Assembly: GCA_020057115.1 (NCBI GenBank)
Contig: JAGVGJ010000002.1
Coordinates: 857 to 64,856 of the forward strand
Direction of reading: 5' to 3'
Origin: Candidatus Omnitrophota bacterium
GTDB taxonomy: Bacteria > Omnitrophota > Gorgyraeia > 2-01-FULL-45-10
Length of the DNA: 64,000 nucleotides
In this document: positions 1 to 64,000 of the stretch, one piece after another
Numbering within the stretch: position 1 is the first letter of the stretch
How the letters are laid out: each line of letters opens with the position of its first letter
Notes under the pieces: generated by a model
Seen by the model: the letters and a program-made list of their open reading frames with translations, nothing else
Database searches by the model: none
Told to the model about the DNA's origin: nothing
Made by a program: the position numbers and the translations under genes

Positions 1-24
1 GCTATTTCCGACTACAACAAAGTC

Positions 25-465
25 ATGGAGATCGCCCCCGGAGCTACCGACGCATTGTATGGCCGCGGGCTCGCCTATTATAAAAAGAACGATATAAAAC
101 AAGCCATAGTTGATTTTAATAAAGTAATAGAGATGAGGCCTGAGTTCCCCCTAGCATATAGCGCCCGGGCGATCGCATATTTTGCGAAGAAAAACTATGG
201 CCAAACTCTTGCGGATGTGAATAAAGCTATATCATTGGGATTCAGGCAGCGGCCTTTAAAAGAGGCCCCGGAAGAAAAACTCTCGGCCGCTGCGGCCAGC
301 CCAGAAAAGAGCCAGCTATCCACGCCGATAAAGGGGTCGGAGAAGTCGAAGGCCTGGAAAGCAAAAAAACGATTGGCGCAGATAAAGATCTGCACCCTTA
401 CCGCTTTACTGATCGCCTGTCTGGGCGCGATCTTTATATTGTTACAAAATAAGCGCAACCAATAA
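25..465 (+). CDS. TPR-repeat protein with C-terminal hydrophobic anchor; the N-terminus may lie upstream of the window.
   Basis: TPR-like 34-residue repeats (AxxYYxxGxAYYKKNDIKQAIxDFNKVIE). Ala/Lys-rich linker followed by a C-terminal TM helix. The ORF begins 24 nt into the window. Confidence 0.5.
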   Translation: MEIAPGATDALYGRGLAYYKKNDIKQAIVDFNKVIEMRPEFPLAYSARAIAYFAKKNYGQTLADVNKAISLGFRQRPLKEAPEEKLSAAAASPEKSQLSTPIKGSEKSKAWKAKKRLAQIKICTLTALLIACLGAIFILLQNKRNQ

Positions 466-474
466 GGAGAGAAG

Positions 475-861
475 ATGAAGAGGTTGATCGCCGGATTAGT
501 ACTATTGCTTCTTGCCGCATCGAGCGGCTACGCTGAAACCATCGTCTTCGAAGGCTCGCCGCAGATGGCGAACTACTCTTCGCCCGAAGAGACTTTCAAC
601 ATGACTCTCACCGTGCGCGACCAGACTAATTATAGATGCGTGATCATAAAAGAGGGCGGCAAATACTTCTGGCTTTCCCGCGAGATGAAACCATTGAATC
701 ACGTCAAATCCGGGATGTTCGATTATTTCGTCAACCCAGATGGTGACGGCTATATAAAAATAGCGAAGATGAAGGACGGCACATACGCCTACATGGAAAC
801 GATGAACGTGACCTTCAGGGTAGTGACCTACTGGGGCATCGTAGATAAGTTTGAGCCATAA
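475..861 (+). CDS. Secreted hypothetical protein.
   Basis: N-terminal signal peptide MKRLIAGLVLLLLAASSGYA. AGGAGA RBS 8 nt upstream. No recognisable catalytic motifs. Confidence 0.4.
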   Translation: MKRLIAGLVLLLLAASSGYAETIVFEGSPQMANYSSPEETFNMTLTVRDQTNYRCVIIKEGGKYFWLSREMKPLNHVKSGMFDYFVNPDGDGYIKIAKMKDGTYAYMETMNVTFRVVTYWGIVDKFEP

Positions 862-1693
862 TAATATGCCATTATTTACTGTTAATAAAGACAAGTGCCC
901 GGGGGATGGTAAGTGCGCTGCCGTCTGCCCGGTCAGAATAATAAAGATAGATGAAGCTACCCGCCTGCCTGCTGTAATAGAAGGCAAGGAAGAGCTCTGC
1001 ATCAACTGCGGTCACTGCGTCGCGATCTGCCCTAAAGGCGCCCTGTCACTCACATCAATGCCAGTCGATTCTTGCGAGCCCTTAAAGCCGGGCTGGAGGC
1101 TTGGGCCCGAAGCTGTAGAACAATTCATAAAGGGCAGGCGCTCCATCCGGACATACAAAGACACTCCCGTACCAAGACAGACCCTCGAAAAACTTATAGA
1201 CATAGCCCGTTACGCTCCTTCAGGCATCAACAGGCAGCCTGTCTATTGGGCTATCATAGATGACAAGGATAAGGTCCGCAGACTGGCCGAATTGACGGTC
1301 GAGTGGATGCGCACCCTTATTAAAGAAGGCTCGGAGCTCGCCGCATCGCTCCGTTTCGAAAATATCGTAAAAGCATGGGAAAAGGGAAATGACCGCGTTC
1401 TTCGGGGCGCACCGGCAACCATAATAGCATACGGCCTGAAAGACGACCCGATGGCGCCGCAGGCCTGCACTATAGCGCTCACATACCTGGAGCTCGCCGC
1501 GCTTCCGTTCGGACTAGGGACATGCTGGGCGGGATACGCGCACATGGCGATAAACATGTATCCCGACGCCCAGAAGTTCATCGGCCTTTCGAAGAGGACG
1601 AGTTCGTTTGGCGCTATGATGGTCGGCTATCCAAAGTTTGAATATTGCAGGATACCTATGCGCAATAAACCGCACATTAAAGAGGTGGCGTAG
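851..1693 (+). CDS. Nitroreductase-family protein with an N-terminal 2x[4Fe-4S] ferredoxin domain.
   Basis: Two Cys clusters, CPGDGKCAAVCP and CINCGHCVAICP, are followed by a nitroreductase fold (RRSIRTY, PSGINRQP). Confidence 0.7.
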   Translation: MSHNNMPLFTVNKDKCPGDGKCAAVCPVRIIKIDEATRLPAVIEGKEELCINCGHCVAICPKGALSLTSMPVDSCEPLKPGWRLGPEAVEQFIKGRRSIRTYKDTPVPRQTLEKLIDIARYAPSGINRQPVYWAIIDDKDKVRRLAELTVEWMRTLIKEGSELAASLRFENIVKAWEKGNDRVLRGAPATIIAYGLKDDPMAPQACTIALTYLELAALPFGLGTCWAGYAHMAINMYPDAQKFIGLSKRTSSFGAMMVGYPKFEYCRIPMRNKPHIKEVA

Positions 1694-2716
1694 ATGAGGC
1701 GCTTTTCGATGCTTTTCATAGCCCTGTCGATAGCGGTTGCATTAACCGGCTGCAAGGGCGCTCCAAAAGGCACATTGAGTGAGACTAAAAATAAAGAGGG
1801 CATCCGCGAAGGCCGCATCATTGTCAAGGGTGGCAATGTCTGGTATAAGATAGTAGGAGCGGATAAAAATGGCGTCCCTTTAATAGTCGTTCACGGCGGG
1901 CCCGGAATGTCTCATGATTATTTGGAGCCGCTACAGGCTCTTTCCGACGAGCGGCCCGTGATATTCTATGACCAGCTTGATTGCGGCAATTCAGCAAAAC
2001 CAAAAATGCAATACAACTGGACCTTGAAACGCTCAACAAAAGAACTCCACCAGGTAAGAGACGCCCTCAAGCTGAAAAAAGTACACATACTTGGCCATGG
2101 GTGGGGAACTATGGTAGTCGCTAACTACATGCTTTTCGAGCAAAAACCCGACTGGAAAATACCCGTCGGCGTAGTCAGCATCGTATTGTCAAGCCCGCGC
2201 TTTAGCGCGACATATTTTATAAATGACCAGAAAAACTATTTCAAAAACGAGTTTACGCAAGCCGCGCTTGACGTAATGGCAAAGGCTGAAAGTACCGGGG
2301 ATTTTAGATCCAAGGAATACCTTGAGGTAACTGACCTATATTATAAACGCCATCTCTGCCGGCTAGACCCTTGGCCGGAAAGCCTGAAGAGGGCTTTCGA
2401 AAAAATGAACCGCCCTCTTTATGAATATATGTGGGGGCCCAGTGAATTCACCATGACAGGCATGCTCCGCAATTATGAATATTTCCACCGGCTGGCTGAT
2501 ATAAGGGTCCCGGCCTTGTTTACCTGCGGGCAGTATGATGAAGCCGCTCCTGCAACTACAGCCCAATACCGCTCCCAGTTACCGGGAGCAGAGATCGCGT
2601 TTTTTAAGGATGCGTCATCCAACCACCATCTCGAGAAACCAATTGAATACATAAAGAAAGTGCGGGATTTCCTCAGAAGAGCTGAAGCTGAGGCCGCCGG
2701 AAAGAGATGGTTTTAA
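1694..2716 (+). CDS. Alpha/beta-hydrolase lipoprotein, proline-iminopeptidase-like, with the nucleophile serine replaced by glycine.
   Basis: Lipobox LTGC. HGGPG oxyanion motif typical of the prolyl aminopeptidase family. The nucleophile elbow reads GHGWG instead of GxSxG. Confidence 0.55.
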   Translation: MRRFSMLFIALSIAVALTGCKGAPKGTLSETKNKEGIREGRIIVKGGNVWYKIVGADKNGVPLIVVHGGPGMSHDYLEPLQALSDERPVIFYDQLDCGNSAKPKMQYNWTLKRSTKELHQVRDALKLKKVHILGHGWGTMVVANYMLFEQKPDWKIPVGVVSIVLSSPRFSATYFINDQKNYFKNEFTQAALDVMAKAESTGDFRSKEYLEVTDLYYKRHLCRLDPWPESLKRAFEKMNRPLYEYMWGPSEFTMTGMLRNYEYFHRLADIRVPALFTCGQYDEAAPATTAQYRSQLPGAEIAFFKDASSNHHLEKPIEYIKKVRDFLRRAEAEAAGKRWF

Positions 2717-2717
2717 A

Positions 2718-3485
2718 GTGCGCTCTATAGAAAAAGAACATTCGATATTGATCGATACGCCGAATGGGGATGAGGCGCTAATAGGCTTTACAAAACCGAC
2801 CATAAGCGGCGATCCGTCCGAAGACGCGCCGAAAGCTCTCTCTTTAACGGCAGGCGCTTTCGGCACAAGCTTCATGAAGCAGGTCCACGGCGCTGATATA
2901 AAGCTAGTGGACCGCCCCGGACAATATACATGCGATGGCATATTTACGGCAGCGGAAAAACTTGCGCTCTTCGTAAAAACGGCTGACTGCCTCCCTCTAT
3001 TATTTTACAGTAAGGAGAAGGGCGTCACGGGCGCAGTTCACATGGGCTGGCGCTCCGCGAAGGACGGGATACTCGAGAATATCCCGTTCGGCCTGTCGTC
3101 ATTCGAGGTGATCGCAGGCGTCGGGATGCGAGACTGCTGCTATCAGGTCGGCAGTGAATTCCTCGATCACGGACGGTTCAACGGCTTCGTAGGCATGCGG
3201 GAAGGCGTGTATTATTTCGACCCTGTCGGATTCGCCCGAACGGAATTAATCAAAAAAGGGTTATCTGAAAAAATGTTTTTCGATTATAATATATGCAGCC
3301 ATTGTTCGGCAGATGGCTACTTTTCGCACAGGAAGAATGCGACCAATAACAGGACATTATCATTTGTCATGAAACTAGGGGGCATGGGTCCAGGGTCCGG
3401 AAAAAAGGAGAATGAAGATGAAAAAGATCCTCGGAGCAGCAGCTGTAGTTTTCTCGGTCTTATTTATTTTTGGCCTTGCGGATAA
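2718..3485 (+). CDS. pgeF: PgeF/YfiH family protein (purine nucleoside phosphorylase / peptidoglycan editing factor, DUF152).
   Basis: HMGWRS and CSHCSADGYFSHRKN motifs typical of the YfiH/PgeF fold. The 3' end overlaps the next gene by about 70 nt through a GGGTCCAGGGTCC heptad repeat, so the true stop may be earlier. Confidence 0.6.
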   Translation: MRSIEKEHSILIDTPNGDEALIGFTKPTISGDPSEDAPKALSLTAGAFGTSFMKQVHGADIKLVDRPGQYTCDGIFTAAEKLALFVKTADCLPLLFYSKEKGVTGAVHMGWRSAKDGILENIPFGLSSFEVIAGVGMRDCCYQVGSEFLDHGRFNGFVGMREGVYYFDPVGFARTELIKKGLSEKMFFDYNICSHCSADGYFSHRKNATNNRTLSFVMKLGGMGPGSGKKENEDEKDPRSSSCSFLGLIYFWPCG

Positions 3486-4440
3486 TTGTCATGCTGCGGC
3501 TAAGCCCAAGAAGATAAAGATAGGCGTGTCGCTCCCCACCCAGAGGGATGAGCGGTGGGTGAGGGACGCCCAGAAGATGAAAGAAGTGGCTGCAAAGGAT
3601 CCCACGATCGATCTCAAGATGCAGATCTGCGATAACGACGCTTCAAAGCAAATGTCGCAATGCGAGAACCTCATCGCCCAGGGCATAGACATATTGATCC
3701 TGGCCCCGCACGACGCTACAAGCGCAGCTGCCATAGTTGACGAAGCCAAGGCAGCCGGCCTTAAGGTCATCACATATGACAGGCTAGTCCTCGATTCTGA
3801 CGTAGATCTTTACATATCTTTCGATAACAAGGAAGTCGGACGCCTTATGGGCAAGTACCTGACAAATGTTGCCCCAAAAGGCAATTATATAGTCCTGGCA
3901 GGCTCGCCGACAGATAACAACGCTAAGCTGTACAGGGAAGGCGCGCTGGAATTCATAAAACCTTTAGCCGATAAGGGCGACATCAAGATCGTGACGGACC
4001 AGTGGATAACCGACTGGCAGCCGACGATCGCCATGAACCTGGTGCAGAACGCCCTTACAGCGAACAATAACAAGATAGACGCGATCCTTGCGCCCAATGA
4101 CAACACGGCCGGCGGCGTGATCCAGGCGCTCGAGCAGGTAGGCCTGGCAGGCAAGGTCCCCATAACCGGACAGGATGCCGAGGTTACCGCTGCCCAGAGG
4201 ATAGTAAAAGGCACGCAGACCATGACTGTATATAAGGATACCAGGGAACTGGCGTCGGAAGCCATCCAGGCAGCCATCAAGATGGTAAAGGGAGAGCCTG
4301 TGGCATCCAACGCGACCCTCAATAACCGCAAGAAGGATGTTCCGTCGATCCTCCTTAAGGCGCAAGTGGTCGATAAATCAAATATCGATAAGGTGCTGAT
4401 AGATTCGGGATACTTGAAGAAAGAGGATGTTTATAAATGA
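3412..4440 (+). CDS. Sugar ABC transporter periplasmic substrate-binding protein (CUT2 family, XylF/RbsB-like).
   Basis: Signal peptide followed by a periplasmic-binding-protein type I fold (KIKIGVSLPTQRDERW). Sits in an operon with a two-domain ATPase and a permease. Confidence 0.7.
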   Translation: MKMKKILGAAAVVFSVLFIFGLADNCHAAAKPKKIKIGVSLPTQRDERWVRDAQKMKEVAAKDPTIDLKMQICDNDASKQMSQCENLIAQGIDILILAPHDATSAAAIVDEAKAAGLKVITYDRLVLDSDVDLYISFDNKEVGRLMGKYLTNVAPKGNYIVLAGSPTDNNAKLYREGALEFIKPLADKGDIKIVTDQWITDWQPTIAMNLVQNALTANNNKIDAILAPNDNTAGGVIQALEQVGLAGKVPITGQDAEVTAAQRIVKGTQTMTVYKDTRELASEAIQAAIKMVKGEPVASNATLNNRKKDVPSILLKAQVVDKSNIDKVLIDSGYLKKEDVYK

Positions 4441-5957
4441 TGAATGACTTTATTCTCGAGATGAAGGGGATACACAAGGAATTCCCCGGCGTCAAGGCGC
4501 TGGACGATGTCACGTTCAGCGTCAGGAAGGGCGAGATACACGCGCTCGTCGGCGAGAATGGCGCGGGAAAGTCCACGCTCATGAAGATATTGAGCGGCGT
4601 CTATACTGCCGGAACATACGACGGGACAATAACCATATACGGTAAACCGCGCGAGTTCAAGACCATACGCGACGCCGAGAATGCAGGCGTCGCCATCATC
4701 TATCAGGAGCTCGCACTGATAAAAGAGATAAGCATCACCGAGAATATAAATCTTGGAAATGAGATAGAAAAATTCGGCGTAATCAACTGGGACGAAGAGT
4801 TCTTGAAAGCCGATAAAGCTATCAAGCAGGTAGGCTTGAACGTCAGTCCCGCTTATCCCGTATCGGTCCTCGGCGTCGGAGAGCAGCAGCTTGTCGCGAT
4901 AGGAAAGGCCCTGTCGAAGAAAGCAAGGATACTAGTCCTGGATGAACCGACGGCGGCGCTTTCAGAGGGCGAGTCCGAAAAGCTCCTGCGCATCCTCAAG
5001 CAGCTGCGCGACGACGGAGTGACATGCATCTACATATCGCACCGCTTAAAAGAGGTATTTGAAATAGCCGATACGATCACTATCCTCAGGGACGGGAAGA
5101 CAGTCGCCACAAAGAAAAAGACGGAGCTTGACGAGAATAAACTGATAGCCCTGATGGTCGGCCGCGAACTTACCAACGTCTATCCGCGAAAACCCCACAC
5201 GCCCGGCAAGGTCATCATGGAAGTGAAAGATTGGACAGTCTATGACCCTTCCATCAACAAGGTCATAGACCATGTTAACTTCACGCTGCGAGAGGGCGAG
5301 ATACTGGGGATGGCCGGCCTCGTAGGCGCAGGCAGGACGGAGCTGGTCATGAGCCTGTTCCATGTCTGGGGCAGGCAGGTTGCAGGAAAGATATATCTCG
5401 AAGGGAAAGAGCTGACATTAAAGAACGCGGGTGACGCCGTACAGGCGGGGATAAGCCTCGCATCGGAAGACAGAAAGCGATACGGGCTGATATTAAGCGA
5501 GGATGTCTGCAAAAATATATCGCTCGCAAGTCTCAAGAAGATAGCGAAGAACAGCATCGTTAATGAGAACGAGGAGATAAGGAGTGCTGAGAAGTACCGG
5601 ACAGAACTCAAGATCAAGACGCCGACCATAGAATCAAAGGCGGAGACCCTTTCCGGAGGCAACCAGCAGAAAATAGTCATCGGCAAATGGTTAATGACGA
5701 TGCCCAAGGTCCTCATACTGGATGAGCCGACAAGGGGAATAGATGTCGGCGCCAAGGTCGAGATATATAATATACTTAACGAGCTTGTCGACCACGGAGT
5801 CGGCGTCATCATAATCTCATCGGAACTGCCGGAGATGATTGGCATGGCCGACAGGATACTGGTCATGCATGAGGGAAGATTCACGGGCGAGCTCATGGTC
5901 AAAGAAGCCACACAGGAGAAGATAATGTATTACGCTACGGGAGGTAAGGATAAATGA
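4437..5957 (+). CDS. Sugar ABC transporter ATP-binding protein with duplicated ATPase domains (XylG/RbsA-like).
   Basis: Two Walker A / signature / Walker B sets (GENGAGKST ... LSGGNQQK ... ILDEPT). 4-nt overlap with the upstream gene. Confidence 0.8.
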   Translation: MMNDFILEMKGIHKEFPGVKALDDVTFSVRKGEIHALVGENGAGKSTLMKILSGVYTAGTYDGTITIYGKPREFKTIRDAENAGVAIIYQELALIKEISITENINLGNEIEKFGVINWDEEFLKADKAIKQVGLNVSPAYPVSVLGVGEQQLVAIGKALSKKARILVLDEPTAALSEGESEKLLRILKQLRDDGVTCIYISHRLKEVFEIADTITILRDGKTVATKKKTELDENKLIALMVGRELTNVYPRKPHTPGKVIMEVKDWTVYDPSINKVIDHVNFTLREGEILGMAGLVGAGRTELVMSLFHVWGRQVAGKIYLEGKELTLKNAGDAVQAGISLASEDRKRYGLILSEDVCKNISLASLKKIAKNSIVNENEEIRSAEKYRTELKIKTPTIESKAETLSGGNQQKIVIGKWLMTMPKVLILDEPTRGIDVGAKVEIYNILNELVDHGVGVIIISSELPEMIGMADRILVMHEGRFTGELMVKEATQEKIMYYATGGKDK

Positions 5958-7087
5958 AAGTTAAACATAGCAATTTAGCGACGCTCAGGAAATTCACAAT
6001 GCTTATAGCCCTCGTCGCCATATGGCTGATATTCACGGTCATGACGCAGGGGATATTCATCACGCCGAGAAATTTGTCAAACCTATTCATCCAGACTGCG
6101 ACGGTCGCCATACTCACCATAGGCATGACGCTCGTCATCGTGACGAGGAACATAGACCTCTCCGTAGGATCTGTCGCGGCATTTGCCGGCGCCGTAGCAG
6201 CCTTCCTGCAGGTCAAGATGGGATTGCCTACGAGCGTAGCTATTACGACGACTCTCGGCGTGGGCCTCCTGATCGGCGCCTGGCACGGCTTCTGGATAGC
6301 ATATCAACTTGTTCCCGCGTTCATAGTAACTCTTGCCAGCATGATGATATTCCGCGGCGCGGTCCTCGGCGTTACTAATGGCGCCACGATCGCTCCCCTT
6401 GCAAATGCCTTCAAGGCGATAGGCCAGCATTATCTGCCGCCCCATATCGCTATAGTTATCGGCATACTGGCCATAGCATGCTATATATTTTTCGATATAC
6501 GCAAACGGCTGAAACGGAAGAAATACGGCTTCGCCGTTCCTAAGCTCCCCATAGCGCTCCTCAAGATCACGGCCATATGCCTGGCGATAGCCGCTTTCTT
6601 TACGATACTTGTAGTCAACAGGGGAATACCGTACGCAGTGCTTCTGGTCATGGGGCTAGCGCTCGTTTTTAACTTCATCGCCCAGCACACAGTATTCGGC
6701 AGGCAGCTATATGCCATAGGCGGCAACCCGGACGCCGCGACGCTCTCAGGCGTGGACATCAAGAAGCGGGTGATGTGGCTATACATCATATTCGGCGCGC
6801 TGACAGCATTGGGCGGCCTTGTCCTGACGGCGCGTCTTAACGCCGCCACTACCTCGGCCGGCCAGGGCCTTGAACTAGACGTCATCGCGGCAGCGGTCAT
6901 AGGCGGCACGAGTCTCATGGGCGGCGAGGGGACGATACTCGGCTCCGTCATAGGCGCGCTCATCATGGCAAGCCTTGATAATGGAATGAGCCTCATGAAC
7001 ACTAACGTCACATACCAATTCATGATCAAAGGCCTCATACTTCTGTTGGCTGTCTGGATCGACATTGCGACCAGGAAGAATTCATAG
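5954..7087 (+). CDS. Sugar ABC transporter permease (XylH/RbsC-like).
   Basis: Polytopic membrane protein of the BPD-transporter family. Translationally coupled to the ATPase. Confidence 0.75.
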   Translation: MKVKHSNLATLRKFTMLIALVAIWLIFTVMTQGIFITPRNLSNLFIQTATVAILTIGMTLVIVTRNIDLSVGSVAAFAGAVAAFLQVKMGLPTSVAITTTLGVGLLIGAWHGFWIAYQLVPAFIVTLASMMIFRGAVLGVTNGATIAPLANAFKAIGQHYLPPHIAIVIGILAIACYIFFDIRKRLKRKKYGFAVPKLPIALLKITAICLAIAAFFTILVVNRGIPYAVLLVMGLALVFNFIAQHTVFGRQLYAIGGNPDAATLSGVDIKKRVMWLYIIFGALTALGGLVLTARLNAATTSAGQGLELDVIAAAVIGGTSLMGGEGTILGSVIGALIMASLDNGMSLMNTNVTYQFMIKGLILLLAVWIDIATRKNS

Positions 7088-7113
7088 CTCACTTTGCACA
7101 AAAATTCGCGATC

Positions 7114-7629
7114 ATGCCAAAGAACCTGATAATAGCCATATTGACGGCGGCCATCCTGGCCGCCGCGCCCGCAGCATCTTTTCCCGACGACAAAGATACC
7201 ATCTGCGAAGAAAGCCTCCAGCATTATAAGGATGGGATGGATTTTTTTGAGCTTGGCCTCTTTGAAAAGGCAGGGGCAGAATTCACCAGAGCCATAGAGA
7301 TCAGCCCTTATTTTGCCGAAGCCTATGTGGCGCTAGGGAATGTGTATTCTATATTTCGCCGATATGACAAGGCGATCGGATGTTACAGAAAGGCGATAGT
7401 GCTCAATCCCAATATCAGCGAAGCTCATATGGGCATCGGAATGGCGGCCGTATATGAAGGGGATTATCAGCTCGCGGCTAGCGCCTACCAGCATGCCATC
7501 CAGATAAATTATAACAATGCCAAGGCATACCTCTTCCTGGGAAAAGTCAATAAGCTGATGGGTGATGACAAGAGCGCGGAAGAGAATCTCGGTAAGGCCA
7601 AGGAATTATACGATAAAGATAAGAAGTAA
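7114..7629 (+). CDS. Secreted TPR-repeat protein.
   Basis: Signal peptide followed by three or four TPR units (AEAYVALGNVYS ..., AKAYLFLGKV). Confidence 0.5.
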   Translation: MPKNLIIAILTAAILAAAPAASFPDDKDTICEESLQHYKDGMDFFELGLFEKAGAEFTRAIEISPYFAEAYVALGNVYSIFRRYDKAIGCYRKAIVLNPNISEAHMGIGMAAVYEGDYQLAASAYQHAIQINYNNAKAYLFLGKVNKLMGDDKSAEENLGKAKELYDKDKK

Positions 7630-7641
7630 CCCTCGCGGCTT

Positions 7642-9309
7642 CTAGGCAGCCCTTGCCTGGCCCAACATCTCCTCGGCATGGGTGATAGAAATAGAGCTCT
7701 CCTTTTCACCGGACATCATCTTTGCAAGCTCCTTCACGCGCGCTCCTTCATCAAGAAGCCCTACTGCGGTCGTGGTGCGGTTATTCTCCACCTTCTTAGT
7801 TACTTTAAAATGCGACTCGGCGAATGACGCGATCTGGGGGAGATGGGTTATGAGGATGACCTGCCTGTCTCTCGAAAGCTCGCGCAGCTTCTTGCCGGTT
7901 ATGGTCCCGAGGCGCCCGCCTATCTGAGAGTCTATCTCGTCGAATATGAGTACAGGCATTGGGTCGACTTTTGTAAGGGCCTTCTTAAGCGCCAGCATGA
8001 CGCGCGCCGCTTCGCCCGACGACACTATTTCCGCAAGCGGTTTTAAGTCCTCGCCGGCGTTAGGGCTGATATAGAATATTACCCTGTCCTGCCCCGCGGG
8101 ACCGAGCTCAGCCTTTTCAATGCGGCATTCGAACCTCACGTTCTTTATGCCGAGCTCTTTCAATTCTTTTTCGATAGTCTTCTCGAGGTCCTGAGCCGTC
8201 TTCTTCCTGGCGCCCGTCAGCTTCTTGGCGATATTTATAAGGTCCGATTCGATCTCTTTGATCCTCCCGCGGAGCTCGGCATCATTATGCTCAAGGTCGG
8301 CAAGAAGACCATAGCGTTTTTTTGCCGCATCATAGAGATTCTTTGCATCCTCGATGGCGGGGCCGTATTTGCGCTTTATCTCTTCGTAGATATCGTATCT
8401 TGCCCTTATGTCACGCGCCTCGTCCGGCTCGAAGGACAAAGACTCCAGATAGCTGCGCAGTTCATTTATCAGCCTGTCGTTAGATTCCTGCAGTTGGGCA
8501 AGCGTTTCGGCGAAGGCGCGCGAACCCTCATCCAGACTATTCAATGTCTTCATGGGGCCGAATGCCTTGGATATCGCTTCGCCGATCCCGGTCTCGGCAT
8601 TCTCAAATATCTCGATCATCCGGGAAGCGTTCTCGTAAAGCTGTTCGGAGTTTTTAAGACGCTTCTCTTTTTCTAGAAGCTCTTCATAGCGGCCTTGGTC
8701 CAGCTTCACGCGCTCGAGCTCCTTTATCTGGTGGGCGAGAAGGTCCAGCTCGCGCTCCTTCGTAGCAGCGCTCGCTTTTATCTCCTCGAGGGCTTTACGA
8801 GCTTCGGCATATTCGCCGTATACCTTTGAGTAGGCGCCCTTAAGGGCGCCGAGATCGCAGAGCCTGTCGAGTATCTTTATGTGTGAGTCCTCGAGGAGGA
8901 GCATCTGATGGTCATTCGGACCGTGAAAATCGACCAGGTGGTTTCCGACCTCCTTAAGCTGGGAGACGGTAACGGACATGCCGTTTATCTTTATCCTTGT
9001 CTTGCCATCCGGAAGATGGGAGCGGCTTATGATGAGCGGCTCATCCTTGCCGGCAAGAAATTCCGATATGGCGGGATTCTCGCGGAGCTCTCTTTTCGAA
9101 AGCTCAAATACAGCCTCGACGACGCACGGCTTGGCCGCATCCCGCATCTGGTTTTGGTCGAGCCGCTCGCCGAGGGCATAGCGCAACGCGTCTATGACTA
9201 TGGACTTGCCGGCGCCGGTCTCCCCGGTAAGGATGTTAAGCGCAGGGGATAACTCAAGAGAGATCTTGTCGATGAGCCCGAAATTCTGTATGGTAAGCTG
9301 GCATATCAT
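7642..9309 (-). CDS. recN: DNA repair protein RecN.
   Basis: N-terminal Walker A (LTGETGAGKS), long coiled-coil middle region, and C-terminal SMC signature and Walker B. Confidence 0.85.
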   Translation of the reverse strand: MICQLTIQNFGLIDKISLELSPALNILTGETGAGKSIVIDALRYALGERLDQNQMRDAAKPCVVEAVFELSKRELRENPAISEFLAGKDEPLIISRSHLPDGKTRIKINGMSVTVSQLKEVGNHLVDFHGPNDHQMLLLEDSHIKILDRLCDLGALKGAYSKVYGEYAEARKALEEIKASAATKERELDLLAHQIKELERVKLDQGRYEELLEKEKRLKNSEQLYENASRMIEIFENAETGIGEAISKAFGPMKTLNSLDEGSRAFAETLAQLQESNDRLINELRSYLESLSFEPDEARDIRARYDIYEEIKRKYGPAIEDAKNLYDAAKKRYGLLADLEHNDAELRGRIKEIESDLINIAKKLTGARKKTAQDLEKTIEKELKELGIKNVRFECRIEKAELGPAGQDRVIFYISPNAGEDLKPLAEIVSSGEAARVMLALKKALTKVDPMPVLIFDEIDSQIGGRLGTITGKKLRELSRDRQVILITHLPQIASFAESHFKVTKKVENNRTTTAVGLLDEGARVKELAKMMSGEKESSISITHAEEMLGQARAA

Positions 9310-9391
9310 TTGACCTCATAGTATCAAAAAAAATTATCTTTGTGAAGAATAATATATTTATGATATACTTATCAACCGTGGGGGATAAAAG

Positions 9392-10687
9392 ATGAAGTCG
9401 AAGGGCATGGTCTTCATATCCGCAGTCGCGCTTGCGGTCATTATCGCGCTATCGCCGCATCTGGGCGCCGAGGCGCCTAAGGGCCCTAGCATCGTCCAGG
9501 TGAAGGGGACCGAGCTCATCGTCCAAAAACGCCTTGAGAACGGCTCGCTCGACCAGCCGAAGGCCTATTTAATGAAAGGCGTGACATGGTCTCCCGCGAC
9601 CCGCGCGCCGGATGATGGCCCGGACCCGGCAAACGCCGCGAAGATAGTGCCTTACGGGTTCTTCTTCGACTGGCCCGGCCGCGCGCCTCAAGGACGGACC
9701 ATATTCCGTTCCTGGCTGATACAAGAGACCTCCAGATACTACAAGACCGACATCCCTCTCATGAAAGAGATGAACGCGAACACCGTGAGGGTCTATGACG
9801 GCTTCGGCGAAAGCCCCGAAGTCAACAAGGCCATCCTCGACGAGTTCTACAAGAACGGCATAATGGTCATAATGGCGATAGCGGCGTCAAAAGATGATAT
9901 CGAGACATACAGATACCTGCGCATAGTGAAGATGTGCAAGGACCATCCGGCGATACTCGTGTGGTCGCTCGGCAATGAATGGAACCTGGAATACAATAAA
10001 TACTACGGATACGAGACCGTCGCGGATGCCGCCACAGCCACCGAAGAAGCTGCAAAAACCATAAAGAAGATAGACCGGAATCATCCGGTAAGCTCCTGCC
10101 TCGGCGACCGCTTTGAAGACAAGGATCCCAAAAATACGGTAAAGTGGATCGTGAAAAAATGTCCGGATGTCGATGTGTGGGGGCTCAACATCTACCGCGG
10201 CATGAGCCTGGGCGACCTTTTTAAAAGATGGCAGGCGACTACGACTAAACCTTTATACATAAGCGAGTTCGGAATAGATTCATTCGCCACAAAGACCTAT
10301 AAAGTGAGAAATGAGATTTATGCGGCGGATATCAAGGGCGGGGAAGACCAGGATGCCCAGGCGACATGGAACATAAAGATGTGGAATGACGTGGCAAAAA
10401 ATCTTTCGGCCGTAAATCCCAAGAATGTTTGCATAGGGGGCATCGTACATTCTTTTAACGATTCCCTGTGGAAGGTAGGCTCATACCATGTATTGCTGGG
10501 AGACCTCATAAATTACAATGACCCGCAGGAAGGCACGAGCTACTCTACCTATAACCCCGAAGGGTTGATCATGAAGGGCTCATTCCCGGATGACGTCGCG
10601 AACGAGGAATACTTCGGCATATTCGACGCCGACCGCAAGCCCAAGCTCATCTTTTACGAGCTCCAAAAATTTTATAAAAACTTATGA
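9392..10687 (+). CDS. Secreted glycoside hydrolase, clan GH-A TIM barrel (GH5/GH2-like).
   Basis: Signal peptide. Candidate acid/base motif WSLGNEW and candidate nucleophile motif ISEFGID. Confidence 0.45.
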   Translation: MKSKGMVFISAVALAVIIALSPHLGAEAPKGPSIVQVKGTELIVQKRLENGSLDQPKAYLMKGVTWSPATRAPDDGPDPANAAKIVPYGFFFDWPGRAPQGRTIFRSWLIQETSRYYKTDIPLMKEMNANTVRVYDGFGESPEVNKAILDEFYKNGIMVIMAIAASKDDIETYRYLRIVKMCKDHPAILVWSLGNEWNLEYNKYYGYETVADAATATEEAAKTIKKIDRNHPVSSCLGDRFEDKDPKNTVKWIVKKCPDVDVWGLNIYRGMSLGDLFKRWQATTTKPLYISEFGIDSFATKTYKVRNEIYAADIKGGEDQDAQATWNIKMWNDVAKNLSAVNPKNVCIGGIVHSFNDSLWKVGSYHVLLGDLINYNDPQEGTSYSTYNPEGLIMKGSFPDDVANEEYFGIFDADRKPKLIFYELQKFYKNL

Positions 10688-10691
10688 TCGC

Positions 10692-10720
10692 TTGCATTTT
10701 ACGTGCAGGATAGGTATAAT
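10692..10720 (+). promoter_or_regulatory. Sigma70-type promoter (TTGCAT-N17-TATAAT) for the PilZ gene at 10748.
   Basis: Hexamers read directly from the sequence. GGAGG RBS downstream. Confidence 0.5.
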
Positions 10721-10747
10721 TAATACCGGATCGGAGGAACATACAAA

Positions 10748-11122
10748 ATGTGGAACGGCATAAACAGAAGAAAATTCCCAAGAGCGAACTACAAGTGCGT
10801 CATCACTATTAAGAAGAGGCTTACGGCCAAGAACATATCAACGCATACCGAGAACCTCGGAGCAGGCGGGATATGCGTGCTCCTCAAAGAGGACCTCGGG
10901 CTCTTCCAGGGAGTTGACCTCGAGATAACGCTTGAAGACAGCAACATGCCGGTCAAGTGCGGCGGCACGATAGTCTGGGTAGTTAAGAAGGGCGAGCCGA
11001 AGCAGAAAGGCTCTTACCTGTATGATACCGGAATAGAATTCATCGACATAAGGCCTGAGGACAGAGACAGGATAACTGCGGTCGTTGACATGATCCTTAA
11101 AAAGAAAGTATATAGCAAGTAA
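10748..11122 (+). CDS. PilZ-domain c-di-GMP receptor (stand-alone).
   Basis: RRKFPR (RxxxR) and NLGAGGICV (D/NxSxGG) PilZ signature motifs. Confidence 0.6.
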   Translation: MWNGINRRKFPRANYKCVITIKKRLTAKNISTHTENLGAGGICVLLKEDLGLFQGVDLEITLEDSNMPVKCGGTIVWVVKKGEPKQKGSYLYDTGIEFIDIRPEDRDRITAVVDMILKKKVYSK

Positions 11123-11139
11123 AAATTCGGCTTGCGCCC

Positions 11140-11168
11140 TTGACAAAGGGCCGGGCGTATGTTATACT
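11140..11168 (+). promoter_or_regulatory. Consensus sigma70 promoter (TTGACA-N17-TATACT), overlapped by the palindrome GCCCTTGACAAAGGGC.
   Basis: Perfect -35 hexamer. The inverted repeat is centred on the -35 and could act as an operator or as the upstream gene's terminator stem. Confidence 0.5.
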
Positions 11169-11201
11169 TGGTAAAATTTATAATAAAGGAGGTGAATCAA
11201 A

Positions 11202-11534
11202 ATGAAGAACGTATTAAAGGGTCTTATTATATGTGTTGCTATATTGATGGTGCTTAATATAGCGGCCTCAAGCTATGCCCAGGATCCGGCAAAGAAACTC
11301 GGAAGAGGAGTTGCCAACATCCTGACAGGCTGGGTTGAGCTTCCGAAGAACATCTACGACACGAGCGTAGAAGATAATCCTCTCTCTGGTCTGACGATCG
11401 GTCTGGCTAAGGGTTTAGGTATGACCATCGTAAGAACTGGCGCTGGAGTGTACGAAACAGTTACATTCCCGTTCCCGATACCTGAGGGCTATGCCCCGGT
11501 TTTAGAGCCGGAGTTTGTGTTTAAGGGTAAGTAA
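11202..11534 (+). CDS. Small secreted protein resembling the exosortase-system-associated TIGR04073 family.
   Basis: Signal peptide plus a KLGRGVANILTGWVELPKNIY motif. The family assignment is from memory. Confidence 0.35.
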   Translation: MKNVLKGLIICVAILMVLNIAASSYAQDPAKKLGRGVANILTGWVELPKNIYDTSVEDNPLSGLTIGLAKGLGMTIVRTGAGVYETVTFPFPIPEGYAPVLEPEFVFKGK

Positions 11535-11556
11535 TCAGCTTACGCTGATAAAAAAT

Positions 11557-11597
11557 AAGGGGATAAAAAGAAATTTTTATCCCCTTATTTTTTTAAA
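11557..11597 (+). terminator. Rho-independent terminator.
   Basis: The AAGGGGATAAAAA and TTTTTATCCCCTT stems are followed by T8. Confidence 0.75.
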
Positions 11598-11657
11598 AAT
11601 TAGCTTGCAACTTATATATATTTATAATAGAATTAGGCCATTAAAAAAGGAGCGGAT

Positions 11658-12017
11658 GTGACCGAAAGAAGAAGATTCATGCGTTTTGAGACCGTGCTTA
11701 ACGCCCTGTGCGAAACGGTAAGCGAGAACGGCAGATCCTCTTCTGAAATAAAGAATATCAGCAAGGACGGCGCGCTCCTCATACTTGCAAAGCAATTAAC
11801 GCAAGGTTCGGAACTGAAACTATCGATGGATGTCCCGGGCGACAATGTGCCTGTATTCGCATCATGCGAAGTGGCCTGGCAGAAGATCTCAAGCAGTAAC
11901 GCTCCCAAAGGATATGAAACGGGAGTGAAATTCACAAAGATAGACAACGCTGACAAGGGAAGGCTCCTGGAATACATCTATACCCAGTGGTTAAAATTCT
12001 TGGATAGCTCTCGTTAG
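11658..12017 (+). CDS. PilZ-domain protein (stand-alone), GTG start.
   Basis: RRRFMRFE and NISKDGALL PilZ motifs. Confidence 0.55.
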   Translation: MTERRRFMRFETVLNALCETVSENGRSSSEIKNISKDGALLILAKQLTQGSELKLSMDVPGDNVPVFASCEVAWQKISSSNAPKGYETGVKFTKIDNADKGRLLEYIYTQWLKFLDSSR

Positions 12018-12052
12018 TCATATCGACGATTCATATAGGAAGGTGAGAGACA

Positions 12053-12397
12053 ATGGTTGAAGAACAGAAGAAAGAAGAAGTGAAGCCGGAACCGCAGGCC
12101 GCAGCTCCCGCTGTGCCCGCGACGCCGGCTGCCGCGCCGGCAACTCCGGATGCTCCGGCCGCTGCACCGGCAACGTCGGCCGCCGCAGCGACTCCTGCGG
12201 CTGAAAAGCCGAAGGAAGTGGCAAAGCCGCGCGGAAAAGCCGCAAGGCCGTCAAACTGCGCATCCTGCAACAAGTCCGTAAAGAAGACCCGCTGGTACTA
12301 CAGGGACGGCAAGTTCTACTGCACGAAGACCTGCTGGCAGGCTGCCGTGAAGAAACAGGAAGCCCCTAAAGAGGGCGCTGTCCCGGAAGCTAAGTAG
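12053..12397 (+). CDS. Ala/Pro-rich low-complexity protein with a C-terminal Cys4 zinc-ribbon-like motif.
   Basis: (A/P/T)-rich N-terminus, then CASCNKS...(13)...CTKTCW. Confidence 0.35.
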   Translation: MVEEQKKEEVKPEPQAAAPAVPATPAAAPATPDAPAAAPATSAAAATPAAEKPKEVAKPRGKAARPSNCASCNKSVKKTRWYYRDGKFYCTKTCWQAAVKKQEAPKEGAVPEAK

Positions 12398-12414
12398 TAC
12401 GACTTTAAGGCCTC

Positions 12415-12975
12415 ATGAAAAAATCAGAGCTATCGCCATGCCCGGCGCTATATCCGGTACCGGTCGCGCTAGTAAGCTCGATCGATAAAGCAACCGGCAA
12501 AATCAACATAATAACGATCGCATGGTGCGGCAACATATGCTCAGACCCTCCCATGGTCAGCATATCGATAAGGCCGAGCCGTCTATCCCACAGCATCATA
12601 AGCCAGACCAAAGACTTCGTGATAAATATTCCCACAAGCGATATGGCGAGGAAGGTAGATCTCTGCGGGGTCAAGTCCGGCAGGGACACCGATAAGTTCA
12701 AGGCATGCTCGCTCACGCCCGCGGCTTCGTTAAAAATATCCTCTCCCGCAATAAAAGAATGCCCGGTAAATATCGAGTGCGCGCTAAAAAGCGTGATCAA
12801 GCTCGGTACCCATGACATGTTCATAGGCGAGGTCCTTACGGTGCGCGCGGACGAGAGCATCATGGGCGAGAACGGCGCCATAGACTACGCCAAAGCAAGG
12901 CCGTTTACATACAACCAGGGCGAATACTGGGACCTCGGCAAAAATATCGGAAGCCACGGTTTTTCCTCCCGCTAA
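12415..12975 (+). CDS. Flavin reductase-like FMN-binding domain protein.
   Basis: PVPVALVSS...INIITIAW is the typical flavin_reduct family core. Confidence 0.6.
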   Translation: MKKSELSPCPALYPVPVALVSSIDKATGKINIITIAWCGNICSDPPMVSISIRPSRLSHSIISQTKDFVINIPTSDMARKVDLCGVKSGRDTDKFKACSLTPAASLKISSPAIKECPVNIECALKSVIKLGTHDMFIGEVLTVRADESIMGENGAIDYAKARPFTYNQGEYWDLGKNIGSHGFSSR

Positions 12976-13022
12976 ACCATCCTTTTGAGTTTTATCCGGA
13001 ACTGTGATACAATATACCCACA

Positions 13023-13373
13023 ATGCAAAAAGACGACTGCATCTTCTGCAAGATAGCCGCTAAGAAGATACCTTCGAAGGCTGTATATGAGGACGACGAG
13101 ATAGTCGCGTTCGAGGACATAAATCCCCAGGCGCCGGTCCATATCGTCGTTATCTCAAAGAACCATATTGAGAAGCTGTCGGATCTCGCCGAAAAAGACT
13201 CTCAGCTTGCAGGCAGGATGGTCATGGCGGCTAAGAATATCGCTAAGGAGAACGGCATACAGGAGTCGGGTTATCGTATTGTCATGAACTGCAATAAAGA
13301 CGGCGGGCAGGCCGTATTTCACCTGCACCTGCACCTGTTGGGCGGCAGGGCGATGAAGTGGCCTCCCGGATAA
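13023..13373 (+). CDS. HIT (histidine triad) family nucleotide hydrolase.
   Basis: HLHLHLLGG histidine-triad motif. Confidence 0.8.
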   Translation: MQKDDCIFCKIAAKKIPSKAVYEDDEIVAFEDINPQAPVHIVVISKNHIEKLSDLAEKDSQLAGRMVMAAKNIAKENGIQESGYRIVMNCNKDGGQAVFHLHLHLLGGRAMKWPPG

Positions 13374-13385
13374 AAGGAGAATGAA

Positions 13386-13748
13386 ATGGTAAAAGTGGAA
13401 AGAAGGGGAGCCCCGAGGGCGCCGGAAAAAGATCTCGCGATGAAACTTAAGCTCGGAGAGCTTGATACCGCGATCTACGCATTGAACATAAGCGCGTCCG
13501 GCGCTTATTGCAAGATCGACAAGGAAGTGCCCCTCATGTCGAGAGTGAAGATAGTAATAATGCTCCCCGACCCCGAAAAGGCGGGCTCGCCCACAAGGCG
13601 CATCGAGGTCACCGGCGTCGTTGTCAGGGAACATCCTGTAGTCGTCGACGGCAAGACGCAGCATTATGATCTGGCCATATTCTTCGAGGATATCTCGCAG
13701 AAGGACAGAGAGGCCATCGCCAGCTACGTCTCGAAAAAGACGGCCTAG
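13386..13748 (+). CDS. PilZ-domain protein (stand-alone).
   Basis: RRGAPR and NISASGAYC motifs. Confidence 0.5.
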   Translation: MVKVERRGAPRAPEKDLAMKLKLGELDTAIYALNISASGAYCKIDKEVPLMSRVKIVIMLPDPEKAGSPTRRIEVTGVVVREHPVVVDGKTQHYDLAIFFEDISQKDREAIASYVSKKTA

Positions 13749-13750
13749 AG

Positions 13751-14473
13751 ATGGGCGGGATCCACTCCCCTGACAGGGTTAAGCTTATCGCCGGGCTCAT
13801 CTCAAACGATCCGGAAATGTTTTCCCGGCTCAAGAGACCCCTGGAGCGCCTTTTAAAAAACCTCATAGACTACGAAAGCCCGATACTGGACTTTGACAAG
13901 ACCAGTTATTACAAAGAGGAGATGGGACCGGGCTTAAAGAGGATATTCTTCGGCTTCAAGGATCTGATAGGTCTTGACGGCGCTTACAAAATAAAGATAA
14001 AGACTAATGCGCTGGAGCGGAAGCTGTCGAAATGCGGGAAAAGGACCGTTAACATAGACCCAGGCTATCTCGACATGGCCAAGCTAGTCCTCTTCTCGAC
14101 AAAAGATTACACGCACAGGATACACCTTAATAAAGGCATATACGCCGAAGTGACGCTCCATTATAAGAACGGAGCTTTCGATATATGGCCCTGGACATAC
14201 CCCGACTACCAGAGCCGCGAATATCGCGAAATATTCGAAAATATGCGGGGGATATACAAGAAACAGACAAGGTCGCCTGACATGCTTATAAAAACGAAAA
14301 GCCTTATAGTCGCGCTCCTCTCGAGTTTCCTGATAGCGCTGGTCCTGTTATTGACGCTGGCATCATACCTTATTTATATGGAGCTAAAGACCAGAGAGTC
14401 CGAATCCTCATACCAAAAACTTATGATCAGGCTGAAGGCCAGCGAAAGAGCGGCTCAGACAGTCGGGAAATAG
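13751..14473 (+). CDS. Membrane-anchored protein with a possible DUF4416 N-terminal domain.
   Basis: NIDPGYL motif in a roughly 180-aa N-terminal domain. C-terminal TM helix and Lys-rich tail. The family name is from memory. Confidence 0.3.
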   Translation: MGGIHSPDRVKLIAGLISNDPEMFSRLKRPLERLLKNLIDYESPILDFDKTSYYKEEMGPGLKRIFFGFKDLIGLDGAYKIKIKTNALERKLSKCGKRTVNIDPGYLDMAKLVLFSTKDYTHRIHLNKGIYAEVTLHYKNGAFDIWPWTYPDYQSREYREIFENMRGIYKKQTRSPDMLIKTKSLIVALLSSFLIALVLLLTLASYLIYMELKTRESESSYQKLMIRLKASERAAQTVGK

Positions 14474-14498
14474 GCTATAATAAAAAGGCACATATCTT

Positions 14499-16211
14499 TT
14501 GAGAAAATTCTACTTCTTCTTAATAACGGGTTTTATAGCCTGCGTGCTCCTGTTCGTCGGGTCGTTCTTCTATCTCGACAGCCAGAAGCGCAATGTCTAC
14601 CATTTTGTAGTGAGCCTCAAGGGCCATGATATCGGCACGATAAAGATAGACAAATTCGTGACCGAAGAGAAGCGCCTCTATAAATCCTGGTCGGAGATGC
14701 CGTTCAATCCGGTATTCGATTCGGACAAGACGAGGATGGTCTTTGACAAGGACTATAAACTCGAGACCTATTCCTATGAGCGATCGGGTTCCGGCGCCAG
14801 CGAGGCCATCCAGATCGAAAATAGCGATAACCGCGTATCTTTCATCTCTATAGCAAGGTCGAAGTTCTCCTATCTGCGCGATATGCCCATAAGAGACATG
14901 ACATTCGTCTTTAAGGAGGATTCTCCGGTCACGTATCTTCCTTTGATAGAGAATTATGATTTCCGCAGAGGCAAGTCCCAGGGTTTCGACGCGATAACGC
15001 CATTCTCCGAGCTATATCCTCCCATGAAACGGTTCGTCACGCTTACATCCATAAGGAATGAATATATCAAGGTTGACAGGCGCAAGATAAAGACAGAGTG
15101 TCTGCTCCTTAAGATAAGGAACTATCCCCAGGGGACCGTCTGGGTCGCAAGGTCGGACAGGAGCATAATAATGATCGACCTGCCGACAGCCGGCATAACG
15201 ATACGCAGATCTTTCCTGCCGAAAAACATATCGGCTGTCGAGTATTCGCCGGACATGGAGAGAGCCTCTGTTAAAGACGTGAAATTCCCGGGTAAAGGCG
15301 GTGAGCTGGCCGGCACGCTATACATGCCGAAGATCGAAGGCAAGCGCCCGGCTGTCATCCTTGTATGGGGAGACGGGCCCGAAAAGGGCGCATACCAGGG
15401 GCTCTTTTCATCCATGGCCGCAGGGCTGGCAAAGGAGGGGTTTATTGCGCTCACGTTCGACAAGCGCGGGGTCGGCGGAAGCGGCGGCGATCCTAACACA
15501 ACTACGGATACTGATGCGGTGGATGACATAGGCTCAGCCGTAGACTTCTTAAAGGCAGAGAAGGATGTCGACCCGGACAAGATAGCCCTCATCGGACATT
15601 CGAAAGGTTCTTTCTACGCTTCGAGGGTCTGCTCGTCCAGAGACGACATAAAGGCTCTTGTGTTCATCGCCCCGAGAGCATCGCTTGAGTCGAAGCAGCA
15701 GGCAACGGACTTCGCAGATCTCATCGAAATGGCCAAAAGATACGGTTGGAGCGAAGATTATCTCAAGAGTGTCATGAAGTCCCAGGTAGAGACCCTCGAT
15801 AAAGCCAGGAACGCAAAGCGCGGCCGTGTTTCGCTACTGGGGAAGCGCTGTTTCGCAGGGAAGATGCAGGAAGAGATGTCCGAAGACCCGATAGCCGTGG
15901 CCGGAAAGATAAAGGCGCCTGTCCTCATATTGCAGGGGAAGGAAGACGGCATATCGCTTGCCGATTCGGCCGCAAAGATAGATAAGGCTCTTGAAGAGAG
16001 CGGCAATAAGGACCACACGCTTACATACTTCGGTTATCTTGATCACTTCATGGCGGCAAGCATAATAGATGGCAAGCATAAGATCCATTATGTGACAGAC
16101 CCATCGGTGGTCGATGCGACAAAGAAGTGGCTTGATGAAGCGCTGGCCGAACCGCCCCCAGAGGCCGCACCAGTGGCTACACCGGCGGCTGCAGCAGAAA
16201 ACACGACCTAG
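14499..16211 (+). CDS. Membrane-anchored alpha/beta hydrolase (dienelactone hydrolase / S9-like), TTG start.
   Basis: N-terminal TM helix, about 250-aa middle domain, GHSKGS nucleophile elbow, Pro/Ala-rich tail. Confidence 0.55.
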   Translation: MRKFYFFLITGFIACVLLFVGSFFYLDSQKRNVYHFVVSLKGHDIGTIKIDKFVTEEKRLYKSWSEMPFNPVFDSDKTRMVFDKDYKLETYSYERSGSGASEAIQIENSDNRVSFISIARSKFSYLRDMPIRDMTFVFKEDSPVTYLPLIENYDFRRGKSQGFDAITPFSELYPPMKRFVTLTSIRNEYIKVDRRKIKTECLLLKIRNYPQGTVWVARSDRSIIMIDLPTAGITIRRSFLPKNISAVEYSPDMERASVKDVKFPGKGGELAGTLYMPKIEGKRPAVILVWGDGPEKGAYQGLFSSMAAGLAKEGFIALTFDKRGVGGSGGDPNTTTDTDAVDDIGSAVDFLKAEKDVDPDKIALIGHSKGSFYASRVCSSRDDIKALVFIAPRASLESKQQATDFADLIEMAKRYGWSEDYLKSVMKSQVETLDKARNAKRGRVSLLGKRCFAGKMQEEMSEDPIAVAGKIKAPVLILQGKEDGISLADSAAKIDKALEESGNKDHTLTYFGYLDHFMAASIIDGKHKIHYVTDPSVVDATKKWLDEALAEPPPEAAPVATPAAAAENTT

Positions 16212-16218
16212 AAATTGT

Positions 16219-16247
16219 TTGACTTTATATCAAAATTATGATATGAT
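16219..16247 (+). promoter_or_regulatory. Sigma70-type promoter (TTGACT-N17-TATGAT).
   Basis: Hexamers read from the sequence upstream of the PilZ gene at 16281/16317. Confidence 0.45.
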
Positions 16248-16280
16248 ATATCGCTTGCAGGGTTATTATTGTAAGAGACG

Positions 16281-16700
16281 ATGATAGCCCTGCTTTTTAA
16301 TTCAATAAGGATACCCATGGACAAGATAAAGGATAAGCTGATCGAAAGACGCCGATATATAAGGCTCGAGGTGCCGCTTAAAGTAACTTATACCATACCC
16401 GAGCTTCATAAAATATACACGGCTGTAGCCAAGAACATATCTGCGGACGGCATAAGGTTCGAGACCCACGAAAGGGCCATCAAGGAATCAAGCGTGATAG
16501 AGCTTAAGCTCGACATCCCGAACGTGGCCAGCGCCGTACATATCAAGGGGCGCGTCATATGGAAATCGAAACTTTCCTTGGAGGACAGCGCGCCGTTCGA
16601 CGTCGGCGTGGAATTCCTCGAAATAGAGGATGACAACAAGAATACCTTCCTCAAATTCCTGTGCGATCTGATCTACAGCCTGCCAGAGGATGCAAAATAA
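16281..16700 (+). CDS. PilZ-domain protein (stand-alone); the true start is probably the internal ATG near 16317.
   Basis: RRRYIRLE and NISADGIRFE motifs. Confidence 0.55.
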   Translation: MIALLFNSIRIPMDKIKDKLIERRRYIRLEVPLKVTYTIPELHKIYTAVAKNISADGIRFETHERAIKESSVIELKLDIPNVASAVHIKGRVIWKSKLSLEDSAPFDVGVEFLEIEDDNKNTFLKFLCDLIYSLPEDAK

Positions 16701-16703
16701 CTT

Positions 16704-17078
16704 ATGCTAAGAATAATGTGCAAATCCAAGATCCACAGGGCGACCCTCACAAAGGTTGACCTCCATTACGAGGGCTCGATAGGCATCGACAAGGATCTGC
16801 TTGCGGCAAGCGACATCTACCCGGGAGAGATAGTCCAGGTGGTGAATGTAAATAACGGCTCGAGGTTCGAGACATACGCCTTCGAAGAGAAAGCCGGCTC
16901 AGGCACGATAGGCCTTTACGGAGCCGCGGCCCATCTTGGCAAGATAGGCGATCTTGTCATAATACTATCAAATTGCCTTCTGGAAGAGAAGAAGGCCAAG
17001 AAACTTAAGATGAAACGCATCCTGGTCGATCCAAAGAACAGGATAAAATCCAAAGACAGATGGCTAGCCTCCCAATAA
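16704..17078 (+). CDS. panD: Aspartate 1-decarboxylase.
   Basis: KIHRATLTKVDLHYEGSIGID and GAAAHL motifs. About 120 aa. Confidence 0.85.
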   Translation: MLRIMCKSKIHRATLTKVDLHYEGSIGIDKDLLAASDIYPGEIVQVVNVNNGSRFETYAFEEKAGSGTIGLYGAAAHLGKIGDLVIILSNCLLEEKKAKKLKMKRILVDPKNRIKSKDRWLASQ

Positions 17079-17533
17079 AGAAACTCCCAAACAGCGTACT
17101 GAGAAAAAAAGCTCGAGCGGTCGGTGAAGTGACCGACGCGGAACGGAAGACCCTCGCCGACATGGCGGAGACTATGTACCTTAATAACGGAGTGGGCCTG
17201 GCAGCGCAGCAGGTCGGCATCGATAAGCAGCTTGCCGTGGTCGACGCGGGAGACGGGCTTATGAAGATGATAAATCCGTGCATAGTCAAGCGCGAGGGAA
17301 CGGTGTCGCAGGAAGAGGGCTGCCTGAGCGTCCCCGAGCTCTCGGTAAAGGTGAAGCGTTCGGCAAAGATAACGGCAGAATTCCTTAATGAGAACGGCGA
17401 GGTCTTGAGGATAACCGCCGACGGGCTGCTTGCAAGGGTGATACAGCATGAGCTCGACCACCTTAATGGAAAGCTGATAGTGGATTACCTAGGGCCGCTG
17501 CGAAAGTTATTCGCGAAGAAAAATAGGCCTTGA
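17060..17533 (+). CDS. def: Peptide deformylase.
   Basis: GVGLAAQQ, EGCLSVPE and HELDHLNG motifs. Confidence 0.85.
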   Translation: MASLPIKKLPNSVLRKKARAVGEVTDAERKTLADMAETMYLNNGVGLAAQQVGIDKQLAVVDAGDGLMKMINPCIVKREGTVSQEEGCLSVPELSVKVKRSAKITAEFLNENGEVLRITADGLLARVIQHELDHLNGKLIVDYLGPLRKLFAKKNRP

Positions 17534-17726
17534 CGAATATTAAAAAACGCTATAAGATGTTATTTTACGAACCGGACAGGATATAGTTAGCAGGTATTTT
17601 GGTGTTCAATATTTTGCATAACTAACGCAGCAGCCATTCAGCCTTTCTCTAAAAAAGAGAAGAGCTTTGGGTGGCTATTTTTATTTTAGGCGTAAATCAT
17701 ATCCGAAAGGAGGTGTAGAAAGAAAA

Positions 17727-17930
17727 ATGGCTCAAGGTTCAGTAAAGTGGTTCAATGATAAGAAGGGCTTTGGCTTCATCATATCCGAGGATGGCAAGGA
17801 TGTATTTGTTCATCACACGGCTATTGAAGGCGAAGGTTATAAAAGCCTGAAAGAAGGGGAGAAGGTTCAGTTCGAGATAGTCCAGGGTCCGAAGGGGGAC
17901 CAGGCAACGAAAGTTGTTAAGCTGTCGTAA
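17727..17930 (+). CDS. cspA: Cold-shock protein (CspA family), with a long structured 5' leader of about 190 nt.
   Basis: [21 protein letters not shown]1 motif. AGGAGG RBS. The internal Met of the listed ORF at 17667 was chosen as start. Confidence 0.85.
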
Positions 17931-18061
17931 GAATTGTTTACCGTTATTACCTCTTTAGTAAAGATAGCGACTTTTCATGCATCCGGTAAGTATTTTCATT
18001 GGATTTGGTAAAAGAAAAGGGCGTGAAGGGGATTTATTTCCCAAAAACGGCATAAATACAT

Positions 18062-18508
18062 ATGGCGCTATATAAAAACATAGAAGATGATATGAAAGCT
18101 GCCCTTAAGCAAGGTGATGCTCTTAAGCTATCTACATTAAGGATGCTTATTTCGTCTGTTAGGATGCTGGAGCTCGAGAAACAGCTGAAAAGCATCGAAG
18201 ACGGCGATGTAATACAGATACTGCAAAAGCATGCAAAGCAGCGCAAGGAGTCGATAGACCAGTTTACCAAGGGCAACCGCCCGGAACTGGCCGAGAAAGA
18301 GGCGAAGGAGCTCAAGATCCTGGAAGCATACCTCCCCAAACAGCTCAGTGAAGAAGAGCTGATGGCCGTTATCCGCCAGGCTATGACCGATACCGGCGCC
18401 TCGACCAAGGCCGATATGGGCAAAGTGATGAAAGCCGTTACGGAAAAGACCAGGGGTAAGGCTGATGGCAAAGTCGTAAGCCAGCTTGTCGCCGGGCTGC
18501 TCAAATGA
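18062..18508 (+). CDS. GatB/YqeY domain protein.
   Basis: Matches the YqeY family (about 148 aa, KQRKESIDQFTKGNRPELAEKE). Confidence 0.7.
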   Translation: MALYKNIEDDMKAALKQGDALKLSTLRMLISSVRMLELEKQLKSIEDGDVIQILQKHAKQRKESIDQFTKGNRPELAEKEAKELKILEAYLPKQLSEEELMAVIRQAMTDTGASTKADMGKVMKAVTEKTRGKADGKVVSQLVAGLLK

Positions 18509-18545
18509 TCCTCCCCAGATAATACCGAAGGCTCCTAAGTTTTCC

Positions 18546-18574
18546 TTGATTATATTACCGATTTGTTGTATAGT
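18546..18574 (+). promoter_or_regulatory. Sigma70-type promoter (TTGATT-N17-TATAGT).
   Basis: Read from the sequence upstream of the ORF at 18598. Confidence 0.45.
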
Positions 18575-18597
18575 AATCCGCGTGAAAGGAGGGAAAA

Positions 18598-18984
18598 ATG
18601 GGAAAAAGACTTTTAAGCGTATTCTGCGTAATCTTGGCCTTGTCATTTGTCGTCCTTTCGTTCTCGTACGCTGCTGAAACACAGCAGTCGGTCGGGGCAA
18701 AGGCTAAAAATTTCTGGCAGAGATTATTCAACTATCCTGCAAACGTGACGAAAGATACAGCCAATATCGTCGGCGAAGCCGGAAAGAGCACCGTCAACAC
18801 CGTAACTACCGAAGTGAAGACGATCGGTCAGGTCACTTCAGGCGATGTCGCAAAGACTTCTGATCTCGTCACCGAGCCCGTAAAGGCGACTGGCGAAGCC
18901 ACTTACAATGCCGTAAAAGACACAGCTAACATGCCTGTTGAGGCAGCGAAGCAGTCTAATCCGGACGCAGCAGAGACGAAGTAA
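18598..18984 (+). CDS. Secreted low-complexity hypothetical protein.
   Basis: Signal peptide. Thr/Val/Lys-rich. Confidence 0.35.
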   Translation: MGKRLLSVFCVILALSFVVLSFSYAAETQQSVGAKAKNFWQRLFNYPANVTKDTANIVGEAGKSTVNTVTTEVKTIGQVTSGDVAKTSDLVTEPVKATGEATYNAVKDTANMPVEAAKQSNPDAAETK

Positions 18985-19032
18985 CAGCTCTTAAATGAGT
19001 GAGAAAAAGCCATATCTTCACTTAAAGAAGAT

Positions 19033-19590
19033 ATGGCTTTTTCTGCAAAAACGATCGAATATCTTATGAGACAGATAGTTCCATCCATAATAGCAGCTGC
19101 CATCCTGTCCTCGCTGCTCACTGCAATTCTCTTCCAGCCGGTGTCACTGGCCGTCTTTAAGCTTAGGGAGCCGTATTTTAAATACCCGATAAAGACAGCG
19201 GACGGGACGCTCACCATCCGCGAGGACGAGCTCGGAAGCGGCGAGTATGGCTCCAAAAGGGCCGGAGGGCGCGCCCATGACGGGATAGACATATTGGCCG
19301 ATGAAGGCACGCCGGTATGCGCCGCCAAAAGCGGCATAGCGTTCCGTCTTACTGTTCCCACCGGCTACGGGAAATATGTTATGATATATCATCCGGACCG
19401 TACGCAGAGCCTCTACAGCCACCTGAAGGATTACAATGTCATCTCCACGCAGAATGTCAGGCAGGGCGACGTCATAGGCTTCGTGGGAAAGACCGGAAAT
19501 GCGGGCGCCGCAATGATGCATGCGCACCTGCATTTCGAGATAAGAAAGAACGCCGTGTGCGTAGATCCAAAACCCCTCATGAGGAGATAG
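19033..19590 (+). CDS. M23 family metallopeptidase (LytM domain).
   Basis: HDGIDI...HLHFEI zinc-binding motifs. Confidence 0.75.
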   Translation: MAFSAKTIEYLMRQIVPSIIAAAILSSLLTAILFQPVSLAVFKLREPYFKYPIKTADGTLTIREDELGSGEYGSKRAGGRAHDGIDILADEGTPVCAAKSGIAFRLTVPTGYGKYVMIYHPDRTQSLYSHLKDYNVISTQNVRQGDVIGFVGKTGNAGAAMMHAHLHFEIRKNAVCVDPKPLMRR

Positions 19591-19591
19591 G

Positions 19592-20626
19592 ATGCATAAA
19601 AAACCTCCGGTCAAAAAGGATTGTTCCGCCAAAGGCTGTTACAAGTATGCGCTTGCCTTAAGCGAGCACTGCTGGGGCCATCTTCCCGATAAAAATGAGT
19701 ACCGGACGGCCCTTATCAAGGCCATCGACAGCGGGCAGGACTTGAGCGGAGAGAATCTTGAAAAGGTGGATCTAAGCGGCGCGCATATTGAAAAGGCGCT
19801 CCTATCAAGGGTGAACCTCTCGCAGGCGAACCTATCTGGAACACGGCTCTTCGATTCGAAGCTTGAGAACGCCGATCTGATAGGTGCCGATCTCACGGAT
19901 TCGGATCTTTCACATTGCGATATGCATGGTAGCGACCTCACGAAAGCAACGCTCGTCCGCGCGAGGTTGTGGAATACTGACCTGATGGGCTCTAACCTCA
20001 CGGAGGCAGACCTTTCCGGAGCGGATCTCTGGAGCGCGAAGCTATACAATGCCAGGTTGTGGCATACGACTTTCGCCGGAGCGAAATCTCTCGCCAAAAA
20101 GAATTTCTCTAAAGGCTCCGGCTCGCTCTCCAAGACCGTCATGATAAACGAGAGCGGCATTTTGTCTGCAGAAGAGGCCTATCGGGACCTTAAAGGATAC
20201 TTTATCTTGAACGGCATGTATAATGACGCCAGCTGGGCCGCCTTCAGGGAGAAGGCGATGGAACGCAAGATCTTCCTGAAGAGGGGCGACCTTAACTACA
20301 TACCAAGCCTTATCATGAACCTCTTGTGCGGATACGGCGAAAAACCTTACAGGATAATAATATCCGCCTTCGGCGCCATATGCCTCTTCGCGGCGCTCTA
20401 TGCGGCGCTCGGCTCCGTCCAGAACGCCTCGTCTCCGGACTATCTGATGAAGTGGAGCGATTACTTGTATTATTCCACCATAACATTCACGACCGTAGGA
20501 TACGGCGATTTTATCCCGAAACCCGGAACGCTATACAGGCTCCTGGCGGCGACCGAAGCATTCATGGGCATCTATGTGATGGGTCTTTTCATATTCACGC
20601 TGTCGAGGAAGTACTCGGGAAGGTAG
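19592..20626 (+). CDS. Fusion of a pentapeptide-repeat domain to a two-TM K+ channel pore.
   Basis: Tandem A(D/N)LxG pentapeptide repeats at residues 60-170. Canonical selectivity filter TTVGYGD flanked by two TM helices. Cys/His-rich N-terminus. Confidence 0.65.
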   Translation: MHKKPPVKKDCSAKGCYKYALALSEHCWGHLPDKNEYRTALIKAIDSGQDLSGENLEKVDLSGAHIEKALLSRVNLSQANLSGTRLFDSKLENADLIGADLTDSDLSHCDMHGSDLTKATLVRARLWNTDLMGSNLTEADLSGADLWSAKLYNARLWHTTFAGAKSLAKKNFSKGSGSLSKTVMINESGILSAEEAYRDLKGYFILNGMYNDASWAAFREKAMERKIFLKRGDLNYIPSLIMNLLCGYGEKPYRIIISAFGAICLFAALYAALGSVQNASSPDYLMKWSDYLYYSTITFTTVGYGDFIPKPGTLYRLLAATEAFMGIYVMGLFIFTLSRKYSGR

Positions 20627-20636
20627 CATAGCGGCT

Positions 20637-21620
20637 ATGGACGAGGGAAGAGGGAAGAGAGAGGAAAGAGGAATAAAAAAACTTGAGGCTGTCCGGAAAA
20701 CGAACGAGGCGCTGAAAGATTCCCTCAAAAACTGCAGGATATGCCCTCGCAAATGCGGGGTCGACAGGACTACAGGCTCGCTCGGATACTGCAGAGCGGG
20801 CGCGGAACCGATCGTCTACAGCTATTCGCCGCACCTTGGCGAAGAGCCGCCCATCTCCGGGACCCGTGGGTCCGGAACCATATTTTTCAGCCACTGCAAC
20901 ATGAAGTGCGTCTATTGCCAGAACTATTACTTCAGCCAGCTTGATAAAGGCGAGAAGGTCTCCGCTGAAAGACTCTCAAGGTTCATGCTCAAGCTCCAAA
21001 ACGAGGGATGCCACAACATTAATCTCGTAACGCCTACGCATTTCATGCCCCAGATAATGACAGCGCTGGAGCTCGCGCTTAAAGAAGGCCTCAGCATACC
21101 TATTGTTTATAACACGAGCGGATACGAACTCCCGGAGACGATAAAGCTCCTGGATGGGGTAGTCGATATATACCTGCCTGACATGCGATACTCCGCTAAT
21201 GAGGCGGCCAGGATATATTCCGACGCCCCGGATTATGTTGAGCGCGACCGGGCCAGCGTAAAGGAGATGTTCCGCCAGGTCGGCGACATGTCACTTGACG
21301 ATAACGGAGTAGCGTTAAAAGGCATCATAATAAGGCTCCTGGCCCTGCCGGAAGGCGTTTCAGGCACCATTGAAAGCTTAAGATTCATAAAGAACAGCAT
21401 ATCCCCGAATACATACTTAAGCATAATGAGCCAGTATTATCCTACGTTCAAAGCCTATAGCCACAGCCCGATCTCCCGACGGATAACTGCCGCCGAATAC
21501 AAGATTATTGTTGACGAGGCACATGAGTTGGGGTTAAATAATGGATGGATACAAGAAAGCCCCGAAGAAGAAGGCGGGCGCTTCCTGGGGACTAATATTA
21601 AACCTAAGACAGAGCTATAG
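20637..21620 (+). CDS. Radical SAM enzyme of the AmmeMemoRadiSam / PflA-like type.
   Basis: CRICPRKC...GYC N-terminal cluster and CNMKCVYCQNYYFS radical SAM motif. No AMMECR1 or MEMO1 partner gene in the window. Confidence 0.55.
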   Translation: MDEGRGKREERGIKKLEAVRKTNEALKDSLKNCRICPRKCGVDRTTGSLGYCRAGAEPIVYSYSPHLGEEPPISGTRGSGTIFFSHCNMKCVYCQNYYFSQLDKGEKVSAERLSRFMLKLQNEGCHNINLVTPTHFMPQIMTALELALKEGLSIPIVYNTSGYELPETIKLLDGVVDIYLPDMRYSANEAARIYSDAPDYVERDRASVKEMFRQVGDMSLDDNGVALKGIIIRLLALPEGVSGTIESLRFIKNSISPNTYLSIMSQYYPTFKAYSHSPISRRITAAEYKIIVDEAHELGLNNGWIQESPEEEGGRFLGTNIKPKTEL

Positions 21621-21623
21621 AAG

Positions 21624-22343
21624 ATGCCTACGAAAAAGACCTCCAAGACTAACGCAACGCAAGCGAAGCATATAGAAGCGATAACCAAGGTATCGAGGTC
21701 CATAACCTCGAACCTCTCCCTTGACGACATACTGAAACTCATAGTCACTGTCACCGCCGAAACTATGAACTCCAAGATATGCTCTCTCATGCTCTTGAAC
21801 GAAAAAGAAGGCGCGCTGGTCCTGAAAGCCACCCAGTCCATGAGCGACACATATAACAAGAAGCCGCCGCTAAAGCTCGGTGAGGGCATAGCCGGCAAGG
21901 TCGCTCTTCTGAATAAACCTATCGTGGTATACGACATATCGAAGGAATCGGAATATAAGTTCAAGGACATAGCCAAGAACGAGGGGCTGAAGTCGCTCCT
22001 ATCGGTGCCGATCGCCGTAAAGGGGCGCGTCATCGGAGCCCTCAACAACTATACGTCATTCGCGCACAAATTCACCGAAGATGAGATAAGCCTCCTTACG
22101 ACCATCGCCAATCAGGCGGCTATATTGATAGAGAACGCGGACCTCATGGTGAAGACCAGGACCATACAGGAAGAGCTTGAGACCAGGAAATTGATCGAAC
22201 GGGCCAAGGGGATACTGATGCGCGAGCAGAGCTTGAGCGAAGAAGATGCATTCCGCAAAATACAGAAGGAGAGCATGGACCTCAGGAAATCTATGCGCGA
22301 GATCGCGGAGGCCGTGATACTGATATCGAAGATGAAAAAATAG
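21624..22343 (+). CDS. GAF-ANTAR RNA-binding antitermination regulator.
   Basis: N-terminal GAF domain. C-terminal ANTAR helix motif (IERAKGILMREQSLSEEDAFRKIQKESM). Confidence 0.7.
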   Translation: MPTKKTSKTNATQAKHIEAITKVSRSITSNLSLDDILKLIVTVTAETMNSKICSLMLLNEKEGALVLKATQSMSDTYNKKPPLKLGEGIAGKVALLNKPIVVYDISKESEYKFKDIAKNEGLKSLLSVPIAVKGRVIGALNNYTSFAHKFTEDEISLLTTIANQAAILIENADLMVKTRTIQEELETRKLIERAKGILMREQSLSEEDAFRKIQKESMDLRKSMREIAEAVILISKMKK

Positions 22344-22346
22344 CTC

Positions 22347-22375
22347 TTGACGAGGCCGCGCAACTATGGTATACT
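22347..22375 (+). promoter_or_regulatory. Sigma70-type promoter (TTGACG-N17-TATACT) upstream of nadE.
   Basis: Read from the sequence. Confidence 0.45.
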
Positions 22376-22499
22376 TATTATGTAATGAAAGACAGCGAAG
22401 TCTTCTGGCAATGATCGCCGGAAGGCTTTTTATATTTACAAGGACTCAGGCGTCCGGATCCATTGATGGATTTAGGGCGCTTTCTGTTTATACGATAAG

Positions 22500-24188
22500 G
22501 TGAATACGATGGGAAAGCACATACGCATAGCGATAGCGCAGATCAATCTGACGGTCGGGGATATAGACGGCAATGTCAAGAAGATGGAGGAATACGTCCA
22601 GAAGGCCCGGACGCTTGCAGCCGACATTGTCGTATTCCCGGAGCTGGCGATACCGGGTTATCCTCCCGAGGACCTGCTGCATAAGGAGAGGTTCGTCGAT
22701 GACAATATCGCGGCGCTGAAGAAGTTCGCAAAAAGCGCGGAAGATATCCTAGTGGTTGCGGGTTTCGCCGATAAGAGGGCAGGAGATATATTCAATTCCG
22801 CGGCCGTCATATATAAAGGACATGTAAAAGGAATATATGACAAGGTATTCCTTCCGAATTACGGAGTATTTGACGAACGCAGATATTTCAAACCCGGACA
22901 GGAGGCTTCGGTCTTCAGAGCCGGGGACATGACTTTCGGGGTGAATATATGCGAGGATATATGGCATAAGGGCGGGCCGACCAAGGCGCAGGCGGCGTCC
23001 GGAGCCAGGCTTATAATAAACATAAACGCGTCTCCATATTATGCCGGAAAGACCAGGGAGAGGGAAGACGTCGTAAAAGAACGGGCGAAAGATAGCGGGG
23101 CATTCATCGTATACGCTAACCTGGTAGGAGGCCAGGACGAACTCGTATTCGACGGCCAGAGCATGGTCGTGGACAATGCGGGTAAAGTGCTGTGCCGGGC
23201 CGAGGCATTTAAAGAGGAGCTTCTGGTAGCAGATATCGAGTTGCCTGAAAACGGTTTAAAGGCAGCCGCAAAAGCGATAGTCGTAGCTGATAAAATGGAA
23301 ACCAGGACCAAGCCGTCAGCGGTCAAGAAAGATGCCAAGCCGCTTGAGCCGGTCGCTGAAGTGTATCAGGCCCTTACCGCAGGCCTTAAAGACTATGTAG
23401 CAAAGAATGGTTTTAAAAAAGTAGCCATAGGTTTAAGCGGTGGGATAGATTCGGCTTTAGTTGCCGCCATTGCCGTTGACGCGCTGGGCAAGGAGAATGT
23501 AAGCGGAGTATTTATGCCCACGCGATATTCATCCGAGGATTCTGAAATAGACGCAAAAGCGCTCGCAGCAAACTTAGGCATAAATTTCATGGATATATCC
23601 ATAGAGCACATATTCAAGATATATCTCATGACCCTTGAGCCGCATTTTGCGGGCAAAGAGCGTGACATAACGGAAGAGAACATACAGGCCAGGATAAGGG
23701 GTAATATAATGATGGCCCTCTCTAATAAATTCGGATGGCTGGTCCTGACGACAGGAAACAAGTCCGAGATGTCAACCGGCTATGCCACGCTTTATGGAGA
23801 CATGGCAGGCGGCTTCGCGGTCATAAAGGATGTCCCGAAGACGCTGGTCTATAAGCTGGCCAAATACAGGAACGGCATCTCGAAAGTCATACCGGACAGG
23901 ATCATAACAAAAGCTCCTACCGCGGAACTAAGGCCTGACCAGAAGGACCAGGACACCCTTCCGCCGTATGAGACGTTGGATGCGATATTAAAGGCATATA
24001 TAGAGGAAGACAGAGACCTTAAAGAGATAGTTGCCATGGGCTTCAATAAAGAGACAGTGCTGAAAGTCTCTAACATGGTAGATAAGAGTGAATACAAAAG
24101 GAGGCAGTCGCCTCCAGGTATTAAGATAACTCCCAAAGCATTCGGCAGGGACAGGCGGATGCCGATAACGAATAAGTACAAGCAATAA
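22500..24188 (+). CDS. nadE: Glutamine-dependent NAD+ synthetase (CN-hydrolase domain plus NAD synthase domain).
   Basis: N-terminal nitrilase-like domain (FPELAIPGY). C-terminal PP-loop SGGIDS. Confidence 0.85.
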   Translation: MNTMGKHIRIAIAQINLTVGDIDGNVKKMEEYVQKARTLAADIVVFPELAIPGYPPEDLLHKERFVDDNIAALKKFAKSAEDILVVAGFADKRAGDIFNSAAVIYKGHVKGIYDKVFLPNYGVFDERRYFKPGQEASVFRAGDMTFGVNICEDIWHKGGPTKAQAASGARLIININASPYYAGKTREREDVVKERAKDSGAFIVYANLVGGQDELVFDGQSMVVDNAGKVLCRAEAFKEELLVADIELPENGLKAAAKAIVVADKMETRTKPSAVKKDAKPLEPVAEVYQALTAGLKDYVAKNGFKKVAIGLSGGIDSALVAAIAVDALGKENVSGVFMPTRYSSEDSEIDAKALAANLGINFMDISIEHIFKIYLMTLEPHFAGKERDITEENIQARIRGNIMMALSNKFGWLVLTTGNKSEMSTGYATLYGDMAGGFAVIKDVPKTLVYKLAKYRNGISKVIPDRIITKAPTAELRPDQKDQDTLPPYETLDAILKAYIEEDRDLKEIVAMGFNKETVLKVSNMVDKSEYKRRQSPPGIKITPKAFGRDRRMPITNKYKQ

Positions 24189-24213
24189 TCTATCTAAGTA
24201 AGATAGCAACAAG

Positions 24214-24255
24214 GACAAGGATGCCCTTTCATGCGCCAAGAGAAGCGCGCGAAAG
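24214..24255 (+). terminator. Rho-independent terminator after nadE.
   Basis: CCCTTTC...GAAAGGG stem followed by T6. Confidence 0.6.
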
Positions 24256-24286
24256 GGTTTTTTATTTATAAGGCAGGTGATCTTCA

Positions 24287-24826
24287 ATGTATGAAACATT
24301 TGATGCAATGATGGCCAGGCTTTCACCGACACTTAAGCGGATAACGCACAGGATGAACGGCCATTTCACGTTCTTCAGTGATGACGACCTCTACCAGGAG
24401 GCTGTGATGCACCTCTGGATAGATTATCAGCATGACGTTTTGGGCGATAAGACGGATAGCTATATCCTCCAAGGGTGTTATTATTATCTGAAGAATTATC
24501 TTCGCATGACGCTTGATAAGGCAAAGATGGTAAGCCTATATAAGCTCATAGACGAAGACGACTGCACACTTGAAGATGTTATTACGATAAAAGGTAGGAC
24601 CGCCATGGATGCAGCGGAAGAGAGAATCATCGTTGATGACGCCACGCTTAATGGATTGACCGATAGGGAGAAAGAGGTGCTCACGCTCTCCATGGAGGGA
24701 TCAACAGTTCGCGAAATAGGTGAAAAACTTGGGATCTCTCATGTTATGGTAGTAAAATTAAGGGGCAAGTTGAAAGAGAAATACGCCAAGCTGAAGGGCG
24801 AACTGAAGAACGAGGTTACCAAATAG
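24287..24826 (+). CDS. Sigma-70-family-like protein (region 2 and region 4 HTH).
   Basis: C-terminal HTH (LTDREKEVLTLSMEGSTVREIGEKLGISHVMVVKL). Its last codons contain the GTTACCAAAT half of the conserved nitrogen box. Confidence 0.4.
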   Translation: MYETFDAMMARLSPTLKRITHRMNGHFTFFSDDDLYQEAVMHLWIDYQHDVLGDKTDSYILQGCYYYLKNYLRMTLDKAKMVSLYKLIDEDDCTLEDVITIKGRTAMDAAEERIIVDDATLNGLTDREKEVLTLSMEGSTVREIGEKLGISHVMVVKLRGKLKEKYAKLKGELKNEVTK

Positions 24827-24887
24827 CGCATATCTTTACTTGTATAGTTGTAAAAGCTGTAAAACACATTGTTGTGTAGCAAACACA

Positions 24888-24920
24888 GGCGTTCGTAGAT
24901 GAGAACGCCATATTTATTTA
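24888..24920 (+). terminator. Intrinsic terminator-like hairpin (GGCGTTC / GAACGCC) with a weak U-tract; first of two in tandem.
   Basis: Read from the sequence. Its 5' arm is part of the conserved AACAnnGGCGTTC motif. Confidence 0.45.
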
Positions 24921-24927
24921 GACGGTG

Positions 24928-24970
24928 ACGTCTTTCAATTCCATCGATGGATGAAAGACGTTTTTTATTT
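24928..24970 (+). terminator. Strong intrinsic terminator (ACGTCTTTCA / TGAAAGACGT, inner TCCATCGATGGA palindrome, T6).
   Basis: Read from the sequence. Confidence 0.6.
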
Positions 24971-24995
24971 ATAGTAATAAAAAAAGGGGCGTGAT

Positions 24996-25757
24996 ATGCG
25001 GGAACTTATAAACAGGATAATAATATCTAGCTTGGCGATAATGCTATCGTGCTTGGCGGTGAATGAGGCGCATTCAACGGCTTCCACGCACATATGGGCG
25101 CCATCTACTGACACTCAGGACTGGAAAACCGGACATGTCACTGCAGACATATATGTACCTGTAGAGACAAATCGCGATGGATCTAGGGCTCGAACGATCA
25201 CGGACGAGGGGCTAGAATTCGGTTTATTGCCGTTCAACAAGCTGAGGGCGGAAGCAGGTTTTGACTTTAAGACAGGATATGGCGACCTGGACAGCTGGCC
25301 AATGTACTTTAACGGAAAGCTCGCTATACCGGAAGACTCGTACGGCAAATTCTTCCCCGCAATAGCGATCGGCGTATATGACGTGGGAACAAGAAATGCG
25401 AAGACCAATTTTGATGTCTTCTATATAAAAGCGGCAAAGACCATTAAAGTGAAGGACCTTAACCTCGGCAGATTCTCTTTGGGATACTTCTGGGGCAACA
25501 ATGAACTTCTCCTTAATAAAGACGGCGCCAGGGACAATGAGGGCGTCTTCTGGGCCTGGGAGAGGACTATGACAGAGATAAACGACAAGCTGTGGGTCTG
25601 CATCGAATACCAGGCAACCGAATCTATCTATGGCGCATTCAACCTGGGCGGCTCATGGCAGTTTACGAAGAATATCTCTGTTCTCGGAGGTTATCAGTTT
25701 TATAATAACAAGAATTACGCCGATACATTCACTGTACAAGTAGACATAAACTTTTAA
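24996..25757 (+). CDS. Putative outer-membrane beta-barrel porin-like protein encoded directly upstream of amt.
   Basis: Signal peptide, alternating amphipathic strands, C-terminal ...VDINF with terminal Phe. Confidence 0.4.
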   Translation: MRELINRIIISSLAIMLSCLAVNEAHSTASTHIWAPSTDTQDWKTGHVTADIYVPVETNRDGSRARTITDEGLEFGLLPFNKLRAEAGFDFKTGYGDLDSWPMYFNGKLAIPEDSYGKFFPAIAIGVYDVGTRNAKTNFDVFYIKAAKTIKVKDLNLGRFSLGYFWGNNELLLNKDGARDNEGVFWAWERTMTEINDKLWVCIEYQATESIYGAFNLGGSWQFTKNISVLGGYQFYNNKNYADTFTVQVDINF

Positions 25758-25769
25758 CATGAAAGGAGA

Positions 25770-27014
25770 GTGGTTCAAATGATAAATTCTGGTGATGTTG
25801 CCTGGATCTTAGTGTCAACGGCGCTTGTCATGATGATGACGGCTCCGGGCTTGGCGTTCTTTTACGGCGGCCTGGTGAGGAGAAAGAACGTGCTCGCAAC
25901 AATGATGCAATCGTTCTTTGTGTTGTGTCTGATAAGCATTCAATGGATATTGTGGGGTTACAGCCTGGCGTTCGGGCCTGACAAGGGGCATCTTATAGGA
26001 AGCCTTGCATGGTTCGGTTTAAAGGGCGTGGGAATGGCCCCTAACCCTGATTATGCCTCTACGATACCGCATCTCTTATTTATGGCATACCAGATGATGT
26101 TCGCGGTCATCACGCCCGGGCTTATCACGGGAGCTTTTGCCGAAAGGATGAAATTCTCCGGCTACGTGATATTTACCTTATTATGGGCAACGCTCGTCTA
26201 TGACCCTGTTTGCCACTGGGTGTGGGGTATGGGTGGCTGGTTAAGAAATATGGGCGCGCTCGATTTCGCCGGGGGCACGGTCGTCCATGTCTCATCCGGA
26301 ATATCAGCTCTTGTATGCGCCTTATATTTAGGTAAGAGGCGCGGCTATGGCAAAGAACCGATGCCTCCTCACAACCTTCCTCTTACGATACTGGGTGCCT
26401 CATTATTATGGTTCGGATGGTTCGGGTTTAATGCCGGCAGCGCGCTAGGGGCAAATGAGCTTGCAGTATCTGCATTTATTGCGACAAATACAGCCGCAGC
26501 TGCAGCAGCTCTTACGTGGATGTTCATAGAATGGAAGGCCATAGGTAAACCCACGATCCTAGGCGGTGCAACAGGCGCAGTTGCAGGCCTCGTCGCCATA
26601 ACGCCAGCGGCAGGTTTCGTAACGCCGCTCTCCTCCATACTTATAGGCGTAGCGGTCGCATTCGTCTGCTACGCGGCGGTCGCCATAATAAAGCTCAAGC
26701 TTGCGTATGATGATTCGCTCGACGCATTCGGCGTCCACGGTGTAGGAGGAACCCTTGGCGCGCTCCTTACAGGACTATTCGCTCAAAAGATAGTGAATCC
26801 GGCAGGCAACAACGGGCTATTCTTCGGCAATCCGGCGCAGTTCGCGATACAAGCAACCGGTGTACTGGCCACCATGGCCTATTCAATAGTAGTGACTTTC
26901 ATCCTATTGAAAGCCATTGATGCCCTTATAGGCATCAGGGTCACTGATGAGGATGAGACTGTCGGCCTCGACATAACGCAACATGAAGAGTCGGCGTATA
27001 CGCTCTTAGACTAA
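25770..27014 (+). CDS. amt: Ammonium transporter (Amt family), copy 1.
   Basis: Canonical Amt motifs (DFAGGTVVH, GAxLxG). 414 aa. Confidence 0.9.
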   Translation: MVQMINSGDVAWILVSTALVMMMTAPGLAFFYGGLVRRKNVLATMMQSFFVLCLISIQWILWGYSLAFGPDKGHLIGSLAWFGLKGVGMAPNPDYASTIPHLLFMAYQMMFAVITPGLITGAFAERMKFSGYVIFTLLWATLVYDPVCHWVWGMGGWLRNMGALDFAGGTVVHVSSGISALVCALYLGKRRGYGKEPMPPHNLPLTILGASLLWFGWFGFNAGSALGANELAVSAFIATNTAAAAAALTWMFIEWKAIGKPTILGGATGAVAGLVAITPAAGFVTPLSSILIGVAVAFVCYAAVAIIKLKLAYDDSLDAFGVHGVGGTLGALLTGLFAQKIVNPAGNNGLFFGNPAQFAIQATGVLATMAYSIVVTFILLKAIDALIGIRVTDEDETVGLDITQHEESAYTLLD

Positions 27015-27031
27015 TATAAGGAGAATGATGC

Positions 27032-27373
27032 ATGAAACTCGTGATCGCAATTATACAGCCTCACAAACTGGAAGATGTCCTGCATGAGCTGGATACCAGA
27101 GAGATCTATCTTAGGACCGTCTCGAATGTCCTGGGCTGCGGCAGGCAGAAGGGGCGCACAGAAGTATATAGAGGAAGGAAAGAGACCGGCAACCTCCTCA
27201 AGAAGGTCCGCCTCGAGATCGCCGTGAACGAAAAATTCGTCACTCCTACGATCGAGGCCATAGCAAAAGGAGCCCGCACGGGAAACATAGGAGACGGTAA
27301 GATATTCGTTGTGGACCTTGGCCAATGCATAAGGATAAGGACCGGCGAAACCGACGGGGAAGCGATCGGATAA
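27032..27373 (+). CDS. glnK: Nitrogen regulatory protein P-II (GlnK-type, amt-linked), copy 1.
   Basis: 113 aa. T-loop RGRKETGNL (where Tyr-51 would be uridylylated in E. coli, this protein has Glu; YRG is present in the preceding turn). Confidence 0.9.
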
Positions 27374-27418
27374 TAATTAGTGGTTACCAAAAGACTACGC
27401 ATTTTACTTGTATATCAA

Positions 27419-27492
27419 ACACAGCGTAGTGTAGTGAAAAGAACAGAGGCGTTCAATTTGGTTTTATGACTAAATTGGGCGCCTCTTTTTTT
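27419..27492 (+). promoter_or_regulatory. ANTAR-type dual hexaloop hairpin element overlapping an intrinsic terminator (leader of amt-2).
   Basis: Hairpin 1 is ACAC-AGCGTA-GTGT and hairpin 2 is GAAC-AGAGGC-GTTC; both loops have A at position 1 and G at position 4. The terminator is AGAGGCG...CGCCTC followed by T7, and its 5' arm overlaps hairpin 2. Confidence 0.55.
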
Positions 27493-27544
27493 GCTCAATT
27501 TTTACTCAATTGAATACGCAGTTGAATAAAAAGAAAGGGATAAT

Positions 27545-28780
27545 ATGATCAATTCCGGAGATACTGCCTGGATCTTAGTATCGACCGCTCTTGTCATGCT
27601 GATGACGATACCCGGTTTAGCGCTATTTTACGGAGGCTTGGTCCGCAGGAAGAATGTCCTTGCCACCATGATGCAGTCATTCTTCGTATTGTGCCTGATA
27701 AGCATTCAGTGGGTACTTTTCGGCTATACGCTTTCATTCGGTCCGGACAAGGGACATATAATAGGTAACCTTGCATGGCTCGGCTTAAAAGGGGTAAGTA
27801 TCATCCCCAACGCCGATTACGCGCCCACGATACCGCACATCCTGTTCATGGCCTATCAGATGATGTTCGCGGTGATCACTCCCGGGCTCATAACAGGCGC
27901 GTTCGCTGAGAGGATGAAATTCTCAAGCTATGTGGCCTTTACCTTATTATGGGCAACACTCGTCTATAACCCCGTATGCCACTGGGTCTGGGGGACCGGA
28001 GGATGGCTCAAAACTCACGGAGTGCTCGATTTTGCAGGAGGGATAGTCGTCCACGTCACTTCGGGATTCTCGGCCCTTGCTTGCGCGCTCATCATGGGGA
28101 AGAGGCGCGGTTATGGCCGCGAGCCTATGCCGCCGCATAACCTGCCCCTTACAATAATAGGCGCAGGCCTCTTGTGGTTCGGATGGTTCGGATTTAATGC
28201 GGGCAGCGCTCTTGCGGCAAATGGCATTGCCGCAACAACATTTGTGGTAACCAATACTGCGGCTGCGGCTGCCGGGCTCACCTGGATGCTTATCGAGTGG
28301 AAAATAACGGGAAAACCCACCATACTGGGCGGGGCTACGGGGGCGGTCGCGGGACTTGCCACAATAACCCCGGCTTCAGGATTTGTCTCGCCGCTCTCCG
28401 CCATTTTAATAGGCATAGCCGCTTCCTCGATATGCTATACAGCCGTGGCTATTATCAAGCTAAAGTTCGCTTATGACGATTCATTGGATGCTTTCGGCGT
28501 CCACGGGATCGGAGGCGCGGTAGGCACGTTATCGGTAGGCCTCTTCGCGCAGAAACTTATCAACCCTTCAGGGAACGACGGGTTATTCTTCGGCAATGCT
28601 TCGCTATTCATCACGCAGGCGCTCGGAGTAATTGCGGTCATAGCTTATTCGGTAGGCCTCACGCTCATCATTTTGAAAGTCCTCGATGCGACTATAGGCT
28701 TAAGGGTGACGGATGAGGAGGAGGTTGTAGGTTTAGATATAACGCAGCATGAGGAGTCGGCGTATACTTTATTGGATTAA
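27545..28780 (+). CDS. amt: Ammonium transporter (Amt family), copy 2.
   Basis: Paralogue of copy 1 with a conserved core. 411 aa. Confidence 0.9.
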   Translation: MINSGDTAWILVSTALVMLMTIPGLALFYGGLVRRKNVLATMMQSFFVLCLISIQWVLFGYTLSFGPDKGHIIGNLAWLGLKGVSIIPNADYAPTIPHILFMAYQMMFAVITPGLITGAFAERMKFSSYVAFTLLWATLVYNPVCHWVWGTGGWLKTHGVLDFAGGIVVHVTSGFSALACALIMGKRRGYGREPMPPHNLPLTIIGAGLLWFGWFGFNAGSALAANGIAATTFVVTNTAAAAAGLTWMLIEWKITGKPTILGGATGAVAGLATITPASGFVSPLSAILIGIAASSICYTAVAIIKLKFAYDDSLDAFGVHGIGGAVGTLSVGLFAQKLINPSGNDGLFFGNASLFITQALGVIAVIAYSVGLTLIILKVLDATIGLRVTDEEEVVGLDITQHEESAYTLLD

Positions 28781-28799
28781 TATATAAGGAGGATCGAAT

Positions 28800-29141
28800 A
28801 TGAAACTCGTGACCGCAATTATACAACCCCACAAGCTCGAAGACGTATTACAGGAATTGGAAAAAGCAGAGATACATCTAAAGACCGTCTCGAATGCCCT
28901 CGGATGCGGAAGGCAGAAAGGCCGCACAGAGGTATATCGCGGCAGGAAAGAGACTGGGAACCTGCTAAAAAAGATACGCCTTGAGATCGCAGTAAATGAC
29001 CAGTTCGTGCAGCAAACCATCGACGCCATCGTGAAAGGGGCCAGAACAGGCAATATCGGCGATGGGAAGATATTCGTCGTAGCGCTTGCTGAATGCGTAA
29101 GGATACGAACAGGCGAAAAAGGAGGCCAGGCGATAGGTTAG
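28800..29141 (+). CDS. glnK: Nitrogen regulatory protein P-II, copy 2.
   Basis: 113 aa, same motifs as copy 1. Confidence 0.9.
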   Translation: MKLVTAIIQPHKLEDVLQELEKAEIHLKTVSNALGCGRQKGRTEVYRGRKETGNLLKKIRLEIAVNDQFVQQTIDAIVKGARTGNIGDGKIFVVALAECVRIRTGEKGGQAIG

Positions 29142-29217
29142 TAGAACCTTTGGCTTGTTACCAAAAATATGTATTTTTTACTTGTAATATCAGATGAAAA
29201 GTTGTATAGTATTTCTA

Positions 29218-29312
29218 GCACATTGCAGTGCGAAGTAAGGCGTAGACGACCAAATAGAACATTGACGTTCACTAATTATCTCGAAATGCCGAGATAATGT
29301 GAACGTTTTTTT
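29218..29312 (+). promoter_or_regulatory. ANTAR-type dual hexaloop hairpins plus an intrinsic terminator in the glnN leader.
   Basis: Hairpin 1 is GCAC-ATTGCA-GTGC and hairpin 2 is GAAC-ATTGAC-GTTC. The terminator is ACGTTCACTAATTATCTCG / CGAGATAATGTGAACGT followed by T7. Confidence 0.5.
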
Positions 29313-29340
29313 ATTTTATGGTATAATACGGGAGGTTTAA

Positions 29341-31593
29341 ATGAGCATAAGACAAGAGACATTGAGCAGGATCAATGGGATCGACATTGGAGGTGGCAAG
29401 ATGGGTGTGAGGCAGGAGACATTGAACAAGATAAAAGGCGTAGAGCTCAAGAAGATCGACATGCCTAAGAAGGTCTCTTCATATTTCGGCGAGAACACTT
29501 TCAGCATAACTGCCATGCAGAAGTACCTGTCAAAGAATACCTTTGACGCTTTTAAGAAATGGATGTCGGAAGGCGTTACGATATCCAAGGACCAGGCCGA
29601 TGAGATAGCCAATGCCATGAAAGACTGGGCTATGTCAAAAGGCGCCACATACTACACCCACTGGTTCCAACCTATGACAGGCCTCACAGCTGAAAAACAC
29701 GACAGCTTCATATCTATCACAGGGCCGGGAAAGGTAATAGAGAAGTTCTCCGGTTCAAAACTGATACAGGGTGAGCCTGATGCAAGCTCATTCCCATCCG
29801 GTGGCATACGCGCTACATTTGAAGCGCGCGGCTATACCGCATGGGACCCGTCAAGCCCGGCATTCATAATCGAATCACAGCTCGGGAAGACCCTTTGCAT
29901 ACCGACAATATTCATCTCCTATCACGGAGAGGCTCTTGATAAGAAATTGCCGCTCCTGCGTTCGGATGAGGCGCTTTCAAAGGCGGCCGTAAATCTCCTA
30001 AAGCTCTTCGGGCATAAGGATGTAAAGAAGGCCTTCTCCACATGCGGTCCGGAACAGGAATATTTCCTGATCGACAAGAATTACTACAACTTAAGGCAAG
30101 ACCTGGTCATGACAGGCCGCACGCTAGTCGGAGCCGCTTCTCCCAAGGGACAGCAGCTTGAAGACCAGTATTTTGGGACGATCAAGGAACGCGTAGTAAA
30201 CTATATGTTCGAGGTCGCGGAAGAGGCATATAAGCTGGGCATACCTGTAATGACAAGGCATAATGAGGTCGCTCCGCATCAATATGAGTTCGCTCCGATC
30301 TTCGAAGAATCCAATATAGCAGCAGACCATAACCAGCTCTTGATGGAGATAATGAAGAAGGTGGCTCTAAGACATAACATGGTCTGTCTCCTCCACGAGA
30401 AACCGTTCGCCGGCATTAACGGCAGCGGCAAGCATGTGAACTGGTCGTTGGGGGATGATAAGGGCAACAACCTCCTCAATCCCGGAGACACCCCTGAAGA
30501 CAGCCTTCAGTTCCTTGCCGTGCTCGCGGCAGTATTGAGAGCCGTATACCTGCATTCGGATCTTCTGCGCGCAAGCGTTGCCATGGCGGGAAATGAGCAC
30601 CGTCTCGGCGCCAATGAGGCCCCTCCGGCCATCATAAGCGTATTCCTGGGAGCGCAGCTTACAAAGGTCCTGGACGTGATCGAAAAGGGGGCAAAGTCCA
30701 GCGTATCGAAGAAAGATATCATCGATCTCGGGATCGCCAGGCTGCCAAGGTTCAATAAGGATGCGACCGACAGGAACAGGACTTCGCCATTCGCATTTAC
30801 AGGCAATAAGTTTGAGTTCAGGGCTGTCGGTTCAAGCCAGAACATATCTACGCCGATCACGATCGTTAACACGATCATCGCTGATTCGTTGGACTATGTT
30901 GCCGATAAGATCAAGAAGGCATCTAGCGGCAAGGATTTCAACACAGCGGCTCTGCAAGTAATAGCCCAGATAATCAAGGAGACTAAGGATATCCGCTTCG
31001 AAGGCAATAATTATGCCGAAGAGTGGGTGAAAGAGGCCAAGAAGAGAGGGCTGCCGAATATAGCCTCGACATACGAATCGCTAGAGGCTCTCACTAAAGA
31101 GAAGAACATAGCATTATTCGAAAAATACAAAGTCTTCTCAAAAGAGGAGCTCGTAGCCCGCTACCACATATGGATACACACCTATGACCTGATCCTAGAG
31201 ATAGAAGCCAATACGCTAGTCGAGATGGTCAATGCGAGCATCGTCCCGGCAGGTTATGAATACGAAAAACTCCTGGCCACCAATCTGGGCAGGCTGGCAG
31301 AACTAAAGAAGGTTGCCGGCATGAAGCTCGACACAGCGGTATTAAAGGACAAGGTCGAGCACTTAAAAGACGTTTCATCGAAGATATATTACGTAAGACG
31401 TAATACGGGCGAGATGGTAAAGCTCCTTGAAAAGGCTCACACATTGTCGGCTGAGAAGCGCGCCGAGCTGTATTTCGAGGAGTTAAAGCCGCTTATGGAC
31501 CACATCAGGAAGCACGTGGATCAGCTCGAATGCGTCGTTTCAGACGAGCATTGGGATCTGCCGAAGTACAGAGAGATGTTGTTCATTAAATAG
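29341..31593 (+). CDS. glnN: Glutamine synthetase type III (GlnN); the first 20 codons appear tandemly duplicated.
   Basis: About 730-aa GSIII architecture. MSIRQETLSRINGIDIGGGK is followed by MGVRQETLNKIKGVELKK. GGGAGG RBS before 29341. Confidence 0.8.
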   Translation: MSIRQETLSRINGIDIGGGKMGVRQETLNKIKGVELKKIDMPKKVSSYFGENTFSITAMQKYLSKNTFDAFKKWMSEGVTISKDQADEIANAMKDWAMSKGATYYTHWFQPMTGLTAEKHDSFISITGPGKVIEKFSGSKLIQGEPDASSFPSGGIRATFEARGYTAWDPSSPAFIIESQLGKTLCIPTIFISYHGEALDKKLPLLRSDEALSKAAVNLLKLFGHKDVKKAFSTCGPEQEYFLIDKNYYNLRQDLVMTGRTLVGAASPKGQQLEDQYFGTIKERVVNYMFEVAEEAYKLGIPVMTRHNEVAPHQYEFAPIFEESNIAADHNQLLMEIMKKVALRHNMVCLLHEKPFAGINGSGKHVNWSLGDDKGNNLLNPGDTPEDSLQFLAVLAAVLRAVYLHSDLLRASVAMAGNEHRLGANEAPPAIISVFLGAQLTKVLDVIEKGAKSSVSKKDIIDLGIARLPRFNKDATDRNRTSPFAFTGNKFEFRAVGSSQNISTPITIVNTIIADSLDYVADKIKKASSGKDFNTAALQVIAQIIKETKDIRFEGNNYAEEWVKEAKKRGLPNIASTYESLEALTKEKNIALFEKYKVFSKEELVARYHIWIHTYDLILEIEANTLVEMVNASIVPAGYEYEKLLATNLGRLAELKKVAGMKLDTAVLKDKVEHLKDVSSKIYYVRRNTGEMVKLLEKAHTLSAEKRAELYFEELKPLMDHIRKHVDQLECVVSDEHWDLPKYREMLFIK

Positions 31594-31623
31594 GGTCCAG
31601 GGGCCAGGGTCAAGGGTCCAGGG
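31593..31623. repeat. Copy of the GC-rich heptad-repeat element (GGGTCCAGGGGCCAGGGTCAAGGGTCCAGGG), forward arm only.
   Basis: 26/27 identity to 50604-50630. Sits between the glnN stop and the ANTAR hairpins. Confidence 0.6.
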
Positions 31624-31639
31624 AAAAGAAAAAATTATA

Positions 31640-31730
31640 AAGCACAGGGTCGTGCTTAGATAGAGACAAAAGAACAGAGGCGTTCAAAAAGGTCGAATCG
31701 TACCGGCCTGTTTGAACGCCTCATTTTTAT
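31640..31730 (+). promoter_or_regulatory. ANTAR-type dual hexaloop hairpins plus an intrinsic terminator in the leader of the GATase-gltBD operon.
   Basis: Hairpin 1 is AGCAC-AGGGTC-GTGCT. A 15-nt linker follows. Hairpin 2 is GAAC-AGAGGC-GTTC. The terminator is GAGGCGTTCAAA...TTTGAACGCCTC followed by a U-tract. Confidence 0.55.
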
Positions 31731-32441
31731 ATGAAAAAAATACTGATAATAAAACATGTGGACATAGAGGGCCCGGGGACGATCGAAGAGTTCCTTGTCG
31801 ATTCGGGCTGGAATGTGTCGCAAATTAACCTCGGCTCAGGCGAGATGCTGCCGGCATCGCCGGAAGGGATGGATGCGGTCATATGTATGGGCGGCCCGAT
31901 GAACGCCTACGAGGAAGAGAAATATCCGTTCCTTAAGAATGAGGATGCATTCATTAAGCAGGTAATAGCTTTCAGGATCCCTTTCCTCGGCCTATGCCTG
32001 GGCGCCCAATTGCTCGCAAAGGCTGCGGGCGCAAAAGTGATGAAGGCGCCCGCTAAAGAGATCGGCTGGTACCAGGTAAGCCTTACAAAGGATGGAAAAA
32101 AAGACAGGCTCTTTAGGAGCGCTCCTTCTAACTTTATGGTATTCCAATGGCATGAAGACACTTTCGAGCTGCCCGAGAATGGCGTATTGCTGGCGAGATC
32201 CGACCGGTGCGAGAACCAGGCATTTCGCATCGGCAAGAATGCGTACGGCCTGCAATTCCATATCGAAGTAACACCGCCTATGATAGAAAGCTGGCTGACC
32301 GAAGGCAATATACAGAAGAATGACTCCAGGGCCATGCTAGATGAAGCATATTTAAGGAAAGAATCATATAGCAGCCAGGCTAATTCAATATACATGGATT
32401 TCGCTGATATAATAAAAAGCTCGGAAATTAGAAGAGCATAA
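31731..32441 (+). CDS. Class I glutamine amidotransferase domain protein.
   Basis: GLCLGAQLL nucleophile Cys motif. His/Glu in the C-terminal part. Confidence 0.6.
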   Translation: MKKILIIKHVDIEGPGTIEEFLVDSGWNVSQINLGSGEMLPASPEGMDAVICMGGPMNAYEEEKYPFLKNEDAFIKQVIAFRIPFLGLCLGAQLLAKAAGAKVMKAPAKEIGWYQVSLTKDGKKDRLFRSAPSNFMVFQWHEDTFELPENGVLLARSDRCENQAFRIGKNAYGLQFHIEVTPPMIESWLTEGNIQKNDSRAMLDEAYLRKESYSSQANSIYMDFADIIKSSEIRRA

Positions 32442-32480
32442 AAAATTTTTAAGTTTTAATGCCTAAGCATTAGGCATGAG

Positions 32481-32870
32481 GTGCTAAAGATGATAACCAT
32501 CTTGATAGATGACAACGAAAACAAGTTGAAAGAGCTGCTGAGCGGATTTTTGCGCAGAGAAGGATATGTCACCCAGCCGGACGAGAATGACCCTAGCATA
32601 ATAAAAGTCGTGCCGAAGGAGATCCACGACGGCAAATTCTCCTTAAAGAACAAGATCGTCGAGCTAGAAAACTCTTTATATTATCAGAAAAAGGGTGTAT
32701 TATATAAATCCATTTTAGAAAATGTCGAGAAGCCCATGATAGAGCATGCTCTTGAGCGCACCGAAGGAAATCAGCTCAAGGCGGCAAAGATGCTGGGCAT
32801 GAACCGGAATACGATACGCGCAAAGATAAAGAAGCTCGGCATAGACTTAACGAGATGGAAGGACCATTAA
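32481..32870 (+). CDS. Small Fis-type HTH (HTH_8) DNA-binding protein resembling an NtrC C-terminus.
   Basis: C-terminal QLKAAKMLGMNRNTIRAKIKKLGI. Stop is 1 nt before the gltB start. Confidence 0.5.
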   Translation: MLKMITILIDDNENKLKELLSGFLRREGYVTQPDENDPSIIKVVPKEIHDGKFSLKNKIVELENSLYYQKKGVLYKSILENVEKPMIEHALERTEGNQLKAAKMLGMNRNTIRAKIKKLGIDLTRWKDH

Positions 32871-32871
32871 A

Positions 32872-35800
32872 ATGACGAATTACCATCTTCCGAAAAAACA
32901 GGGACTTTACGATCCGGCATACGAACATGATGCCTGCGGGGTAGGCTTTGTCTGCAACATAAAAGGCGAGAGGTCAAACGAGATCGTAAAACAGGGACTC
33001 GAGGTATTGAACCGCCTCGCTAACAGGGGCGCTACGGGATCCGACCCTAAAACCGGCGACGGCGCGGGCATCCTCATGCAGATGCCGCATGAGTTCTTCG
33101 CTAAGGCATGTCAGAGCGCTAAGATAGATCTCCCGTCTTCGGGCGATTATGCTACAGGCCTGGTATTCCTGCCAACGGATACAAAAGAACGCGAGTTCTG
33201 TAAAGGCGTATTCAAGGCGGCCGTTGAAAAAGACGGGCAGGCGCTTATCGGCTGGCGCATTGTGCCGGTAGATGATTCGGACATAGGCCAGACCGCCAAA
33301 CAGACAGAACCCGTCATCGAGCAGCCATTTATCAGAAAGGCAGACGGCATAAAAAACTCTCTGGAATTCGAGAGGCGCCTCTACATAATAAGAAAGAAAA
33401 TAGAGAACGCTATACGCTCGTCTGATATTAAGCAGAGATCCTTCTTCTACATAACCAATCTCTCAAGCCGCACATTCTCGTATAAGGGCCTCTTGATGCC
33501 GCACCAGCTGGGCAATTTCTTCCCGGACTTAAAAGAGAGCTCCATCCAAAGCGCTATATCCCTTGTCCATTCACGCTATAGCACCAACACCTTCCCTACA
33601 TGGGACTTATCGCAGCCATTCCGTTTCCTTGCCCATAACGGCGAGATAAACACTCTTCGGGGAAATATCAACTGGATGGCCGCAAGAGAAGGGCTGCTCA
33701 AGAGCAAGCTCTTCGGGAAAGATATCAATAAGATATCTCCTATAATAGTTCCGGGCGGTAGCGACTCTGCGGCTCTAGATAATGTATTTGAGCTTCTGGT
33801 CCTATCCGGCAGGCCCATACATCATGCGATGATGATGCTCATCCCGGCGGCATGGCAGCAGGATAAGCTCATGGACAACAAGCTTAAAGATTTCTATCGC
33901 TACCACGCCTGCCTCACCGAGCCGTGGGATGGACCGGCAGCGATAGCATTTACTGACGGAACAAGGATAGGTGCAGTCCTTGATAGAAATGGCTTAAGAC
34001 CGGCTCGTTATATAGTTACAAAGACCGGTATGGTCGTTATGGCCTCGGAAGCCGGAGTGCTTGATATTGACGCAAAAGATATTGCTATATCAGGCAGGCT
34101 TGAGCCAGGCAAGACATTCTTCATAGACACCGAAGCCGGGCGCATCATAAATGATGCGGAGCTTAAGAAGGAGACGGCTGAAAAACAACCTTACTCGAAA
34201 TGGCTCAAGGATCACCTGAAGAACTTGGATGATCTGCCGGGACATAAAGCTGCTAAAGGGAAGACCGGCGATACGCTCACAGCCTTAAAGGCATTCGGAT
34301 ATACGCGGGAAGACCTGCGGATGATAATCAAGCCGATGGCCGCAAAAGGCCAGGAGCCTATCGGCTCCATGGGCAATGACGCGCCTCATGCTGTCATATC
34401 CAAGAAGCCGCATCTCTTATATACATACTTCAAGCATCTTTTTGCCCAGGTCACCAATCCTGCCATAGACCCGATAAGGGAAGAGCTTGTTATGAGCCTC
34501 GACAGTTATATCGGACCCGAAGAGAACCTGCTTGATGAGACACCGGAACATTGCAATAAACTCAAGGTTTCAAAGCCCATACTTAGCAATGAGGAGCTTG
34601 AAAAGATACGTCATATCAAGGTGAATGGCTTCCGGACCCGCACTATCCCGATATTGTTCAGCGCTTCGGACAGCAAAGACTTCACAAAAACCCTTGATGC
34701 CATATGCAGCCAGACCGTGAAAGCGATCAGGGATGGATACACTTTCGTCATATTGAGCGACCGCGGAGTGAATAAAGCTAAAGCTGCGCTGCCGGCCCTT
34801 TTGGCCACAGGGGCCGTCCACCAATACCTTATCAAGAAAGCCATGCGCACGCAGATAGGCATAATAGTGGAGAGCGCCGAGCCCAGAGAAGTACACCATT
34901 TCGCTCTTCTCTTCGGTTATGGCGCAGATTGCGTAAATCCATATCTTGCTTACGAAGCAGTCGAATACCTGGTAAAGGAAGGCGAGCTTGATATCGACGC
35001 GAAGAACGCTGTGTCTAATTACAAAAAAGCGATCAATAAAGGCATCCTTAAAATACTTTCGAAGATGGGCATCTCTACATTACAGAGCTACCGCGGAGCG
35101 CAGATATTCGAGGCATTGGGTATAGGCGAGAAAGTAATAGCTAAATGTTTTACAGGAACTCCTTCCCGTATAGGCGGCGTAGACTTCGAGGTGCTCGGCA
35201 AGGAATGCCTCATAAGGCATGAAGATGCATATCCGAAAGACGCCGTACGATCTCCGATCCTTCCGCCCGGCGGCATATATCAATGGCGCATGGACGGGGA
35301 TTTTCACCTTTGGAATCCCGACTCGATTGCAGCCCTCCAGGATGCCACAAGATTCAATGACCGGGAAAGATATAAGGAATTTGCAAGGCTGATAAATGAC
35401 CAGTCAGATAATCCGTGCACATTGAGAGGGTTGCTGCGATTTAAGCCGGGAAAGCCTATCACAATAGATGAAGTAGAGCCTTTCGAGGAGATAGTGAAGC
35501 GTTTCGCTACCGGAGCTATGAGCTTCGGTTCGATAAGTAAAGGCGCCCACGAGACGCTCGCCATCGCTATGAACCGCCTGAAAGCAAAGTCCAATACCGG
35601 AGAGGGCGGGGAAGATCCTGCAAGGTTCCAGTCTCTCCCGAACGGTGACTCTGCAAGGAGCGCTATCAAGCAAGTCGCATCCGGCAGATTCGGCGTGACC
35701 ACAAATTATCTTATAAACGCGGACGAGCTCCAAATAAAGATAGCGCAAGGCGCAAAACCCGGAGAGGGCGGGCAGCTGCCCGGGCACAAGGTAAGCGCCA

Positions 35801-37401
35801 TCATCGCGAAGACACGCTACACCACTCCGAGAGTTACCCTGATATCGCCTCCGCCTCATCATGATATCTACTCCATTGAGGACCTGGCACAGCTTATATT
35901 TGACTTAAAAAATGTCAACCCTCGCGCCAGGATAAGCGTGAAGCTCGTATCCGAAATAGGCGTTGGCACAGTAGCGGCCGGCGTCGCCAAGGGCCATGCA
36001 GACATGATCCTGATATCGGGAGGGGATGGCGGGACAGGCGCATCGCCTTTAAGCTCCATAAAACACGCCGGGCTTCCGTGGGAGCTCGGATTATCCGAAG
36101 CCCACCAGACCCTTGTCCTGAATGACTTGAGAAGCCGGGTGCGACTTCAGACCGACGGCCAGATGCGGACCGGCCGGGATGTCGCTATAGCCGCTATGTT
36201 GGGAGCCGAAGAGTTCGGATTCTGCACGGCAGCCCTGATAGTATTGGGATGCGTGATGCTGAGGCATTGCCATCTCAACAACTGTTCTGTCGGAGTCGCG
36301 ACCCAGGACGAGATACTCGAGAAACATTTCAGGGGCAAGCCGGAATATGTGATCAATTATTTCCGGTTCGTCATAGAAGAATTGCGCGAGATAATGGCAT
36401 CCCTCGGGATACGCAAGCTTGATGAGATGGTTGGAAGGTCGGACCTGTTAGAGACCAACTCGGACATCCTTCCATGGAAAGCAAAAGGAATAGATTTTTC
36501 CCGCATACTATACAAGCCTGAAGTCCCGTCTTCGGTGGGGATCTATTGCACAAAAGCTCAGGACCATGGTATCGACAAAACATTGGACCGGAAACTTATA
36601 GAGCTGTCTAAGGATGCCCTGGAAAGGGCTGAAGCCGTAAAAATATCCTTACCGATAAGTAATGTCAACAGGACCGCCGGCGCCACACTATCCGGAGAGG
36701 TCTGCAGGATATGGGGAGAGAATGGCCTTGCCGAAGATACTATACACTGCAAGTTTAAAGGCGTGGCAGGGCAGAGTTTCGGTGCATTTCTTGCCAAGGG
36801 CGTCACGTTCGAGCTCGAAGGCATGGCGAACGATTATGTCGGTAAAGGCATATCATCCGGCAAGATCATCATCTATCCCGATAAGAATGCCGGATATAAG
36901 CCGGAAGAGAATATAATAATCGGCAATACCACTTTCTACGGCGCCATAAAGGGAGAGGCCTACATACGTGGGATGGCCGGGGAGAGGTTCTGCATAAGAA
37001 ACTCCGGGCTTCTGGCTGTAGTCGAAGGCGTAGGCGACCATGGATGCGAATACATGACCGGCGGGCGCGTCATAGTGCTGGGCAAGACCGGCAGGAACTT
37101 CGGCGCCGGCATGTCAGGAGGGATCGCGTATATCTATGACGAATCCGGAGACTTCAAATACAAATGCAACACCGAGATGGTAGAGCTTGAGAAAGTCGGA
37201 AGAGATGACCTCCTGATTATTAATGACCTTCTTATTAATCATTACAGGTACACTCAAAGCCCTATCGCGAAGAAAATAATCGACGATTTCAAGTCAAACA
37301 TTAAGAAATTCATAAAGGTCATGCCGACAGAATACAAGCGCATTTTAGACACAAAGAAGATGGACGAGAAGTTGGACCTAACAGAGGTATCAGATGGGTG
37401 A
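32872..37401 (+). CDS. gltB: Glutamate synthase large subunit.
   Basis: 1509 aa. N-terminal Ntn amidotransferase Cys (CGVGFV), FMN and 3Fe-4S domains, C-terminal GXGXG domain. Confidence 0.9.
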   Translation: MTNYHLPKKQGLYDPAYEHDACGVGFVCNIKGERSNEIVKQGLEVLNRLANRGATGSDPKTGDGAGILMQMPHEFFAKACQSAKIDLPSSGDYATGLVFLPTDTKEREFCKGVFKAAVEKDGQALIGWRIVPVDDSDIGQTAKQTEPVIEQPFIRKADGIKNSLEFERRLYIIRKKIENAIRSSDIKQRSFFYITNLSSRTFSYKGLLMPHQLGNFFPDLKESSIQSAISLVHSRYSTNTFPTWDLSQPFRFLAHNGEINTLRGNINWMAAREGLLKSKLFGKDINKISPIIVPGGSDSAALDNVFELLVLSGRPIHHAMMMLIPAAWQQDKLMDNKLKDFYRYHACLTEPWDGPAAIAFTDGTRIGAVLDRNGLRPARYIVTKTGMVVMASEAGVLDIDAKDIAISGRLEPGKTFFIDTEAGRIINDAELKKETAEKQPYSKWLKDHLKNLDDLPGHKAAKGKTGDTLTALKAFGYTREDLRMIIKPMAAKGQEPIGSMGNDAPHAVISKKPHLLYTYFKHLFAQVTNPAIDPIREELVMSLDSYIGPEENLLDETPEHCNKLKVSKPILSNEELEKIRHIKVNGFRTRTIPILFSASDSKDFTKTLDAICSQTVKAIRDGYTFVILSDRGVNKAKAALPALLATGAVHQYLIKKAMRTQIGIIVESAEPREVHHFALLFGYGADCVNPYLAYEAVEYLVKEGELDIDAKNAVSNYKKAINKGILKILSKMGISTLQSYRGAQIFEALGIGEKVIAKCFTGTPSRIGGVDFEVLGKECLIRHEDAYPKDAVRSPILPPGGIYQWRMDGDFHLWNPDSIAALQDATRFNDRERYKEFARLINDQSDNPCTLRGLLRFKPGKPITIDEVEPFEEIVKRFATGAMSFGSISKGAHETLAIAMNRLKAKSNTGEGGEDPARFQSLPNGDSARSAIKQVASGRFGVTTNYLINADELQIKIAQGAKPGEGGQLPGHKVSAIIAKTRYTTPRVTLISPPPHHDIYSIEDLAQLIFDLKNVNPRARISVKLVSEIGVGTVAAGVAKGHADMILISGGDGGTGASPLSSIKHAGLPWELGLSEAHQTLVLNDLRSRVRLQTDGQMRTGRDVAIAAMLGAEEFGFCTAALIVLGCVMLRHCHLNNCSVGVATQDEILEKHFRGKPEYVINYFRFVIEELREIMASLGIRKLDEMVGRSDLLETNSDILPWKAKGIDFSRILYKPEVPSSVGIYCTKAQDHGIDKTLDRKLIELSKDALERAEAVKISLPISNVNRTAGATLSGEVCRIWGENGLAEDTIHCKFKGVAGQSFGAFLAKGVTFELEGMANDYVGKGISSGKIIIYPDKNAGYKPEENIIIGNTTFYGAIKGEAYIRGMAGERFCIRNSGLLAVVEGVGDHGCEYMTGGRVIVLGKTGRNFGAGMSGGIAYIYDESGDFKYKCNTEMVELEKVGRDDLLIINDLLINHYRYTQSPIAKKIIDDFKSNIKKFIKVMPTEYKRILDTKKMDEKLDLTEVSDG

Positions 37402-38836
37402 TCCTAAAGGTTTCCTGAAACTTAAGAGACTATATTCGCTATACAGGCCTGTATGCGAGCGCGTAAAAGACTATGCGGAAGTCTCCGTATTGCGCACCGA
37501 TAAGCTGACCGAAGAGCAGAGTTCCCGCTGCATGGACTGCGGCACGCCATTCTGCCACTGGGGATGCCCGATCGGGAATGTCATACCTGAATGGAATGAC
37601 CTTGTGTTCCACAAGAAATGGGGTAAAGCCTTAGAGCTTTTGCATGCAACAAACAATCTTCCGGAGATAACGGGAAGGCTATGCCCGGCACTATGCGAAG
37701 CGGCATGCGTCCTGGGTATCAATGACGACCCGGTGACCATCCGGGAAAATGAATTAGGCATAATCGAGCATGCCTTTAAAGCCGGCTTGATAAAACCCAG
37801 GCCGTCCAAGAAGCGGACCGGAAAAAAAATAGCCGTGATAGGTTCCGGCCCGACAGGGCTTGCTGCAGCCGACCAATTGAATAAGGCGGGTCATGAAGTC
37901 ACAGTTTTTGAGAAGGATGATAAGATAGGCGGCATTCTAAGATACGGGATACCGGACTTTAAACTTGAAAAGACTATAATCGACAGGCGCGCCAAACTGT
38001 TAGCGAAAGAGGGCATAAAATTCAAGCCCGGTGTCGAGGCCGGAACTGATATCTTGACCTCAAAACTCAAAAAAGATTTTGATGCTATATGTCTTGCAGG
38101 AGGAAGCCGCGTGCCGCGCGACTTAAAGATAGATGGCAGGGAACTTGACGGCATATATTTTGCAATGGACTTCCTTATACAGGCCAACAGATGCGCCTCT
38201 GGCGAAAAGATAGCGCCCGATAAGATCATAAACGCCAAAGGCAAAAAGGTCGTAGTGATAGGCGGCGGGGATACCGGCGCTGACTGCGTCGGCACAAGCC
38301 ACAGGCAGGGCGCGAGTTGCGTTGTCCAGATAGAGGTCCTGCCGCAGCCTCCGGAGTGCCGCACAAAGGAATACCCATGGCCAAAATACCCGCTCTTGTT
38401 AAAAACATCTTCAAGCCACGAAGAAGGCGGAGAACGCCACTGGGCTGTCCTCACAAAAAAATTCAGCGGGAAAAACGGCCATGTAACGAAGCTTTCATGC
38501 GTCAGGGTGGAGTTCAATAAAGACGATAAGGGCTGCCCGGTGATGCAAGAAGTTCCGAGAAGCGAATTTGCAATAGAGACTGATATGGTTATTCTGGCGG
38601 TCGGATTCCTTCATCCGGAACACAATAAGCTTTTAAAAGACCTGGGAGTGCAATTCGACCATAGGGGTAATGTCAAAACGGATGCATCGTATGCGACTTC
38701 AGCAAAAGGCGTATTCTCAGCAGGCGATATGAGAAGAGGGCAATCGCTCATAGTCTGGGCGATATCAGAAGGAAGACGCGCCGCATATTCCATCGACAAG
38801 TATCTGATGGGAACAACGCGCCTGCCTCCGGGATAA
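37394..38836 (+). CDS. gltD: Glutamate synthase small subunit (NADPH).
   Basis: N-terminal Cys clusters and two Rossmann GxGxxG motifs (GSGPTGLAAA, GGGDTGADC). Confidence 0.9.
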   Translation: MGDPKGFLKLKRLYSLYRPVCERVKDYAEVSVLRTDKLTEEQSSRCMDCGTPFCHWGCPIGNVIPEWNDLVFHKKWGKALELLHATNNLPEITGRLCPALCEAACVLGINDDPVTIRENELGIIEHAFKAGLIKPRPSKKRTGKKIAVIGSGPTGLAAADQLNKAGHEVTVFEKDDKIGGILRYGIPDFKLEKTIIDRRAKLLAKEGIKFKPGVEAGTDILTSKLKKDFDAICLAGGSRVPRDLKIDGRELDGIYFAMDFLIQANRCASGEKIAPDKIINAKGKKVVVIGGGDTGADCVGTSHRQGASCVVQIEVLPQPPECRTKEYPWPKYPLLLKTSSSHEEGGERHWAVLTKKFSGKNGHVTKLSCVRVEFNKDDKGCPVMQEVPRSEFAIETDMVILAVGFLHPEHNKLLKDLGVQFDHRGNVKTDASYATSAKGVFSAGDMRRGQSLIVWAISEGRRAAYSIDKYLMGTTRLPPG

Positions 38837-38843
38837 TGATCTT

Positions 38844-39827
38844 ATGCTAAAGATAGACTGCAAGAAAACTGCCAGCCAGATCGAAAGGTTCATAAGGCAA
38901 GAGGTTCAGTCCGGATTTAAAAAGAAAGGTGCTGTGGTCGGCCTCAGCGGCGGGCTTGACTCATCAGTGACCGCAGCATTATGCGCAAGGGCCATCAGCC
39001 CGAAAAATGTTTTAGGAGTGCTTTTGCCCGAAAGGGAATCTGCGGGCAAGAGCTCAAGCTATGCCATTGCATTGGCCAAAAGATTAGGCATAAGGGCGGA
39101 GAAGAGGGATATCACCGCCGTGCTGGACTCTTTCGGCATTTATAGGGAAAGGGATTCTATAGTAAAAAGATATTTCCGGGATTTTCGTGCGGGGGAGCGG
39201 TTCCGGATAACCATGCCCGGAAGCATCTTGACTAACAGGCAGCTCAATATCCCGTGCCTGGAGATGAAGGATAATTTCGGGCGCCTTCACAAAGATATGC
39301 TATCGGCCGATGATTATCGTTCTATGATAGCGGCTACGAATGTAAAGCATCGCGTCAGGATGTCCGCCCTTTACTATTATGCGGAAAAGAATAATTACCT
39401 TGTGGCCGGAACTACTAATTTAACAGAATTCCTTCTTGGATTTTTTGTAAAATATGGGGATGGCGGAGCGGATATTGATCCTATCAGGCATCTCTATAAG
39501 ACGCAGGTATATCAATTGGCAAGATATTTAAAACTGCCGGATGTGATCATAGGCCGCACCCCTAGCCCTGATACATTCAGTTATCCGGTAAGTGACGAAG
39601 ACTTCTACTTTAGGCTACCTTACGGCAAGCTGGATATGTTATTATATTCTTTCATAAATAAAACGCCTTTAGCAAGGATCAAGAAAAGCGTCAGAGTGAA
39701 CACGGAACAACTGGAGAGGATATTCTTTGACCTCCGATCCAAATACAAGATCGGCAAGCGCTTAAGAAGCGCCCCGATAGGGCTCAAGCTATCCCGCACA
39801 AATATCGAAAGAAAAGGACATATATGA
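38844..39827 (+). CDS. nadE: NH3-dependent NAD+ synthetase-like PP-loop ATPase.
   Basis: SGGLDSS PP-loop and KYGDGGADIDPI motifs. Confidence 0.55.
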   Translation: MLKIDCKKTASQIERFIRQEVQSGFKKKGAVVGLSGGLDSSVTAALCARAISPKNVLGVLLPERESAGKSSSYAIALAKRLGIRAEKRDITAVLDSFGIYRERDSIVKRYFRDFRAGERFRITMPGSILTNRQLNIPCLEMKDNFGRLHKDMLSADDYRSMIAATNVKHRVRMSALYYYAEKNNYLVAGTTNLTEFLLGFFVKYGDGGADIDPIRHLYKTQVYQLARYLKLPDVIIGRTPSPDTFSYPVSDEDFYFRLPYGKLDMLLYSFINKTPLARIKKSVRVNTEQLERIFFDLRSKYKIGKRLRSAPIGLKLSRTNIERKGHI

Positions 39828-42397
39828 TCAGCACAGGAATAAGCGGACTGGATAAAGTCATAACCGGGCTGCAGCTCGGGGACAATGTGGTCTGGCAGAT
39901 AGACTCTATCAGCGACTATACCGAATTCGTGGACCCATTCGTAAAGAAAGCCCTTGAGGAGAACAGGCGGCTTGTCTATATACGTTTCGCCAACCACAAA
40001 CCTCTGTTAAAGAAAGAGAAGGGCATCACAGTCTATGAGCTTAATGCTACCGAAGGGTTTGAATCATTTTCCGCGCAGATAAACAGTATTGCAAAAAAAG
40101 AAGGTGAAGGGGTATTCTACGTATTCGATTGCCTCTCGGACCTTCTCTCTGCATGGTCGAATGACCTCATGATAGGCAACTTCTTTAAGATCACCTGCCC
40201 GTTCCTCTTCGAGCTGAACACAATAGCCTATTTTTCCCTCCTTCGCAACAGGCACTCATTCAAGACTGTCGCGCGTATCCGCGACACTACGCAGCTACTC
40301 ATAGATGTTTATAATTATAATGATAAATGTTATATACATCCTTTAAAAGTCTGGAACCGTTATTCTCCGACGATGTTCCTGCCGCATATCAGGACAAAAG
40401 ATGCATTCGTCCCTATCGCTAACAGCGTAGACACGGCCAAGCTCTTCTCTAACATATTCAAGAAAGGGATAAAGAGCACCGAGAGGAAGCTCGACTACTG
40501 GGACAGGCTCTTCATAGATGCCGAGGAACTGGCAAACCAAAAGGGCACGGCACGCGAAAAGAAGACAAAAATGATAGACAAGCTTTCAAGGATAGTGATA
40601 GCGCGAGACGAGAAGATGCTGGAGCTCGCAAAAGAGAATATAACGCTCGAAGATTTTCTTAATATAAAATCGAGGATGATCGGGACAGGTTTTATAGGAG
40701 GAAAATCTGTCGGCATGCTGATAGCACGCAATATCCTTTCAAAAGAAAAGTCTCTTGAGACGGAAACTCTGTTCGAGACTCACGACTCTTTCTATGTAGG
40801 TTCAGACGTATTCTACACCTACATCGTAGAGAACGGCTGGTGGAAGGCCCGCATGGAGCAGAGGACTAAAGAGGGTTACTTCGAAGTGGCTAAGACCCTC
40901 AAAGATAAGTTATTGACCGGGGTATTCCCAGAAGAGATCAAAGAGCAGTTCATGCAGATGATGGAATATTTCGGGCAATCCCCGATCATAGTCCGCTCAT
41001 CGAGCCTCCTCGAAGACAGCTATGGCAATGCCTTTGCCGGAAAATACGAGAGCGTATTCCTTGCAAACCAGGGGACGCCCGAACAGAGGTACTCGAAATT
41101 CGTGGATGCCATACGCCGGATATACGCTTCAACGATGAATGAGGATGCCCTTGTGTACCGCCTGCAGCGCGGCCTCGACCAGATGGATGAGCAGATGGCG
41201 CTCCTCGTGCAGCGCGTTTCGGGATCCTATCATAAGGATTATTTCTTCCCCGATGTCGCAGGTGTGGGCATATCCTCAAATATCTATGTCTGGAAAAACA
41301 CCCTGGACCCGAAGGCGGGGATGTTGCGCCTGGTCGCAGGACTCGGCACAAGAGCGGTCGACCGGGTTGAAGGGGATTACCCCAGGATCGTGGCCCTCGA
41401 CGATCCGCTCCTTAAGGCTCACGCCGGCATAAAGAGCATCCAGAGATTCTCCCAGCATGAAGTGGATGTTATAAATGTTAGAGAGAATGCATTCCAGACC
41501 ATATCATTAAGAGAGCTCTTGATGGAGAATGTCGACATGAAACTCGACCTCATAGGGACCAAAGACGAGGAAGCGACCGAAAAGCTGCGCGAGATGGATG
41601 TGGATGAAGAGTCCTGGATAATAACATTTGACGAGCTGCTTTCGAAAACGGATTTTTCACAGACCATGCGCAAGATCTTACGGACCCTTGAGTCGGCTTA
41701 CGGATATCCTATCGACATAGAATTTACAGTCAATTTTAAGACGGGCGGTGCATTCCAGATAAACCTCGTCCAGTGCCGTCCAATGCAGACAAGAGGATTG
41801 GGGCGCAGGGTGAGCATGCCTAAGACCGTATCAAAAGACAAGACGATATTCCAGTCGACCGGTAATTTCCTGGGAGGCAACATATCTCAGGCGATCGACA
41901 GGATAATCTATGTAGACCCCAAGGCATACTGCAGCCTGGCCACTCAATCCGAGAGATATGACATAGCCAGACTGGTCGGGATGCTGAACAGGCAGATAGA
42001 GTCCAAGGAAAAGATGTCGGTCATGGTGCTAGGGCCCGGCCGGTGGGGGACAACCACGCCTTCTTTAGGCGTGCCGGTATCCTTCGCGGAGATAAATAAC
42101 ATAACGGTGCTTGGCGAGATCGCGTTCGCCACGGTCAATGCCGCGCCTGAGATATCATTCGGCACGCACTTCTTCCAGGACCTTGTCGAGACAGGCATCT
42201 TCTATATTGCATTGTATCCCGATGACCGGAGCGCATTCACAAACCAGAAGTTCTTCGATTCCATGCCCAAAGGCCTCAAAGAGCTCGTGCCGCAATACAG
42301 CAAGTACGAGGATGTCGTAAAGGTGCTGGACGTCAAAGGAAAAGGCTTAAAGATCGTATCTGATATAGTGTCTCAGAAAGCTATTTGCTATTTCTGA
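39824..42397 (+). CDS. Large multidomain protein: degenerate KaiC/RecA-like N-terminus, a PPDK_N (PEP synthase / pyruvate phosphate dikinase nucleotide-binding) ATP-grasp domain, and a C-terminal domain of unknown function.
   Basis: GISGLDKVITGLQLGD has no Walker A. Then IGGKSVGML, VRSSSLLEDSYGNAFAGKYESV, and LVQCRP at the end of the PPDK_N-type domain. Confidence 0.5.
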   Translation: MISTGISGLDKVITGLQLGDNVVWQIDSISDYTEFVDPFVKKALEENRRLVYIRFANHKPLLKKEKGITVYELNATEGFESFSAQINSIAKKEGEGVFYVFDCLSDLLSAWSNDLMIGNFFKITCPFLFELNTIAYFSLLRNRHSFKTVARIRDTTQLLIDVYNYNDKCYIHPLKVWNRYSPTMFLPHIRTKDAFVPIANSVDTAKLFSNIFKKGIKSTERKLDYWDRLFIDAEELANQKGTAREKKTKMIDKLSRIVIARDEKMLELAKENITLEDFLNIKSRMIGTGFIGGKSVGMLIARNILSKEKSLETETLFETHDSFYVGSDVFYTYIVENGWWKARMEQRTKEGYFEVAKTLKDKLLTGVFPEEIKEQFMQMMEYFGQSPIIVRSSSLLEDSYGNAFAGKYESVFLANQGTPEQRYSKFVDAIRRIYASTMNEDALVYRLQRGLDQMDEQMALLVQRVSGSYHKDYFFPDVAGVGISSNIYVWKNTLDPKAGMLRLVAGLGTRAVDRVEGDYPRIVALDDPLLKAHAGIKSIQRFSQHEVDVINVRENAFQTISLRELLMENVDMKLDLIGTKDEEATEKLREMDVDEESWIITFDELLSKTDFSQTMRKILRTLESAYGYPIDIEFTVNFKTGGAFQINLVQCRPMQTRGLGRRVSMPKTVSKDKTIFQSTGNFLGGNISQAIDRIIYVDPKAYCSLATQSERYDIARLVGMLNRQIESKEKMSVMVLGPGRWGTTTPSLGVPVSFAEINNITVLGEIAFATVNAAPEISFGTHFFQDLVETGIFYIALYPDDRSAFTNQKFFDSMPKGLKELVPQYSKYEDVVKVLDVKGKGLKIVSDIVSQKAICYF

Positions 42398-42419
42398 TAC
42401 GCAGCAAGGTCGGGAAAAT

Positions 42420-42500
42420 ATGGATATTCTTTTTATAGGGATCATTGCGATTCTGGCAATGATCTCTTTTGCCTTTATAGCGCTATGCGCCAAGCTATGA
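42420..42500 (+). CDS. Tiny hydrophobic ORF (about 26 aa, MDILFIGIIAILAMISFAFIALCAKL) in the kdp leader; coordinates are accurate to +/-1.
   Basis: Single predicted TM helix. Not in the ORF track, which has a length cutoff. Confidence 0.2.
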   Translation: MDILFIGIIAILAMISFAFIALCAKL

Positions 42501-42514
42501 GCGGAGACACGCCA

Positions 42515-42606
42515 TGACAATGATATACTGGATCGGCGGCACAATTTCTCTTCTTCTATTTATCTATCTCTTGATAGCCCTTCTTAAGCCGGAGATATTC
42601 TCATGA
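42515..42606 (+). pseudogene. kdpF: kdpF-like gene with an apparent -1 frameshift.
   Basis: ATG ACA ATG ... GGC GG then a frame change. The downstream frame encodes TISLLLFIYLLIALLKPEIFS and ends with TGA overlapping the kdpA ATG (ATGA). An intact reading would need one extra nucleotide after GGCGG. Confidence 0.4.
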
Positions 42607-44339
42607 ACTGGAGCAATCTCACCCAGGCCTCCATCTACATCATAACCATACTAGTCTTCGTCAAGCCTCTTGGTATGTATATGGCCAGGATATATGAAGG
42701 CAAGCCTGCGGGCATGAATGTTTGGCTGGGATGGATAGAGAGGGTCATCTATCGCCTGTCAGGGGTAAACCCTGAACAAGAGATGACCTGGAGGGCATAT
42801 GCCGTTGCTGCGATGATCTTTAATTTTTTTGGCATAATTACCGTATATGCTATCCAGCGTCTTCAGGTATTCCTTCCTTTAAACCCGATGTCGATACCTG
42901 CCGTGGCACCGGACCTAGCATTCAACACGGCTGTCAGCTTTGCCACAAATACGAACTGGCAGAGTTATGGCGGCGAGACAACATTAAGTTATTTTACCCA
43001 GATGCTCGGATTAACGGTCCAGAACTTTGTGTCGGCAGCGACAGGCATGGCTGTGCTCGCAGCATTGATCAGAGGTTTTATCCAAAAACAGTCAGACAGA
43101 ATAGGAAATTTCTGGGTTGATCTGGTCAGATCAACGCTCTATATTTTATTACCGCTATCAATACTCTTGTCCATCATATTAGTTTCGCAAGGCGTGGTGC
43201 AGACGTTCAAGCCATATGAAAAAGTGGCTATGGTCCAGCCGATAAATAATAATGGAACGGCCGCCCAGGAGCAGGTAATTGCGTTAGGCCCGGCCGCTTC
43301 ACAGATAGCTATTAAACAATTGGGGACAAATGGCGGCGGTTTTTTTAATACAAATTCTTCACACCCATTCGAAAACCCGACGCCTCTATCCAACTTCTTA
43401 GAGGTCATCGCCATTCTTTTGATACCGGCCGCCCTATGTTATACATTCGGCTGCATGGTCAAAGACAAACGCCAGGGATGGGCGCTATTGGCTGTAATGC
43501 TCATAATATTCATACCGTGCCTGTGGAGTTCGATGCACTTTGAGCAAAAGGGAAACCCATTATTTGATCGGCTAGGCATCGACCAAAAAGCATCCGCTTT
43601 CCAGCCGGGCGGCAATATGGAAGGGAAAGAGGCCCGTTTCGGTATAGCAAATTCCGCCATATGGGCTGCAGCGACAACAGCCGCTTCGAATGGCTCTGTC
43701 AACTCAATGCATGATTCTTTCATGCCCCTGGGTGGATTGGTACCAATGTGGCTCATGCAGTTGGGCGAGGTCATATTTGGCGGAGTGGGCTCCGGACTTT
43801 ACGGACTGCTCGCATTTGTGATCGTTGCCGTATTCATAGCAGGCCTCATGATAGGCCGCACTCCGGAATATCTGGGCAAAAAGATAGAATCGTATGAGAT
43901 GAAGATGGCCGCTCTTGTACTCCTAATCCCGCACATGCTTGTGCTTGCCGGAACCGCCATATCTGTTATTTTACCCCAGGCACGGCAGGCGATATTGAAC
44001 CTTGGCGCGCATGGCCTGAGTGAAGTGCTTTATGCTTTTTCATCCGCAGGCAACAATAACGGGAGCGCGTTCGCCGGCCTTTCGACGAACAATATCTATT
44101 ATAATATCGCGCTAGGGCTTGCCATGTTCTTCTCCAGATACTGGCTTATCATCCCGACCCTTGCCATCGCCGGGTCGCTTTCGAAGAAGAAGATCGTGCC
44201 TGTGAGCCAGGGGACTCTACCAACGCATACGCCGCTCTTCGTCATATTTCTTGTAATGGTCGTTCTCATTGTCGGCGCCCTGACATTCTTTCCGGCATTG
44301 GCGCTGGGGCCCATAGCTGAACATCTAATGCTCCATTAG
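42603..44339 (+). CDS. kdpA: Potassium-transporting ATPase subunit A.
   Basis: 578-aa polytopic protein. KdpA selectivity-filter-like GGG repeats. Confidence 0.9.
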   Translation: MNWSNLTQASIYIITILVFVKPLGMYMARIYEGKPAGMNVWLGWIERVIYRLSGVNPEQEMTWRAYAVAAMIFNFFGIITVYAIQRLQVFLPLNPMSIPAVAPDLAFNTAVSFATNTNWQSYGGETTLSYFTQMLGLTVQNFVSAATGMAVLAALIRGFIQKQSDRIGNFWVDLVRSTLYILLPLSILLSIILVSQGVVQTFKPYEKVAMVQPINNNGTAAQEQVIALGPAASQIAIKQLGTNGGGFFNTNSSHPFENPTPLSNFLEVIAILLIPAALCYTFGCMVKDKRQGWALLAVMLIIFIPCLWSSMHFEQKGNPLFDRLGIDQKASAFQPGGNMEGKEARFGIANSAIWAAATTAASNGSVNSMHDSFMPLGGLVPMWLMQLGEVIFGGVGSGLYGLLAFVIVAVFIAGLMIGRTPEYLGKKIESYEMKMAALVLLIPHMLVLAGTAISVILPQARQAILNLGAHGLSEVLYAFSSAGNNNGSAFAGLSTNNIYYNIALGLAMFFSRYWLIIPTLAIAGSLSKKKIVPVSQGTLPTHTPLFVIFLVMVVLIVGALTFFPALALGPIAEHLMLH

Positions 44340-44354
44340 TTTAAAAAAGGCCGC

Positions 44355-46433
44355 ATGAAGACATCACATAAAAAAAGATCGTTATTTGACCTGGCAATAG
44401 TCGGGCCGGCTGTCATCGATTCTTTAAAAAAGCTGGATCCCAGGCACCAGATCAAGAATCCAGTGATGTTCGTTGTCCTGATAGGGAGCATACTGACTAC
44501 GGGACTGTATATCCAGGCTGTGCTAGGCCAGGGAGAGGCGCCGGCAGATTTTATTCTCGCTATCTCATTATGGTTATGGTTCACTCTGATCTTCGCCAAC
44601 TTCGCCGAAGCCATGGCTGAAGGCCGCGGAAAGGCGCAAGCGGCAAGCCTCCGGCGCGCCCGGAAAGACACTCCGGCAAAGAAACTCTCAAGCCCAAAAT
44701 ATGGGTCGGATTTTAAAACTGTTTCCGCTACAACTCTCAAGAAGGGTGATGTCGTTCTGGTAGAAGCCGGAGACGCGATCCCCATGGACGGTGAGGCAAT
44801 AGAAGGCATAGCCTCTGTCGATGAAAGCGCTATCACCGGCGAGAGCGCACCTGTAATACGCGAATCAGGCGGTGACCGCAGCTCTGTTACGGGCGGGACA
44901 AGGGTGCTTTCAGACTGGCTTGTCATACGCATCAGTTCCAATCCCGGCGAGACATTTCTCGACCGCATGATCGCCATGGTCGAAGGCGCCAAACGCCGAA
45001 AGACCCCCAACGAGATCGCTCTAAGTATTTTATTGGCAGTGTTCACCATAATATTTCTTTTAGCTACGGTAACATTATTACCCCTCTCGATATATAGCGT
45101 TTCGGCAGCCGGCCACGGAGCGCCGATCACGGTTACTGTGCTGGTGGCTTTACTCGTATGCCTTATCCCTACGACTATCGGAGGGCTGCTTCCCGCGATA
45201 GGCATCGCGGGCATGGACAGGATGATCCAGGCCAATGTCATAGCCACATCCGGTCGTGCCGTTGAGGCGGCAGGGGATGTGGATGTCCTGTTACTCGACA
45301 AAACCGGTACGATAACTCTAGGGAACAGGCAGGCTGTATCTTTTATACCGTCCAAGGATGTAAGCGTTGGATCGCTGGCAGATGCGGCGCAGCTCTCTTC
45401 GCTATCTGACGAAACGCCCGAGGGGAGAAGCATCGTGGTTTTAGCAAAAGAAAAATACGGAATAAGAGGCCGCCACATCCATGAGCTCGAAGCAAAATTC
45501 ATCCCATTTACCGCCCAGACGCGCATGAGCGGTGTAGACCTGGGCGACGGCAGACAAATAAGAAAAGGCTCGGTTGACGCTATCGAAGATTACGTGAAAG
45601 CGCTAGGTGGTTCCTTCCCTGAAGATTTAAAGGCAAGCATTGAATCGATAGCCAAGTCCGGCGGCACGCCGCTTGTCGTAGCAGAACACAAGAACGTGCT
45701 TGGTGTCGTACAGTTAAAGGATATCGTAAAGGGCGGCATAAAGGAACGGTTTGCGGAGCTGCGCCGTATGGGAATAAAGACCGTCATGATAACAGGGGAT
45801 AATCCTTTAACTGCCGCGGCCATTGCCGCCGAAGCGGGTATGGATGATTTTCTGGCCAAGGCTACGCCTGAAACGAAGCTTAAGCTTATCCGTGAAATGC
45901 AATCCGGGGGCAGGCTCGTAGCAATGACGGGAGACGGGACCAATGACGCGCCGGCTCTCGCGCAAGCTGATGTCGCGGTTGCCATGAACACCGGCACGCA
46001 GCCTGCTAAAGAGGCAGGCAATATGGTAGACCTTGATTCAAACCCTACAAAACTTATCGAGATCGTAGAGATAGGCAAGCAGCTTCTCATGACACGCGGT
46101 TCATTGACAACATTCAGCATCGCCAATGACATATCTAAATACTTTGCCATCATACCGGCGGCATTTGTAGGAATCTATCCAGCATTGGGAGCGCTTAATA
46201 TCATGCACCTGGCGACACCGGAAAGCGCCGTATTATCGGCGGTTATCTTCAACGCGCTCGTAATTATTTTTCTCATCCCGCTCGCCCTGCGCGGCGTGCC
46301 ATATAAACCGATGCCGGCGAACCGCCTTCTGAAAGACAACCTGTTGATATATGGGGTCGGAGGGATAGTTGCGCCATTTATAGGCATTAAATTGATCGAC
46401 ATGATCTTGGTGGCATTGCATTTAGTCAGATAA
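44355..46433 (+). CDS. kdpB: Potassium-transporting P-type ATPase subunit B.
   Basis: DKTGTIT phosphorylation motif, TGDN and [10 protein letters not shown] motifs. Confidence 0.9.
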
Positions 46434-46441
46434 GGAGAAAC

Positions 46442-47017
46442 ATGCTAAGAGGGCATATCAGACCGGCGATCTTGATATTCTTGATCCTGACCGTTATTAC
46501 AGGGATCCTTTACCCGATGTTCATCACCTGGGTCGCTCAAGCATTTTTTCATTCCCAGGCTAACGGCAGCTTGATATACCGCGATGGAAAACCGACAGGA
46601 TCGGCTCTTATTGGCCAGCAGTTCGATGACCCAAAATATTTATGGGGACGCATATCTGCAACATCGACGGTGCCATATAATTCCGCCTCCTCAGCCGGTT
46701 CGAATCTAGGCCCTTCGAATCCGGCGCTTGTGAATAATTTAAAAGCGCGAATAACGGTCTTAAGATCCTCTGATCCGGACAACAATCTGCCGATCCCCGT
46801 AGACCTCGTCACTTCGTCGGCAAGCGGGCTCGACCCGCATATAAGCCGAGCAGCCGGCTATTACCAGATAAGGCGCATAGCAAGGACAAGAGGCATGCCG
46901 GAAGAGGCTATAAAACATATCATAGATCGCAATACAACCGGCCGTCTTTTCGGTTTGATGGGTGAGTCGGTAGTCAATGTATTAAAGGTAAATATAGATT
47001 TGGATTCTCACAAATAA
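46442..47017 (+). CDS. kdpC: Potassium-transporting ATPase subunit C.
   Basis: 191 aa, N-terminal TM helix, KdpC family core. Confidence 0.85.
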   Translation: MLRGHIRPAILIFLILTVITGILYPMFITWVAQAFFHSQANGSLIYRDGKPTGSALIGQQFDDPKYLWGRISATSTVPYNSASSAGSNLGPSNPALVNNLKARITVLRSSDPDNNLPIPVDLVTSSASGLDPHISRAAGYYQIRRIARTRGMPEEAIKHIIDRNTTGRLFGLMGESVVNVLKVNIDLDSHK

Positions 47018-47034
47018 TAGAGTATATTATACAC

Positions 47035-49233
47035 ATGGTTGATGAAAGATCGGACATAGGGGCTATATTGGCGAAAGTAAAGACCGAGGAACCCAACCGC
47101 GGTAAATTGAAGATCTTCTTTGGCGCCATGGCCGGGGTCGGCAAGACCTACACCATGCTCGAGGCAGCCAGGGCCCAGAAGAAAGAGGGCGTCGACGTCG
47201 TTGCCGGATACGTTGAAACCCATAAACGCGCTGAAACAGATGCCCTCTTGGAAGGCCTTGAGATACTACCTAGAAAAAATATCGTATATAAAGGCGTGGA
47301 TATCAGCGAATTCGATATAGATCTCGCTTTAAAGAGACATCCCGCCATAATATTGGTAGACGAGCTGGCCCATTCGAATGCCCCTGACTCCCGTAATTTA
47401 AAACGCTGGCAAGATGTCGAAGAACTGCTCGAGGCGGGCATCGACGTCTACACCACTTTAAATGTCCAGCATTGTGAAAGCATAAACGACGTAGTGGCGC
47501 AGATCACCGGCATAACGGTTCGCGAAACTGTCCCCGATACGTTCATAGAAAAGGCTGACGACATAGAGTTGGTAGACCTTCCGCCCGAAGACCTTTTAAA
47601 GCGTCTTAAGGAAGGCAGGGTGTACCTGGGAGATCAGGCTGAGCGCGCTATCCAAAATTTCTTCCAGATAGGCAATCTCATCGCATTAAGGCAGCTGGCG
47701 CTGCAATATACTTCGCGCCTTGTGGACGCCAATATGCGTACCTATAAACAGACCTATTCGGTATCGAAGGTCTGGAACGTGCGTGACCGATTCCTGGTAA
47801 GCATCAGCCCGTCGCCGCACGCCATAAACCTGATAAGAGCGGGAAAGCGTATAGCGTCGGGCCTGGGCGTAGAATGGATCGTGGTAAACGTAGAAACTCC
47901 TTCCTACACATACAACAAAAAGGATAGGGCTCGGGTAGCCGAGATGATGCGCTTTGCAGAAGAGCTTGGGGCCGAGACCATTACTTTGACCGGCCAGGAT
48001 GTCGCGGAGAGCTTGGTCTCTTATGCACGTTCGCGGAACATCACAAAGATCATAGCAGGGAAGCCCGGGAAACCCCGATGGCATGAGCTGCTATTCGGCT
48101 CAACCGTCAATGGGCTTGCCCGCAAATGTGGCGAAATAGACCTGTACCTTATAAGCGGAGAAGCGCACGGAGATCCTGTAAAATTCGAGCTGCGTCTGTC
48201 AAAACCATTTCCGTGGAAAAGCCTGTTATCGACCGTCATAACGGTCGCGCTCTGCAGCATAATCGGAAGGATATTATCCCGTTACCTGGGCCCGGAAAAC
48301 GTGGTCATGATGTATCTGCTGGGAGTGGTGTGGATCGCTTATAGATATGGCCTCAGGGCATCTGTCATAGCCTCATTCCTCAGCGTCCTCGCCTTCGATT
48401 ATTTTTTTGTGCTGCCTTATTTTACTTTTGTGGTAGCGGATGTCAAAAAAGACCTGGTCACATTTGTGGTCATGTTGATCGTAGGCATCACGATAAGCGT
48501 TCTAACGGGACGGCTCAGGCAGCAGGCCATCTCCATGCGACTGCGCGAAAGCAGGACACAGGCCCTTTACCAGTTAAGCAGGGACCTTGCCAAAAGCTCC
48601 GATCCAAAAGAACTATTCCAGGTAGCGGCCATGCATATACAGAAATTTTTTAAATGCCGGAGCGCTATATTTTCACCCGACAAAAAAGGAAAGATAGAGA
48701 TATTTTTTGATAACTCAAAGGGCACGGCACTCATGGAAAATGAACAGGCTGTAGCCCAATGGGTGTACGAGCACAAGAAGATGGCTGGCAAAGATACGGA
48801 CACGCTGCCGGGGTCTAGAGGCCTCTATCTGCCACTTGCGGGGTCAGAAAAGACCGTGGGCGTTATCGGCATATTCCCGCATGAAGATAAACAGTTTACG
48901 GATCCTGAGCATTTGCACATGCTCGAGATGTTCGTAAATCAGACTGCATTGGCGGTAGAGGGAGCCCAGCTTGCCGCCGCGACCGTAAAGGCAGAGACCG
49001 AGGTCGAGAACGAGCGCCTTCGGAACATGCTATTAAGCACATTTTCTTTCGACATTCCGGCCCCGTTAACAGCTATCTCTGAGGCAGCCGCAAGCCTGTT
49101 AATACCGGAAAACGCGCATGACCCGGCAAAACGCGATAAACTGATACGGAAGATACGGGCTGAAGCAGAACGCTTAAATGGCCTGGCCGCAGAAATGACC
49201 AAGATCATCACTTCGAAAGAAGACCTTGGCTGA
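47035..49233 (+). CDS. kdpD: KdpD-like sensor lacking a functional histidine kinase. Domains: KdpD-N, USP, 4TM, GAF, and a degenerate H-box with no HATPase_c.
   Basis: N-terminal Walker A GAMAGVGKTYTM. The H-box reads STFSFDIPAPLTAI where SHDLRTPL is expected. The protein ends about 90 aa later. No kdpE follows. Confidence 0.7.
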   Translation: MVDERSDIGAILAKVKTEEPNRGKLKIFFGAMAGVGKTYTMLEAARAQKKEGVDVVAGYVETHKRAETDALLEGLEILPRKNIVYKGVDISEFDIDLALKRHPAIILVDELAHSNAPDSRNLKRWQDVEELLEAGIDVYTTLNVQHCESINDVVAQITGITVRETVPDTFIEKADDIELVDLPPEDLLKRLKEGRVYLGDQAERAIQNFFQIGNLIALRQLALQYTSRLVDANMRTYKQTYSVSKVWNVRDRFLVSISPSPHAINLIRAGKRIASGLGVEWIVVNVETPSYTYNKKDRARVAEMMRFAEELGAETITLTGQDVAESLVSYARSRNITKIIAGKPGKPRWHELLFGSTVNGLARKCGEIDLYLISGEAHGDPVKFELRLSKPFPWKSLLSTVITVALCSIIGRILSRYLGPENVVMMYLLGVVWIAYRYGLRASVIASFLSVLAFDYFFVLPYFTFVVADVKKDLVTFVVMLIVGITISVLTGRLRQQAISMRLRESRTQALYQLSRDLAKSSDPKELFQVAAMHIQKFFKCRSAIFSPDKKGKIEIFFDNSKGTALMENEQAVAQWVYEHKKMAGKDTDTLPGSRGLYLPLAGSEKTVGVIGIFPHEDKQFTDPEHLHMLEMFVNQTALAVEGAQLAAATVKAETEVENERLRNMLLSTFSFDIPAPLTAISEAAASLLIPENAHDPAKRDKLIRKIRAEAERLNGLAAEMTKIITSKEDLG

Positions 49234-49266
49234 CATTCATTCAATAAATATGCCAAAAAAGATAGG

Positions 49267-49294
49267 TTGACAAATAATATTACCCTAATATAAT
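49267..49294 (+). promoter_or_regulatory. Sigma70-type promoter (TTGACA-N16-TATAAT) for the atp operon.
   Basis: Read from the sequence. Confidence 0.5.
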
Positions 49295-49308
49295 ATTAAT
49301 TAACACCA

Positions 49309-49584
49309 ATGGCGATGTCTTCTGGCGACGAATGCTGGAGGGCATTTTTTATGCAAAAAAAGAAGGTCTACAAGTGGATCAAGATCGGTGGGCTATTATC
49401 ATTCCTGCCGTTCGTAATGGCTGCCGGACCTCTCGGGGGATACCTGATGGGCGAGCTCCTGCAGAAAAAGCTGGGACTTCCTCCGATAACGATGGCGATA
49501 TGCATAATACTTGGATTCCTCGGAAGCGCCGTCGAAACTGTTAAAGTGATCAAGATGGCGCTGCGCGCAGAGGAGAAAGACTAG
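49309..49584 (+). CDS. atpZ: AtpZ/AtpI-family small membrane protein encoded upstream of the ATP synthase genes; probable start at the internal Met near 49351.
   Basis: Two TM helices with a GPLGGYLMG motif. Position matches atpZ. Confidence 0.4.
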   Translation: MAMSSGDECWRAFFMQKKKVYKWIKIGGLLSFLPFVMAAGPLGGYLMGELLQKKLGLPPITMAICIILGFLGSAVETVKVIKMALRAEEKD

Positions 49585-49586
49585 AG

Positions 49587-49865
49587 ATGGGCAATCCGAA
49601 ACTTATGTGGTTGAGCGGTTTTCTTATCGGCGCCGGCTGGAGCGCCGTAAATTTCCTTCTCATATTATCCATTCTTAAGATATCTATGCTCGAAAAACCG
49701 AAGACAAAGCTGGGGGCTATACTTCTTTTGAAATTTCCGGTGCTTTATCTCGTCGGATTCCTGATACTGAATTCCGGCATCTTCCCGATATCAAGTATAC
49801 TTGCAGGCCTGACATCAACACTATTACTTGTCGGAGCTATAAAATTATGGCCGAAGCGCACGTAG
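49587..49865 (+). CDS. atpI: ATP synthase protein I-like membrane protein.
   Basis: 92-aa, two-TM protein immediately upstream of atpB. Confidence 0.4.
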   Translation: MGNPKLMWLSGFLIGAGWSAVNFLLILSILKISMLEKPKTKLGAILLLKFPVLYLVGFLILNSGIFPISSILAGLTSTLLLVGAIKLWPKRT

Positions 49866-50599
49866 CGACTAACCCGGAACTGCCCAACCTTGTCACAATA
49901 CTCGAAAAGACATTCGAGGGAACTTCCTTCGCGCATTTCCTGAAGGCGTGGGAGAACATAATATTCTCTCTGATCATCATATTCATGATCACCGTGGTGG
50001 CATATTTTGTTTCCAAAAAGAACTCCATGGTGCCTGGGCGTTTCCAGTGCGCGTGGGAGATGTTCGTGGGCGGAGTGGATGATTTCGTATGCGGCATAAT
50101 GGGGCCGGCGGGAAGACAGTTCGTCCCATTCATCGGAACGCTCTTCATCTACATACTCTTCATGAACCTCTCGGGGCTCATACCGTTATTTAAATCTCCT
50201 ACGTCAAACTGGTCCATAACTCTCGCGCTCGCCCTCTGCGTTTTCGTTTACGTCCAATTCACCGGCTTCAGGAGGCTTGGGTTTTTGGGTTATATCGACC
50301 ACCTGGCTGAAAAGCCAAGAGGGATACTGGCATTCTCGGTCATAATACCGATACTCATGTTCTTCCTGCATGTCATATCGGAGCTTGTTCGGCCCTTGAG
50401 CCTCTCCTTGCGTTTACGAAGCAATATCTGGGGAGATGACACGCTCCTGGCCGTTCTCGCCGGATTCGGGTTGGGCGGGGTGCCGCTCCTTCTTTTTAAT
50501 ACGTTCCTTGTAATAATCGCAGGCATAGTCCAGACGCTGGTATTCTGCCTGTTAACGACAATATACTTCACGCTCATCGTGACAGGTGAAGAGCATTAA
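49847..50599 (+). CDS. atpB: F0 subunit a.
   Basis: Conserved Arg in LSLRLRSNIWGDD of the penultimate helix. Five or six TM helices. Confidence 0.85.
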   Translation: MAEAHVATNPELPNLVTILEKTFEGTSFAHFLKAWENIIFSLIIIFMITVVAYFVSKKNSMVPGRFQCAWEMFVGGVDDFVCGIMGPAGRQFVPFIGTLFIYILFMNLSGLIPLFKSPTSNWSITLALALCVFVYVQFTGFRRLGFLGYIDHLAEKPRGILAFSVIIPILMFFLHVISELVRPLSLSLRLRSNIWGDDTLLAVLAGFGLGGVPLLLFNTFLVIIAGIVQTLVFCLLTTIYFTLIVTGEEH

Positions 50600-50603
50600 C
50601 GTA

Positions 50604-50675
50604 GGGCCCAGGGGCCAGGGTCAAGGGTCCGGTAAAATTTTATTCTGGACCCTGGACCCTTGTCCCTTGACCCTT
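50604..50675. repeat. GC-rich heptad-repeat element forming a long hairpin in the atpB-atpE spacer: forward arm GGGCCCAGGGGCCAGGGTCAAGGGTCC, reverse arm GGACCCTGGACCCTTGTCCCTTGACCCTT.
   Basis: 26/27 identical to 31593-31623. A related GGGTCCAGGGTCC repeat lies at 3386-3400. Confidence 0.6.
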
Positions 50676-50700
50676 ACACATAACTAAAAGGAGGCGTTAG

Positions 50701-50931
50701 ATGGATTACAAAACAGCACTGGCATTCGCTCTGCCGCTTGGGTTGGCGATTGCGGCATTCGGTTCAGCGATAGGCCTTGGCAGGGTAGTTGCGGCGGCGA
50801 TGGACGCCACCGGAAGACAACCGGAAGCGGCAACCAAGATACTCATTAACATGGCGACGGGTTGCGCGTTCATAGAGGCGCTCACGATCTACGCGCTTGT
50901 ATTCGTCTTCGGCTTAGCCGGAAAGATATAA
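50701..50931 (+). CDS. atpE: F0 subunit c.
   Basis: GRQPE loop, two TM helices. 76 aa. Confidence 0.85.
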   Translation: MDYKTALAFALPLGLAIAAFGSAIGLGRVVAAAMDATGRQPEAATKILINMATGCAFIEALTIYALVFVFGLAGKI

Positions 50932-50937
50932 TCTTTC

Positions 50938-51444
50938 ATGGAATTGCTAAAGCTCCTAAGCGCTAATGAGCTGGTAGCCCAGATCGTAAGCTTTCTCATA
51001 TTGCTCTTCATATTGAAGCGCTTTGCGTGGAAGCCTGTCCTCAAAGTCCTTGACGAAAGAAAGAACAAGATCGAATCGGAATTCAAGGAAATTGACGAGA
51101 TAAAGGGCGAAGCCGAGAGGATGAAGTCCGAATATGAGACGAAGCTTAGCGCTATCGAGCGGATCGCGAAAGAAAAGATCGAAGAGGGCGTAAAAGAAGG
51201 CAGGCGCATGGCCGATGTCATAAAGCAAGGGGCCGTAAAAGACGCTGAGCGCATGATCGCAGACGCCAAGGATGTCATCAAGGATGAGACCCAAAAAGCG
51301 CATGATATCCTCAAAGAAGACATAGTGGACCTTACTATAAGCGCGGCAGAAAAAGTAATTGGAGAGAAGGTTACCGATAAGCATGACAGGAAAGCGATAG
51401 AAGAATTCCTGGATATGCTGGAAAAGAAGAAGAATGGATGGTAG
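50938..51444 (+). CDS. atpF: F0 subunit b.
   Basis: N-terminal TM helix followed by a long charged coiled coil. Confidence 0.8.
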   Translation: MELLKLLSANELVAQIVSFLILLFILKRFAWKPVLKVLDERKNKIESEFKEIDEIKGEAERMKSEYETKLSAIERIAKEKIEEGVKEGRRMADVIKQGAVKDAERMIADAKDVIKDETQKAHDILKEDIVDLTISAAEKVIGEKVTDKHDRKAIEEFLDMLEKKKNGW

Positions 51445-51979
51445 CCAGATAGTCAAAAGATATGCCGACGGATTCCTTGAATTCGCCAAAGAGACCATAG
51501 GGTTCAAGGAGGGCTTGGAGGAAATGGGTGCCCTAAGAAGCGTTCTGCGCGATAATCCTGAATTCAAATCGCTCTTAGAGAATCCCGCGATCGGATATTC
51601 CGAAAAATGCGCAACTCTTAACAATGCCCTGGGCAAGAGTTTCTCGCGGGAGACCCTTATACTTCTCATGCTCCTTCTTAAGAAAGACCGCATACATGAA
51701 TTTGATCATATAGCAGAATACGCCAGAGTGAAGTATGCACACGGGGATGAGGTAGAGGCTGTATTAAAAGCAAGCTATCCTCTCGACACGGCAGTCCTTG
51801 AACGGATAAAGCGGATGCTGGAAGAAACTATGGAAAAGAAATTACATATATACATGAACCTGGCCCCTGAACTCCTTGGCGGAGTAAGGGCGGAGATAGG
51901 CCACTTCGTCATCGACGGATCTCTGAAGAGGCGCCTTGTAGACTTGAGGCGCAAGTTGATGGCAGTTAGGATGAACTGA
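51434..51979 (+). CDS. atpH: F1 delta subunit (OSCP).
   Basis: About 180 aa. Position between atpF and atpA. Confidence 0.8.
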
Positions 51980-51980
51980 T

Positions 51981-53489
51981 ATGCCGATAAGACCGGAAGA
52001 AGTGACGTCAATAATAAAAAAGGAGCTTGAAAAATACAAGGTCCGCTTGAGGATGGAATCTACCGGCACGGTCCTCCAGGTAGGTGACGGGATCGCGCTG
52101 GTGTACGGCCTGACGGACGTAATGGCCGGAGAGCTTGTCCAGTTCGCTAACGGCACCATGGGCATGGTCTTTAATCTCGAAGAAGATAGTGTCGGCATAG
52201 TCATACTCGGATCCGAAAAGGATATAAGAGAGGGTGACACGGTAAAGAGGACCGACAAGATAACCCAGATGCCCGTCGGGGAGTCTTTATTGGGCCGCGT
52301 AGTAAACGCGCTCGGAAAACCTATCGACGGAAAAGGCGATATAGAGATCCACAGGTACAGGCCGCTTGAGGCGCGCGCGCCGAGCGTAGTCGAGCGCCAA
52401 CCGGTCAAGGAACCGCTCCAGACAGGCATCAAGGCTATCGATTCGATGATACCTATCGGCCGGGGCCAGAGAGAGCTTATCATAGCAGACCGCCAGACCG
52501 GCAAAACGGCGATAGTCCTCGATACGATCATAAATCAGAAAGGCAAAGGCGTTCATTGCATCTATGTCGCCATAGGCCAAAAGATGTCGAACATAGTAGC
52601 CGTATCCCAGACGCTTGAAAAATACGGCGCAATGGAATACACGATCATAGTAAGCGCTTCATCAAGAGCCGCAGCATCGATGCAGTATCTAGCGCCCTAT
52701 GCCGGCACTGCCATAGGAGAGGAGCTGATGCGCTCGGGGAAGCACGCGCTCATAATCTACGACGATCTTTCCAAGCATGCACAGAGCTATCGCCAATTGT
52801 CCCTGCTTTTGAGGCGTCCGCCGGGAAGAGAGGCATATCCAGGCGACATATTCTACCTGCACGCCAGACTCCTTGAACGAGCCGCAAAGCTTAACGACTC
52901 TTTAGGAGGCGGATCGCTTACAGCCATCCCGATAATCGAGACACAGGCAGGCGACATAACGAGCTACATACCCACTAACGTCATCTCCATCACCGACGGG
53001 CAGATATACCTTGAAACGGATCTTTTCTATGCCGGCGTAAGGCCTGCCATAAATGTCGGGTTGTCGGTATCGCGCGTTGGCGGCAATGCCCAGACGAAGG
53101 CCATGAAGCAGGTGGCGGGTCGCCTGAGGCTTGACCTGGCGCAATATCGAGAGCTTGCCGCATTCACACAGTTCGGGTCAGAGCTCGACAAGGCCACGCA
53201 GGCGCAGCTCGCTCGCGGCGAAAGGATGGTCGAGCTGTTAAAGCAGGGGCAATACGAGCCGCTGCCCGTATCGAAGCAGGTAATGATACTATATGCCGGC
53301 ACGAACGGCTTCCTGGACGATATCCCCGTAAATAAAGTGAGGAAATTTGAAATCGCATTCTACGCGTATATCGACAAATACCACCCTGACATAGGCGTTG
53401 AGATAGACATGAAGAAGGAACTGACGGAAGATATAAAGAAAAACCTGAATAACGCAATAACAGAGTTCAAGGTAGAGTTCGCAAAATGA
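51981..53489 (+). CDS. atpA: F1 alpha subunit.
   Basis: GDRQTGKT Walker A. Conserved alpha core. Confidence 0.95.
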
Positions 53490-54340
53490 TACAGTCCTTA
53501 AGGACCCTCAGGCTCAGGATACGCTCGATAGAGAACACCAGGAAGATAACTCGCGCCATGGAGATGATATCCTCTTCCAAGTTTAACCGTGCAAAACAGG
53601 CCCTCTTTGCGCATCTTCCTTATTATCTTAAGCTCGACGGGATGGTGACCCACATGCTTGAAAGCGTAGACATGCCACCTCATCCATTCTTAGAGAAAGG
53701 GCCTGCCGAAAAACCGGCGGCGCTTGTACTTGTCACCTCCGACACAGGGCTTTGCAGCACCTACAACCATTCCGCAATACGCCAGGCTGAAAATTTTATA
53801 GCAAAACGCGGGAAAGAGAAGACCATGCTCTTAGCGATAGGCCGCGAGGGGTTCAATTATTTCAAACGCCAGAATATCGACATTAAAGATGCCTACATCG
53901 ACCACCATGGCCGCCTTACTAAGGAATTATCCGAAAAGATAACATCCAACCTGACGGGCATGTTCCTTGAAAAAAAAGTGAGCGAGGTATATATGGCGTA
54001 CACGCACTTCGGGGGCGTCTTGCGCCATAAGCCGGTGCTTGAAAAGATACTTGACATCGAATCACCCGGCGAGCCGGTAATAGAGTATCTTGCCGAGCCT
54101 GATATACAGGCGATATTCGACAAGATATTGCCTAAATATATAGCGGAGAAGATAAGACACATACTCATGGATGCATTCACGTCTGAACATGCCTCGCGCA
54201 TGGTGGCCATGAAGAGCGCGAAAGATAATGCTACGGAACTCATAGACACATTGACACTCTTAAAAAATAAAGCCCGGCAGGCGGCTATCACGAAAGAGAT
54301 ACTCGAGATATCGATGTCGGCGGAAGCTTTGAAAGGATAA
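53486..54340 (+). CDS. atpG: F1 gamma subunit.
   Basis: 284 aa. N-terminal and C-terminal coiled-coil helices. Confidence 0.9.
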
Positions 54341-56027
<1,687 letters not shown>

Positions 56028-56031
<4 letters not shown>

Positions 56032-56468
56032 AATATACTAAAGGCTCTATAGGAAGGATATTCCTCTTAAAGTTCGAGGATGACGATATCCTTCTGAAGG
56101 AAATAGAGAGACTGGCGCGGAAAGAGCGCATAAGGGCGGCATCATTCGTATTTATAGGAGCCCTGAAAAAAGGCGACATAGTCACCGGACCGAAGGTGCC
56201 GGTCATCCCGCCGGATCCTAATTGGAAGAGCTTTAAGGACGGCTGGGAGGCCATGGGGATCGGCACGATATTTACGAATAAATCCGGCCCGCAGATACAC
56301 ATCCATACTTCGATGGGAAAAAAGGATGATGTCATCACCGGCTGCGTCAGGAAAGACTCAAAAGTCTTCCTGGTCATAGAGGCTATCGTATTTGAACTGA
56401 AGGGCGTCAAAGCATCGAAAGACATCGACCCAAGGACAGGCTTGAATCTGTTGAAGATCGGGGCCTAG
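56028..56468 (+). CDS. PPC/DUF296 domain protein.
   Basis: About 140 aa with IGRIFLLKFEDDDIL... pattern. The family name is from memory. Confidence 0.45.
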
Positions 56469-57734
56469 ATGGAGCTCCTTGTTTGCGATAGCAAGAATCG
56501 CATATACCCAATAAAACATCTTGAGCCGGCCGGTATGGAAGCCGGCCATTTTTTTCGGCTAGATACAAAAGACCTCATCAAATTACCCCGCGGAAGCCAG
56601 CTATTCACCCTTCCTGATAGGCGACCTGTAGGGTATGATCCTTCAAGCAAAAGCTTTGTCGCGCCTGAAGAAAAACTTTTTGCCGTAGGAGCATTCGTCT
56701 CGCCCGGCCACACGACAACGCATTCAGCTGCTTATATGGAACTGGACAAGCCGAAGCTATTGCCGCTATTCTCGTACGCAGCCGTTGCCATACATAAAGG
56801 CAAATATTATACAGCCGCTATAAAGGTAGACGACGATACCCGCCATGACTGCACCTTGATAGATATAGCTAAGGTTAAAATTGGCGTAAAGGCCCTTCGC
56901 AAGAAATTCCCGAAGAACAGGCTTGTCCGCCACCTTGAAGATTGCGCTCTTAAATACGGATGCGCCGGAGCACAGAACTTTTTTTTAGGCAAGCATGAAG
57001 GGCCGCTGCCATCATCACCGTATTGTAATGCGGTCTGTCTCGGATGCATATCTTACCAGCCGCGCAAGCTATGTTCCGAGACCCAGCCTAGGATAAAATT
57101 CATCCCAGAACCTCAGGAGATAGCCGAGATCGCATTATTCCATATGGATAGGGTGAAGGACACCATTGTGAGCTTCGGCCAGGGTTGCGACGGCGAGCCT
57201 CTTATCGTGGGTGATGTGCTGGTGGAAGCGGTAAAGCTGATCCGGGCAAAAAGATCCGATAATATGATCAATGTGAACACCAATGGCTCGAGGCCTGATA
57301 TTGTTTCTCGGCTTTTCGACGCAGGTCTTGATTCCATTCGGGTCAGCATGAACAGCGCAAGGATCGAATACTACTCAAGATATTATAAGCCCATAGGTTA
57401 TGCATTCCACGATGTCCTTGCCTCTATAAAGATAGCAAAGAAGAAGGGCGGGTTCGTTTCGCTGAATTACCTTACAATGCCCGGATTCACTGATACCGAG
57501 CCTGAGCTAGCGGCAGTCTCGAAACTAATAGAGAAATATCACATCGACATGATCCAGTGGCGCAACTTAAACTATGACCCGATGGAATATTTTAAAGAGA
57601 TAGATATCGCAGTCGACCGCTCCGATATCCTTGGCGTACGCAGCATGATGCAGTCCCTGGAAAAACGCTTCCCAAAGCTGATCTTCGGCTATTTCAATCC
57701 AAGTCGTGGAAAAATAAGGGCCGTTGTCGATTAA
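56469..57734 (+). CDS. Radical SAM enzyme with an N-terminal domain of about 190 aa of unknown function.
   Basis: CNAVCLGC CxxxCxxC motif at about residue 195, followed by a TIM-barrel-like radical SAM core. Confidence 0.5.
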   Translation: MELLVCDSKNRIYPIKHLEPAGMEAGHFFRLDTKDLIKLPRGSQLFTLPDRRPVGYDPSSKSFVAPEEKLFAVGAFVSPGHTTTHSAAYMELDKPKLLPLFSYAAVAIHKGKYYTAAIKVDDDTRHDCTLIDIAKVKIGVKALRKKFPKNRLVRHLEDCALKYGCAGAQNFFLGKHEGPLPSSPYCNAVCLGCISYQPRKLCSETQPRIKFIPEPQEIAEIALFHMDRVKDTIVSFGQGCDGEPLIVGDVLVEAVKLIRAKRSDNMINVNTNGSRPDIVSRLFDAGLDSIRVSMNSARIEYYSRYYKPIGYAFHDVLASIKIAKKKGGFVSLNYLTMPGFTDTEPELAAVSKLIEKYHIDMIQWRNLNYDPMEYFKEIDIAVDRSDILGVRSMMQSLEKRFPKLIFGYFNPSRGKIRAVVD

Positions 57735-57962
57735 GTCTCTCACGAGATAAGGAGATGTCTTCCTCAAGCCACTCCACGCCAAGCATCTTCTCCTCATTCG
57801 AATATTCCTTTTATAGAGGCACTGTCCCTCTCGGGGCGGGCCAGTGCCCTTGGCAAGGCGAATATCCTCACTCGTCGTTCACCAACCATGTCTCCCTCTG
57901 GGGTAGACATGGCTACAAGTCAATATCAATAGCCACTCTCGCCTTCGACGAGTGAGATTTTC

Positions 57963-58166
57963 CTCATATTGTAGGCGCGGACCGTTAGGGTGGGTTTGGA
58001 ACGGCCTTGTAAAATTTCGATCCCTTAAGCCGATACAGCAAGGCCGAACAAACCTGTCAATAGTTCTTCCTTATAGTCCGGGTTGGTCGGCCATCGAAAT
58101 TTTACGGAGCGAGCGAGGATGGCTAATCCGAGCGAGCGTCCGCGACAGACCCACCCTAACGGTCCG
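57963..58166. repeat. Palindromic MITE-like or structured-RNA element of about 200 nt with 18-bp perfect terminal inverted repeats (CGGACCGTTAGGGTGGGT ... ACCCACCCTAACGGTCCG) and nested internal inverted repeats.
   Basis: Inner IR GTAAAATTTCGAT / ATCGAAATTTTAC and GGCCGAACAAACC / GGTTGGTCGGCC. A direct repeat CGAGCGAGCG x2 lies in the 3' arm. Additional flanking IRs pair 57872 with 57946. Confidence 0.5.
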
Positions 58167-58286
58167 ACAGCCTCATGGAGAGGAATATTTGAATGAGGAT
58201 CAGGCATCCTTGCAACGAACTATTGACATCATCCCTAAAAAGCGGTATACTTGTTATGAACATATGTTCATAACATAGGAGCCATC

Positions 58287-58592
58287 TTGAGGCCGAAAAA
58301 GACTAGATCCATAAGCTGCATGCCGGGAGAACGGTGCTTTAAGCCGCTCTGCAAACCATTAAATAAAGTAGAGTCGGTATTTCTAACCCTGGACGAATTT
58401 GAAGCATTGAGGCTTGCTGATCTTGAAGAGATGAAGCAGGTAGATGCGGCAAAAATGCTTAATATCTCAAGGCCGACATTCTCGCGCATCGTAGGGTCAG
58501 CGCGTAAAAAGATAGCGGACGGCCTGGTCAACATCAAGGCCATAAGGATCGAGGGCGGCTGCTGCAAGATCTCAAGGAGAGTAAGGCGATGA
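58287..58592 (+). CDS. DUF134/UPF0251 family putative DNA-binding protein, TTG start.
   Basis: N-terminal Cys-rich motif (CMPGERCFKP), LTLDEFEALRLADLEEM..ISRPTFSRI..ARKKIADGLVNIKAIRIEGG. Confidence 0.55.
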   Translation: MRPKKTRSISCMPGERCFKPLCKPLNKVESVFLTLDEFEALRLADLEEMKQVDAAKMLNISRPTFSRIVGSARKKIADGLVNIKAIRIEGGCCKISRRVRR

Positions 58593-59761
58593 AAGAATGG
58601 AAGAAATTTCTTTATGTTGTCGCGATATTCTTAGGTTGTTTCTATCTGCCTGTCGAAAACCTGCGGTTCTCCAATGCTATCTTTGAGGCGCTTGCCCTCG
58701 TAAAGTGGTATGCCCGGGAGCATGTATTATTATGCCTTGTCCCGGCATTTTTTATTGCCGGAGCCATATCCGTATTTGTAAGCCAGGCGTCGATCATAAA
58801 ATATTTCGGCGCCAAGGCGAACAAAGTCCTTTCTTACAGTGTTGCCTCCATATCCGGAACCATCCTGGCGGTCTGTTCCTGCACGGTTTTGCCTTTATTC
58901 TCCGGTATATATAAAAGAGGTGCCGGGCTTGGGCCTGCGATAGCTTTCCTTTATTCAGGACCTGCTATCAATGTCCTTGCCATCATCCTTACCGCGCGCA
59001 TCCTTGGCTGGCAGCTTGGACTGGCAAGGGCGATAGGCGCGATTGTATTTAGCGTAGTGATAGGGCTCGCCATGCACCTCATATTCTTAAAAGGGGAGAG
59101 GGAGCGTCATGTTAATGGCAACTTCGACATAGAAGATGTAAAAGAAGCGCGCCCTCTGGGTAAGACCGCCGCCTACTTCACATCCCTTGTCGCGATACTT
59201 GTATTTGCGAACTGGGGCAAGCCACTCGAAGGCGATCACGGTCTATGGAGCTTGATATATGCGCTTAAATGGTGGATCACAGGTTTTTCCTTCGCCGGCC
59301 TCATCATCATGCTGTTCAAATGGTTCAAAAAAGATGAATTAAAAGAGTGGGCCGCGGTTTCATGGGGATTTGCCTTACAGATACTGCCGCTTTTACTCGG
59401 CGGCGTACTCGTCTCCGGATTCCTGCTAGGCAGGGTCGGGCATGAAGGGATAATACCTTCAAGGTTCATTACGATGCTTGTCGGCGGAAACTCATTATGG
59501 GCGAACTTTTTCTCGTCGATCGTGGCGGCATTCATGTATTTTGCAACACTGACCGAAGTACCCATACTTCAAGGGCTGATGAACTCAGGTATGGGTAAAG
59601 GGCCTGCCTTAGCGCTTCTTCTTGCGGGGCCTGCGTTAAGCCTTCCAAGCATGCTGGTCCTCCGCAGTATCATTGGGACAAAAAAAACTGTCGTCTATGT
59701 AAGCCTGGTAATCATCATGGCTACGATCAGCGGGATGTTCTTTGGGTGGATCGTTAAATAA
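58589..59761 (+). CDS. DUF318 (YraQ-like) permease.
   Basis: CSCTVLPLF...GAGLGPAIAFLYSGPAINV is the DUF318 hallmark. About 10 TM helices. Confidence 0.6.
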   Translation: MKEWKKFLYVVAIFLGCFYLPVENLRFSNAIFEALALVKWYAREHVLLCLVPAFFIAGAISVFVSQASIIKYFGAKANKVLSYSVASISGTILAVCSCTVLPLFSGIYKRGAGLGPAIAFLYSGPAINVLAIILTARILGWQLGLARAIGAIVFSVVIGLAMHLIFLKGERERHVNGNFDIEDVKEARPLGKTAAYFTSLVAILVFANWGKPLEGDHGLWSLIYALKWWITGFSFAGLIIMLFKWFKKDELKEWAAVSWGFALQILPLLLGGVLVSGFLLGRVGHEGIIPSRFITMLVGGNSLWANFFSSIVAAFMYFATLTEVPILQGLMNSGMGKGPALALLLAGPALSLPSMLVLRSIIGTKKTVVYVSLVIIMATISGMFFGWIVK

Positions 59762-60548
59762 AACAGGGGAGCATATGAAGAAAAAAGAAAAAGTTATCAA
59801 ACAGCATGTAAAAGAAGGCTATGCAAAGATAGCGCTACAAGGAGGCTCGTGTTGTCCTGGATCATCTTGTTGCGGAAGCTCAAGCCTTGCTCAAGATATA
59901 AGCAAGGCCGTTGGCTACACCGACCGAGAGATGAAGACTGTTCCTGAAGGAGCCAATCTGGGCCTTGGCTGCGGAAACCCGGTCGCGATCGCTTCCTTAA
60001 AAGAAGGCGAAACGGTCCTTGATCTGGGCGCCGGCGCGGGGTTTGATGCATTTTTGGCTGCCGCCAAAGTAGGTAAAAGCGGGAAAGTGATCGGCGTAGA
60101 TATGACCCCCGAAATGATCGACCGTGCCAGAAAAAACGCCCTTAAAGCCGACTACGCCAATGTAGAATTTAAATTAGGCGATATAGAGAATTTGCCCATA
60201 GAAGATAATTCTATTGATGTGGTCATATCAAATTGCGTTATCAATCTTTCGCCTGACAAGAAACGAGCATTCAAGGAAGCATTCCGTGTCTTGAAGTCCG
60301 GTGGAAGGCTCATGGTGTCGGACCTGGTTCTTATGAAAGACTTACCTGATGTTACAAAGAGATCGATCGAGGCTTATGTGGGTTGCATTGCCGGCGCCTC
60401 CGGGAGAGAGGATTATATCAATTTTATCAAGGAAGCTGGTTTTAAAGATATAAAAATTATAAGCCAGGATAAATATCCTGTCGAAGCCGTGGCTGATACT
60501 TCGGCCGTGGTAAGCGTCAAGATATATGCTATTAAACCCGAGGATTAA
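59742..60548 (+). CDS. arsM: Arsenite S-adenosylmethionine methyltransferase.
   Basis: SAM motif VLDLGAGAGFD. Conserved Cys positions: N-terminal CC pairs, NCVINL, GCIAGA. Confidence 0.7.
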   Translation: MGGSLNKTGEHMKKKEKVIKQHVKEGYAKIALQGGSCCPGSSCCGSSSLAQDISKAVGYTDREMKTVPEGANLGLGCGNPVAIASLKEGETVLDLGAGAGFDAFLAAAKVGKSGKVIGVDMTPEMIDRARKNALKADYANVEFKLGDIENLPIEDNSIDVVISNCVINLSPDKKRAFKEAFRVLKSGGRLMVSDLVLMKDLPDVTKRSIEAYVGCIAGASGREDYINFIKEAGFKDIKIISQDKYPVEAVADTSAVVSVKIYAIKPED

Positions 60549-60557
60549 AGGAGATAT

Positions 60558-60794
60558 ATGAAAATTGAGATCCTGGGTATGGGATGCCCGAAATGCAAAA
60601 AGTTATATGAAAATGCTCAGACCGCTGCGAAAGAGCTGAATATCGCGGCAGATATCGTTAAAGTAGCTGACATCGACAAGATCACCGGATACGGCGTAAT
60701 GATGACGCCTGCCTTGGCTATTGACGGTACAGTTGTTTCATCTGGCAAATTGTTGAACAAAGACGAGATAATCAAGATCATCTCTAAGCGTTAA
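60558..60794 (+). CDS. Small thioredoxin-fold redox-active disulfide protein.
   Basis: 78 aa with a GCPKC CxxC motif. This type of protein commonly accompanies DUF318 permeases. Confidence 0.6.
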   Translation: MKIEILGMGCPKCKKLYENAQTAAKELNIAADIVKVADIDKITGYGVMMTPALAIDGTVVSSGKLLNKDEIIKIISKR

Positions 60795-60803
60795 GGAGCT
60801 CTT

Positions 60804-61238
60804 ATGCGTAAAAAACTTTTTACATTACTTTTATCGGTTCTGCTATTGTGCGGTTTCGCGCTGCCGGTGCGCTCAGGCCAAGGCGCAGACGCAAAACCCC
60901 AGAATAAGGTTATCGCCTATTATTTCCACGGCGATTTCCGATGCCCTACATGCTTCAAGATGGAGCAACACTCGAGGGGGGCTGTGGAAAAATATTTTAA
61001 AGATGAACTGGCTTCCGGGAAAGTAGTATTCAGCGCGGTAAATACGGACGAAAAAGCGAATAAGCATTTCGTGCGCGACTACGGACTTTATGCGAAATCC
61101 CTCATAATATCCCTGGTTAAGGACGGAAAGGAAGTCAGATCAAAGAACCTTACTAAGATATGGGAATATGCCTGGGATGAACGGGAATTCTACGATTATG
61201 TCAAAACGGAAGTTGAAAGCTATTTGAAAGAACTTTAA
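60804..61238 (+). CDS. Secreted CxxC (CPTC) thioredoxin-like protein.
   Basis: Signal peptide plus a CPTC motif. Confidence 0.4.
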   Translation: MRKKLFTLLLSVLLLCGFALPVRSGQGADAKPQNKVIAYYFHGDFRCPTCFKMEQHSRGAVEKYFKDELASGKVVFSAVNTDEKANKHFVRDYGLYAKSLIISLVKDGKEVRSKNLTKIWEYAWDEREFYDYVKTEVESYLKEL

Positions 61239-61924
61239 TGGATAATCTGCTGGTAGGCATCCTCTCCGCGCTATGGCTTGGCATATTGACGTCGATAAGC
61301 CCGTGCCCTTTAGCCACTAATATAGCCGCGATCTCATTTATATCAAAAAAGATAATTCACCCCAAAATGGTATTTATTTCAGGCCTTGCTTATACCCTAG
61401 GCAGGATGGCATCCTACGCGCTGTTAGGCTTTATCATCATAGGCTCGCTTTTAAGCGTACCGGCAGCAGCAAATTTCCTGCAGAAATACATGAACAAGGC
61501 GATAGGCCCTATGCTGATATTCACGGGTCTCTTCTTGCTGGACATTATTAAATTTAGCATACCTGCTTTTTCGCTCTCCGAAAGACATCATCATAAACTC
61601 GCCGAATCAGGTGCGGGCGGAGCATTTCTATTAGGACTGATATTCGCCCTGACCTTCTGCCCGATCTCAGCTGCGCTATTTTTTGGCAGCTTAATACCGC
61701 TTGCGCTTAATCATAAATTGGGGGCGATATTACCGTTTATATACGGTTTTGGAACAGGCTTACCGGTTTTGCTATTCGCCGTTTTGATAGCCCTTGGAGT
61801 GGCATCGCTTAAGCATTGGTTCCATCGCCTGACAAGACTGGAATATTACACGAAAAAGATCACTGGTGCTATCTTTATAGCGGTTGGAATATATTACATT
61901 TTCTCATATTTGATATATCTCTAG
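61238..61924 (+). CDS. DsbD/CcdA-like thiol-disulfide transfer membrane protein.
   Basis: SISPCPLATN motif in TM1. Six or seven TM helices. Confidence 0.4.
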   Translation: MDNLLVGILSALWLGILTSISPCPLATNIAAISFISKKIIHPKMVFISGLAYTLGRMASYALLGFIIIGSLLSVPAAANFLQKYMNKAIGPMLIFTGLFLLDIIKFSIPAFSLSERHHHKLAESGAGGAFLLGLIFALTFCPISAALFFGSLIPLALNHKLGAILPFIYGFGTGLPVLLFAVLIALGVASLKHWFHRLTRLEYYTKKITGAIFIAVGIYYIFSYLIYL

Positions 61925-61951
61925 TAGACCGGAAAGGAGCCGATCTGCCTT

Positions 61952-62116
61952 ATGGAAGAAGAGAAGGAAACTATTGCATTAAGCAAAGAACAGATATTTG
62001 AGCTTGTCCAGATAGTTTTTGATAATGACAAAGACGCTGCTTTAAAGTTCCTGGAGTATAATATATACAAACCTATTCAAAGACGAAAAGAAGCTAAATG
62101 TAAAAAAGAAGTTTAG
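61952..62116 (+). CDS. Small hypothetical ORF (54 aa) with an RBS.
   Basis: GGAAAGGAG RBS about 12 nt upstream. Not in the ORF track because of the length cutoff. No homology recognised. Confidence 0.25.
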   Translation: MEEEKETIALSKEQIFELVQIVFDNDKDAALKFLEYNIYKPIQRRKEAKCKKEV

Positions 62117-62138
62117 GAATAATTCAAGAGGTGGATAA

Positions 62139-63209
62139 ATGCAATATACCAAACACGAAGCATCGGAATTAAAACGTGAACTATCTTTATTGGACAAACT
62201 CCTTACGCCTCTTATATTCATTGCGATGGGGGTGGGAATAGCTTTAGGATATTTTGCCCCAGGCGCAACCAAGGTCATAGCTGACATGCAGGTCGGCACG
62301 ACCTCCATACCGATAGCCATCGGTCTTATCCTCATGATGTATCCGCCGCTCGCGAAGGTGAAATACGAAGAGATAGGGAAGGTATTCAATAAGCCGAAAC
62401 TGCTGATCCTTTCCCTTGTGCAGAACTGGATAGTCGGGCCCGTCGTAATGTTTATTCTGGCCATCATATTTCTTCGGCATTATCCTGAATATATGATAGG
62501 CGTTATCCTGGTGGGACTCGCCAGGTGTATCGCAATGGTCATAGTCTGGAATGAGCTTGCCGAAGGCGACAGGGAATTTGCCATAGGGCTCGTGGCATTT
62601 AACGCGGTATTTCAAGTCCTATTTTACGCGGCATACATCTATATATTCATCACAGTCGGACTTAACTGGCTAGGGCTGGTTAAAGGCCTGAACCTGAATA
62701 TTTCCATGGTCGAAGCCGCCAAGACCGTCTTTTTCTACTTAGGGATACCATTCCTTGCAGGAGTTATCACCCGCGTCAGCCTGATGAAGCTAAAAGGGAA
62801 GGTGTGGTATGAGGATATTTTCATCCCGAAGATAAGCCCGATCACGCTCATCGCGCTTTTATTTACCATCATCGTCATGTTCTCGCTTAAAGGGCAATAT
62901 ATCATACAGCAGCCTTTTGATGTCGTAAGGATCGCCATCCCGCTTGCCATATATTTCTTCCTGATGTGGTTCGCGACATTCTTCATCGCCAGAAAGATGG
63001 GTATTAATTATGCGCAGACAACCGCAACCTCCTTCACCGCGGCAAGCAATGATTTCGAGCTCGCGATAGCGGTCGCTGTCGCTATCTTCGGGATCAGCTC
63101 TAACCAGGCATTTGCGACTGTCGTCGGGCCGTTGATAGAAGTCCCGGCGCTCATCATTCTTGTAAACGTCGCTTTGAGATTCAAGAGGGGCGGCCTTTGG
63201 AAAAGATAA
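62139..63209 (+). CDS. acr3: Arsenite efflux transporter, ACR3 family.
   Basis: MMYPPLAKV and [13 protein letters not shown] motifs. Ten TM helices. Confidence 0.85.
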
Positions 63210-63874
63210 TATTCTCATGGTCGAGCGGCAAGGATAGCGCGATGGCGCTATATGAGGCTAAGCAGAGCGGAAAGTATGCGATCGATTGCCTGCTTACGAC
63301 TGTCACGGAAGGATATGACAGAATAAGCATGCACGGCGTAAGACGAGAACTCCTTGAGGCGCAAGTAGAGTCGATAGGCCTGCCTCTTGAAAAGATATTC
63401 ATTTCCAAAAAGAGCTCAAGCGATGAATACGAGTCGAAGATGCGGGAATTCCTTGAAAGAAAGATCTCCGAAGGCGTGAAGGCAGTAGCATTCGGAGACA
63501 TATTCCTGGAGGACCTAAAAAAGTATCGCGAAGACAAACTCGCTCAGGTTAATATGAAGGCTCTATTCCCGATATGGAAAAGGGATACGACAGAGCTTGC
63601 AGGGAAGTTCATCGAGCTCGGCTTCAAGACGATAATAACTTGCGTGGATACAAAAGTCCTGGATAAGAGCTTTGCCGGCCGCCTCTATGATGAGTCCTTT
63701 CTAAAGGACCTTCCTAAGAATATAGATCCGTGCGGCGAAAATGGCGAATTCCATTCATTCTGTTTCAACGGCCAGATATTCGGCACGCCTATCAAGTTCA
63801 CAATAGGCGATTCGGTATTGCGCGACAATAGATTCCAATATCAGGACTTGATAGCACCCTCTCGGGATGGGTAA
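63197..63874 (+). CDS. PP-loop ATP pyrophosphatase of the MJ0570/Dph6-like (ATP_bind_4) family.
   Basis: SGKDS PP-loop at the N-terminus. Conserved [13 protein letters not shown]-terminal block. Confidence 0.65.
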
Positions 63875-63987
63875 GGTGTCTTTCCGCGAACATTCCATTC
63901 CCAGAGGGAATGTCATTCGGAAGGTCGCGATTTTCGTTGAAAAATCGCGACCTTCGATGTCGCTCCAAGACACCTTACCCATCCCTC
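63867..63987. repeat. 22-bp perfect inverted repeat (CTCGGGATGGGTAAGGTGTCTT / AAGACACCTTACCCATCCCTCGG) enclosing two internal hairpins.
   Basis: Inner hairpins CATTCCC/GGGAATG and AAGGTCGCGATTTTC/GAAAAATCGCGACCTT. The element reaches the window edge. Confidence 0.5.
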
Positions 63988-64000
63988 GGGGGCCCCAGTG

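Follow-up and report, generated by a model that had tools for sequence, protein, structure and literature searches.

A conserved KdpD lacking histidine-kinase output in Candidatus Omnitrophota is probably a serine-kinase regulator of the KdpFABC potassium pump

The N-terminal domain of KdpD is an atypical serine kinase, and KdpFABC is inhibited through the phosphorylation of Ser162 of KdpB (Silberberg et al., 2024, Nat Commun 15:3223, PMC11018627). Phosphorylation of KdpB S162 was obtained with purified Escherichia coli KdpD and also with its residues 1-230 alone; the activity needs the Walker A motif, W39/R190 and D109/E110, and it is stimulated by K+ in a lipid environment (PMC11018627). In the same study, KdpD versions without histidine-kinase domains were found predominantly in species lacking KdpE. 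One of them, the 'Truncated DHpCA domain' class, was recorded in 61 of 5495 species, 54 of which have no KdpE, and was reported mainly in Campylobacterota and Archaea (PMC11018627). Proteins of this class contain KdpD-N, Usp, TM and GAF domains but have no histidine-kinase activity, their genes follow kdpABC, and their proposed sole role is the post-translational inhibition of KdpFABC via KdpB S162 phosphorylation.

Other departures from the canonical KdpD have also been described. The short KdpD, which consists of KdpD-N and Usp only, occurs in Deinococcus geothermalis, cyanobacteria, Bacteroidota and the Bacillus cereus group; it is a soluble protein without TM and GAF domains and receives c-di-AMP input via its USP domain or via a ydaO riboswitch. 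The serine kinase of the D. geothermalis protein is stimulated by c-di-AMP (PMC11018627), and in the Bacillus thuringiensis type the kdp operon is controlled by a c-di-AMP (ydaO) riboswitch (PMC6488665). Split KdpD systems are known in Deinococcus, Anabaena and Alicyclobacillus and are common in Acidobacteriota and Chloroflexota (PMC11018627). Finally, a rare class designated 'Full length, Mutated catalytic His' has lost the acceptor histidine (PMC11018627).

Here we describe a kdp locus from Candidatus Omnitrophota, located within a 64-kb window (the whole stretch of DNA analysed), in which the last gene of the kdpFABC operon encodes a KdpD without a kinase transmitter. The features of the locus are as follows.

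42514-42606, plus strand: kdpF, encoding the small subunit of the K+ pump (30 aa); the operon's first recognisable gene (Pfam Potass_KdpF, E 2.9e-8)
42603-44339, plus strand: kdpA, the K+-conducting subunit (Pfam KdpA, E 3e-248)
44355-46433, plus strand: kdpB, P-type ATPase subunit, presumably the substrate of the serine kinase (Pfam E1-E2_ATPase and Hydrolase)
44844-44846, plus strand: codon of KdpB Ser164 in the TGES motif; its E. coli counterpart, S162, is the site of inhibitory phosphorylation
46442-47017, plus strand: kdpC (Pfam KdpC, E 7e-71)
47035-49233, plus strand: kinase-less kdpD, 732 aa with an ATG start, last gene of the kdpFABC operon
47098-47718, plus strand: KdpD N-terminal P-loop domain, residues 22-228 (Pfam, E 6e-95; PDB 2r8r, E 3e-75)
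47122-47148, plus strand: Walker A of KdpD-N, G30-T38 (GAMAGVGKT), at the identical position to that of E. coli KdpD
47359-47364, plus strand: Walker B of KdpD-N, D109/E110 (VDEL), also at the identical position to that of E. coli KdpD
47791-48129, plus strand: USP domain, residues 253-365 (Pfam Usp, E 3.5e-6)
48229-48534, plus strand: TM block of four helices (DUF4118), residues 399-500 (Pfam, E 4.5e-28; PDB 2ksf, E 3.5e-14)
48601-48960, plus strand: GAF domain, residues 523-642 (Pfam GAF_3, E 6.5e-10; PDB 4qpr, E 1.2e-15)
48982-49212, plus strand: His-less DHp remnant, residues ~650-726 (BLASTP, family columns, hhalign and AlphaFold2 helices)
49267-49294, plus strand: candidate sigma-70-like promoter TTGACA-16-TATAAT (12/12 consensus match only)

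The kdpF ORF overlaps the start of kdpA, and the order of kdp(F)ABC followed by a kinase-less kdpD was conserved in the loci of relatives (P0020, P0070 and P0004). Upstream of the operon lies a gltBD-nadE block, and nitrogen-regulation genes, two of them P-II genes, form a block adjoining the operon. Downstream, the Pfam matches bore out the first-pass annotation, which had placed atpZ rather than a response regulator 3' of kdpD: the next genes are an atpZ-like gene (ATPase_gene1) and atpB. The candidate promoter is situated between the kdpD stop and the atpZ-like gene and, as a consensus match only, putatively separates the kdp unit from the atp operon that begins there.

The 732-aa protein shares 45% identity with E. 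coli K-12 KdpD (b0695) over residues 16-681 in BLASTP. The Pfam and PDB matches revealed the canonical KdpD order of KdpD-N, Usp, four TM helices and GAF, and the sensor domains matched the E. coli KdpD structures 2ksf (TM block) and 4qpr (GAF). An AlphaFold2 model, which was of moderate quality (mean pLDDT 69, pTM 0.37), placed helices in the TM region at residues 394-414, 420-438, 440-454 and 470-518. Neither HisKA nor HATPase_c was matched by Pfam in this protein. The domains read from the sequence beforehand (KdpD-N with Walker A, USP, 4-TM and GAF, with HATPase_c missing) were thus correctly listed.

The N-terminal domain retains the catalytic apparatus of the serine kinase. BLASTP alignment showed that R190 and the motif G30-x4-GKT38 are positioned exactly as in E. 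coli KdpD, and G30, K37, T38, D109, E110 and R190 were invariant in every family sequence covering them (120 sequences, one of which is N-terminally truncated). The adenine-coordinating pair of E. coli, W39/R190, is represented here by Y39/R190; 117 of the family sequences have Y at position 39, and two have F. This is a conservative aromatic change, and Y is also present in the Pseudomonas syringae structure 2r8r. On the substrate side, KdpB shares 70% identity with E. coli KdpB over the full length in BLASTP, and its E163 and S164 are found in the sequence ITGESAPV, with E163 corresponding to E161 of E. coli KdpB. KdpB from six related loci also carries the TGES motif. All of the residues on which the atypical serine-kinase activity of E. 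coli KdpD depends are kept in the N-terminal P-loop domain, with Y39 in place of W39. The suggestion of the first-pass annotation that the protein may act directly on KdpFABC gains support from the published KdpB S162 serine kinase (PMC11018627), together with the conservation of both the catalytic residues and the target serine at this locus.

The histidine-kinase output, by contrast with E. coli KdpD, has been lost. In the BLASTP alignment, TFSFDIPAPLTAI of the 732-aa KdpD is aligned with ALSHDLRTPLTVL of E. coli KdpD, so that F672 (codon 49048-49050) takes the place of the phospho-acceptor H673. An H-box without the phospho-acceptor histidine had been proposed for this gene, and the alignment agrees; the protein, however, ends 60 residues after F672 and not about 90 as had been estimated. 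Comparison of the family C-terminus with the canonical KdpD DHp and CA domains by hhalign gave a probability of 98.5% (E 4e-15), with coverage restricted to residues 651-724 of E. coli KdpD, that is, positions 3-76 of the 246 template positions. HisKA was the best Pfam match of the last 75 aa, at a sub-threshold E of 0.0097, and the AlphaFold2 model placed C-terminal helices at residues 624-672, 675-688 and 697-726. These profile and model data indicate that the last 60 residues are not junk but form a His-less DHp helical hairpin. The sequence terminates at the expected start of the CA domain, the family end lying at about residue 729 of E. coli KdpD. Since none of the 120 family members has an acceptor histidine and the CA domain is absent, this protein cannot support a His-Asp phosphorelay, as the earlier reading had held.

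The same architecture, with a length of 724-733 aa, was found in at least 120 protein clusters among the matches listed, mostly from Candidatus Omnitrophota. Neither HisKA nor HATPase_c occurs in any of the 120 homolog clusters listed (62-76% identity); 119 have lengths of 724-735 aa, and the remaining one is partial (681 aa). The common end point corresponds to E. coli KdpD positions 727-731 in 105 of the 120 sequences (mode 729), while the other 15 end points are C-terminal alignment artefacts. An assembly or frameshift artefact as the cause of the short KdpD was ruled out because homologs lacking both kinase domains fall into the same length class and share the same end throughout the listed clusters. 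The column of E. coli H673 is occupied by S (60), L (21), Y (19), M (12) or F (4) and never by His, and it is among the most variable of the family H-box. In the DHp region, the positions conserved in at least 95% of the family include E660, R661, T669, S671, L674, P677, L678, I681, L688, L703 and E720. Across a 47-sequence family alignment, 120 residues were invariant, with a mean column identity of 75%. The Omnitrophota-type family forms a separate 50%-identity cluster, and its next relatives are full-length kinases with 44-48% identity.

Compared with E. coli KdpD, the Omnitrophota protein has the same domain order, the serine-kinase catalytic residues (with W39 changed to Y39), an E. coli-type USP motif and the TM and GAF domains, but differs in carrying F672 in place of H673, in lacking the CA domain (~730-894) and in having no downstream kdpE. 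It resembles the 'Truncated DHpCA domain' class in domain content, in the loss of histidine-kinase activity, in gene position after kdpABC and in the associated absence of KdpE. In contrast to that survey, which has no entry from Candidatus Omnitrophota (PMC11018627), the present family derives from this phylum. It keeps a complete and conserved His-less DHp hairpin and has lost exactly the CA domain; many other truncated lineages, unlike this family, end right after GAF at ~650-670 aa. With the short KdpD it has in common the missing kinase, a gene that closes the kdp operon and a conserved serine-kinase domain, but it differs in having TM and GAF domains, in lacking the c-di-AMP motif and in having no riboswitch detected in the window. 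The 'Full length, Mutated catalytic His' proteins, identified here from a MAFFT alignment of 150 representatives with fast settings, share the loss of the acceptor histidine within an otherwise preserved H-box but, unlike the 732-aa KdpD, retain a CA domain in which the N and G boxes are intact. These His-less, CA-bearing full-length KdpDs could be evolutionary intermediates towards the 732-aa form. The novelty implied by the first-pass annotation does not hold, as kinase-less KdpD proteins were already catalogued as a class in 2024 (PMC11018627). The kinase-less KdpD is a phylum-wide Omnitrophota addition to the known serine-kinase-only class and reveals no new kind of system.

On the basis of sequence comparison and analogy, we propose that the 732-aa KdpD is probably a membrane-anchored, K+-sensing regulator whose only output is the serine kinase and which acts as a direct post-translational off-switch of KdpFABC. 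When K+ is sufficient, the TM/GAF sensor would activate the KdpD N-terminal domain, which would transfer the gamma-phosphate of ATP directly onto KdpB S164, and the phosphorylated S164 would lock KdpFABC in the inhibited state. The His-less DHp hairpin would be retained as a coiled coil that mediates dimerisation and relays the signal from the sensor to the serine kinase. Transcription of kdpFABC-kdpD would be independent of KdpD/KdpE, and may be constitutive, may result from read-through from the upstream gltBD-nadE block, or may depend on some other regulator. The serine-kinase activity, the K+ dependence and the role of DHp in this proposal are based on residue conservation and on experiments with the E. 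coli and D. geothermalis proteins.

The conservation of the hairpin also allows a different, though improbable, reading, namely that the protein is a pseudo-kinase scaffold whose functional output is the His-less DHp hairpin itself, docking a partner and regulating by binding rather than by phosphorylation. The DHp domain is the usual docking surface of response regulators, and the remnant here is conserved beyond what a passive tail would show, with only the former histidine position free to vary. Such conservation seems to exceed the need of a mere linker, and an additional partner may exist. The partners proposed under this low-probability reading are an orphan response regulator, a heterodimerising kinase, a PtsN- or P-II-like regulator, or KdpB itself. 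PtsN reportedly acts on the KdpD transmitter domain, a result credited to Mörk-Mörkenstein and co-workers in 2017, and the two P-II genes in the adjoining block also favour this reading. However, no candidate partner is conserved beside the kinase-less kdpD, and dimerisation alone could explain the conservation of a coiled-coil hairpin. Moreover, the N-terminal ATP-binding and catalytic residues are fully conserved, which argues that catalysis, and not mere binding, has been maintained. It is similarly doubtful that the hairpin serves as a new output or input surface that docks KdpB or a nitrogen- or PTS-type regulator, adding to or replacing serine phosphorylation. If this were true, the Omnitrophota proteins would be K+-sensing pseudo-histidine-kinases and would control the pump through protein-protein contact, and the His-less, CA-containing full-length KdpDs would represent evolutionary intermediates in this change of signalling logic.

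A split system, in which transcriptional control comes from a separate histidine kinase (TM/GAF/DHpCA or of another type) and a KdpE encoded elsewhere in the genome and the kinase-less kdpD supplies the serine-kinase half only, is likewise unlikely. Such arrangements are documented, and among Elusimicrobia-type and some GAF-terminated relatives, six loci (L013, L016, L034, L096, L112 and L115) contained both a KdpE-like regulator and a further kinase. In the known cases, however, the serine-kinase chain consists of KdpD and Usp only and the TM and GAF domains reside on the kinase chain, whereas here they reside on the kinase-less chain. When used as phmmer queries, E. coli KdpE, the KdpE receiver domain alone and residues 660-894 of KdpD (the transmitter) returned nothing at E <= 10 among the 545 six-frame ORFs of the window. 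Furthermore, a response regulator or histidine kinase was present in the flanks (up to 10 kb on each side) of none of the 13 Omnitrophota-type loci; among 98 loci whose KdpD is full-length and His-bearing, 92 had a KdpE-like regulator. It is on this difference that we judge a kinase and KdpE elsewhere in the genome to be unlikely. The absence of KdpE from most published 'Truncated DHpCA' species (54 of the 61 given above) points in the same direction. One Omnitrophota relative (L010) does have a PAS-HisKA-HATPase_c kinase just downstream of kdpD, but this candidate for the missing half was rejected, being an unrelated soluble PAS kinase seen in a single locus and located beside a frameshifted kdpD.

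Slightly less probable again is that the serine kinase, or KdpFABC regulator, is steered by a USP-bound nucleotide second messenger such as c-di-AMP and not by K+ sensed through the TM and GAF domains. Action through USP-bound c-di-AMP had been put forward in the first-pass annotation, and the stimulation of the short D. geothermalis KdpD serine kinase by c-di-AMP speaks for such an input. The c-di-AMP motif of the KdpD USP domain of Staphylococcus aureus is SXS-X20-FTAXY, in which S244 and Y271 are required for binding (PMC4686210). The corresponding residues here read SPS-X20-WIVVN. The SXS half is kept (S258-P-S260), as in most family members, which also favours the c-di-AMP reading, but N285 replaces the Y271 needed for binding, and in place of FTAXY this protein has WIVVN and the family consensus WIVAY. 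Alignment to the S. aureus KdpD USP structure 7ji4 and the family column counts instead gave the motif R268-AGK-R272-X8-W281-IVVN, and the family consensus RAGKR-X8-WIVAY fits the non-binding E. coli type RXXXR-X8-WXAVY, found in homologs without the S. aureus c-di-AMP motif. A c-di-AMP-binding USP of the S. aureus type was accordingly rejected, and the earlier suggestion with it. In addition, no diadenylate cyclase (DAC domain) was present among the Pfam-scanned ORFs of the window, and no ydaO/c-di-AMP riboswitch matched at the Rfam gathering score within it; permissive Rfam filters applied to the kdp leader (41900-42700) yielded noise only (E > 1) and no ydaO riboswitch. The retained TM and GAF sensing domains also weigh against this reading, since with them no outsourced sensor is needed.

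The weakest alternative, a functionless kdpD decaying into a pseudogene, might appeal to the loss of the catalytic histidine and CA domain and to the frameshift in the one relative L010, but appears effectively refuted by the intact ORF of ~725 aa with its common end point across the at least 120 clusters of 62-76% identity, by the invariant residues and mean column identity of the 47-sequence alignment, and by the conserved last position in the kdp operon.

In NCBI and JGI, proteins of this family carry the name 'sensor histidine kinase KdpD', which is an annotation error, as they are incapable of a histidine-kinase role. The serine-kinase-only KdpD class now extends to the uncultured phylum Omnitrophota, where the form is fixed in at least 120 sequence clusters. 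The family represents a clean natural dissection of KdpD: the CA domain and the acceptor histidine have been lost, and selection has maintained the sensor, the serine kinase and the DHp stalk. It thereby offers a convenient natural minimal construct for the coupling of TM/GAF K+ sensing to the N-terminal serine kinase, free of the histidine-kinase/phosphatase cycle.

The open reading frame at 47035-49233 (+) encodes a 732-aa KdpD, and kdpF, kdpA, kdpB and kdpC lie directly upstream on the same strand. Pfam searches assigned the domains listed here to the protein and returned no match to HisKA or HATPase_c.

Features of kdpF and of the KdpD protein
42514-42606, +: kdpF (Pfam Potass_KdpF, E 3e-8)
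residues 22-228: KdpD N-terminal domain (Pfam, E 6e-95)
residues 253-365: Usp domain (Pfam)
residues 399-500: DUF4118, four-helix membrane block (Pfam)
residues 523-642: GAF_3 (Pfam)

The N-terminal domain, the TM block and the GAF domain also resembled the solved structures 2r8r (E 3e-75), 2ksf and 4qpr (the E. coli KdpD GAF domain), respectively, in agreement with the sensory regions (KdpD-N, USP, TM and GAF) that the first-pass annotation had recognized. BLASTP against E. coli K-12 KdpD (45% identity, residues 16-681) aligned TFSFDIPAPLTAI of the window protein with ALSHDLRTPLTVL of E. coli KdpD, which placed F672 at the position of the phospho-acceptor H673. The protein ends 60 residues beyond F672. 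Thus, the first-pass annotation was right that the H-box lacks its histidine and that no HATPase_c domain follows, and made a minor numerical error in counting about 90 aa from the H-box to the end. A 12/12 match to the sigma-70 consensus (TTGACA-16-TATAAT, 49267-49294, +; a sequence match only) lies 34 nt past the kdpD stop, ahead of atpZ/atpI/atpB, and is followed by an atpZ-like gene and atpB. When the 545 six-frame ORFs of the window were searched with phmmer, no match at E <= 10 came up for E. coli KdpE, for its receiver domain alone or for the KdpD transmitter (660-894), consistent with the earlier remark that atpZ rather than a response regulator comes next. Since the domain search, the H673 alignment and the phmmer result all agree, the kinase-less KdpD is confirmed.

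A search of 5.8 billion proteins yielded at least 120 homologous clusters with 62-76% identity. Among the 120 listed, whose named sources were Candidatus Omnitrophota plus one Sedimentisphaerales, 119 were 724-735 aa long and one was partial (681 aa); the Pfam set was identical in all, with HisKA or HATPase_c in none. When the sequences were aligned with E. coli KdpD (MAFFT), the position of H673 was occupied by S (60), L (21), Y (19), M (12) or F (4), and never by His. The end point fell at E. coli positions 727-731 (mode 729), the end of DHp helix 2, in 105 of the 120 listed sequences, the other 15 appearing to end at position 894 only because their C-termini were misaligned. The shared Pfam set and end point across the listed clusters ruled out an artefactual truncation. 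Functionally, the family is misannotated in public records as 'sensor histidine kinase KdpD'. Among 50%-identity representatives, an exhaustive search recovered the family as a single cluster (P0079), and because the next matches were full-length KdpDs of about 900 aa (44-48% identity over query residues 4-723), the family looks derived from full-length KdpD.

The last 85 residues of the window protein are a DHp domain minus its histidine, as indicated by hhalign, Pfam, the AlphaFold2 helices and column counts. The family C-terminus matched 107 canonical KdpD DHp+CA regions with a probability of 98.5% (E 4e-15, hhalign), the match covering only E. coli 651-724 and leaving the CA part unaligned, and the best Pfam match of the tail was a sub-threshold HisKA (E 0.0097). 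The AlphaFold2 model, of moderate quality (mean pLDDT 69; 72-89 in blocks 670-720), predicted a long helix out of the GAF domain (624-672), a kink at a conserved D-x-P, a helix at 675-688 and a return helix at 697-726. In the family, E660, R661, N664, L667, T669, F670, S671, L674, P677, L678, I681, S682, L688, L689, L703, E710, L714, L717 and E720 all reach 93% conservation or more, and the position of the lost His is among the most variable H-box columns. By these counts, the hairpin is under strong purifying selection.

E. coli KdpD, and also its residues 1-230 alone, directly phosphorylates S162 in the TGES motif of KdpB, which inhibits KdpFABC when K+ is high; the activity, that of an atypical serine kinase, requires Walker A, the W39/R190 adenine pair and Walker B D109/E110, is assisted by KdpB E161, and is stimulated by K+ with KdpD in a lipid environment (PMC11018627). 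The window protein keeps, in E. coli numbering, G30-x4-G36-K37-T38, D109, E110 and R190, with the aromatic Y39 for W39. These residues are unaltered in all family sequences covering them, position 39 being Y in 117 and F in 2. The window KdpB (70% identity to that of E. coli) retains ITGES, its E163/S164 corresponding to E. coli E161/S162, as do the KdpBs of 6 relatives. The earlier suggestion that the protein acts on KdpFABC directly therefore finds support in conserved residues on both partners, and is probably right. The serine-kinase residues are conserved and the kinase output is lost in the window protein, and the best-supported mechanism is a post-translational off-switch via KdpB S164. 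We infer that K+ would be read by the TM/GAF sensor, that the N-terminal domain would be catalytically active and transfer ATP phosphate to S164, turning the pump off, and that the DHp hairpin would keep the dimer and signalling helix intact; there would be no transcriptional output.

The first-pass annotation had also proposed control by a USP-bound nucleotide such as c-di-AMP, which is unlikely. The S. aureus motif is SXS-X20-FTAXY, with S244 and Y271 needed for binding (PMC4686210), whereas the window protein, in an alignment with the S. aureus USP structure 7ji4, has SPS-X20-WIVVN and thus lacks the FTAXY half. Moreover, the family consensus R-AGK-R-X8-W-I-V-A-Y is of the E. coli type (RXXXR-X8-WXAVY), and no ydaO riboswitch was detectable in the window with Rfam. 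That the protein is instead a pseudo-kinase scaffold using its conserved DHp surface we consider quite improbable. A split system, with kinase and KdpE encoded elsewhere in the genome, is opposed by the 165 related loci classified from genomes and metagenomes: a KdpE-like regulator accompanies 92 of the 98 full-length His-bearing KdpDs for which 1.5 kb or more of sequence downstream was available, whereas none of the 13 Omnitrophota-type loci (725-730 aa KdpD) has a response regulator or histidine kinase within flanks of up to 10 kb per side. It is likewise opposed by the published survey, in which 54 of 61 'Truncated DHpCA' species lack KdpE (PMC11018627). Finally, the idea that kdpD is a decaying relic is refuted by the conservation of the family.

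Upstream of kdpD, kdp(F)ABC is constant in the relatives, and the downstream neighbours vary (smpB, a Mem_trans gene, Mrp/Nuo-like antiporter genes, atpZ). In one Omnitrophota MAG (fen_1320, locus L010:30-3438), the kdpD homologue is split by a frameshift into ORFs 30-1742 and 1756-2121 and followed by a soluble PAS-HisKA-HATPase_c kinase absent from other relatives.

Further features of the window were recorded.

Other features of the window
10748-11122, 13386-13748 and 16281-16700, +: three stand-alone PilZ-domain proteins (c-di-GMP receptor fold) within 6 kb
19592-20626, +: 344-aa protein, N-terminal pentapeptide repeats fused with a C-terminal Ion_trans_2 K+-channel pore
21624-42397, +: nitrogen-assimilation block (GAF-ANTAR regulator, glutamine-dependent NAD synthase, two Amt/P-II pairs, type III glutamine synthetase, gltB, gltD, nadE, PPDK_N-domain protein)
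42420-42500, +: 26-aa, almost wholly hydrophobic ORF MDILFIGIIAILAMISFAFIALCAKL
58589-63209, +: arsenic-resistance-like cluster (ArsP_1-family permease, ArsM-like SAM-dependent methyltransferase, SBF/Acr3-like transporter)

The 26-aa ORF, without a match in Pfam, separates the PPDK_N-like gene, which stops at 42397, from kdpF, which begins at 42514; it may either encode another small membrane peptide of Kdp or have arisen by chance. The long nitrogen block directly precedes the kdp operon, leaving only 22 nt to the small ORF; no terminator was found, and gltBD is also just upstream of kdp in the closest relative (L005/L006). Nitrogen block and kdp may be co-transcribed, with a physiological link between K+ and glutamate. 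As a channel, the pentapeptide-repeat fusion has an unusual architecture, and its gene shares the window with those of the Kdp pump.

Silberberg et al. (2024) classified KdpDs across 5495 species, with no entry for Omnitrophota (PMC11018627). Their 'Truncated DHpCA domain' class comprises 61 species, mostly from Campylobacterota and Archaea, and their class 'Full length, Mutated catalytic His' is rare. The latter class was seen independently here: of 118 full-length representative clusters, about 10 have a non-His H-box, and the CA domain was intact in all but one of those checked. Eight such homologues from outside the window (P0126, P0128, P0164, P0186, P0214, P0217, P0218 and P0251; 880-962 aa) have N, R, K, S, D, F or Q in place of the H-box His, together with an HATPase_c in which the N and G boxes are recognizable. 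These His-less, CA-bearing proteins may be intermediates toward the CA-less form. Another architectural variant is found in the Elusimicrobia-type loci L016, L034 and L096, whose KdpDs (about 815-819 aa) match the query only as far as about residue 658 and differ in the C-terminal extension that follows; these loci also encode a KdpE-like regulator and, separately, a kinase. Many other truncated lineages in this data set stop just after the GAF domain (about 650-670 aa), whereas in the window family the CA domain is precisely excised and a conserved His-less DHp is kept. The kinase-less KdpD has been a published phenomenon since 2024 (PMC11018627); the window gene belongs to this known truncated class, and what is new is its phylum-wide membership in Omnitrophota.

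Follow-up and report, generated by a model that had tools for sequence, protein, structure and literature searches.

A 552-nt spacer (57735–58286) separates a radical-SAM gene from a DUF134 gene in the genome of an uncultured Omnitrophota bacterium, and as this spacer is both non-coding and very strongly self-complementary, it raises the question of what kind of sequence lies between the two genes. The window analysed is the whole stretch of 64,000 nt (64 kb) in which the spacer was found, and all of its genes lie on the + strand. Downstream, the gene for the DUF134 helix-turn-helix protein (TTG start at 58287) is followed by genes for an ArsP-type permease, a SAM methyltransferase, a small thioredoxin, a 144-aa protein of unknown function, a DsbD-like protein and an Acr3-type transporter. 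A first-pass annotation had described 57780–58290 as one densely structured region; nested inverted repeats are indeed dense there, but the last ~75 nt (58217–58290) are a conserved promoter and operator and lie outside the structured element. The spacer is a composite of the native DUF134 control region (58217–58286) and an unrelated element of 409 nt (57791–58199). The upstream gene, the element and its parts are as follows.

56469–57734, + strand: radical-SAM gene, the final gene of an ATP synthase, PCC-domain protein and radical-SAM run; stop codon at 57732–57734
57735–57790, + strand: stretch of 56 nt leading from the radical-SAM stop codon to the element; GC 0.52, without a terminator
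57791–58199, + strand: the whole orphan foldback element; 409 nt, non-coding, GC 0.52, with a closing stem and three internal hairpins
57791–57820, + strand: 5′ arm of the outer closing stem (TIR-like repeat I1); 30 nt, 80 % complementary to 58170–58199
57822–57859, + strand: hairpin HpA; small, folding either as GGCACTG...CAGTGCC or as CTGTCCC/GGGGCGG
57867–57956, + strand: hairpin HpB; an 11-bp perfect stem (57867–57877 / 57946–57956) around an 11-bp hairpin (57886–57912)
57962–57975, + strand: minor hairpin, small
57978–58166, + strand: hairpin HpC; 189 nt
58055–58066, + strand: TGTCAATAGTTC, part of the HpC apical loop; 12 nt forming a perfect inverted repeat with 58217–58228
58170–58199, + strand: 3′ arm of the outer closing stem (I1), pairing with 57791–57820 and enclosing the entire structure

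When folded as RNA, the + strand of 57735–58290 reached −222.4 kcal/mol (z = −10.97), a value equalled by none of 100 shuffled sequences, and the − strand of the spacer gave a z-score of −6.46. For the 409-nt element alone the corresponding values were −187.9 kcal/mol (z = −9.25) on the + strand and −177.4 kcal/mol (z = −7.68) on the − strand, with z = −7.93 when it was folded as DNA; the + strand is more stable by ~10 kcal/mol because the non-Watson–Crick positions are G·U pairs on this strand. Furthermore, the spacer contains five inverted repeats that are perfect over 11 nt or more, compared with an expected 0.19, and none of 300 shuffles matched this number. It ranks as the most structured intergenic region of the window, where the other structured spacers are ordinary hairpin and U-tract terminators. 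The GC content of the element is 0.52, compared with 0.26–0.47 in the other intergenic regions and 0.39 in the adjacent promoter. The structure is real and statistically extreme, far beyond what chance would produce.

The element has no coding capacity, in agreement with the first-pass annotation, as codon scores, Pfam and protein searches were all negative. Its open frames had codon-usage log-odds of −0.18 to −0.01, compared with 0.24 ± 0.07 (minimum 0.079) for the real genes, and none of them contained a Pfam domain. In a frame of 66 aa, an AGGAG directly abuts the ATG with zero spacer, whilst a frame of 108 aa found no homologue among 1.84 billion representative proteins beyond one spurious match, to a repeat protein (P0121). 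A concatenation of five frames returned zero matches from 5.8 billion proteins. Scans for tRNA and tmRNA genes and for tandem repeats were likewise empty.

The element begins 57 nt past the stop codon of the radical-SAM gene, the last gene before the next promoter. As folded, its outer stem consists of 22 + 5 bp (27 bp), and because its three non-Watson–Crick positions are G·U on the + strand, the 22 contiguous pairs exist on that strand only. HpC, previously reported as a 200-nt palindromic element, is itself built of several nested repeats: an outer pair (57978–57998 / 58146–58166) of 21 nt that is 95 % complementary and has an 18-nt perfect core; a 13-nt perfect pair, GTAAAATTTCGAT / ATCGAAATTTTAC, at 58009–58021 / 58093–58105; and an imperfect pair, GGCCGAACAAACC / GGTTGGTCGGCC, at 58042–58054 / 58081–58092, which in the fold forms an imperfect 13-bp stem (58042–58056 / 58079–58092) capped by an apical loop of 24 nt. 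The internal loops are strongly unequal, with 10 nt facing 40 nt and 20 nt facing none; the one-sided insert of 40 nt lies at 58106–58145, and a direct repeat, GAGCGAGCG, occurs at 58107 and 58131. All of the repeats listed in the first-pass annotation are present, although two left coordinates were displaced, 57872 by 5 nt (actual position 57867) and 57966 by 12 nt (actual position 57978). Missing from that list were the outer 30-nt pair, the 12-nt pair 58055–58066 / 58217–58228 and the palindrome at 58252–58275.

Two further details of the fold are of note. Across the two long stems there are four non-Watson–Crick positions, and all four are G·U on the + strand; this is a weak indication of RNA-level constraint, with chance odds of about 1 in 8. 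Moreover, the 12 nt matched in perfect inverted orientation by the HpC loop (58217–58228) consist of the −35 box of the downstream promoter and the 6 nt 5′ of this box. By our own estimate, ~0.01 separated inverted matches of 12 nt would be expected per 552 nt; the match may be due to chance, be the trace of a template switch or reflect pairing between loop and tail.

The 3′ part of the spacer is of a different nature, being the control region of the downstream operon, with the following features.

58217–58286, + strand: native control region of the DUF134 operon; TTGACA-17-TATACT, a 24-bp palindrome and a ribosome-binding site, followed by the TTG start
58223–58251, + strand: sigma-70-type promoter; TTGACA, 17 nt, TATACT, with 11 of 12 consensus matches
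58252–58275, no strand assigned: presumed operator, a 24-bp perfect palindrome with the halves TGTTATGAACAT and ATGTTCATAACA, directly 3′ of the promoter
58279–58289, + strand: ribosome-binding site AGGAG (58279–58283) and TTG start codon (at 58287) of the DUF134 gene

A permease-based search of species genomes yielded 80 Omnitrophota loci (L008–L087; permease 79–87 % identical), from which 100 nt upstream of the DUF134 start were aligned. The layout of −35 box, −10 box, palindrome, ribosome-binding site and start codon is conserved in ~60 Omnitrophota species: the promoter is found in 63 of 67 related loci and the palindrome in 62, with both present in 59, and in 36 loci the palindrome core lies 4 nt past the −10 box, as it does in the window. 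The palindromes fall into three half-site classes (TGAACA, ATGCAT and TGCACA types) that track the clade of the DUF134 protein. Identity to the DUF134 protein of the window is at least 67 % for the class TTATGAACA..TGTTCATAA, 56–62 % for ATGCATA..TATGCAT and mostly 46–56 % for TTATGCACATATGTGCATAA. As the half-site co-varies with the protein clade, there is good indirect evidence, drawn from sequence comparison, that DUF134 acts as a repressor of its own operon and has this palindrome as its binding site. We found no functional study of the DUF134 helix-turn-helix family in the open-access literature.

The ArsP-type permease itself (58589–59761) shares 79–87 % identity across 80 Omnitrophota species, and the surroundings of the conserved DUF134-to-Acr3 block differ from genome to genome. 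For the radical-SAM protein (56469–57734), the closest non-self relative is only 70 % identical, and its homologues assign the organism to Candidatus Omnitrophota.

Comparison with these relatives places the element at a junction. The spacer upstream of DUF134 has a median length of 136 nt in the relatives, compared with 552 nt here, or 143 nt once the element is subtracted. In none of the relatives does a radical-SAM or PCC gene lie upstream of DUF134, although the DUF134-to-Acr3 block is conserved, and in relatives another gene directly follows the radical-SAM gene; no remnant of that gene was detected in the spacer (best tblastn E = 0.4). The element therefore lies at a synteny breakpoint. 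The long spacers of relatives were also considered as possible analogues of the element, and were discarded as only one of them, in locus L037, is structured and this is a tRNA gene: a tRNA-like sequence at 3217–3295 of that locus, with a cloverleaf in the fold, lies just 5′ of the DUF134 promoter.

With regard to transcription, the promoter at 58223–58251 is the only promoter-like site in the spacer, none being present upstream of the element on either strand. Nor is there a terminator-like site in 57500–58500, where HpB with the AUUUUCC behind it comes closest, or a hairpin with T-tract in the 500 nt upstream of the promoter. Classical terminators are present at other operon ends in the window, and by strict criteria a canonical terminator immediately precedes the DUF134 promoter in 12 of 64 relatives. 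As no terminator separates the radical-SAM stop codon from the element, the latter should be transcribed as a 3′ UTR.

Searches for copies and relatives of the element returned nothing beyond chance. By blastn and nhmmer, 57735–58215 had no match in the 80 related loci, where only 58218–58290 finds matches, and a covariance model of HpC found nothing in 608 kb of related loci (one locus per genome). There is no second copy within the 64-kb window (blastn, nhmmer) and none in plasmids or phages (blastn), and three scans of viral contigs with patterns from the element gave seed-length matches or nothing. The genome and metagenome collections were scanned with the inner-repeat 18-mer CGGACCGTTAGGGTGGGT, the perfect core of the HpC arms, rather than with the whole element: it had 0 matches in 185,579 species genomes and 4 seed-length, chance-like matches in JGI metagenomes. 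Rfam, searched at its gathering threshold across the whole window, held no family for the element, and at E ≤ 10 across 57000–59000 gave chance-level matches only (microRNA and snoRNA among them). Only TC (2 bp) directly flanks both outer ends as a potential target-site duplication; a GCATC(C)TT repeat is also present but is offset and does not abut the element on its right, and the inner units have no flanking duplication. Scans of the window and of the 19 neighbouring ORFs found no transposase, recombinase or reverse transcriptase near the element, and nothing relevant on inverted repeats in Omnitrophota was found in the literature. As far as the available data reach, the element is therefore a single copy without conservation in related genomes, an outcome that the first-pass annotation had itself named, together with the lack of a transcript, as counting against its interpretation.

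We consider the element most probably (at a probability of about one half) to be an orphan, lineage-specific, non-coding foldback insertion at a synteny breakpoint, consisting of selfish or accidental palindromic DNA. It would be either a non-autonomous element of MITE or REP type, possibly nested, or the product of reverse-complement template switching in place, with a 27-bp stem of TIR-like arms closing it around three unrelated hairpins. We infer both this mobile or template-switch origin and its co-transcription with the upstream genes: the ATP-synthase/PCC/radical-SAM transcript would passively include the element as its 3′ UTR, where the stable fold of the element would block 3′-exonucleases and insulate the upstream transcript from the regulated DUF134 promoter. 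Such a stabiliser or insulator role is suggested purely by analogy with REP, ERIC and Correia elements.

The first-pass annotation had likened the central unit to a MITE, and in several respects the whole element does resemble bacterial MITEs such as Correia/NEMIS, RUP and Nezha. It is small (409 nt, within the MITE size limit of ~600 bp), non-coding and intergenic; it has a strong foldback and terminal inverted repeats (30 nt at 80 %, with the inner 21 nt at 95 %); and it would share a transcript with an adjacent gene. In contrast to MITEs, no second copy was found, at most the 2-bp TC could pass for a target-site duplication and no cognate insertion sequence is known, whilst the interior holds three unrelated hairpins instead of a single foldback and its GC content is not below the genome average. 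As copy number, target-site duplication and parent element lend this reading no support, we have not filed the element as a MITE. Similarities to REP/BIME and ERIC sequences are its position at the 3′ end of an operon, where stable hairpins could protect the upstream mRNA, and its make-up as a mosaic of several palindromic units. REP units are 20–40 nt long, share a consensus and number hundreds per genome; in contrast, no unit is common to the modules of the element or to a second structured element of the window, at 63857–63992.

This second element was observed close to the end of the window (64000) and is a closed multi-hairpin structure of 136 nt (−85 kcal/mol, z = −10), closed by a stem of 24 bp around two hairpins, of which one has a perfect stem of 15 bp. 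Its 5′ arm reaches into the end of a diphthamide-synthase-like gene, covering the final five codons and the stop codon, and between this element and the 409-nt one there is no significant similarity. A hairpin tip, CCCTCT(C/G)GGG, that the two appeared to share was picked out post hoc and rejected, given that the alignments were not significant (20/300 and 36/300) and that the motif is absent from related loci. Elsewhere in the window, the exact 15-mer AACAGAGGCGTTCAA occurs at 27442–27456, 31673–31687 and 31712–31726 (three matches, compared with 0.12 expected), in the stems of two intrinsic terminators, which suggests a small repeated terminator module. Two further long spacers, 17534–18061 (528 nt) and 49234–49846 (613 nt), contain no gene of at least 100 aa and have no Rfam match, and their folding is ordinary (z = −2.9 and +0.1, respectively).

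A serious alternative, although in our judgement a distinctly less probable one than the foldback insertion, is that the element never moved and that its nested repeats were built in place, by inverted duplication or a series of reverse-complement template switches at the junction of a rearrangement, and are neutral. The position of the element exactly on the synteny breakpoint would follow naturally, as would the lack of copies elsewhere and of a target-site duplication, and the internal modules are mutually unrelated in sequence. The apical loop of HpC is, moreover, a perfect 12-nt inverted copy of the native −35 region, of which the right-hand copy is the one conserved in relatives. In this, the element recalls template-switching hairpins, which are lineage-specific perfect stems beside unrelated loops, the arm at 58217–58228 being demonstrably native sequence with an inverted copy nearby. 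However, template-switching events during replication, as described, mostly produce single short stems, whereas at least six nested stems make up the 409 nt here, and several successive events within one stretch of 400 nt would be required. Furthermore, the 21-, 13- and 11-nt arms have no source copy outside the element in the 64-kb window, and its GC content is above that of native spacers.

On a par with local origin in its likelihood, and likewise doubtful, is a new structured ncRNA. It would comprise ~410 nt, or the 189 nt of HpC alone as a 6S-like rod, and would be derived from the + strand of the upstream transcript, released by RNase III and act in trans. The better folding of the + strand and the confinement of the 22 contiguous outer pairs to it both speak in favour of such an RNA; in addition, the near-perfect stems are divided by unequal, unrelated loops, the multi-branch shape with a long closing stem resembles that of processed RNAs, and the GC content is at coding level. 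Taken with the G·U bias, the near-perfect stems and unequal loops also fit selection on a + strand RNA, although this bias amounts to four positions only. Set against these observations, the element has neither a promoter before it nor a terminator after it, no Rfam family matched even at E ≤ 10, and there are zero homologues in the 80 related loci and the collections searched; old functional RNAs, besides, seldom contain perfect helices like those seen here (21, 13 and 11 bp). The resemblance to 6S RNA (RF00013 and relatives), as raised by the first-pass annotation, extends to HpC being a largely double-stranded rod of 189 nt with asymmetric internal loops, and goes no further: HpC has no covariance-model match, no promoter of its own and no conservation in the phylum, is nested in a larger closed structure, and is closed by a 21-bp perfect stem where 6S RNA has a long bulged one. 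As such, a conserved functional RNA is not the reading that we favour. A more elaborate version, improbable in our view, would have the element cut from the ATP-synthase/radical-SAM 3′ UTR at the 27-bp stem and the loop at 58055–58066 pair with the −35 region, as RNA or in an R-loop, making it a new large RNA of a deep Omnitrophota lineage; were this pairing real, it would link expression of an arsenic-type detoxification operon to that of the upstream operon.

Still less credible is an inverton, in which the 30-, 21- or 12-nt inverted repeats would serve a site-specific recombinase for turning the enclosed segment around. The repeats are of typical length, surround segments of 150–350 nt beside a promoter and, in the case of the 12-nt pair, overlap the −35 box; however, no promoter-like site lies within any flippable segment, a flip between the 12-nt repeats keeps the −35 and −10 boxes intact and the neighbourhood has no recombinase gene. 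An artefact of assembly or amplification, i.e. a chimeric inverted join, is conceivable for a contig from a metagenome assembly, as amplification chimeras can create palindromes, but we regard it as very improbable, given that the repeats are several, nested, imperfect and asymmetric instead of one long exact inverted duplication and that the flanks are intact, the radical-SAM gene being full-length and the conserved promoter complete. The equally implausible proposal of a cis-acting leader, or riboswitch-like 5′ UTR, of the DUF134-permease-methyltransferase operon draws on the position of the element directly upstream of this operon and on the loop complementary to 12 nt at its promoter, but is refuted by the structured element lying upstream of the transcription start: the promoter is 3′ of the element and the true leader is only ~30 nt long and occupied by the operator, whilst ~60 related species keep promoter and operator without the element (the promoter in 63 of 67), and neither an upstream promoter nor an Rfam cis-regulatory family match exists.

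Three further candidates were tried and rejected. A retron-like reading, suggested by the succession of closing stem, short hairpins and long hairpin, was dropped as there is no reverse transcriptase among the 19 neighbouring ORFs, and an attC-like one as the motifs GTTAGGG and CCCTAAC do not follow one another in the required order. Tandem sub-units with TCCTCA at their start, noted post hoc, gave module alignments no better than those of shuffles (141/500, 223/500 and 400/500).

In itself, the element matters little, being a palindromic orphan inserted into the genome of a single uncultured member of the Omnitrophota; if it turned out to be an active MITE or a processed RNA, this phylum would gain its first described element of the kind. 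The more useful outcome lies in separating it from the native control region, which yields a candidate operator for DUF134. This operator, TTATGAACA-n-TGTTCATAA, together with its two variant classes, is kept in ~60 species and is a candidate for the first operator motif of the DUF134 family.

Follow-up and report, generated by a model that had tools for sequence, protein, structure and literature searches.

A cysteine-rich DUF134 protein as the probable stand-in for ArsR in an arsenic detoxification operon of Candidatus Omnitrophota

Introduction

The As(III) site of ArsR from E. coli R773, Acidithiobacillus and Corynebacterium consists of a vicinal cysteine pair together with a third cysteine. 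Control of ars genes outside the ArsR/SmtB family has a precedent in an atypical MarR protein encoded beside arsV (bioRxiv 10.1101/2021.08.12.456183). ArsEFG was described in Shewanella putrefaciens (Chen, Zhang and Rosen 2019, Environ Sci Technol 53:6182), where, as summarized in PMC9144182, it reduces nitroaromatic arsenicals and exports the amino product. The same source presents ArsP of Campylobacter jejuni as a methylarsenite efflux permease (Chen et al. 2015, PMC4681449).

Here we analyze a locus on the + strand of a Candidatus Omnitrophota contig (58287-63874), using a 64-kb stretch of DNA, called the window below, that leaves about 1.1 kb of the 65,091-bp source contig outside. Set against a classical ars operon, the window holds the arsenite pump (TIGR00832), but neither ArsR nor ArsC. 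We assign a probability of about 0.6 to the reading that the locus is an autoregulated operon for detoxification of arsenic and organoarsenicals in which a cysteine-rich DUF134 protein takes the role of ArsR. Our search of the literature found no description of a DUF134-controlled ars operon.

Results

A compact arsenic gene unit headed by DUF134

All nine open reading frames that the earlier note had placed at this locus are present on the + strand in the order and at the coordinates that it gave, and families could be assigned (Table 1). Its thioredoxin-like, CPTC and DsbD-like genes are there as described and can now be named as an ArsE/ArsF/ArsG set, whose sequences suggest a relay between a thioredoxin-like protein of the cytoplasm, a membrane protein resembling CcdA and an exported protein with a CxxC motif. 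The start of arsM is likely the ATG at 59775, although the open reading frame opens with a TTG at 59742. The ArsP_1 permease scores best with the models for SaoE and for Cu/Zn efflux but reaches neither the SaoE nor the SO_0444 cut-off of NCBIfam. Both NCBI and JGI annotate the 54-aa open reading frame as a gene, and a jackhmmer search recovered 24 other members of its family (25 with the window copy) in related DUF134 operons. Among complete open reading frames of at least 40 aa in the 64-kb window, jackhmmer found no homologue of ArsR/SmtB/CadC or of ArsC, as the earlier note had claimed.

Table 1. Features of the ars locus in window coordinates
Feature	Position	Strand	Details
Sigma-70-type promoter	58223..58251	+	TTGACA 58223-58228, 17-nt spacer, TATACT 58246-58251
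Candidate DUF134 operator	58252..58275		Perfect 24-bp palindrome with halves TGTTATGAACAT and ATGTTCATAACA; 20-bp core TTATGAACATATGTTCATAA at 58254-58273
Ribosome-binding site	58277..58281	+	AGGAG, 5 nt before the DUF134 TTG start; read from the sequence
DUF134/UPF0251 HTH protein	58287..58592	+	101 aa; PF02001, 86 bits (cut-off 27)
ArsP_1 (DUF318) permease	58589..59761	+	390 aa; CSC motif; PF03773, 247 bits
ArsM, As(III) S-adenosylmethionine methyltransferase	59775..60548	+	NF008823, 352 bits (cut-off 263)
ArsE-type small thioredoxin-like protein (MTH895/ArsE)	60558..60794	+	CPKC motif; TIGR00412, 102 bits (cut-off 62)
ArsF family protein	60804..61238	+	N-terminal signal-peptide-like stretch; CPTC motif; NF040494, 107 bits (cut-off 60)
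ArsG family membrane protein	61238..61924	+	DsbD/CcdA-like fold; NF040495, 281 bits (cut-off 200); PF13386
54-aa protein	61952..62116	+	Without Pfam or NCBIfam family
ACR3 arsenite efflux transporter	62139..63209	+	TIGR00832, 444 bits (cut-off 283)
Dph6-like PP-loop ATP pyrophosphatase	63197..63874	+	PF01902

The unit is tightly packed, with intergenic distances ranging from small overlaps (4 nt between the DUF134 stop and the ArsP_1 start) to 27 nt. A scan found no + strand terminator-like site in any of its intergenic gaps, the sole match (58732-58748) being internal to the ArsP_1 gene. For the rival view that separately regulated genes have come together here by chance, with DUF134 as an unrelated neighbor, only the commonness of gene shuffling in bacteria can be cited. 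Gaps of at most 27 nt or overlaps, free of terminator-like sites, speak against it, and it is already contradicted by a gene order that is found again, between differing flanks, in dozens of species-level genomes; we consider it barely credible.

The DUF134-ars arrangement is conserved in Omnitrophota

The synteny of DUF134 with arsM or acr3 for which the earlier note suggested looking is conserved in this phylum: wherever Omnitrophota loci include sufficient downstream DNA, DUF134 is followed by ars genes on the same strand, and the arrangement recurs in 269 contigs from genomes that represent GTDB species. The gene order of the window is the commonest one (15 of 45 related operons), and ArsM is encoded in 22, ArsE in 35, ArsF in 36, ArsG in 34 and ACR3 in 33 of these 45. 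The first gene after DUF134 encodes an ArsP_1-family permease of long or short form in most related loci that reach far enough downstream, with exceptions that include L017, L029 and L064 (acr3 first), L024 (54-aa gene first) and L128. Minimal units comprise only DUF134-acr3 (L017, L064) or DUF134-acr3-arsC (L029), and about 11 related loci have an ArsC of the LMW-PTP type after Acr3. Because the flanking genes vary between loci, the conserved unit begins at DUF134.

ArsR was found by jackhmmer near DUF134 at a single one (L060) of 207 related loci; the search was confined to these loci and the window, so that an ArsR may be encoded elsewhere in the genomes. The PP-loop ATPase gene does overlap acr3 by 13 nt, assuming a TTG start at 63197, and is probably co-transcribed here, as the earlier note had argued; yet tblastn found it at none of the 207 related loci, which corrects its inclusion in the cluster and marks it, by this comparison, as a local neighbor outside the conserved system.

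A conserved palindrome adjoins the DUF134 promoter

The earlier note had suggested seeking the operator among palindromes upstream of 58287, and a perfect 24-bp palindrome was indeed found there; it is unique in the window, where none is expected by chance. The promoter that it abuts agrees with the consensus at 11 of 12 positions and ties for best with one - strand site in a scan of 57600-64000. Since the core of the palindrome begins 2 nt past the -10 hexamer, the expected transcription start is covered.

A total of 81 distinct upstream regions have this core at the same position before DUF134; almost all come from contigs of Omnitrophota metagenome-assembled genomes of different species, and 42, 29, 7 and 3 of them show 0, 1, 2 or 3 mismatches, respectively. 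Its end lies 10-22 nt from the DUF134 start, and its conservation of about 2 bits per position gives it a higher information content than the -35 and -10 boxes, whose arrangement is likewise present in the 81 regions. When the window and 1.08 Mb of loci were scanned, each of the 85 sites with at most 2 mismatches proved to lie directly upstream of a DUF134 gene. The reverse test started from 121 exact sites in 120 metagenome contigs: 89 are at most 80 nt from a DUF134 gene start, about 7 more have DUF134 within operon-length distance, and most of the remainder adjoin typical DUF134 partners. Some of the DUF134 proteins behind an exact palindrome are only about 40% identical. Four loci pair the operator variant GCAC with P63S at the start of the recognition helix, a covariation that is essentially one event in a single clade rather than a set of independent observations.

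By comparison in both test directions, the putative operator and DUF134 are thus shown to travel together, and the palindrome is very likely the family-wide operator of DUF134. A conserved palindrome that overlaps a regulator's own core promoter and co-occurs with this regulator, as observed here, is what an autoregulated repressor would be expected to display. We regard it as quite improbable that the palindrome is instead bound by LexA or a distant ArsR, or acts as a hairpin in the 5' leader RNA, with DUF134 merely the first gene. Its core GAACATATGTTC is identical to that of the Gram-positive SOS box, but the flanks are conserved as TTAT/ATAA rather than C/G. The GAAC-N4-GTTC core also resembles the Cheo box, which counts for LexA; against this, searches of the 120 contigs with the exact motif, of 87 other loci (207 in total) and of the window turned up no homologue of LexA or RecA, and we rejected an SOS box for a motif that occurs without lexA or recA nearby. 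Symmetric double changes (L042, L075, L081) would keep a hairpin as well as a protein site, but uncompensated single changes occur too, and a sequence conserved to about 2 bits per position, even where the proteins share only 40% identity, is more than a hairpin demands. Moreover, the left arm contains the expected transcription start, and at a Myxococcota locus the palindrome sits between the -35 and -10 boxes, so that it would not be transcribed whole. What the palindrome sites share in unrelated contexts and phyla is DUF134 and no other gene, which also speaks against these alternatives.

Five cysteines mark the DUF134 clade linked to ars genes

The PF02001 match of the DUF134 protein spans residues 2-94, while its score with the NCBIfam equivalog PRK04217 is below the cut-off (65.7 vs 115). 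Its best secondary Pfam matches are Sigma70_r4_2 and HTH_29; neither HTH_5 nor HTH_20 matched, and jackhmmer searches seeded with ArsR, SmtB and CadC did not recover it. In the AF2 model (apo monomer), residues 25-90 form a confident HTH core akin to region 4 of sigma-70 and to the DNA-binding domain of DeoR, while the cysteine-bearing termini have low confidence. The N-terminal cysteine motif (C11, C17, C22) and the HTH pointed out by the earlier note are present, and to these we add a vicinal C-terminal pair, C92-C93, that it had not mentioned. All five cysteines are invariant in 18 close homologues.

Clustering at 50% identity divides DUF134/UPF0251 into about 4,000 clusters, and the five-cysteine pattern occurs in 1 of the 150 closest cluster representatives; of 12 DUF134 proteins that fall outside the five-cysteine clade, 11 lack an ars gene downstream. 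The pattern is confined to the ars-linked clade, which by this comparison is shown to travel with ars genes, although the link amounts to essentially one single-clade event and not to independent observations. The ars genes are very likely the targets of the five-cysteine DUF134 clade in Omnitrophota.

The same palindrome and DUF134 head non-arsenic operons in other phyla, including those for NifX-like proteins, DUF5320 and Fe-S ATPases, so the family is not intrinsically an arsenic sensor. DUF134 might accordingly be an autorepressor that binds the operator and senses something other than arsenic, with cysteines that hold Fe-S or Zn/Cd/Cu or form disulfides. In that case the operon would be a general response to thiol, redox or soft-metal stress, with the arsenic genes merely among the DUF134 targets. 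Relatives linked to the palindrome pair with Nitro_FeMo-Co (NifX-like) proteins, DUF5320, ParA/Fer4 ATPases, C_GCAxxG_C_C, thioredoxin and rhodanese, and a second, non-ars DUF134 clade shares the C-terminal CC pair; together, these contexts and the shared pair mean that the cysteines could serve Fe-S, zinc or redox chemistry instead of arsenic. The C11/C17/C22 triad, in contrast, is restricted to the clade with ars genes behind it, and a vicinal pair with a third cysteine is the As(III) site of the ArsR proteins introduced above. The sub-cut-off best scores of the permease with SaoE and Cu/Zn-efflux models likewise suit a non-arsenic signal, as do some five-cysteine operons that hold a CDF (ZitB-like) exporter; others hold only an ArsP_1 permease. 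However, the clade's genes include arsenic-specific ones (ArsM, two ACR3 subfamilies and LMW-PTP-type ArsC), and two- and three-gene arsenic units exist with no other genes. On balance, we find a non-arsenic signal unlikely, though it deserves to be taken seriously.

Discussion

Our preferred reading is that DUF134 represses its own operon and is relieved by arsenicals. A DUF134 dimer would bind the 20-bp palindrome TTATGAAC-N4-GTTCATAA, whose half-site centers are about one helical turn apart. As this palindrome lies 2 nt after the -10 box and spans approximately -4 to +16, the bound dimer would block RNA polymerase and silence DUF134-arsP-arsM-arsEFG-orf54-acr3. As(III) and/or methylarsenite would then be bound by thiolates of the clade-specific cysteines, three of them in the N-terminal arm (C11, C17, C22) and the vicinal pair C92-C93 just beyond the last beta-strand, which would free DUF134 from DNA and derepress the operon. 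The proposal of the earlier note that DUF134 replaces ArsR as regulator gains support from synteny, the palindrome, the reverse test and the rarity of ArsR (1 of 207 loci), and autorepression by DUF134 is strongly supported; we infer dimeric binding and repression rather than activation. Likewise, we infer sensing by the DUF134 cysteines and the identity of the effector, so that the metalloid sensor of the earlier note stays a suggestion. We see roughly even odds for the wider view that DUF134/UPF0251 proteins are widespread autoregulated repressors which share one nearly universal operator and sense their ligands through variable cysteine-bearing arms. In many species of Omnitrophota, the five-cysteine clade would then stand in for ArsR as the sensor of arsenite/methylarsenite, and would be an independently evolved arsenic metalloregulator built on a scaffold other than the winged helix.

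Among described systems, ArsR/SmtB operons (arsRBC, arsR-acr3-arsC) resemble this locus in that a small, cysteine-bearing and apparently autoregulated regulator comes first, with its putative operator on the promoter, and in targets that comprise the Acr3 arsenite pump and sometimes ArsC, as in the three-gene unit L029, plus ArsM and ArsP. They differ in that DUF134 (PF02001) has a fold resembling region 4 of sigma-70 or the N-terminal domain of DeoR rather than a winged helix, and its perfect 20-bp palindrome is common to non-arsenic family members. Other DUF134/UPF0251 loci (in Planctomycetota, Myxococcota, Ignavibacteria and others) share the family and the palindrome directly upstream, but have non-arsenic targets (NifX-like Nitro_FeMo-Co, DUF5320, ParA-Fer4 ATPases) and proteins without the C11/C17/C22 triad, many of them lacking cysteine at these positions and one clade bearing C5/C6 and a C-terminal CC.

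As for the effector genes, the trio passes the NCBIfam models for ArsE, ArsF and ArsG and is adjacent in the order E-F-G like the set known from Shewanella, but its host belongs to a phylum of uncultured anaerobes, and here the three genes lie between arsM and acr3. The permease shares Pfam ArsP_1 with ArsP of C. jejuni, and its CxC motif in a transmembrane segment and its position next to arsM add to the likeness; it differs in that it matches no equivalog model, related operons use long or short ArsP_1 forms, and it has 390 aa compared with about 315 aa in C. jejuni. The MarR protein beside arsV, finally, provides a precedent for control of ars genes by something other than ArsR/SmtB, but it belongs to a different protein family and one gene island, whereas DUF134 heads ars genes across Omnitrophota in 269 contigs.

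An arsenic operon headed by a DUF134 gene

The nine open reading frames proposed by the earlier note were all found in the same order on the + strand (see table). Profile searches gave a proper identity to the trio previously described as thioredoxin-like, CPTC and DsbD-like: the genes are indeed present, and because of their profile matches to the ArsE, ArsF and ArsG families they are better named as the ArsE/ArsF/ArsG set described by Chen, Zhang and Rosen (2019), according to its citation in PMC9144182. Assignment to a family is the sole basis for the putative roles of this set, of the ArsP_1 permease and of the 54-aa protein in this organism. Neighboring genes of the operon overlap or lie at most 27 nt apart, and a terminator scan gave no +-strand terminator-like site in any gap between them, the single match on this strand being located within a coding sequence. 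Jackhmmer searches of the complete ORFs of at least 40 aa found no match to ArsR/SmtB/CadC or to either of two ArsC types used as seeds, so that the previously noticed lack of ArsR/SmtB and ArsC holds within the 64-kb window, which makes up all but about 1.1 kb of the 65,091-bp contig. The window also contains no tRNAs.

Features of the DUF134-led operon and of the DNA in front of it
Feature	Position	Strand	Remarks
Structured intergenic region	57780-58210		430 nt; nested inverted repeats
TTGACA (-35)	58223-58228	+	17-nt spacer, then -10
TATACT (-10)	58246-58251	+	directly 5' of palindrome
Perfect 24-bp palindrome, TGTTATGAACAT/ATGTTCATAACA	58252-58275		between -10 and AGGAG
AGGAG	58277-58281	+	upstream of DUF134 start
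TTG start of DUF134	58287	+
DUF134/UPF0251	58287-58592	+	PF02001, 86 bits (profile search)
ArsP_1-family permease	58589-59761	+	247 bits (profile search)
Terminator-like match	58732-58748	+	within ArsP_1 coding sequence
Arsenite methyltransferase ArsM	59775-60548	+	NF008823, 352 bits vs cut-off 263
MTH895/ArsE-family thioredoxin-like protein	60558-60794	+	profile search
ArsF-family protein	60804-61238	+	profile search
ArsG-family membrane protein	61238-61924	+	281 bits vs cut-off 200
54-aa ORF	61952-62116	+	no family match (profile search)
ACR3	62139-63209	+	444 bits vs cut-off 283
Dph6-like PP-loop ATPase	63197-63874	+	profile search; overlaps acr3 by 13 nt

Conservation of the operon in related loci

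Homologues of DUF134 number in the thousands, of which the closest 120 are 75-100% identical, and all named ones among these best 120 belong to Candidatus Omnitrophota except for one "Verrucomicrobia bacterium" MAG. In three contexts with wholly different flanking genes, the conserved block opens at DUF134 and continues with ArsP_1. Close relatives turned up on 269 contigs when a single genome of each GTDB species was scanned, and the 80 contigs that we kept are from Omnitrophota MAGs, some under submitter labels such as "uncultured Planctomycetia" or "Planctomycetales". Using the window proteins as tblastn queries, we observed the same-strand order DUF134, ArsP, sometimes ArsM, ArsE, ArsF, ArsG, and sometimes Acr3 in most of the loci that extend far enough. 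In 45 non-redundant loci, each with 6.5 kb or more of sequence beyond DUF134, ArsF was present in 36, ArsE in 35, ArsG in 34, Acr3 and long-form ArsP in 33 each, and ArsM in 22; the exact gene order of the window is the commonest arrangement (15/45). Loci scored as lacking ArsP by BLAST have an ArsP_1 permease that is shorter, at 317-320 aa, and both sequence types of Acr3 pass the ACR3 equivalog model. Together with minimal DUF134-acr3 (L017 and L064) and DUF134-acr3-arsC (L029) units, these counts bear out the suggestion that DUF134 would be syntenic with arsM or acr3 elsewhere. An LMW-PTP-type ArsC comes after Acr3 in about 11 loci.

The PP-loop ATPase had been placed in the same cluster by the earlier note, of which the 13-nt overlap with acr3 stands. 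We reject it as part of the arsenic system because it was found in none of the 207 related loci, where ArsC or unrelated genes fill its slot.

Across these 207 loci, jackhmmer detected ArsR in a single one (L060), a result that covers the window and the related loci; an ArsR may be encoded elsewhere in the genomes. The ArsR of L060 (12785-13147) sits within the DUF134-led operon, after arsG and with acr3 about 3.7 kb farther downstream, so DUF134 and ArsR can co-exist in one operon, where the two regulator types may respond to different arsenic species. DUF134-led operons occur two or three times in some Omnitrophota MAGs (JAZDPX with L008, L045 and L062; CAZHIO with L026 and L048), and one locus (L061, 7938 and 11216) has a second, divergent and cysteine-free DUF134 right after arsC, with a C_GCAxxG_C_C protein encoded next.

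A conserved palindrome accompanies DUF134 genes

The earlier note had pointed to palindromes upstream of position 58287 as the place to look for an operator, and a perfect one is present there and conserved in related loci. Its 24-bp duplex (TGTTATGAACATATGTTCATAACA) occurs once in the window even if 3 mismatches are allowed and was absent from 100 shuffles. The 20-bp core TTATGAACATATGTTCATAA is kept in 81 distinct upstream regions, with 0 mismatches in 42, 1 in 29, 2 in 7, and 3 in 3. Over these regions it starts about 2 nt past the -10 hexamer, ends 10-22 nt ahead of the DUF134 start, and carries about 2 bits of information per column, more than the -35 and -10 boxes; no conservation is seen in the spacer or the DNA on either side.

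All 85 sites with at most 2 mismatches in 1.08 Mb of loci along with the window lie directly upstream of a DUF134 gene. For the reverse test, we scanned metagenome contigs for exact matches to the core, which gave at least 120 contigs, with 121 sites among the matches listed. A DUF134 start pointing away from the site lies within 80 nt at 89 of these 121; at several further listed sites DUF134 is 100-200 nt off or comes second in the operon after a small gene, about 7 are too near a contig end to judge, and most of the remaining ones adjoin Nitro_FeMo-Co (NifX-like), DUF5320 or similar genes. Many DUF134 proteins at the listed sites share no more than 37-55% identity with that of the window and head operons without arsenic genes, encoding NifX-like and DUF5320 proteins, ParA/MinD-Fer4 ATPases or ARMT1-like proteins; Pfam annotation confirmed such a context for one Myxococcota and one Ignavibacteriaceae locus. 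In the former, a 3-mismatch version of the site stands between the -35 and -10 boxes.

Since DUF134 is the only gene common to all contexts, we take the palindrome to be, in all likelihood, the cognate operator of the DUF134 family. Its position over the expected transcription start or core promoter indicates repression as the candidate mode of action, and its location in front of DUF134 itself indicates candidate autoregulation. An RNA hairpin, as the palindrome could also be read, is unlikely because the primary sequence is kept across distant DUF134 proteins, the left arm contains the expected transcription start, and the site is found upstream of the -10 box in one lineage. We also considered a LexA/SOS box, given that the core GAACATATGTTC is identical to that of the Gram-positive LexA box, but rejected this identity: homologues of LexA or RecA are encoded neither in the 207 loci nor in the window, and the conserved flanks are TTAT/ATAA.

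Beyond Omnitrophota, the occurrence of the site at DUF134 genes with other partners points to a possible family-wide DUF134 regulon made up of genes that are themselves uncharacterised. In loci from other phyla (L102, L103, L117, L122, L123, L131, L208, L210 and others), the 20-bp palindrome stands ahead of DUF134 or its partners, among which are Nitro_FeMo-Co/NifX-like proteins, DUF5320, ParA-Fer4 ATPases, ARMT1-like proteins, an ECF S component and a CusB-like protein. At four loci (L075, L080, L081 and L084), the operator variant TTATGCACATATGT(G/T)CATAA, with GCAC for GAAC, pairs with P63S (SRPTF to SRSTF), where the predicted recognition helix begins, a covariation that suggests a direct base contact, with the four loci representing one clade.

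Candidate sensory cysteines

Residues C11, C17, C22, C92 and C93 are invariant among close DUF134 homologues. Farther out, in the closest 150 representatives of 50%-identity clusters, the full pattern occurs in 1, a cysteine at position 6 only in 42, and none of the five in 40; a second clade (Planctomycetota, Myxococcota, Ignavibacteria and Bradymonadales) has C5/C6 and a C-terminal CC pair. Genes for five-cysteine proteins are followed by at least two ars genes in 65 cases, by one in 7 and by none detectable by BLAST in 4, compared to 3, 1 and 11 for other DUF134 genes, an association that exists at the level of one clade and not as independent events. The 3 "other" proteins with at least two ars genes are four-cysteine variants of the five-cysteine clade.

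The confident core of the AF2 model (beta 30-34, helices 35-46, 51-57 and 62-81, beta 85-89) contains a helix-turn-helix that can be superposed both on sigma-70 region 4 and on the domain with which Bacillus subtilis DeoR binds DNA; no DUF134 structure is in the PDB, which gave only weak helix-turn-helix matches. Both cysteine-bearing termini have pLDDT below 50 in the AF2 monomer, which leaves these tails unplaced. In ArsR proteins, three cysteines on flexible termini make up an As(III) site, and two of the three are often vicinal; the five-cysteine arrangement is compatible by analogy with a site of this type. The main alternative is that these residues bind a metal or an Fe-S cluster or respond to redox state, as favored by the partners of DUF134 in other phyla, by the C-terminal CC pair common to the second clade and by occasional CDF transporter genes in five-cysteine operons. 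From the likeness to ArsR sites, we infer arsenical binding.

Some five-cysteine operons differ in content: a CDF/ZitB-like exporter takes the place of arsM in L004/L005 (5131-6021), and L128 (510-3453) encodes a small ferredoxin, a weakly ArsD-like 111-aa protein and a DsbD-like protein.

Small proteins and a structured upstream region

The 54-aa ORF encodes a real, conserved small protein with 25 jackhmmer members including the window copy (24 otherwise), the consensus ..KK.I.L.EDDLLKVEQIVIDRDKEGALDFVKEVIKKQIDRENASKMKREGI, and no match in Pfam or NCBIfam. Its members lie in DUF134-ars operons at varying positions (e.g., L004 6025-6189 and L024 502-666). A C-terminal CCC motif (...KMEEKAKSSSCCCK...) marks other ORFs of about 50 aa, which in some operons (L043 3490-3642, L165 4679-4864, L175 3174-3329) separate DUF134 from the short form of the ArsP_1 permease and match no family.

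The + and - strands of the 430-nt region between the radical-SAM gene ending at 57734 and the DUF134 promoter fold to -190 and -181 kcal/mol (z = -9.0 and -7.4), respectively. No Rfam family reached its gathering threshold in the window, matches in 57700-58300 did not exceed chance level, and searches of the window and the 207 loci revealed no second copy. Possible readings of the region are a MITE-like remnant, an insulator or terminator, and a structured RNA of an undescribed kind.

Relation to known arsenic regulation systems

DUF134 is a domain of unknown function that is spread over anaerobic bacteria and archaea. To our knowledge, bacterial arsenic regulation is explained almost wholly by ArsR/SmtB proteins. 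The literature searched yielded no account of what DUF134/UPF0251 does, of its operator or of its link to ars genes, no functional study under PF02001, COG1342, DUF5320 or the palindrome sequence, and nothing on regulation for Omnitrophota and ars genes.

The case for DUF134 control of ars genes is comparative throughout, and it provides a first concrete, testable handle on DUF134/UPF0251 in the form of an operator, a promoter position, candidate sensory cysteines and a candidate ligand. Many species of this little-studied, uncultured phylum appear to use a non-ArsR family for arsenic regulation. If this is confirmed, surveys based on ArsR would have overlooked what regulates arsenic genes in these communities of anoxic groundwater, sediment and lakes, the compact 101-aa sensor and its 20-bp operator would be new parts for arsenic biosensors, and sequence alone would suffice to map, through the operator, the DUF134 regulons of other phyla (NifX-like, DUF5320 and Fe-S ATPase genes).

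A precedent for a non-ArsR regulator of ars genes is a MarR subfamily (bioRxiv 10.1101/2021.08.12.456183). In function the unit is an ars operon in which DUF134 stands where arsRBC-type operons have ArsR. DUF134 does not belong to the ArsR/SmtB family, having no HTH_5/HTH_20 match and a different fold; the system is of a known type, with a candidate regulator from an uncharacterised family.
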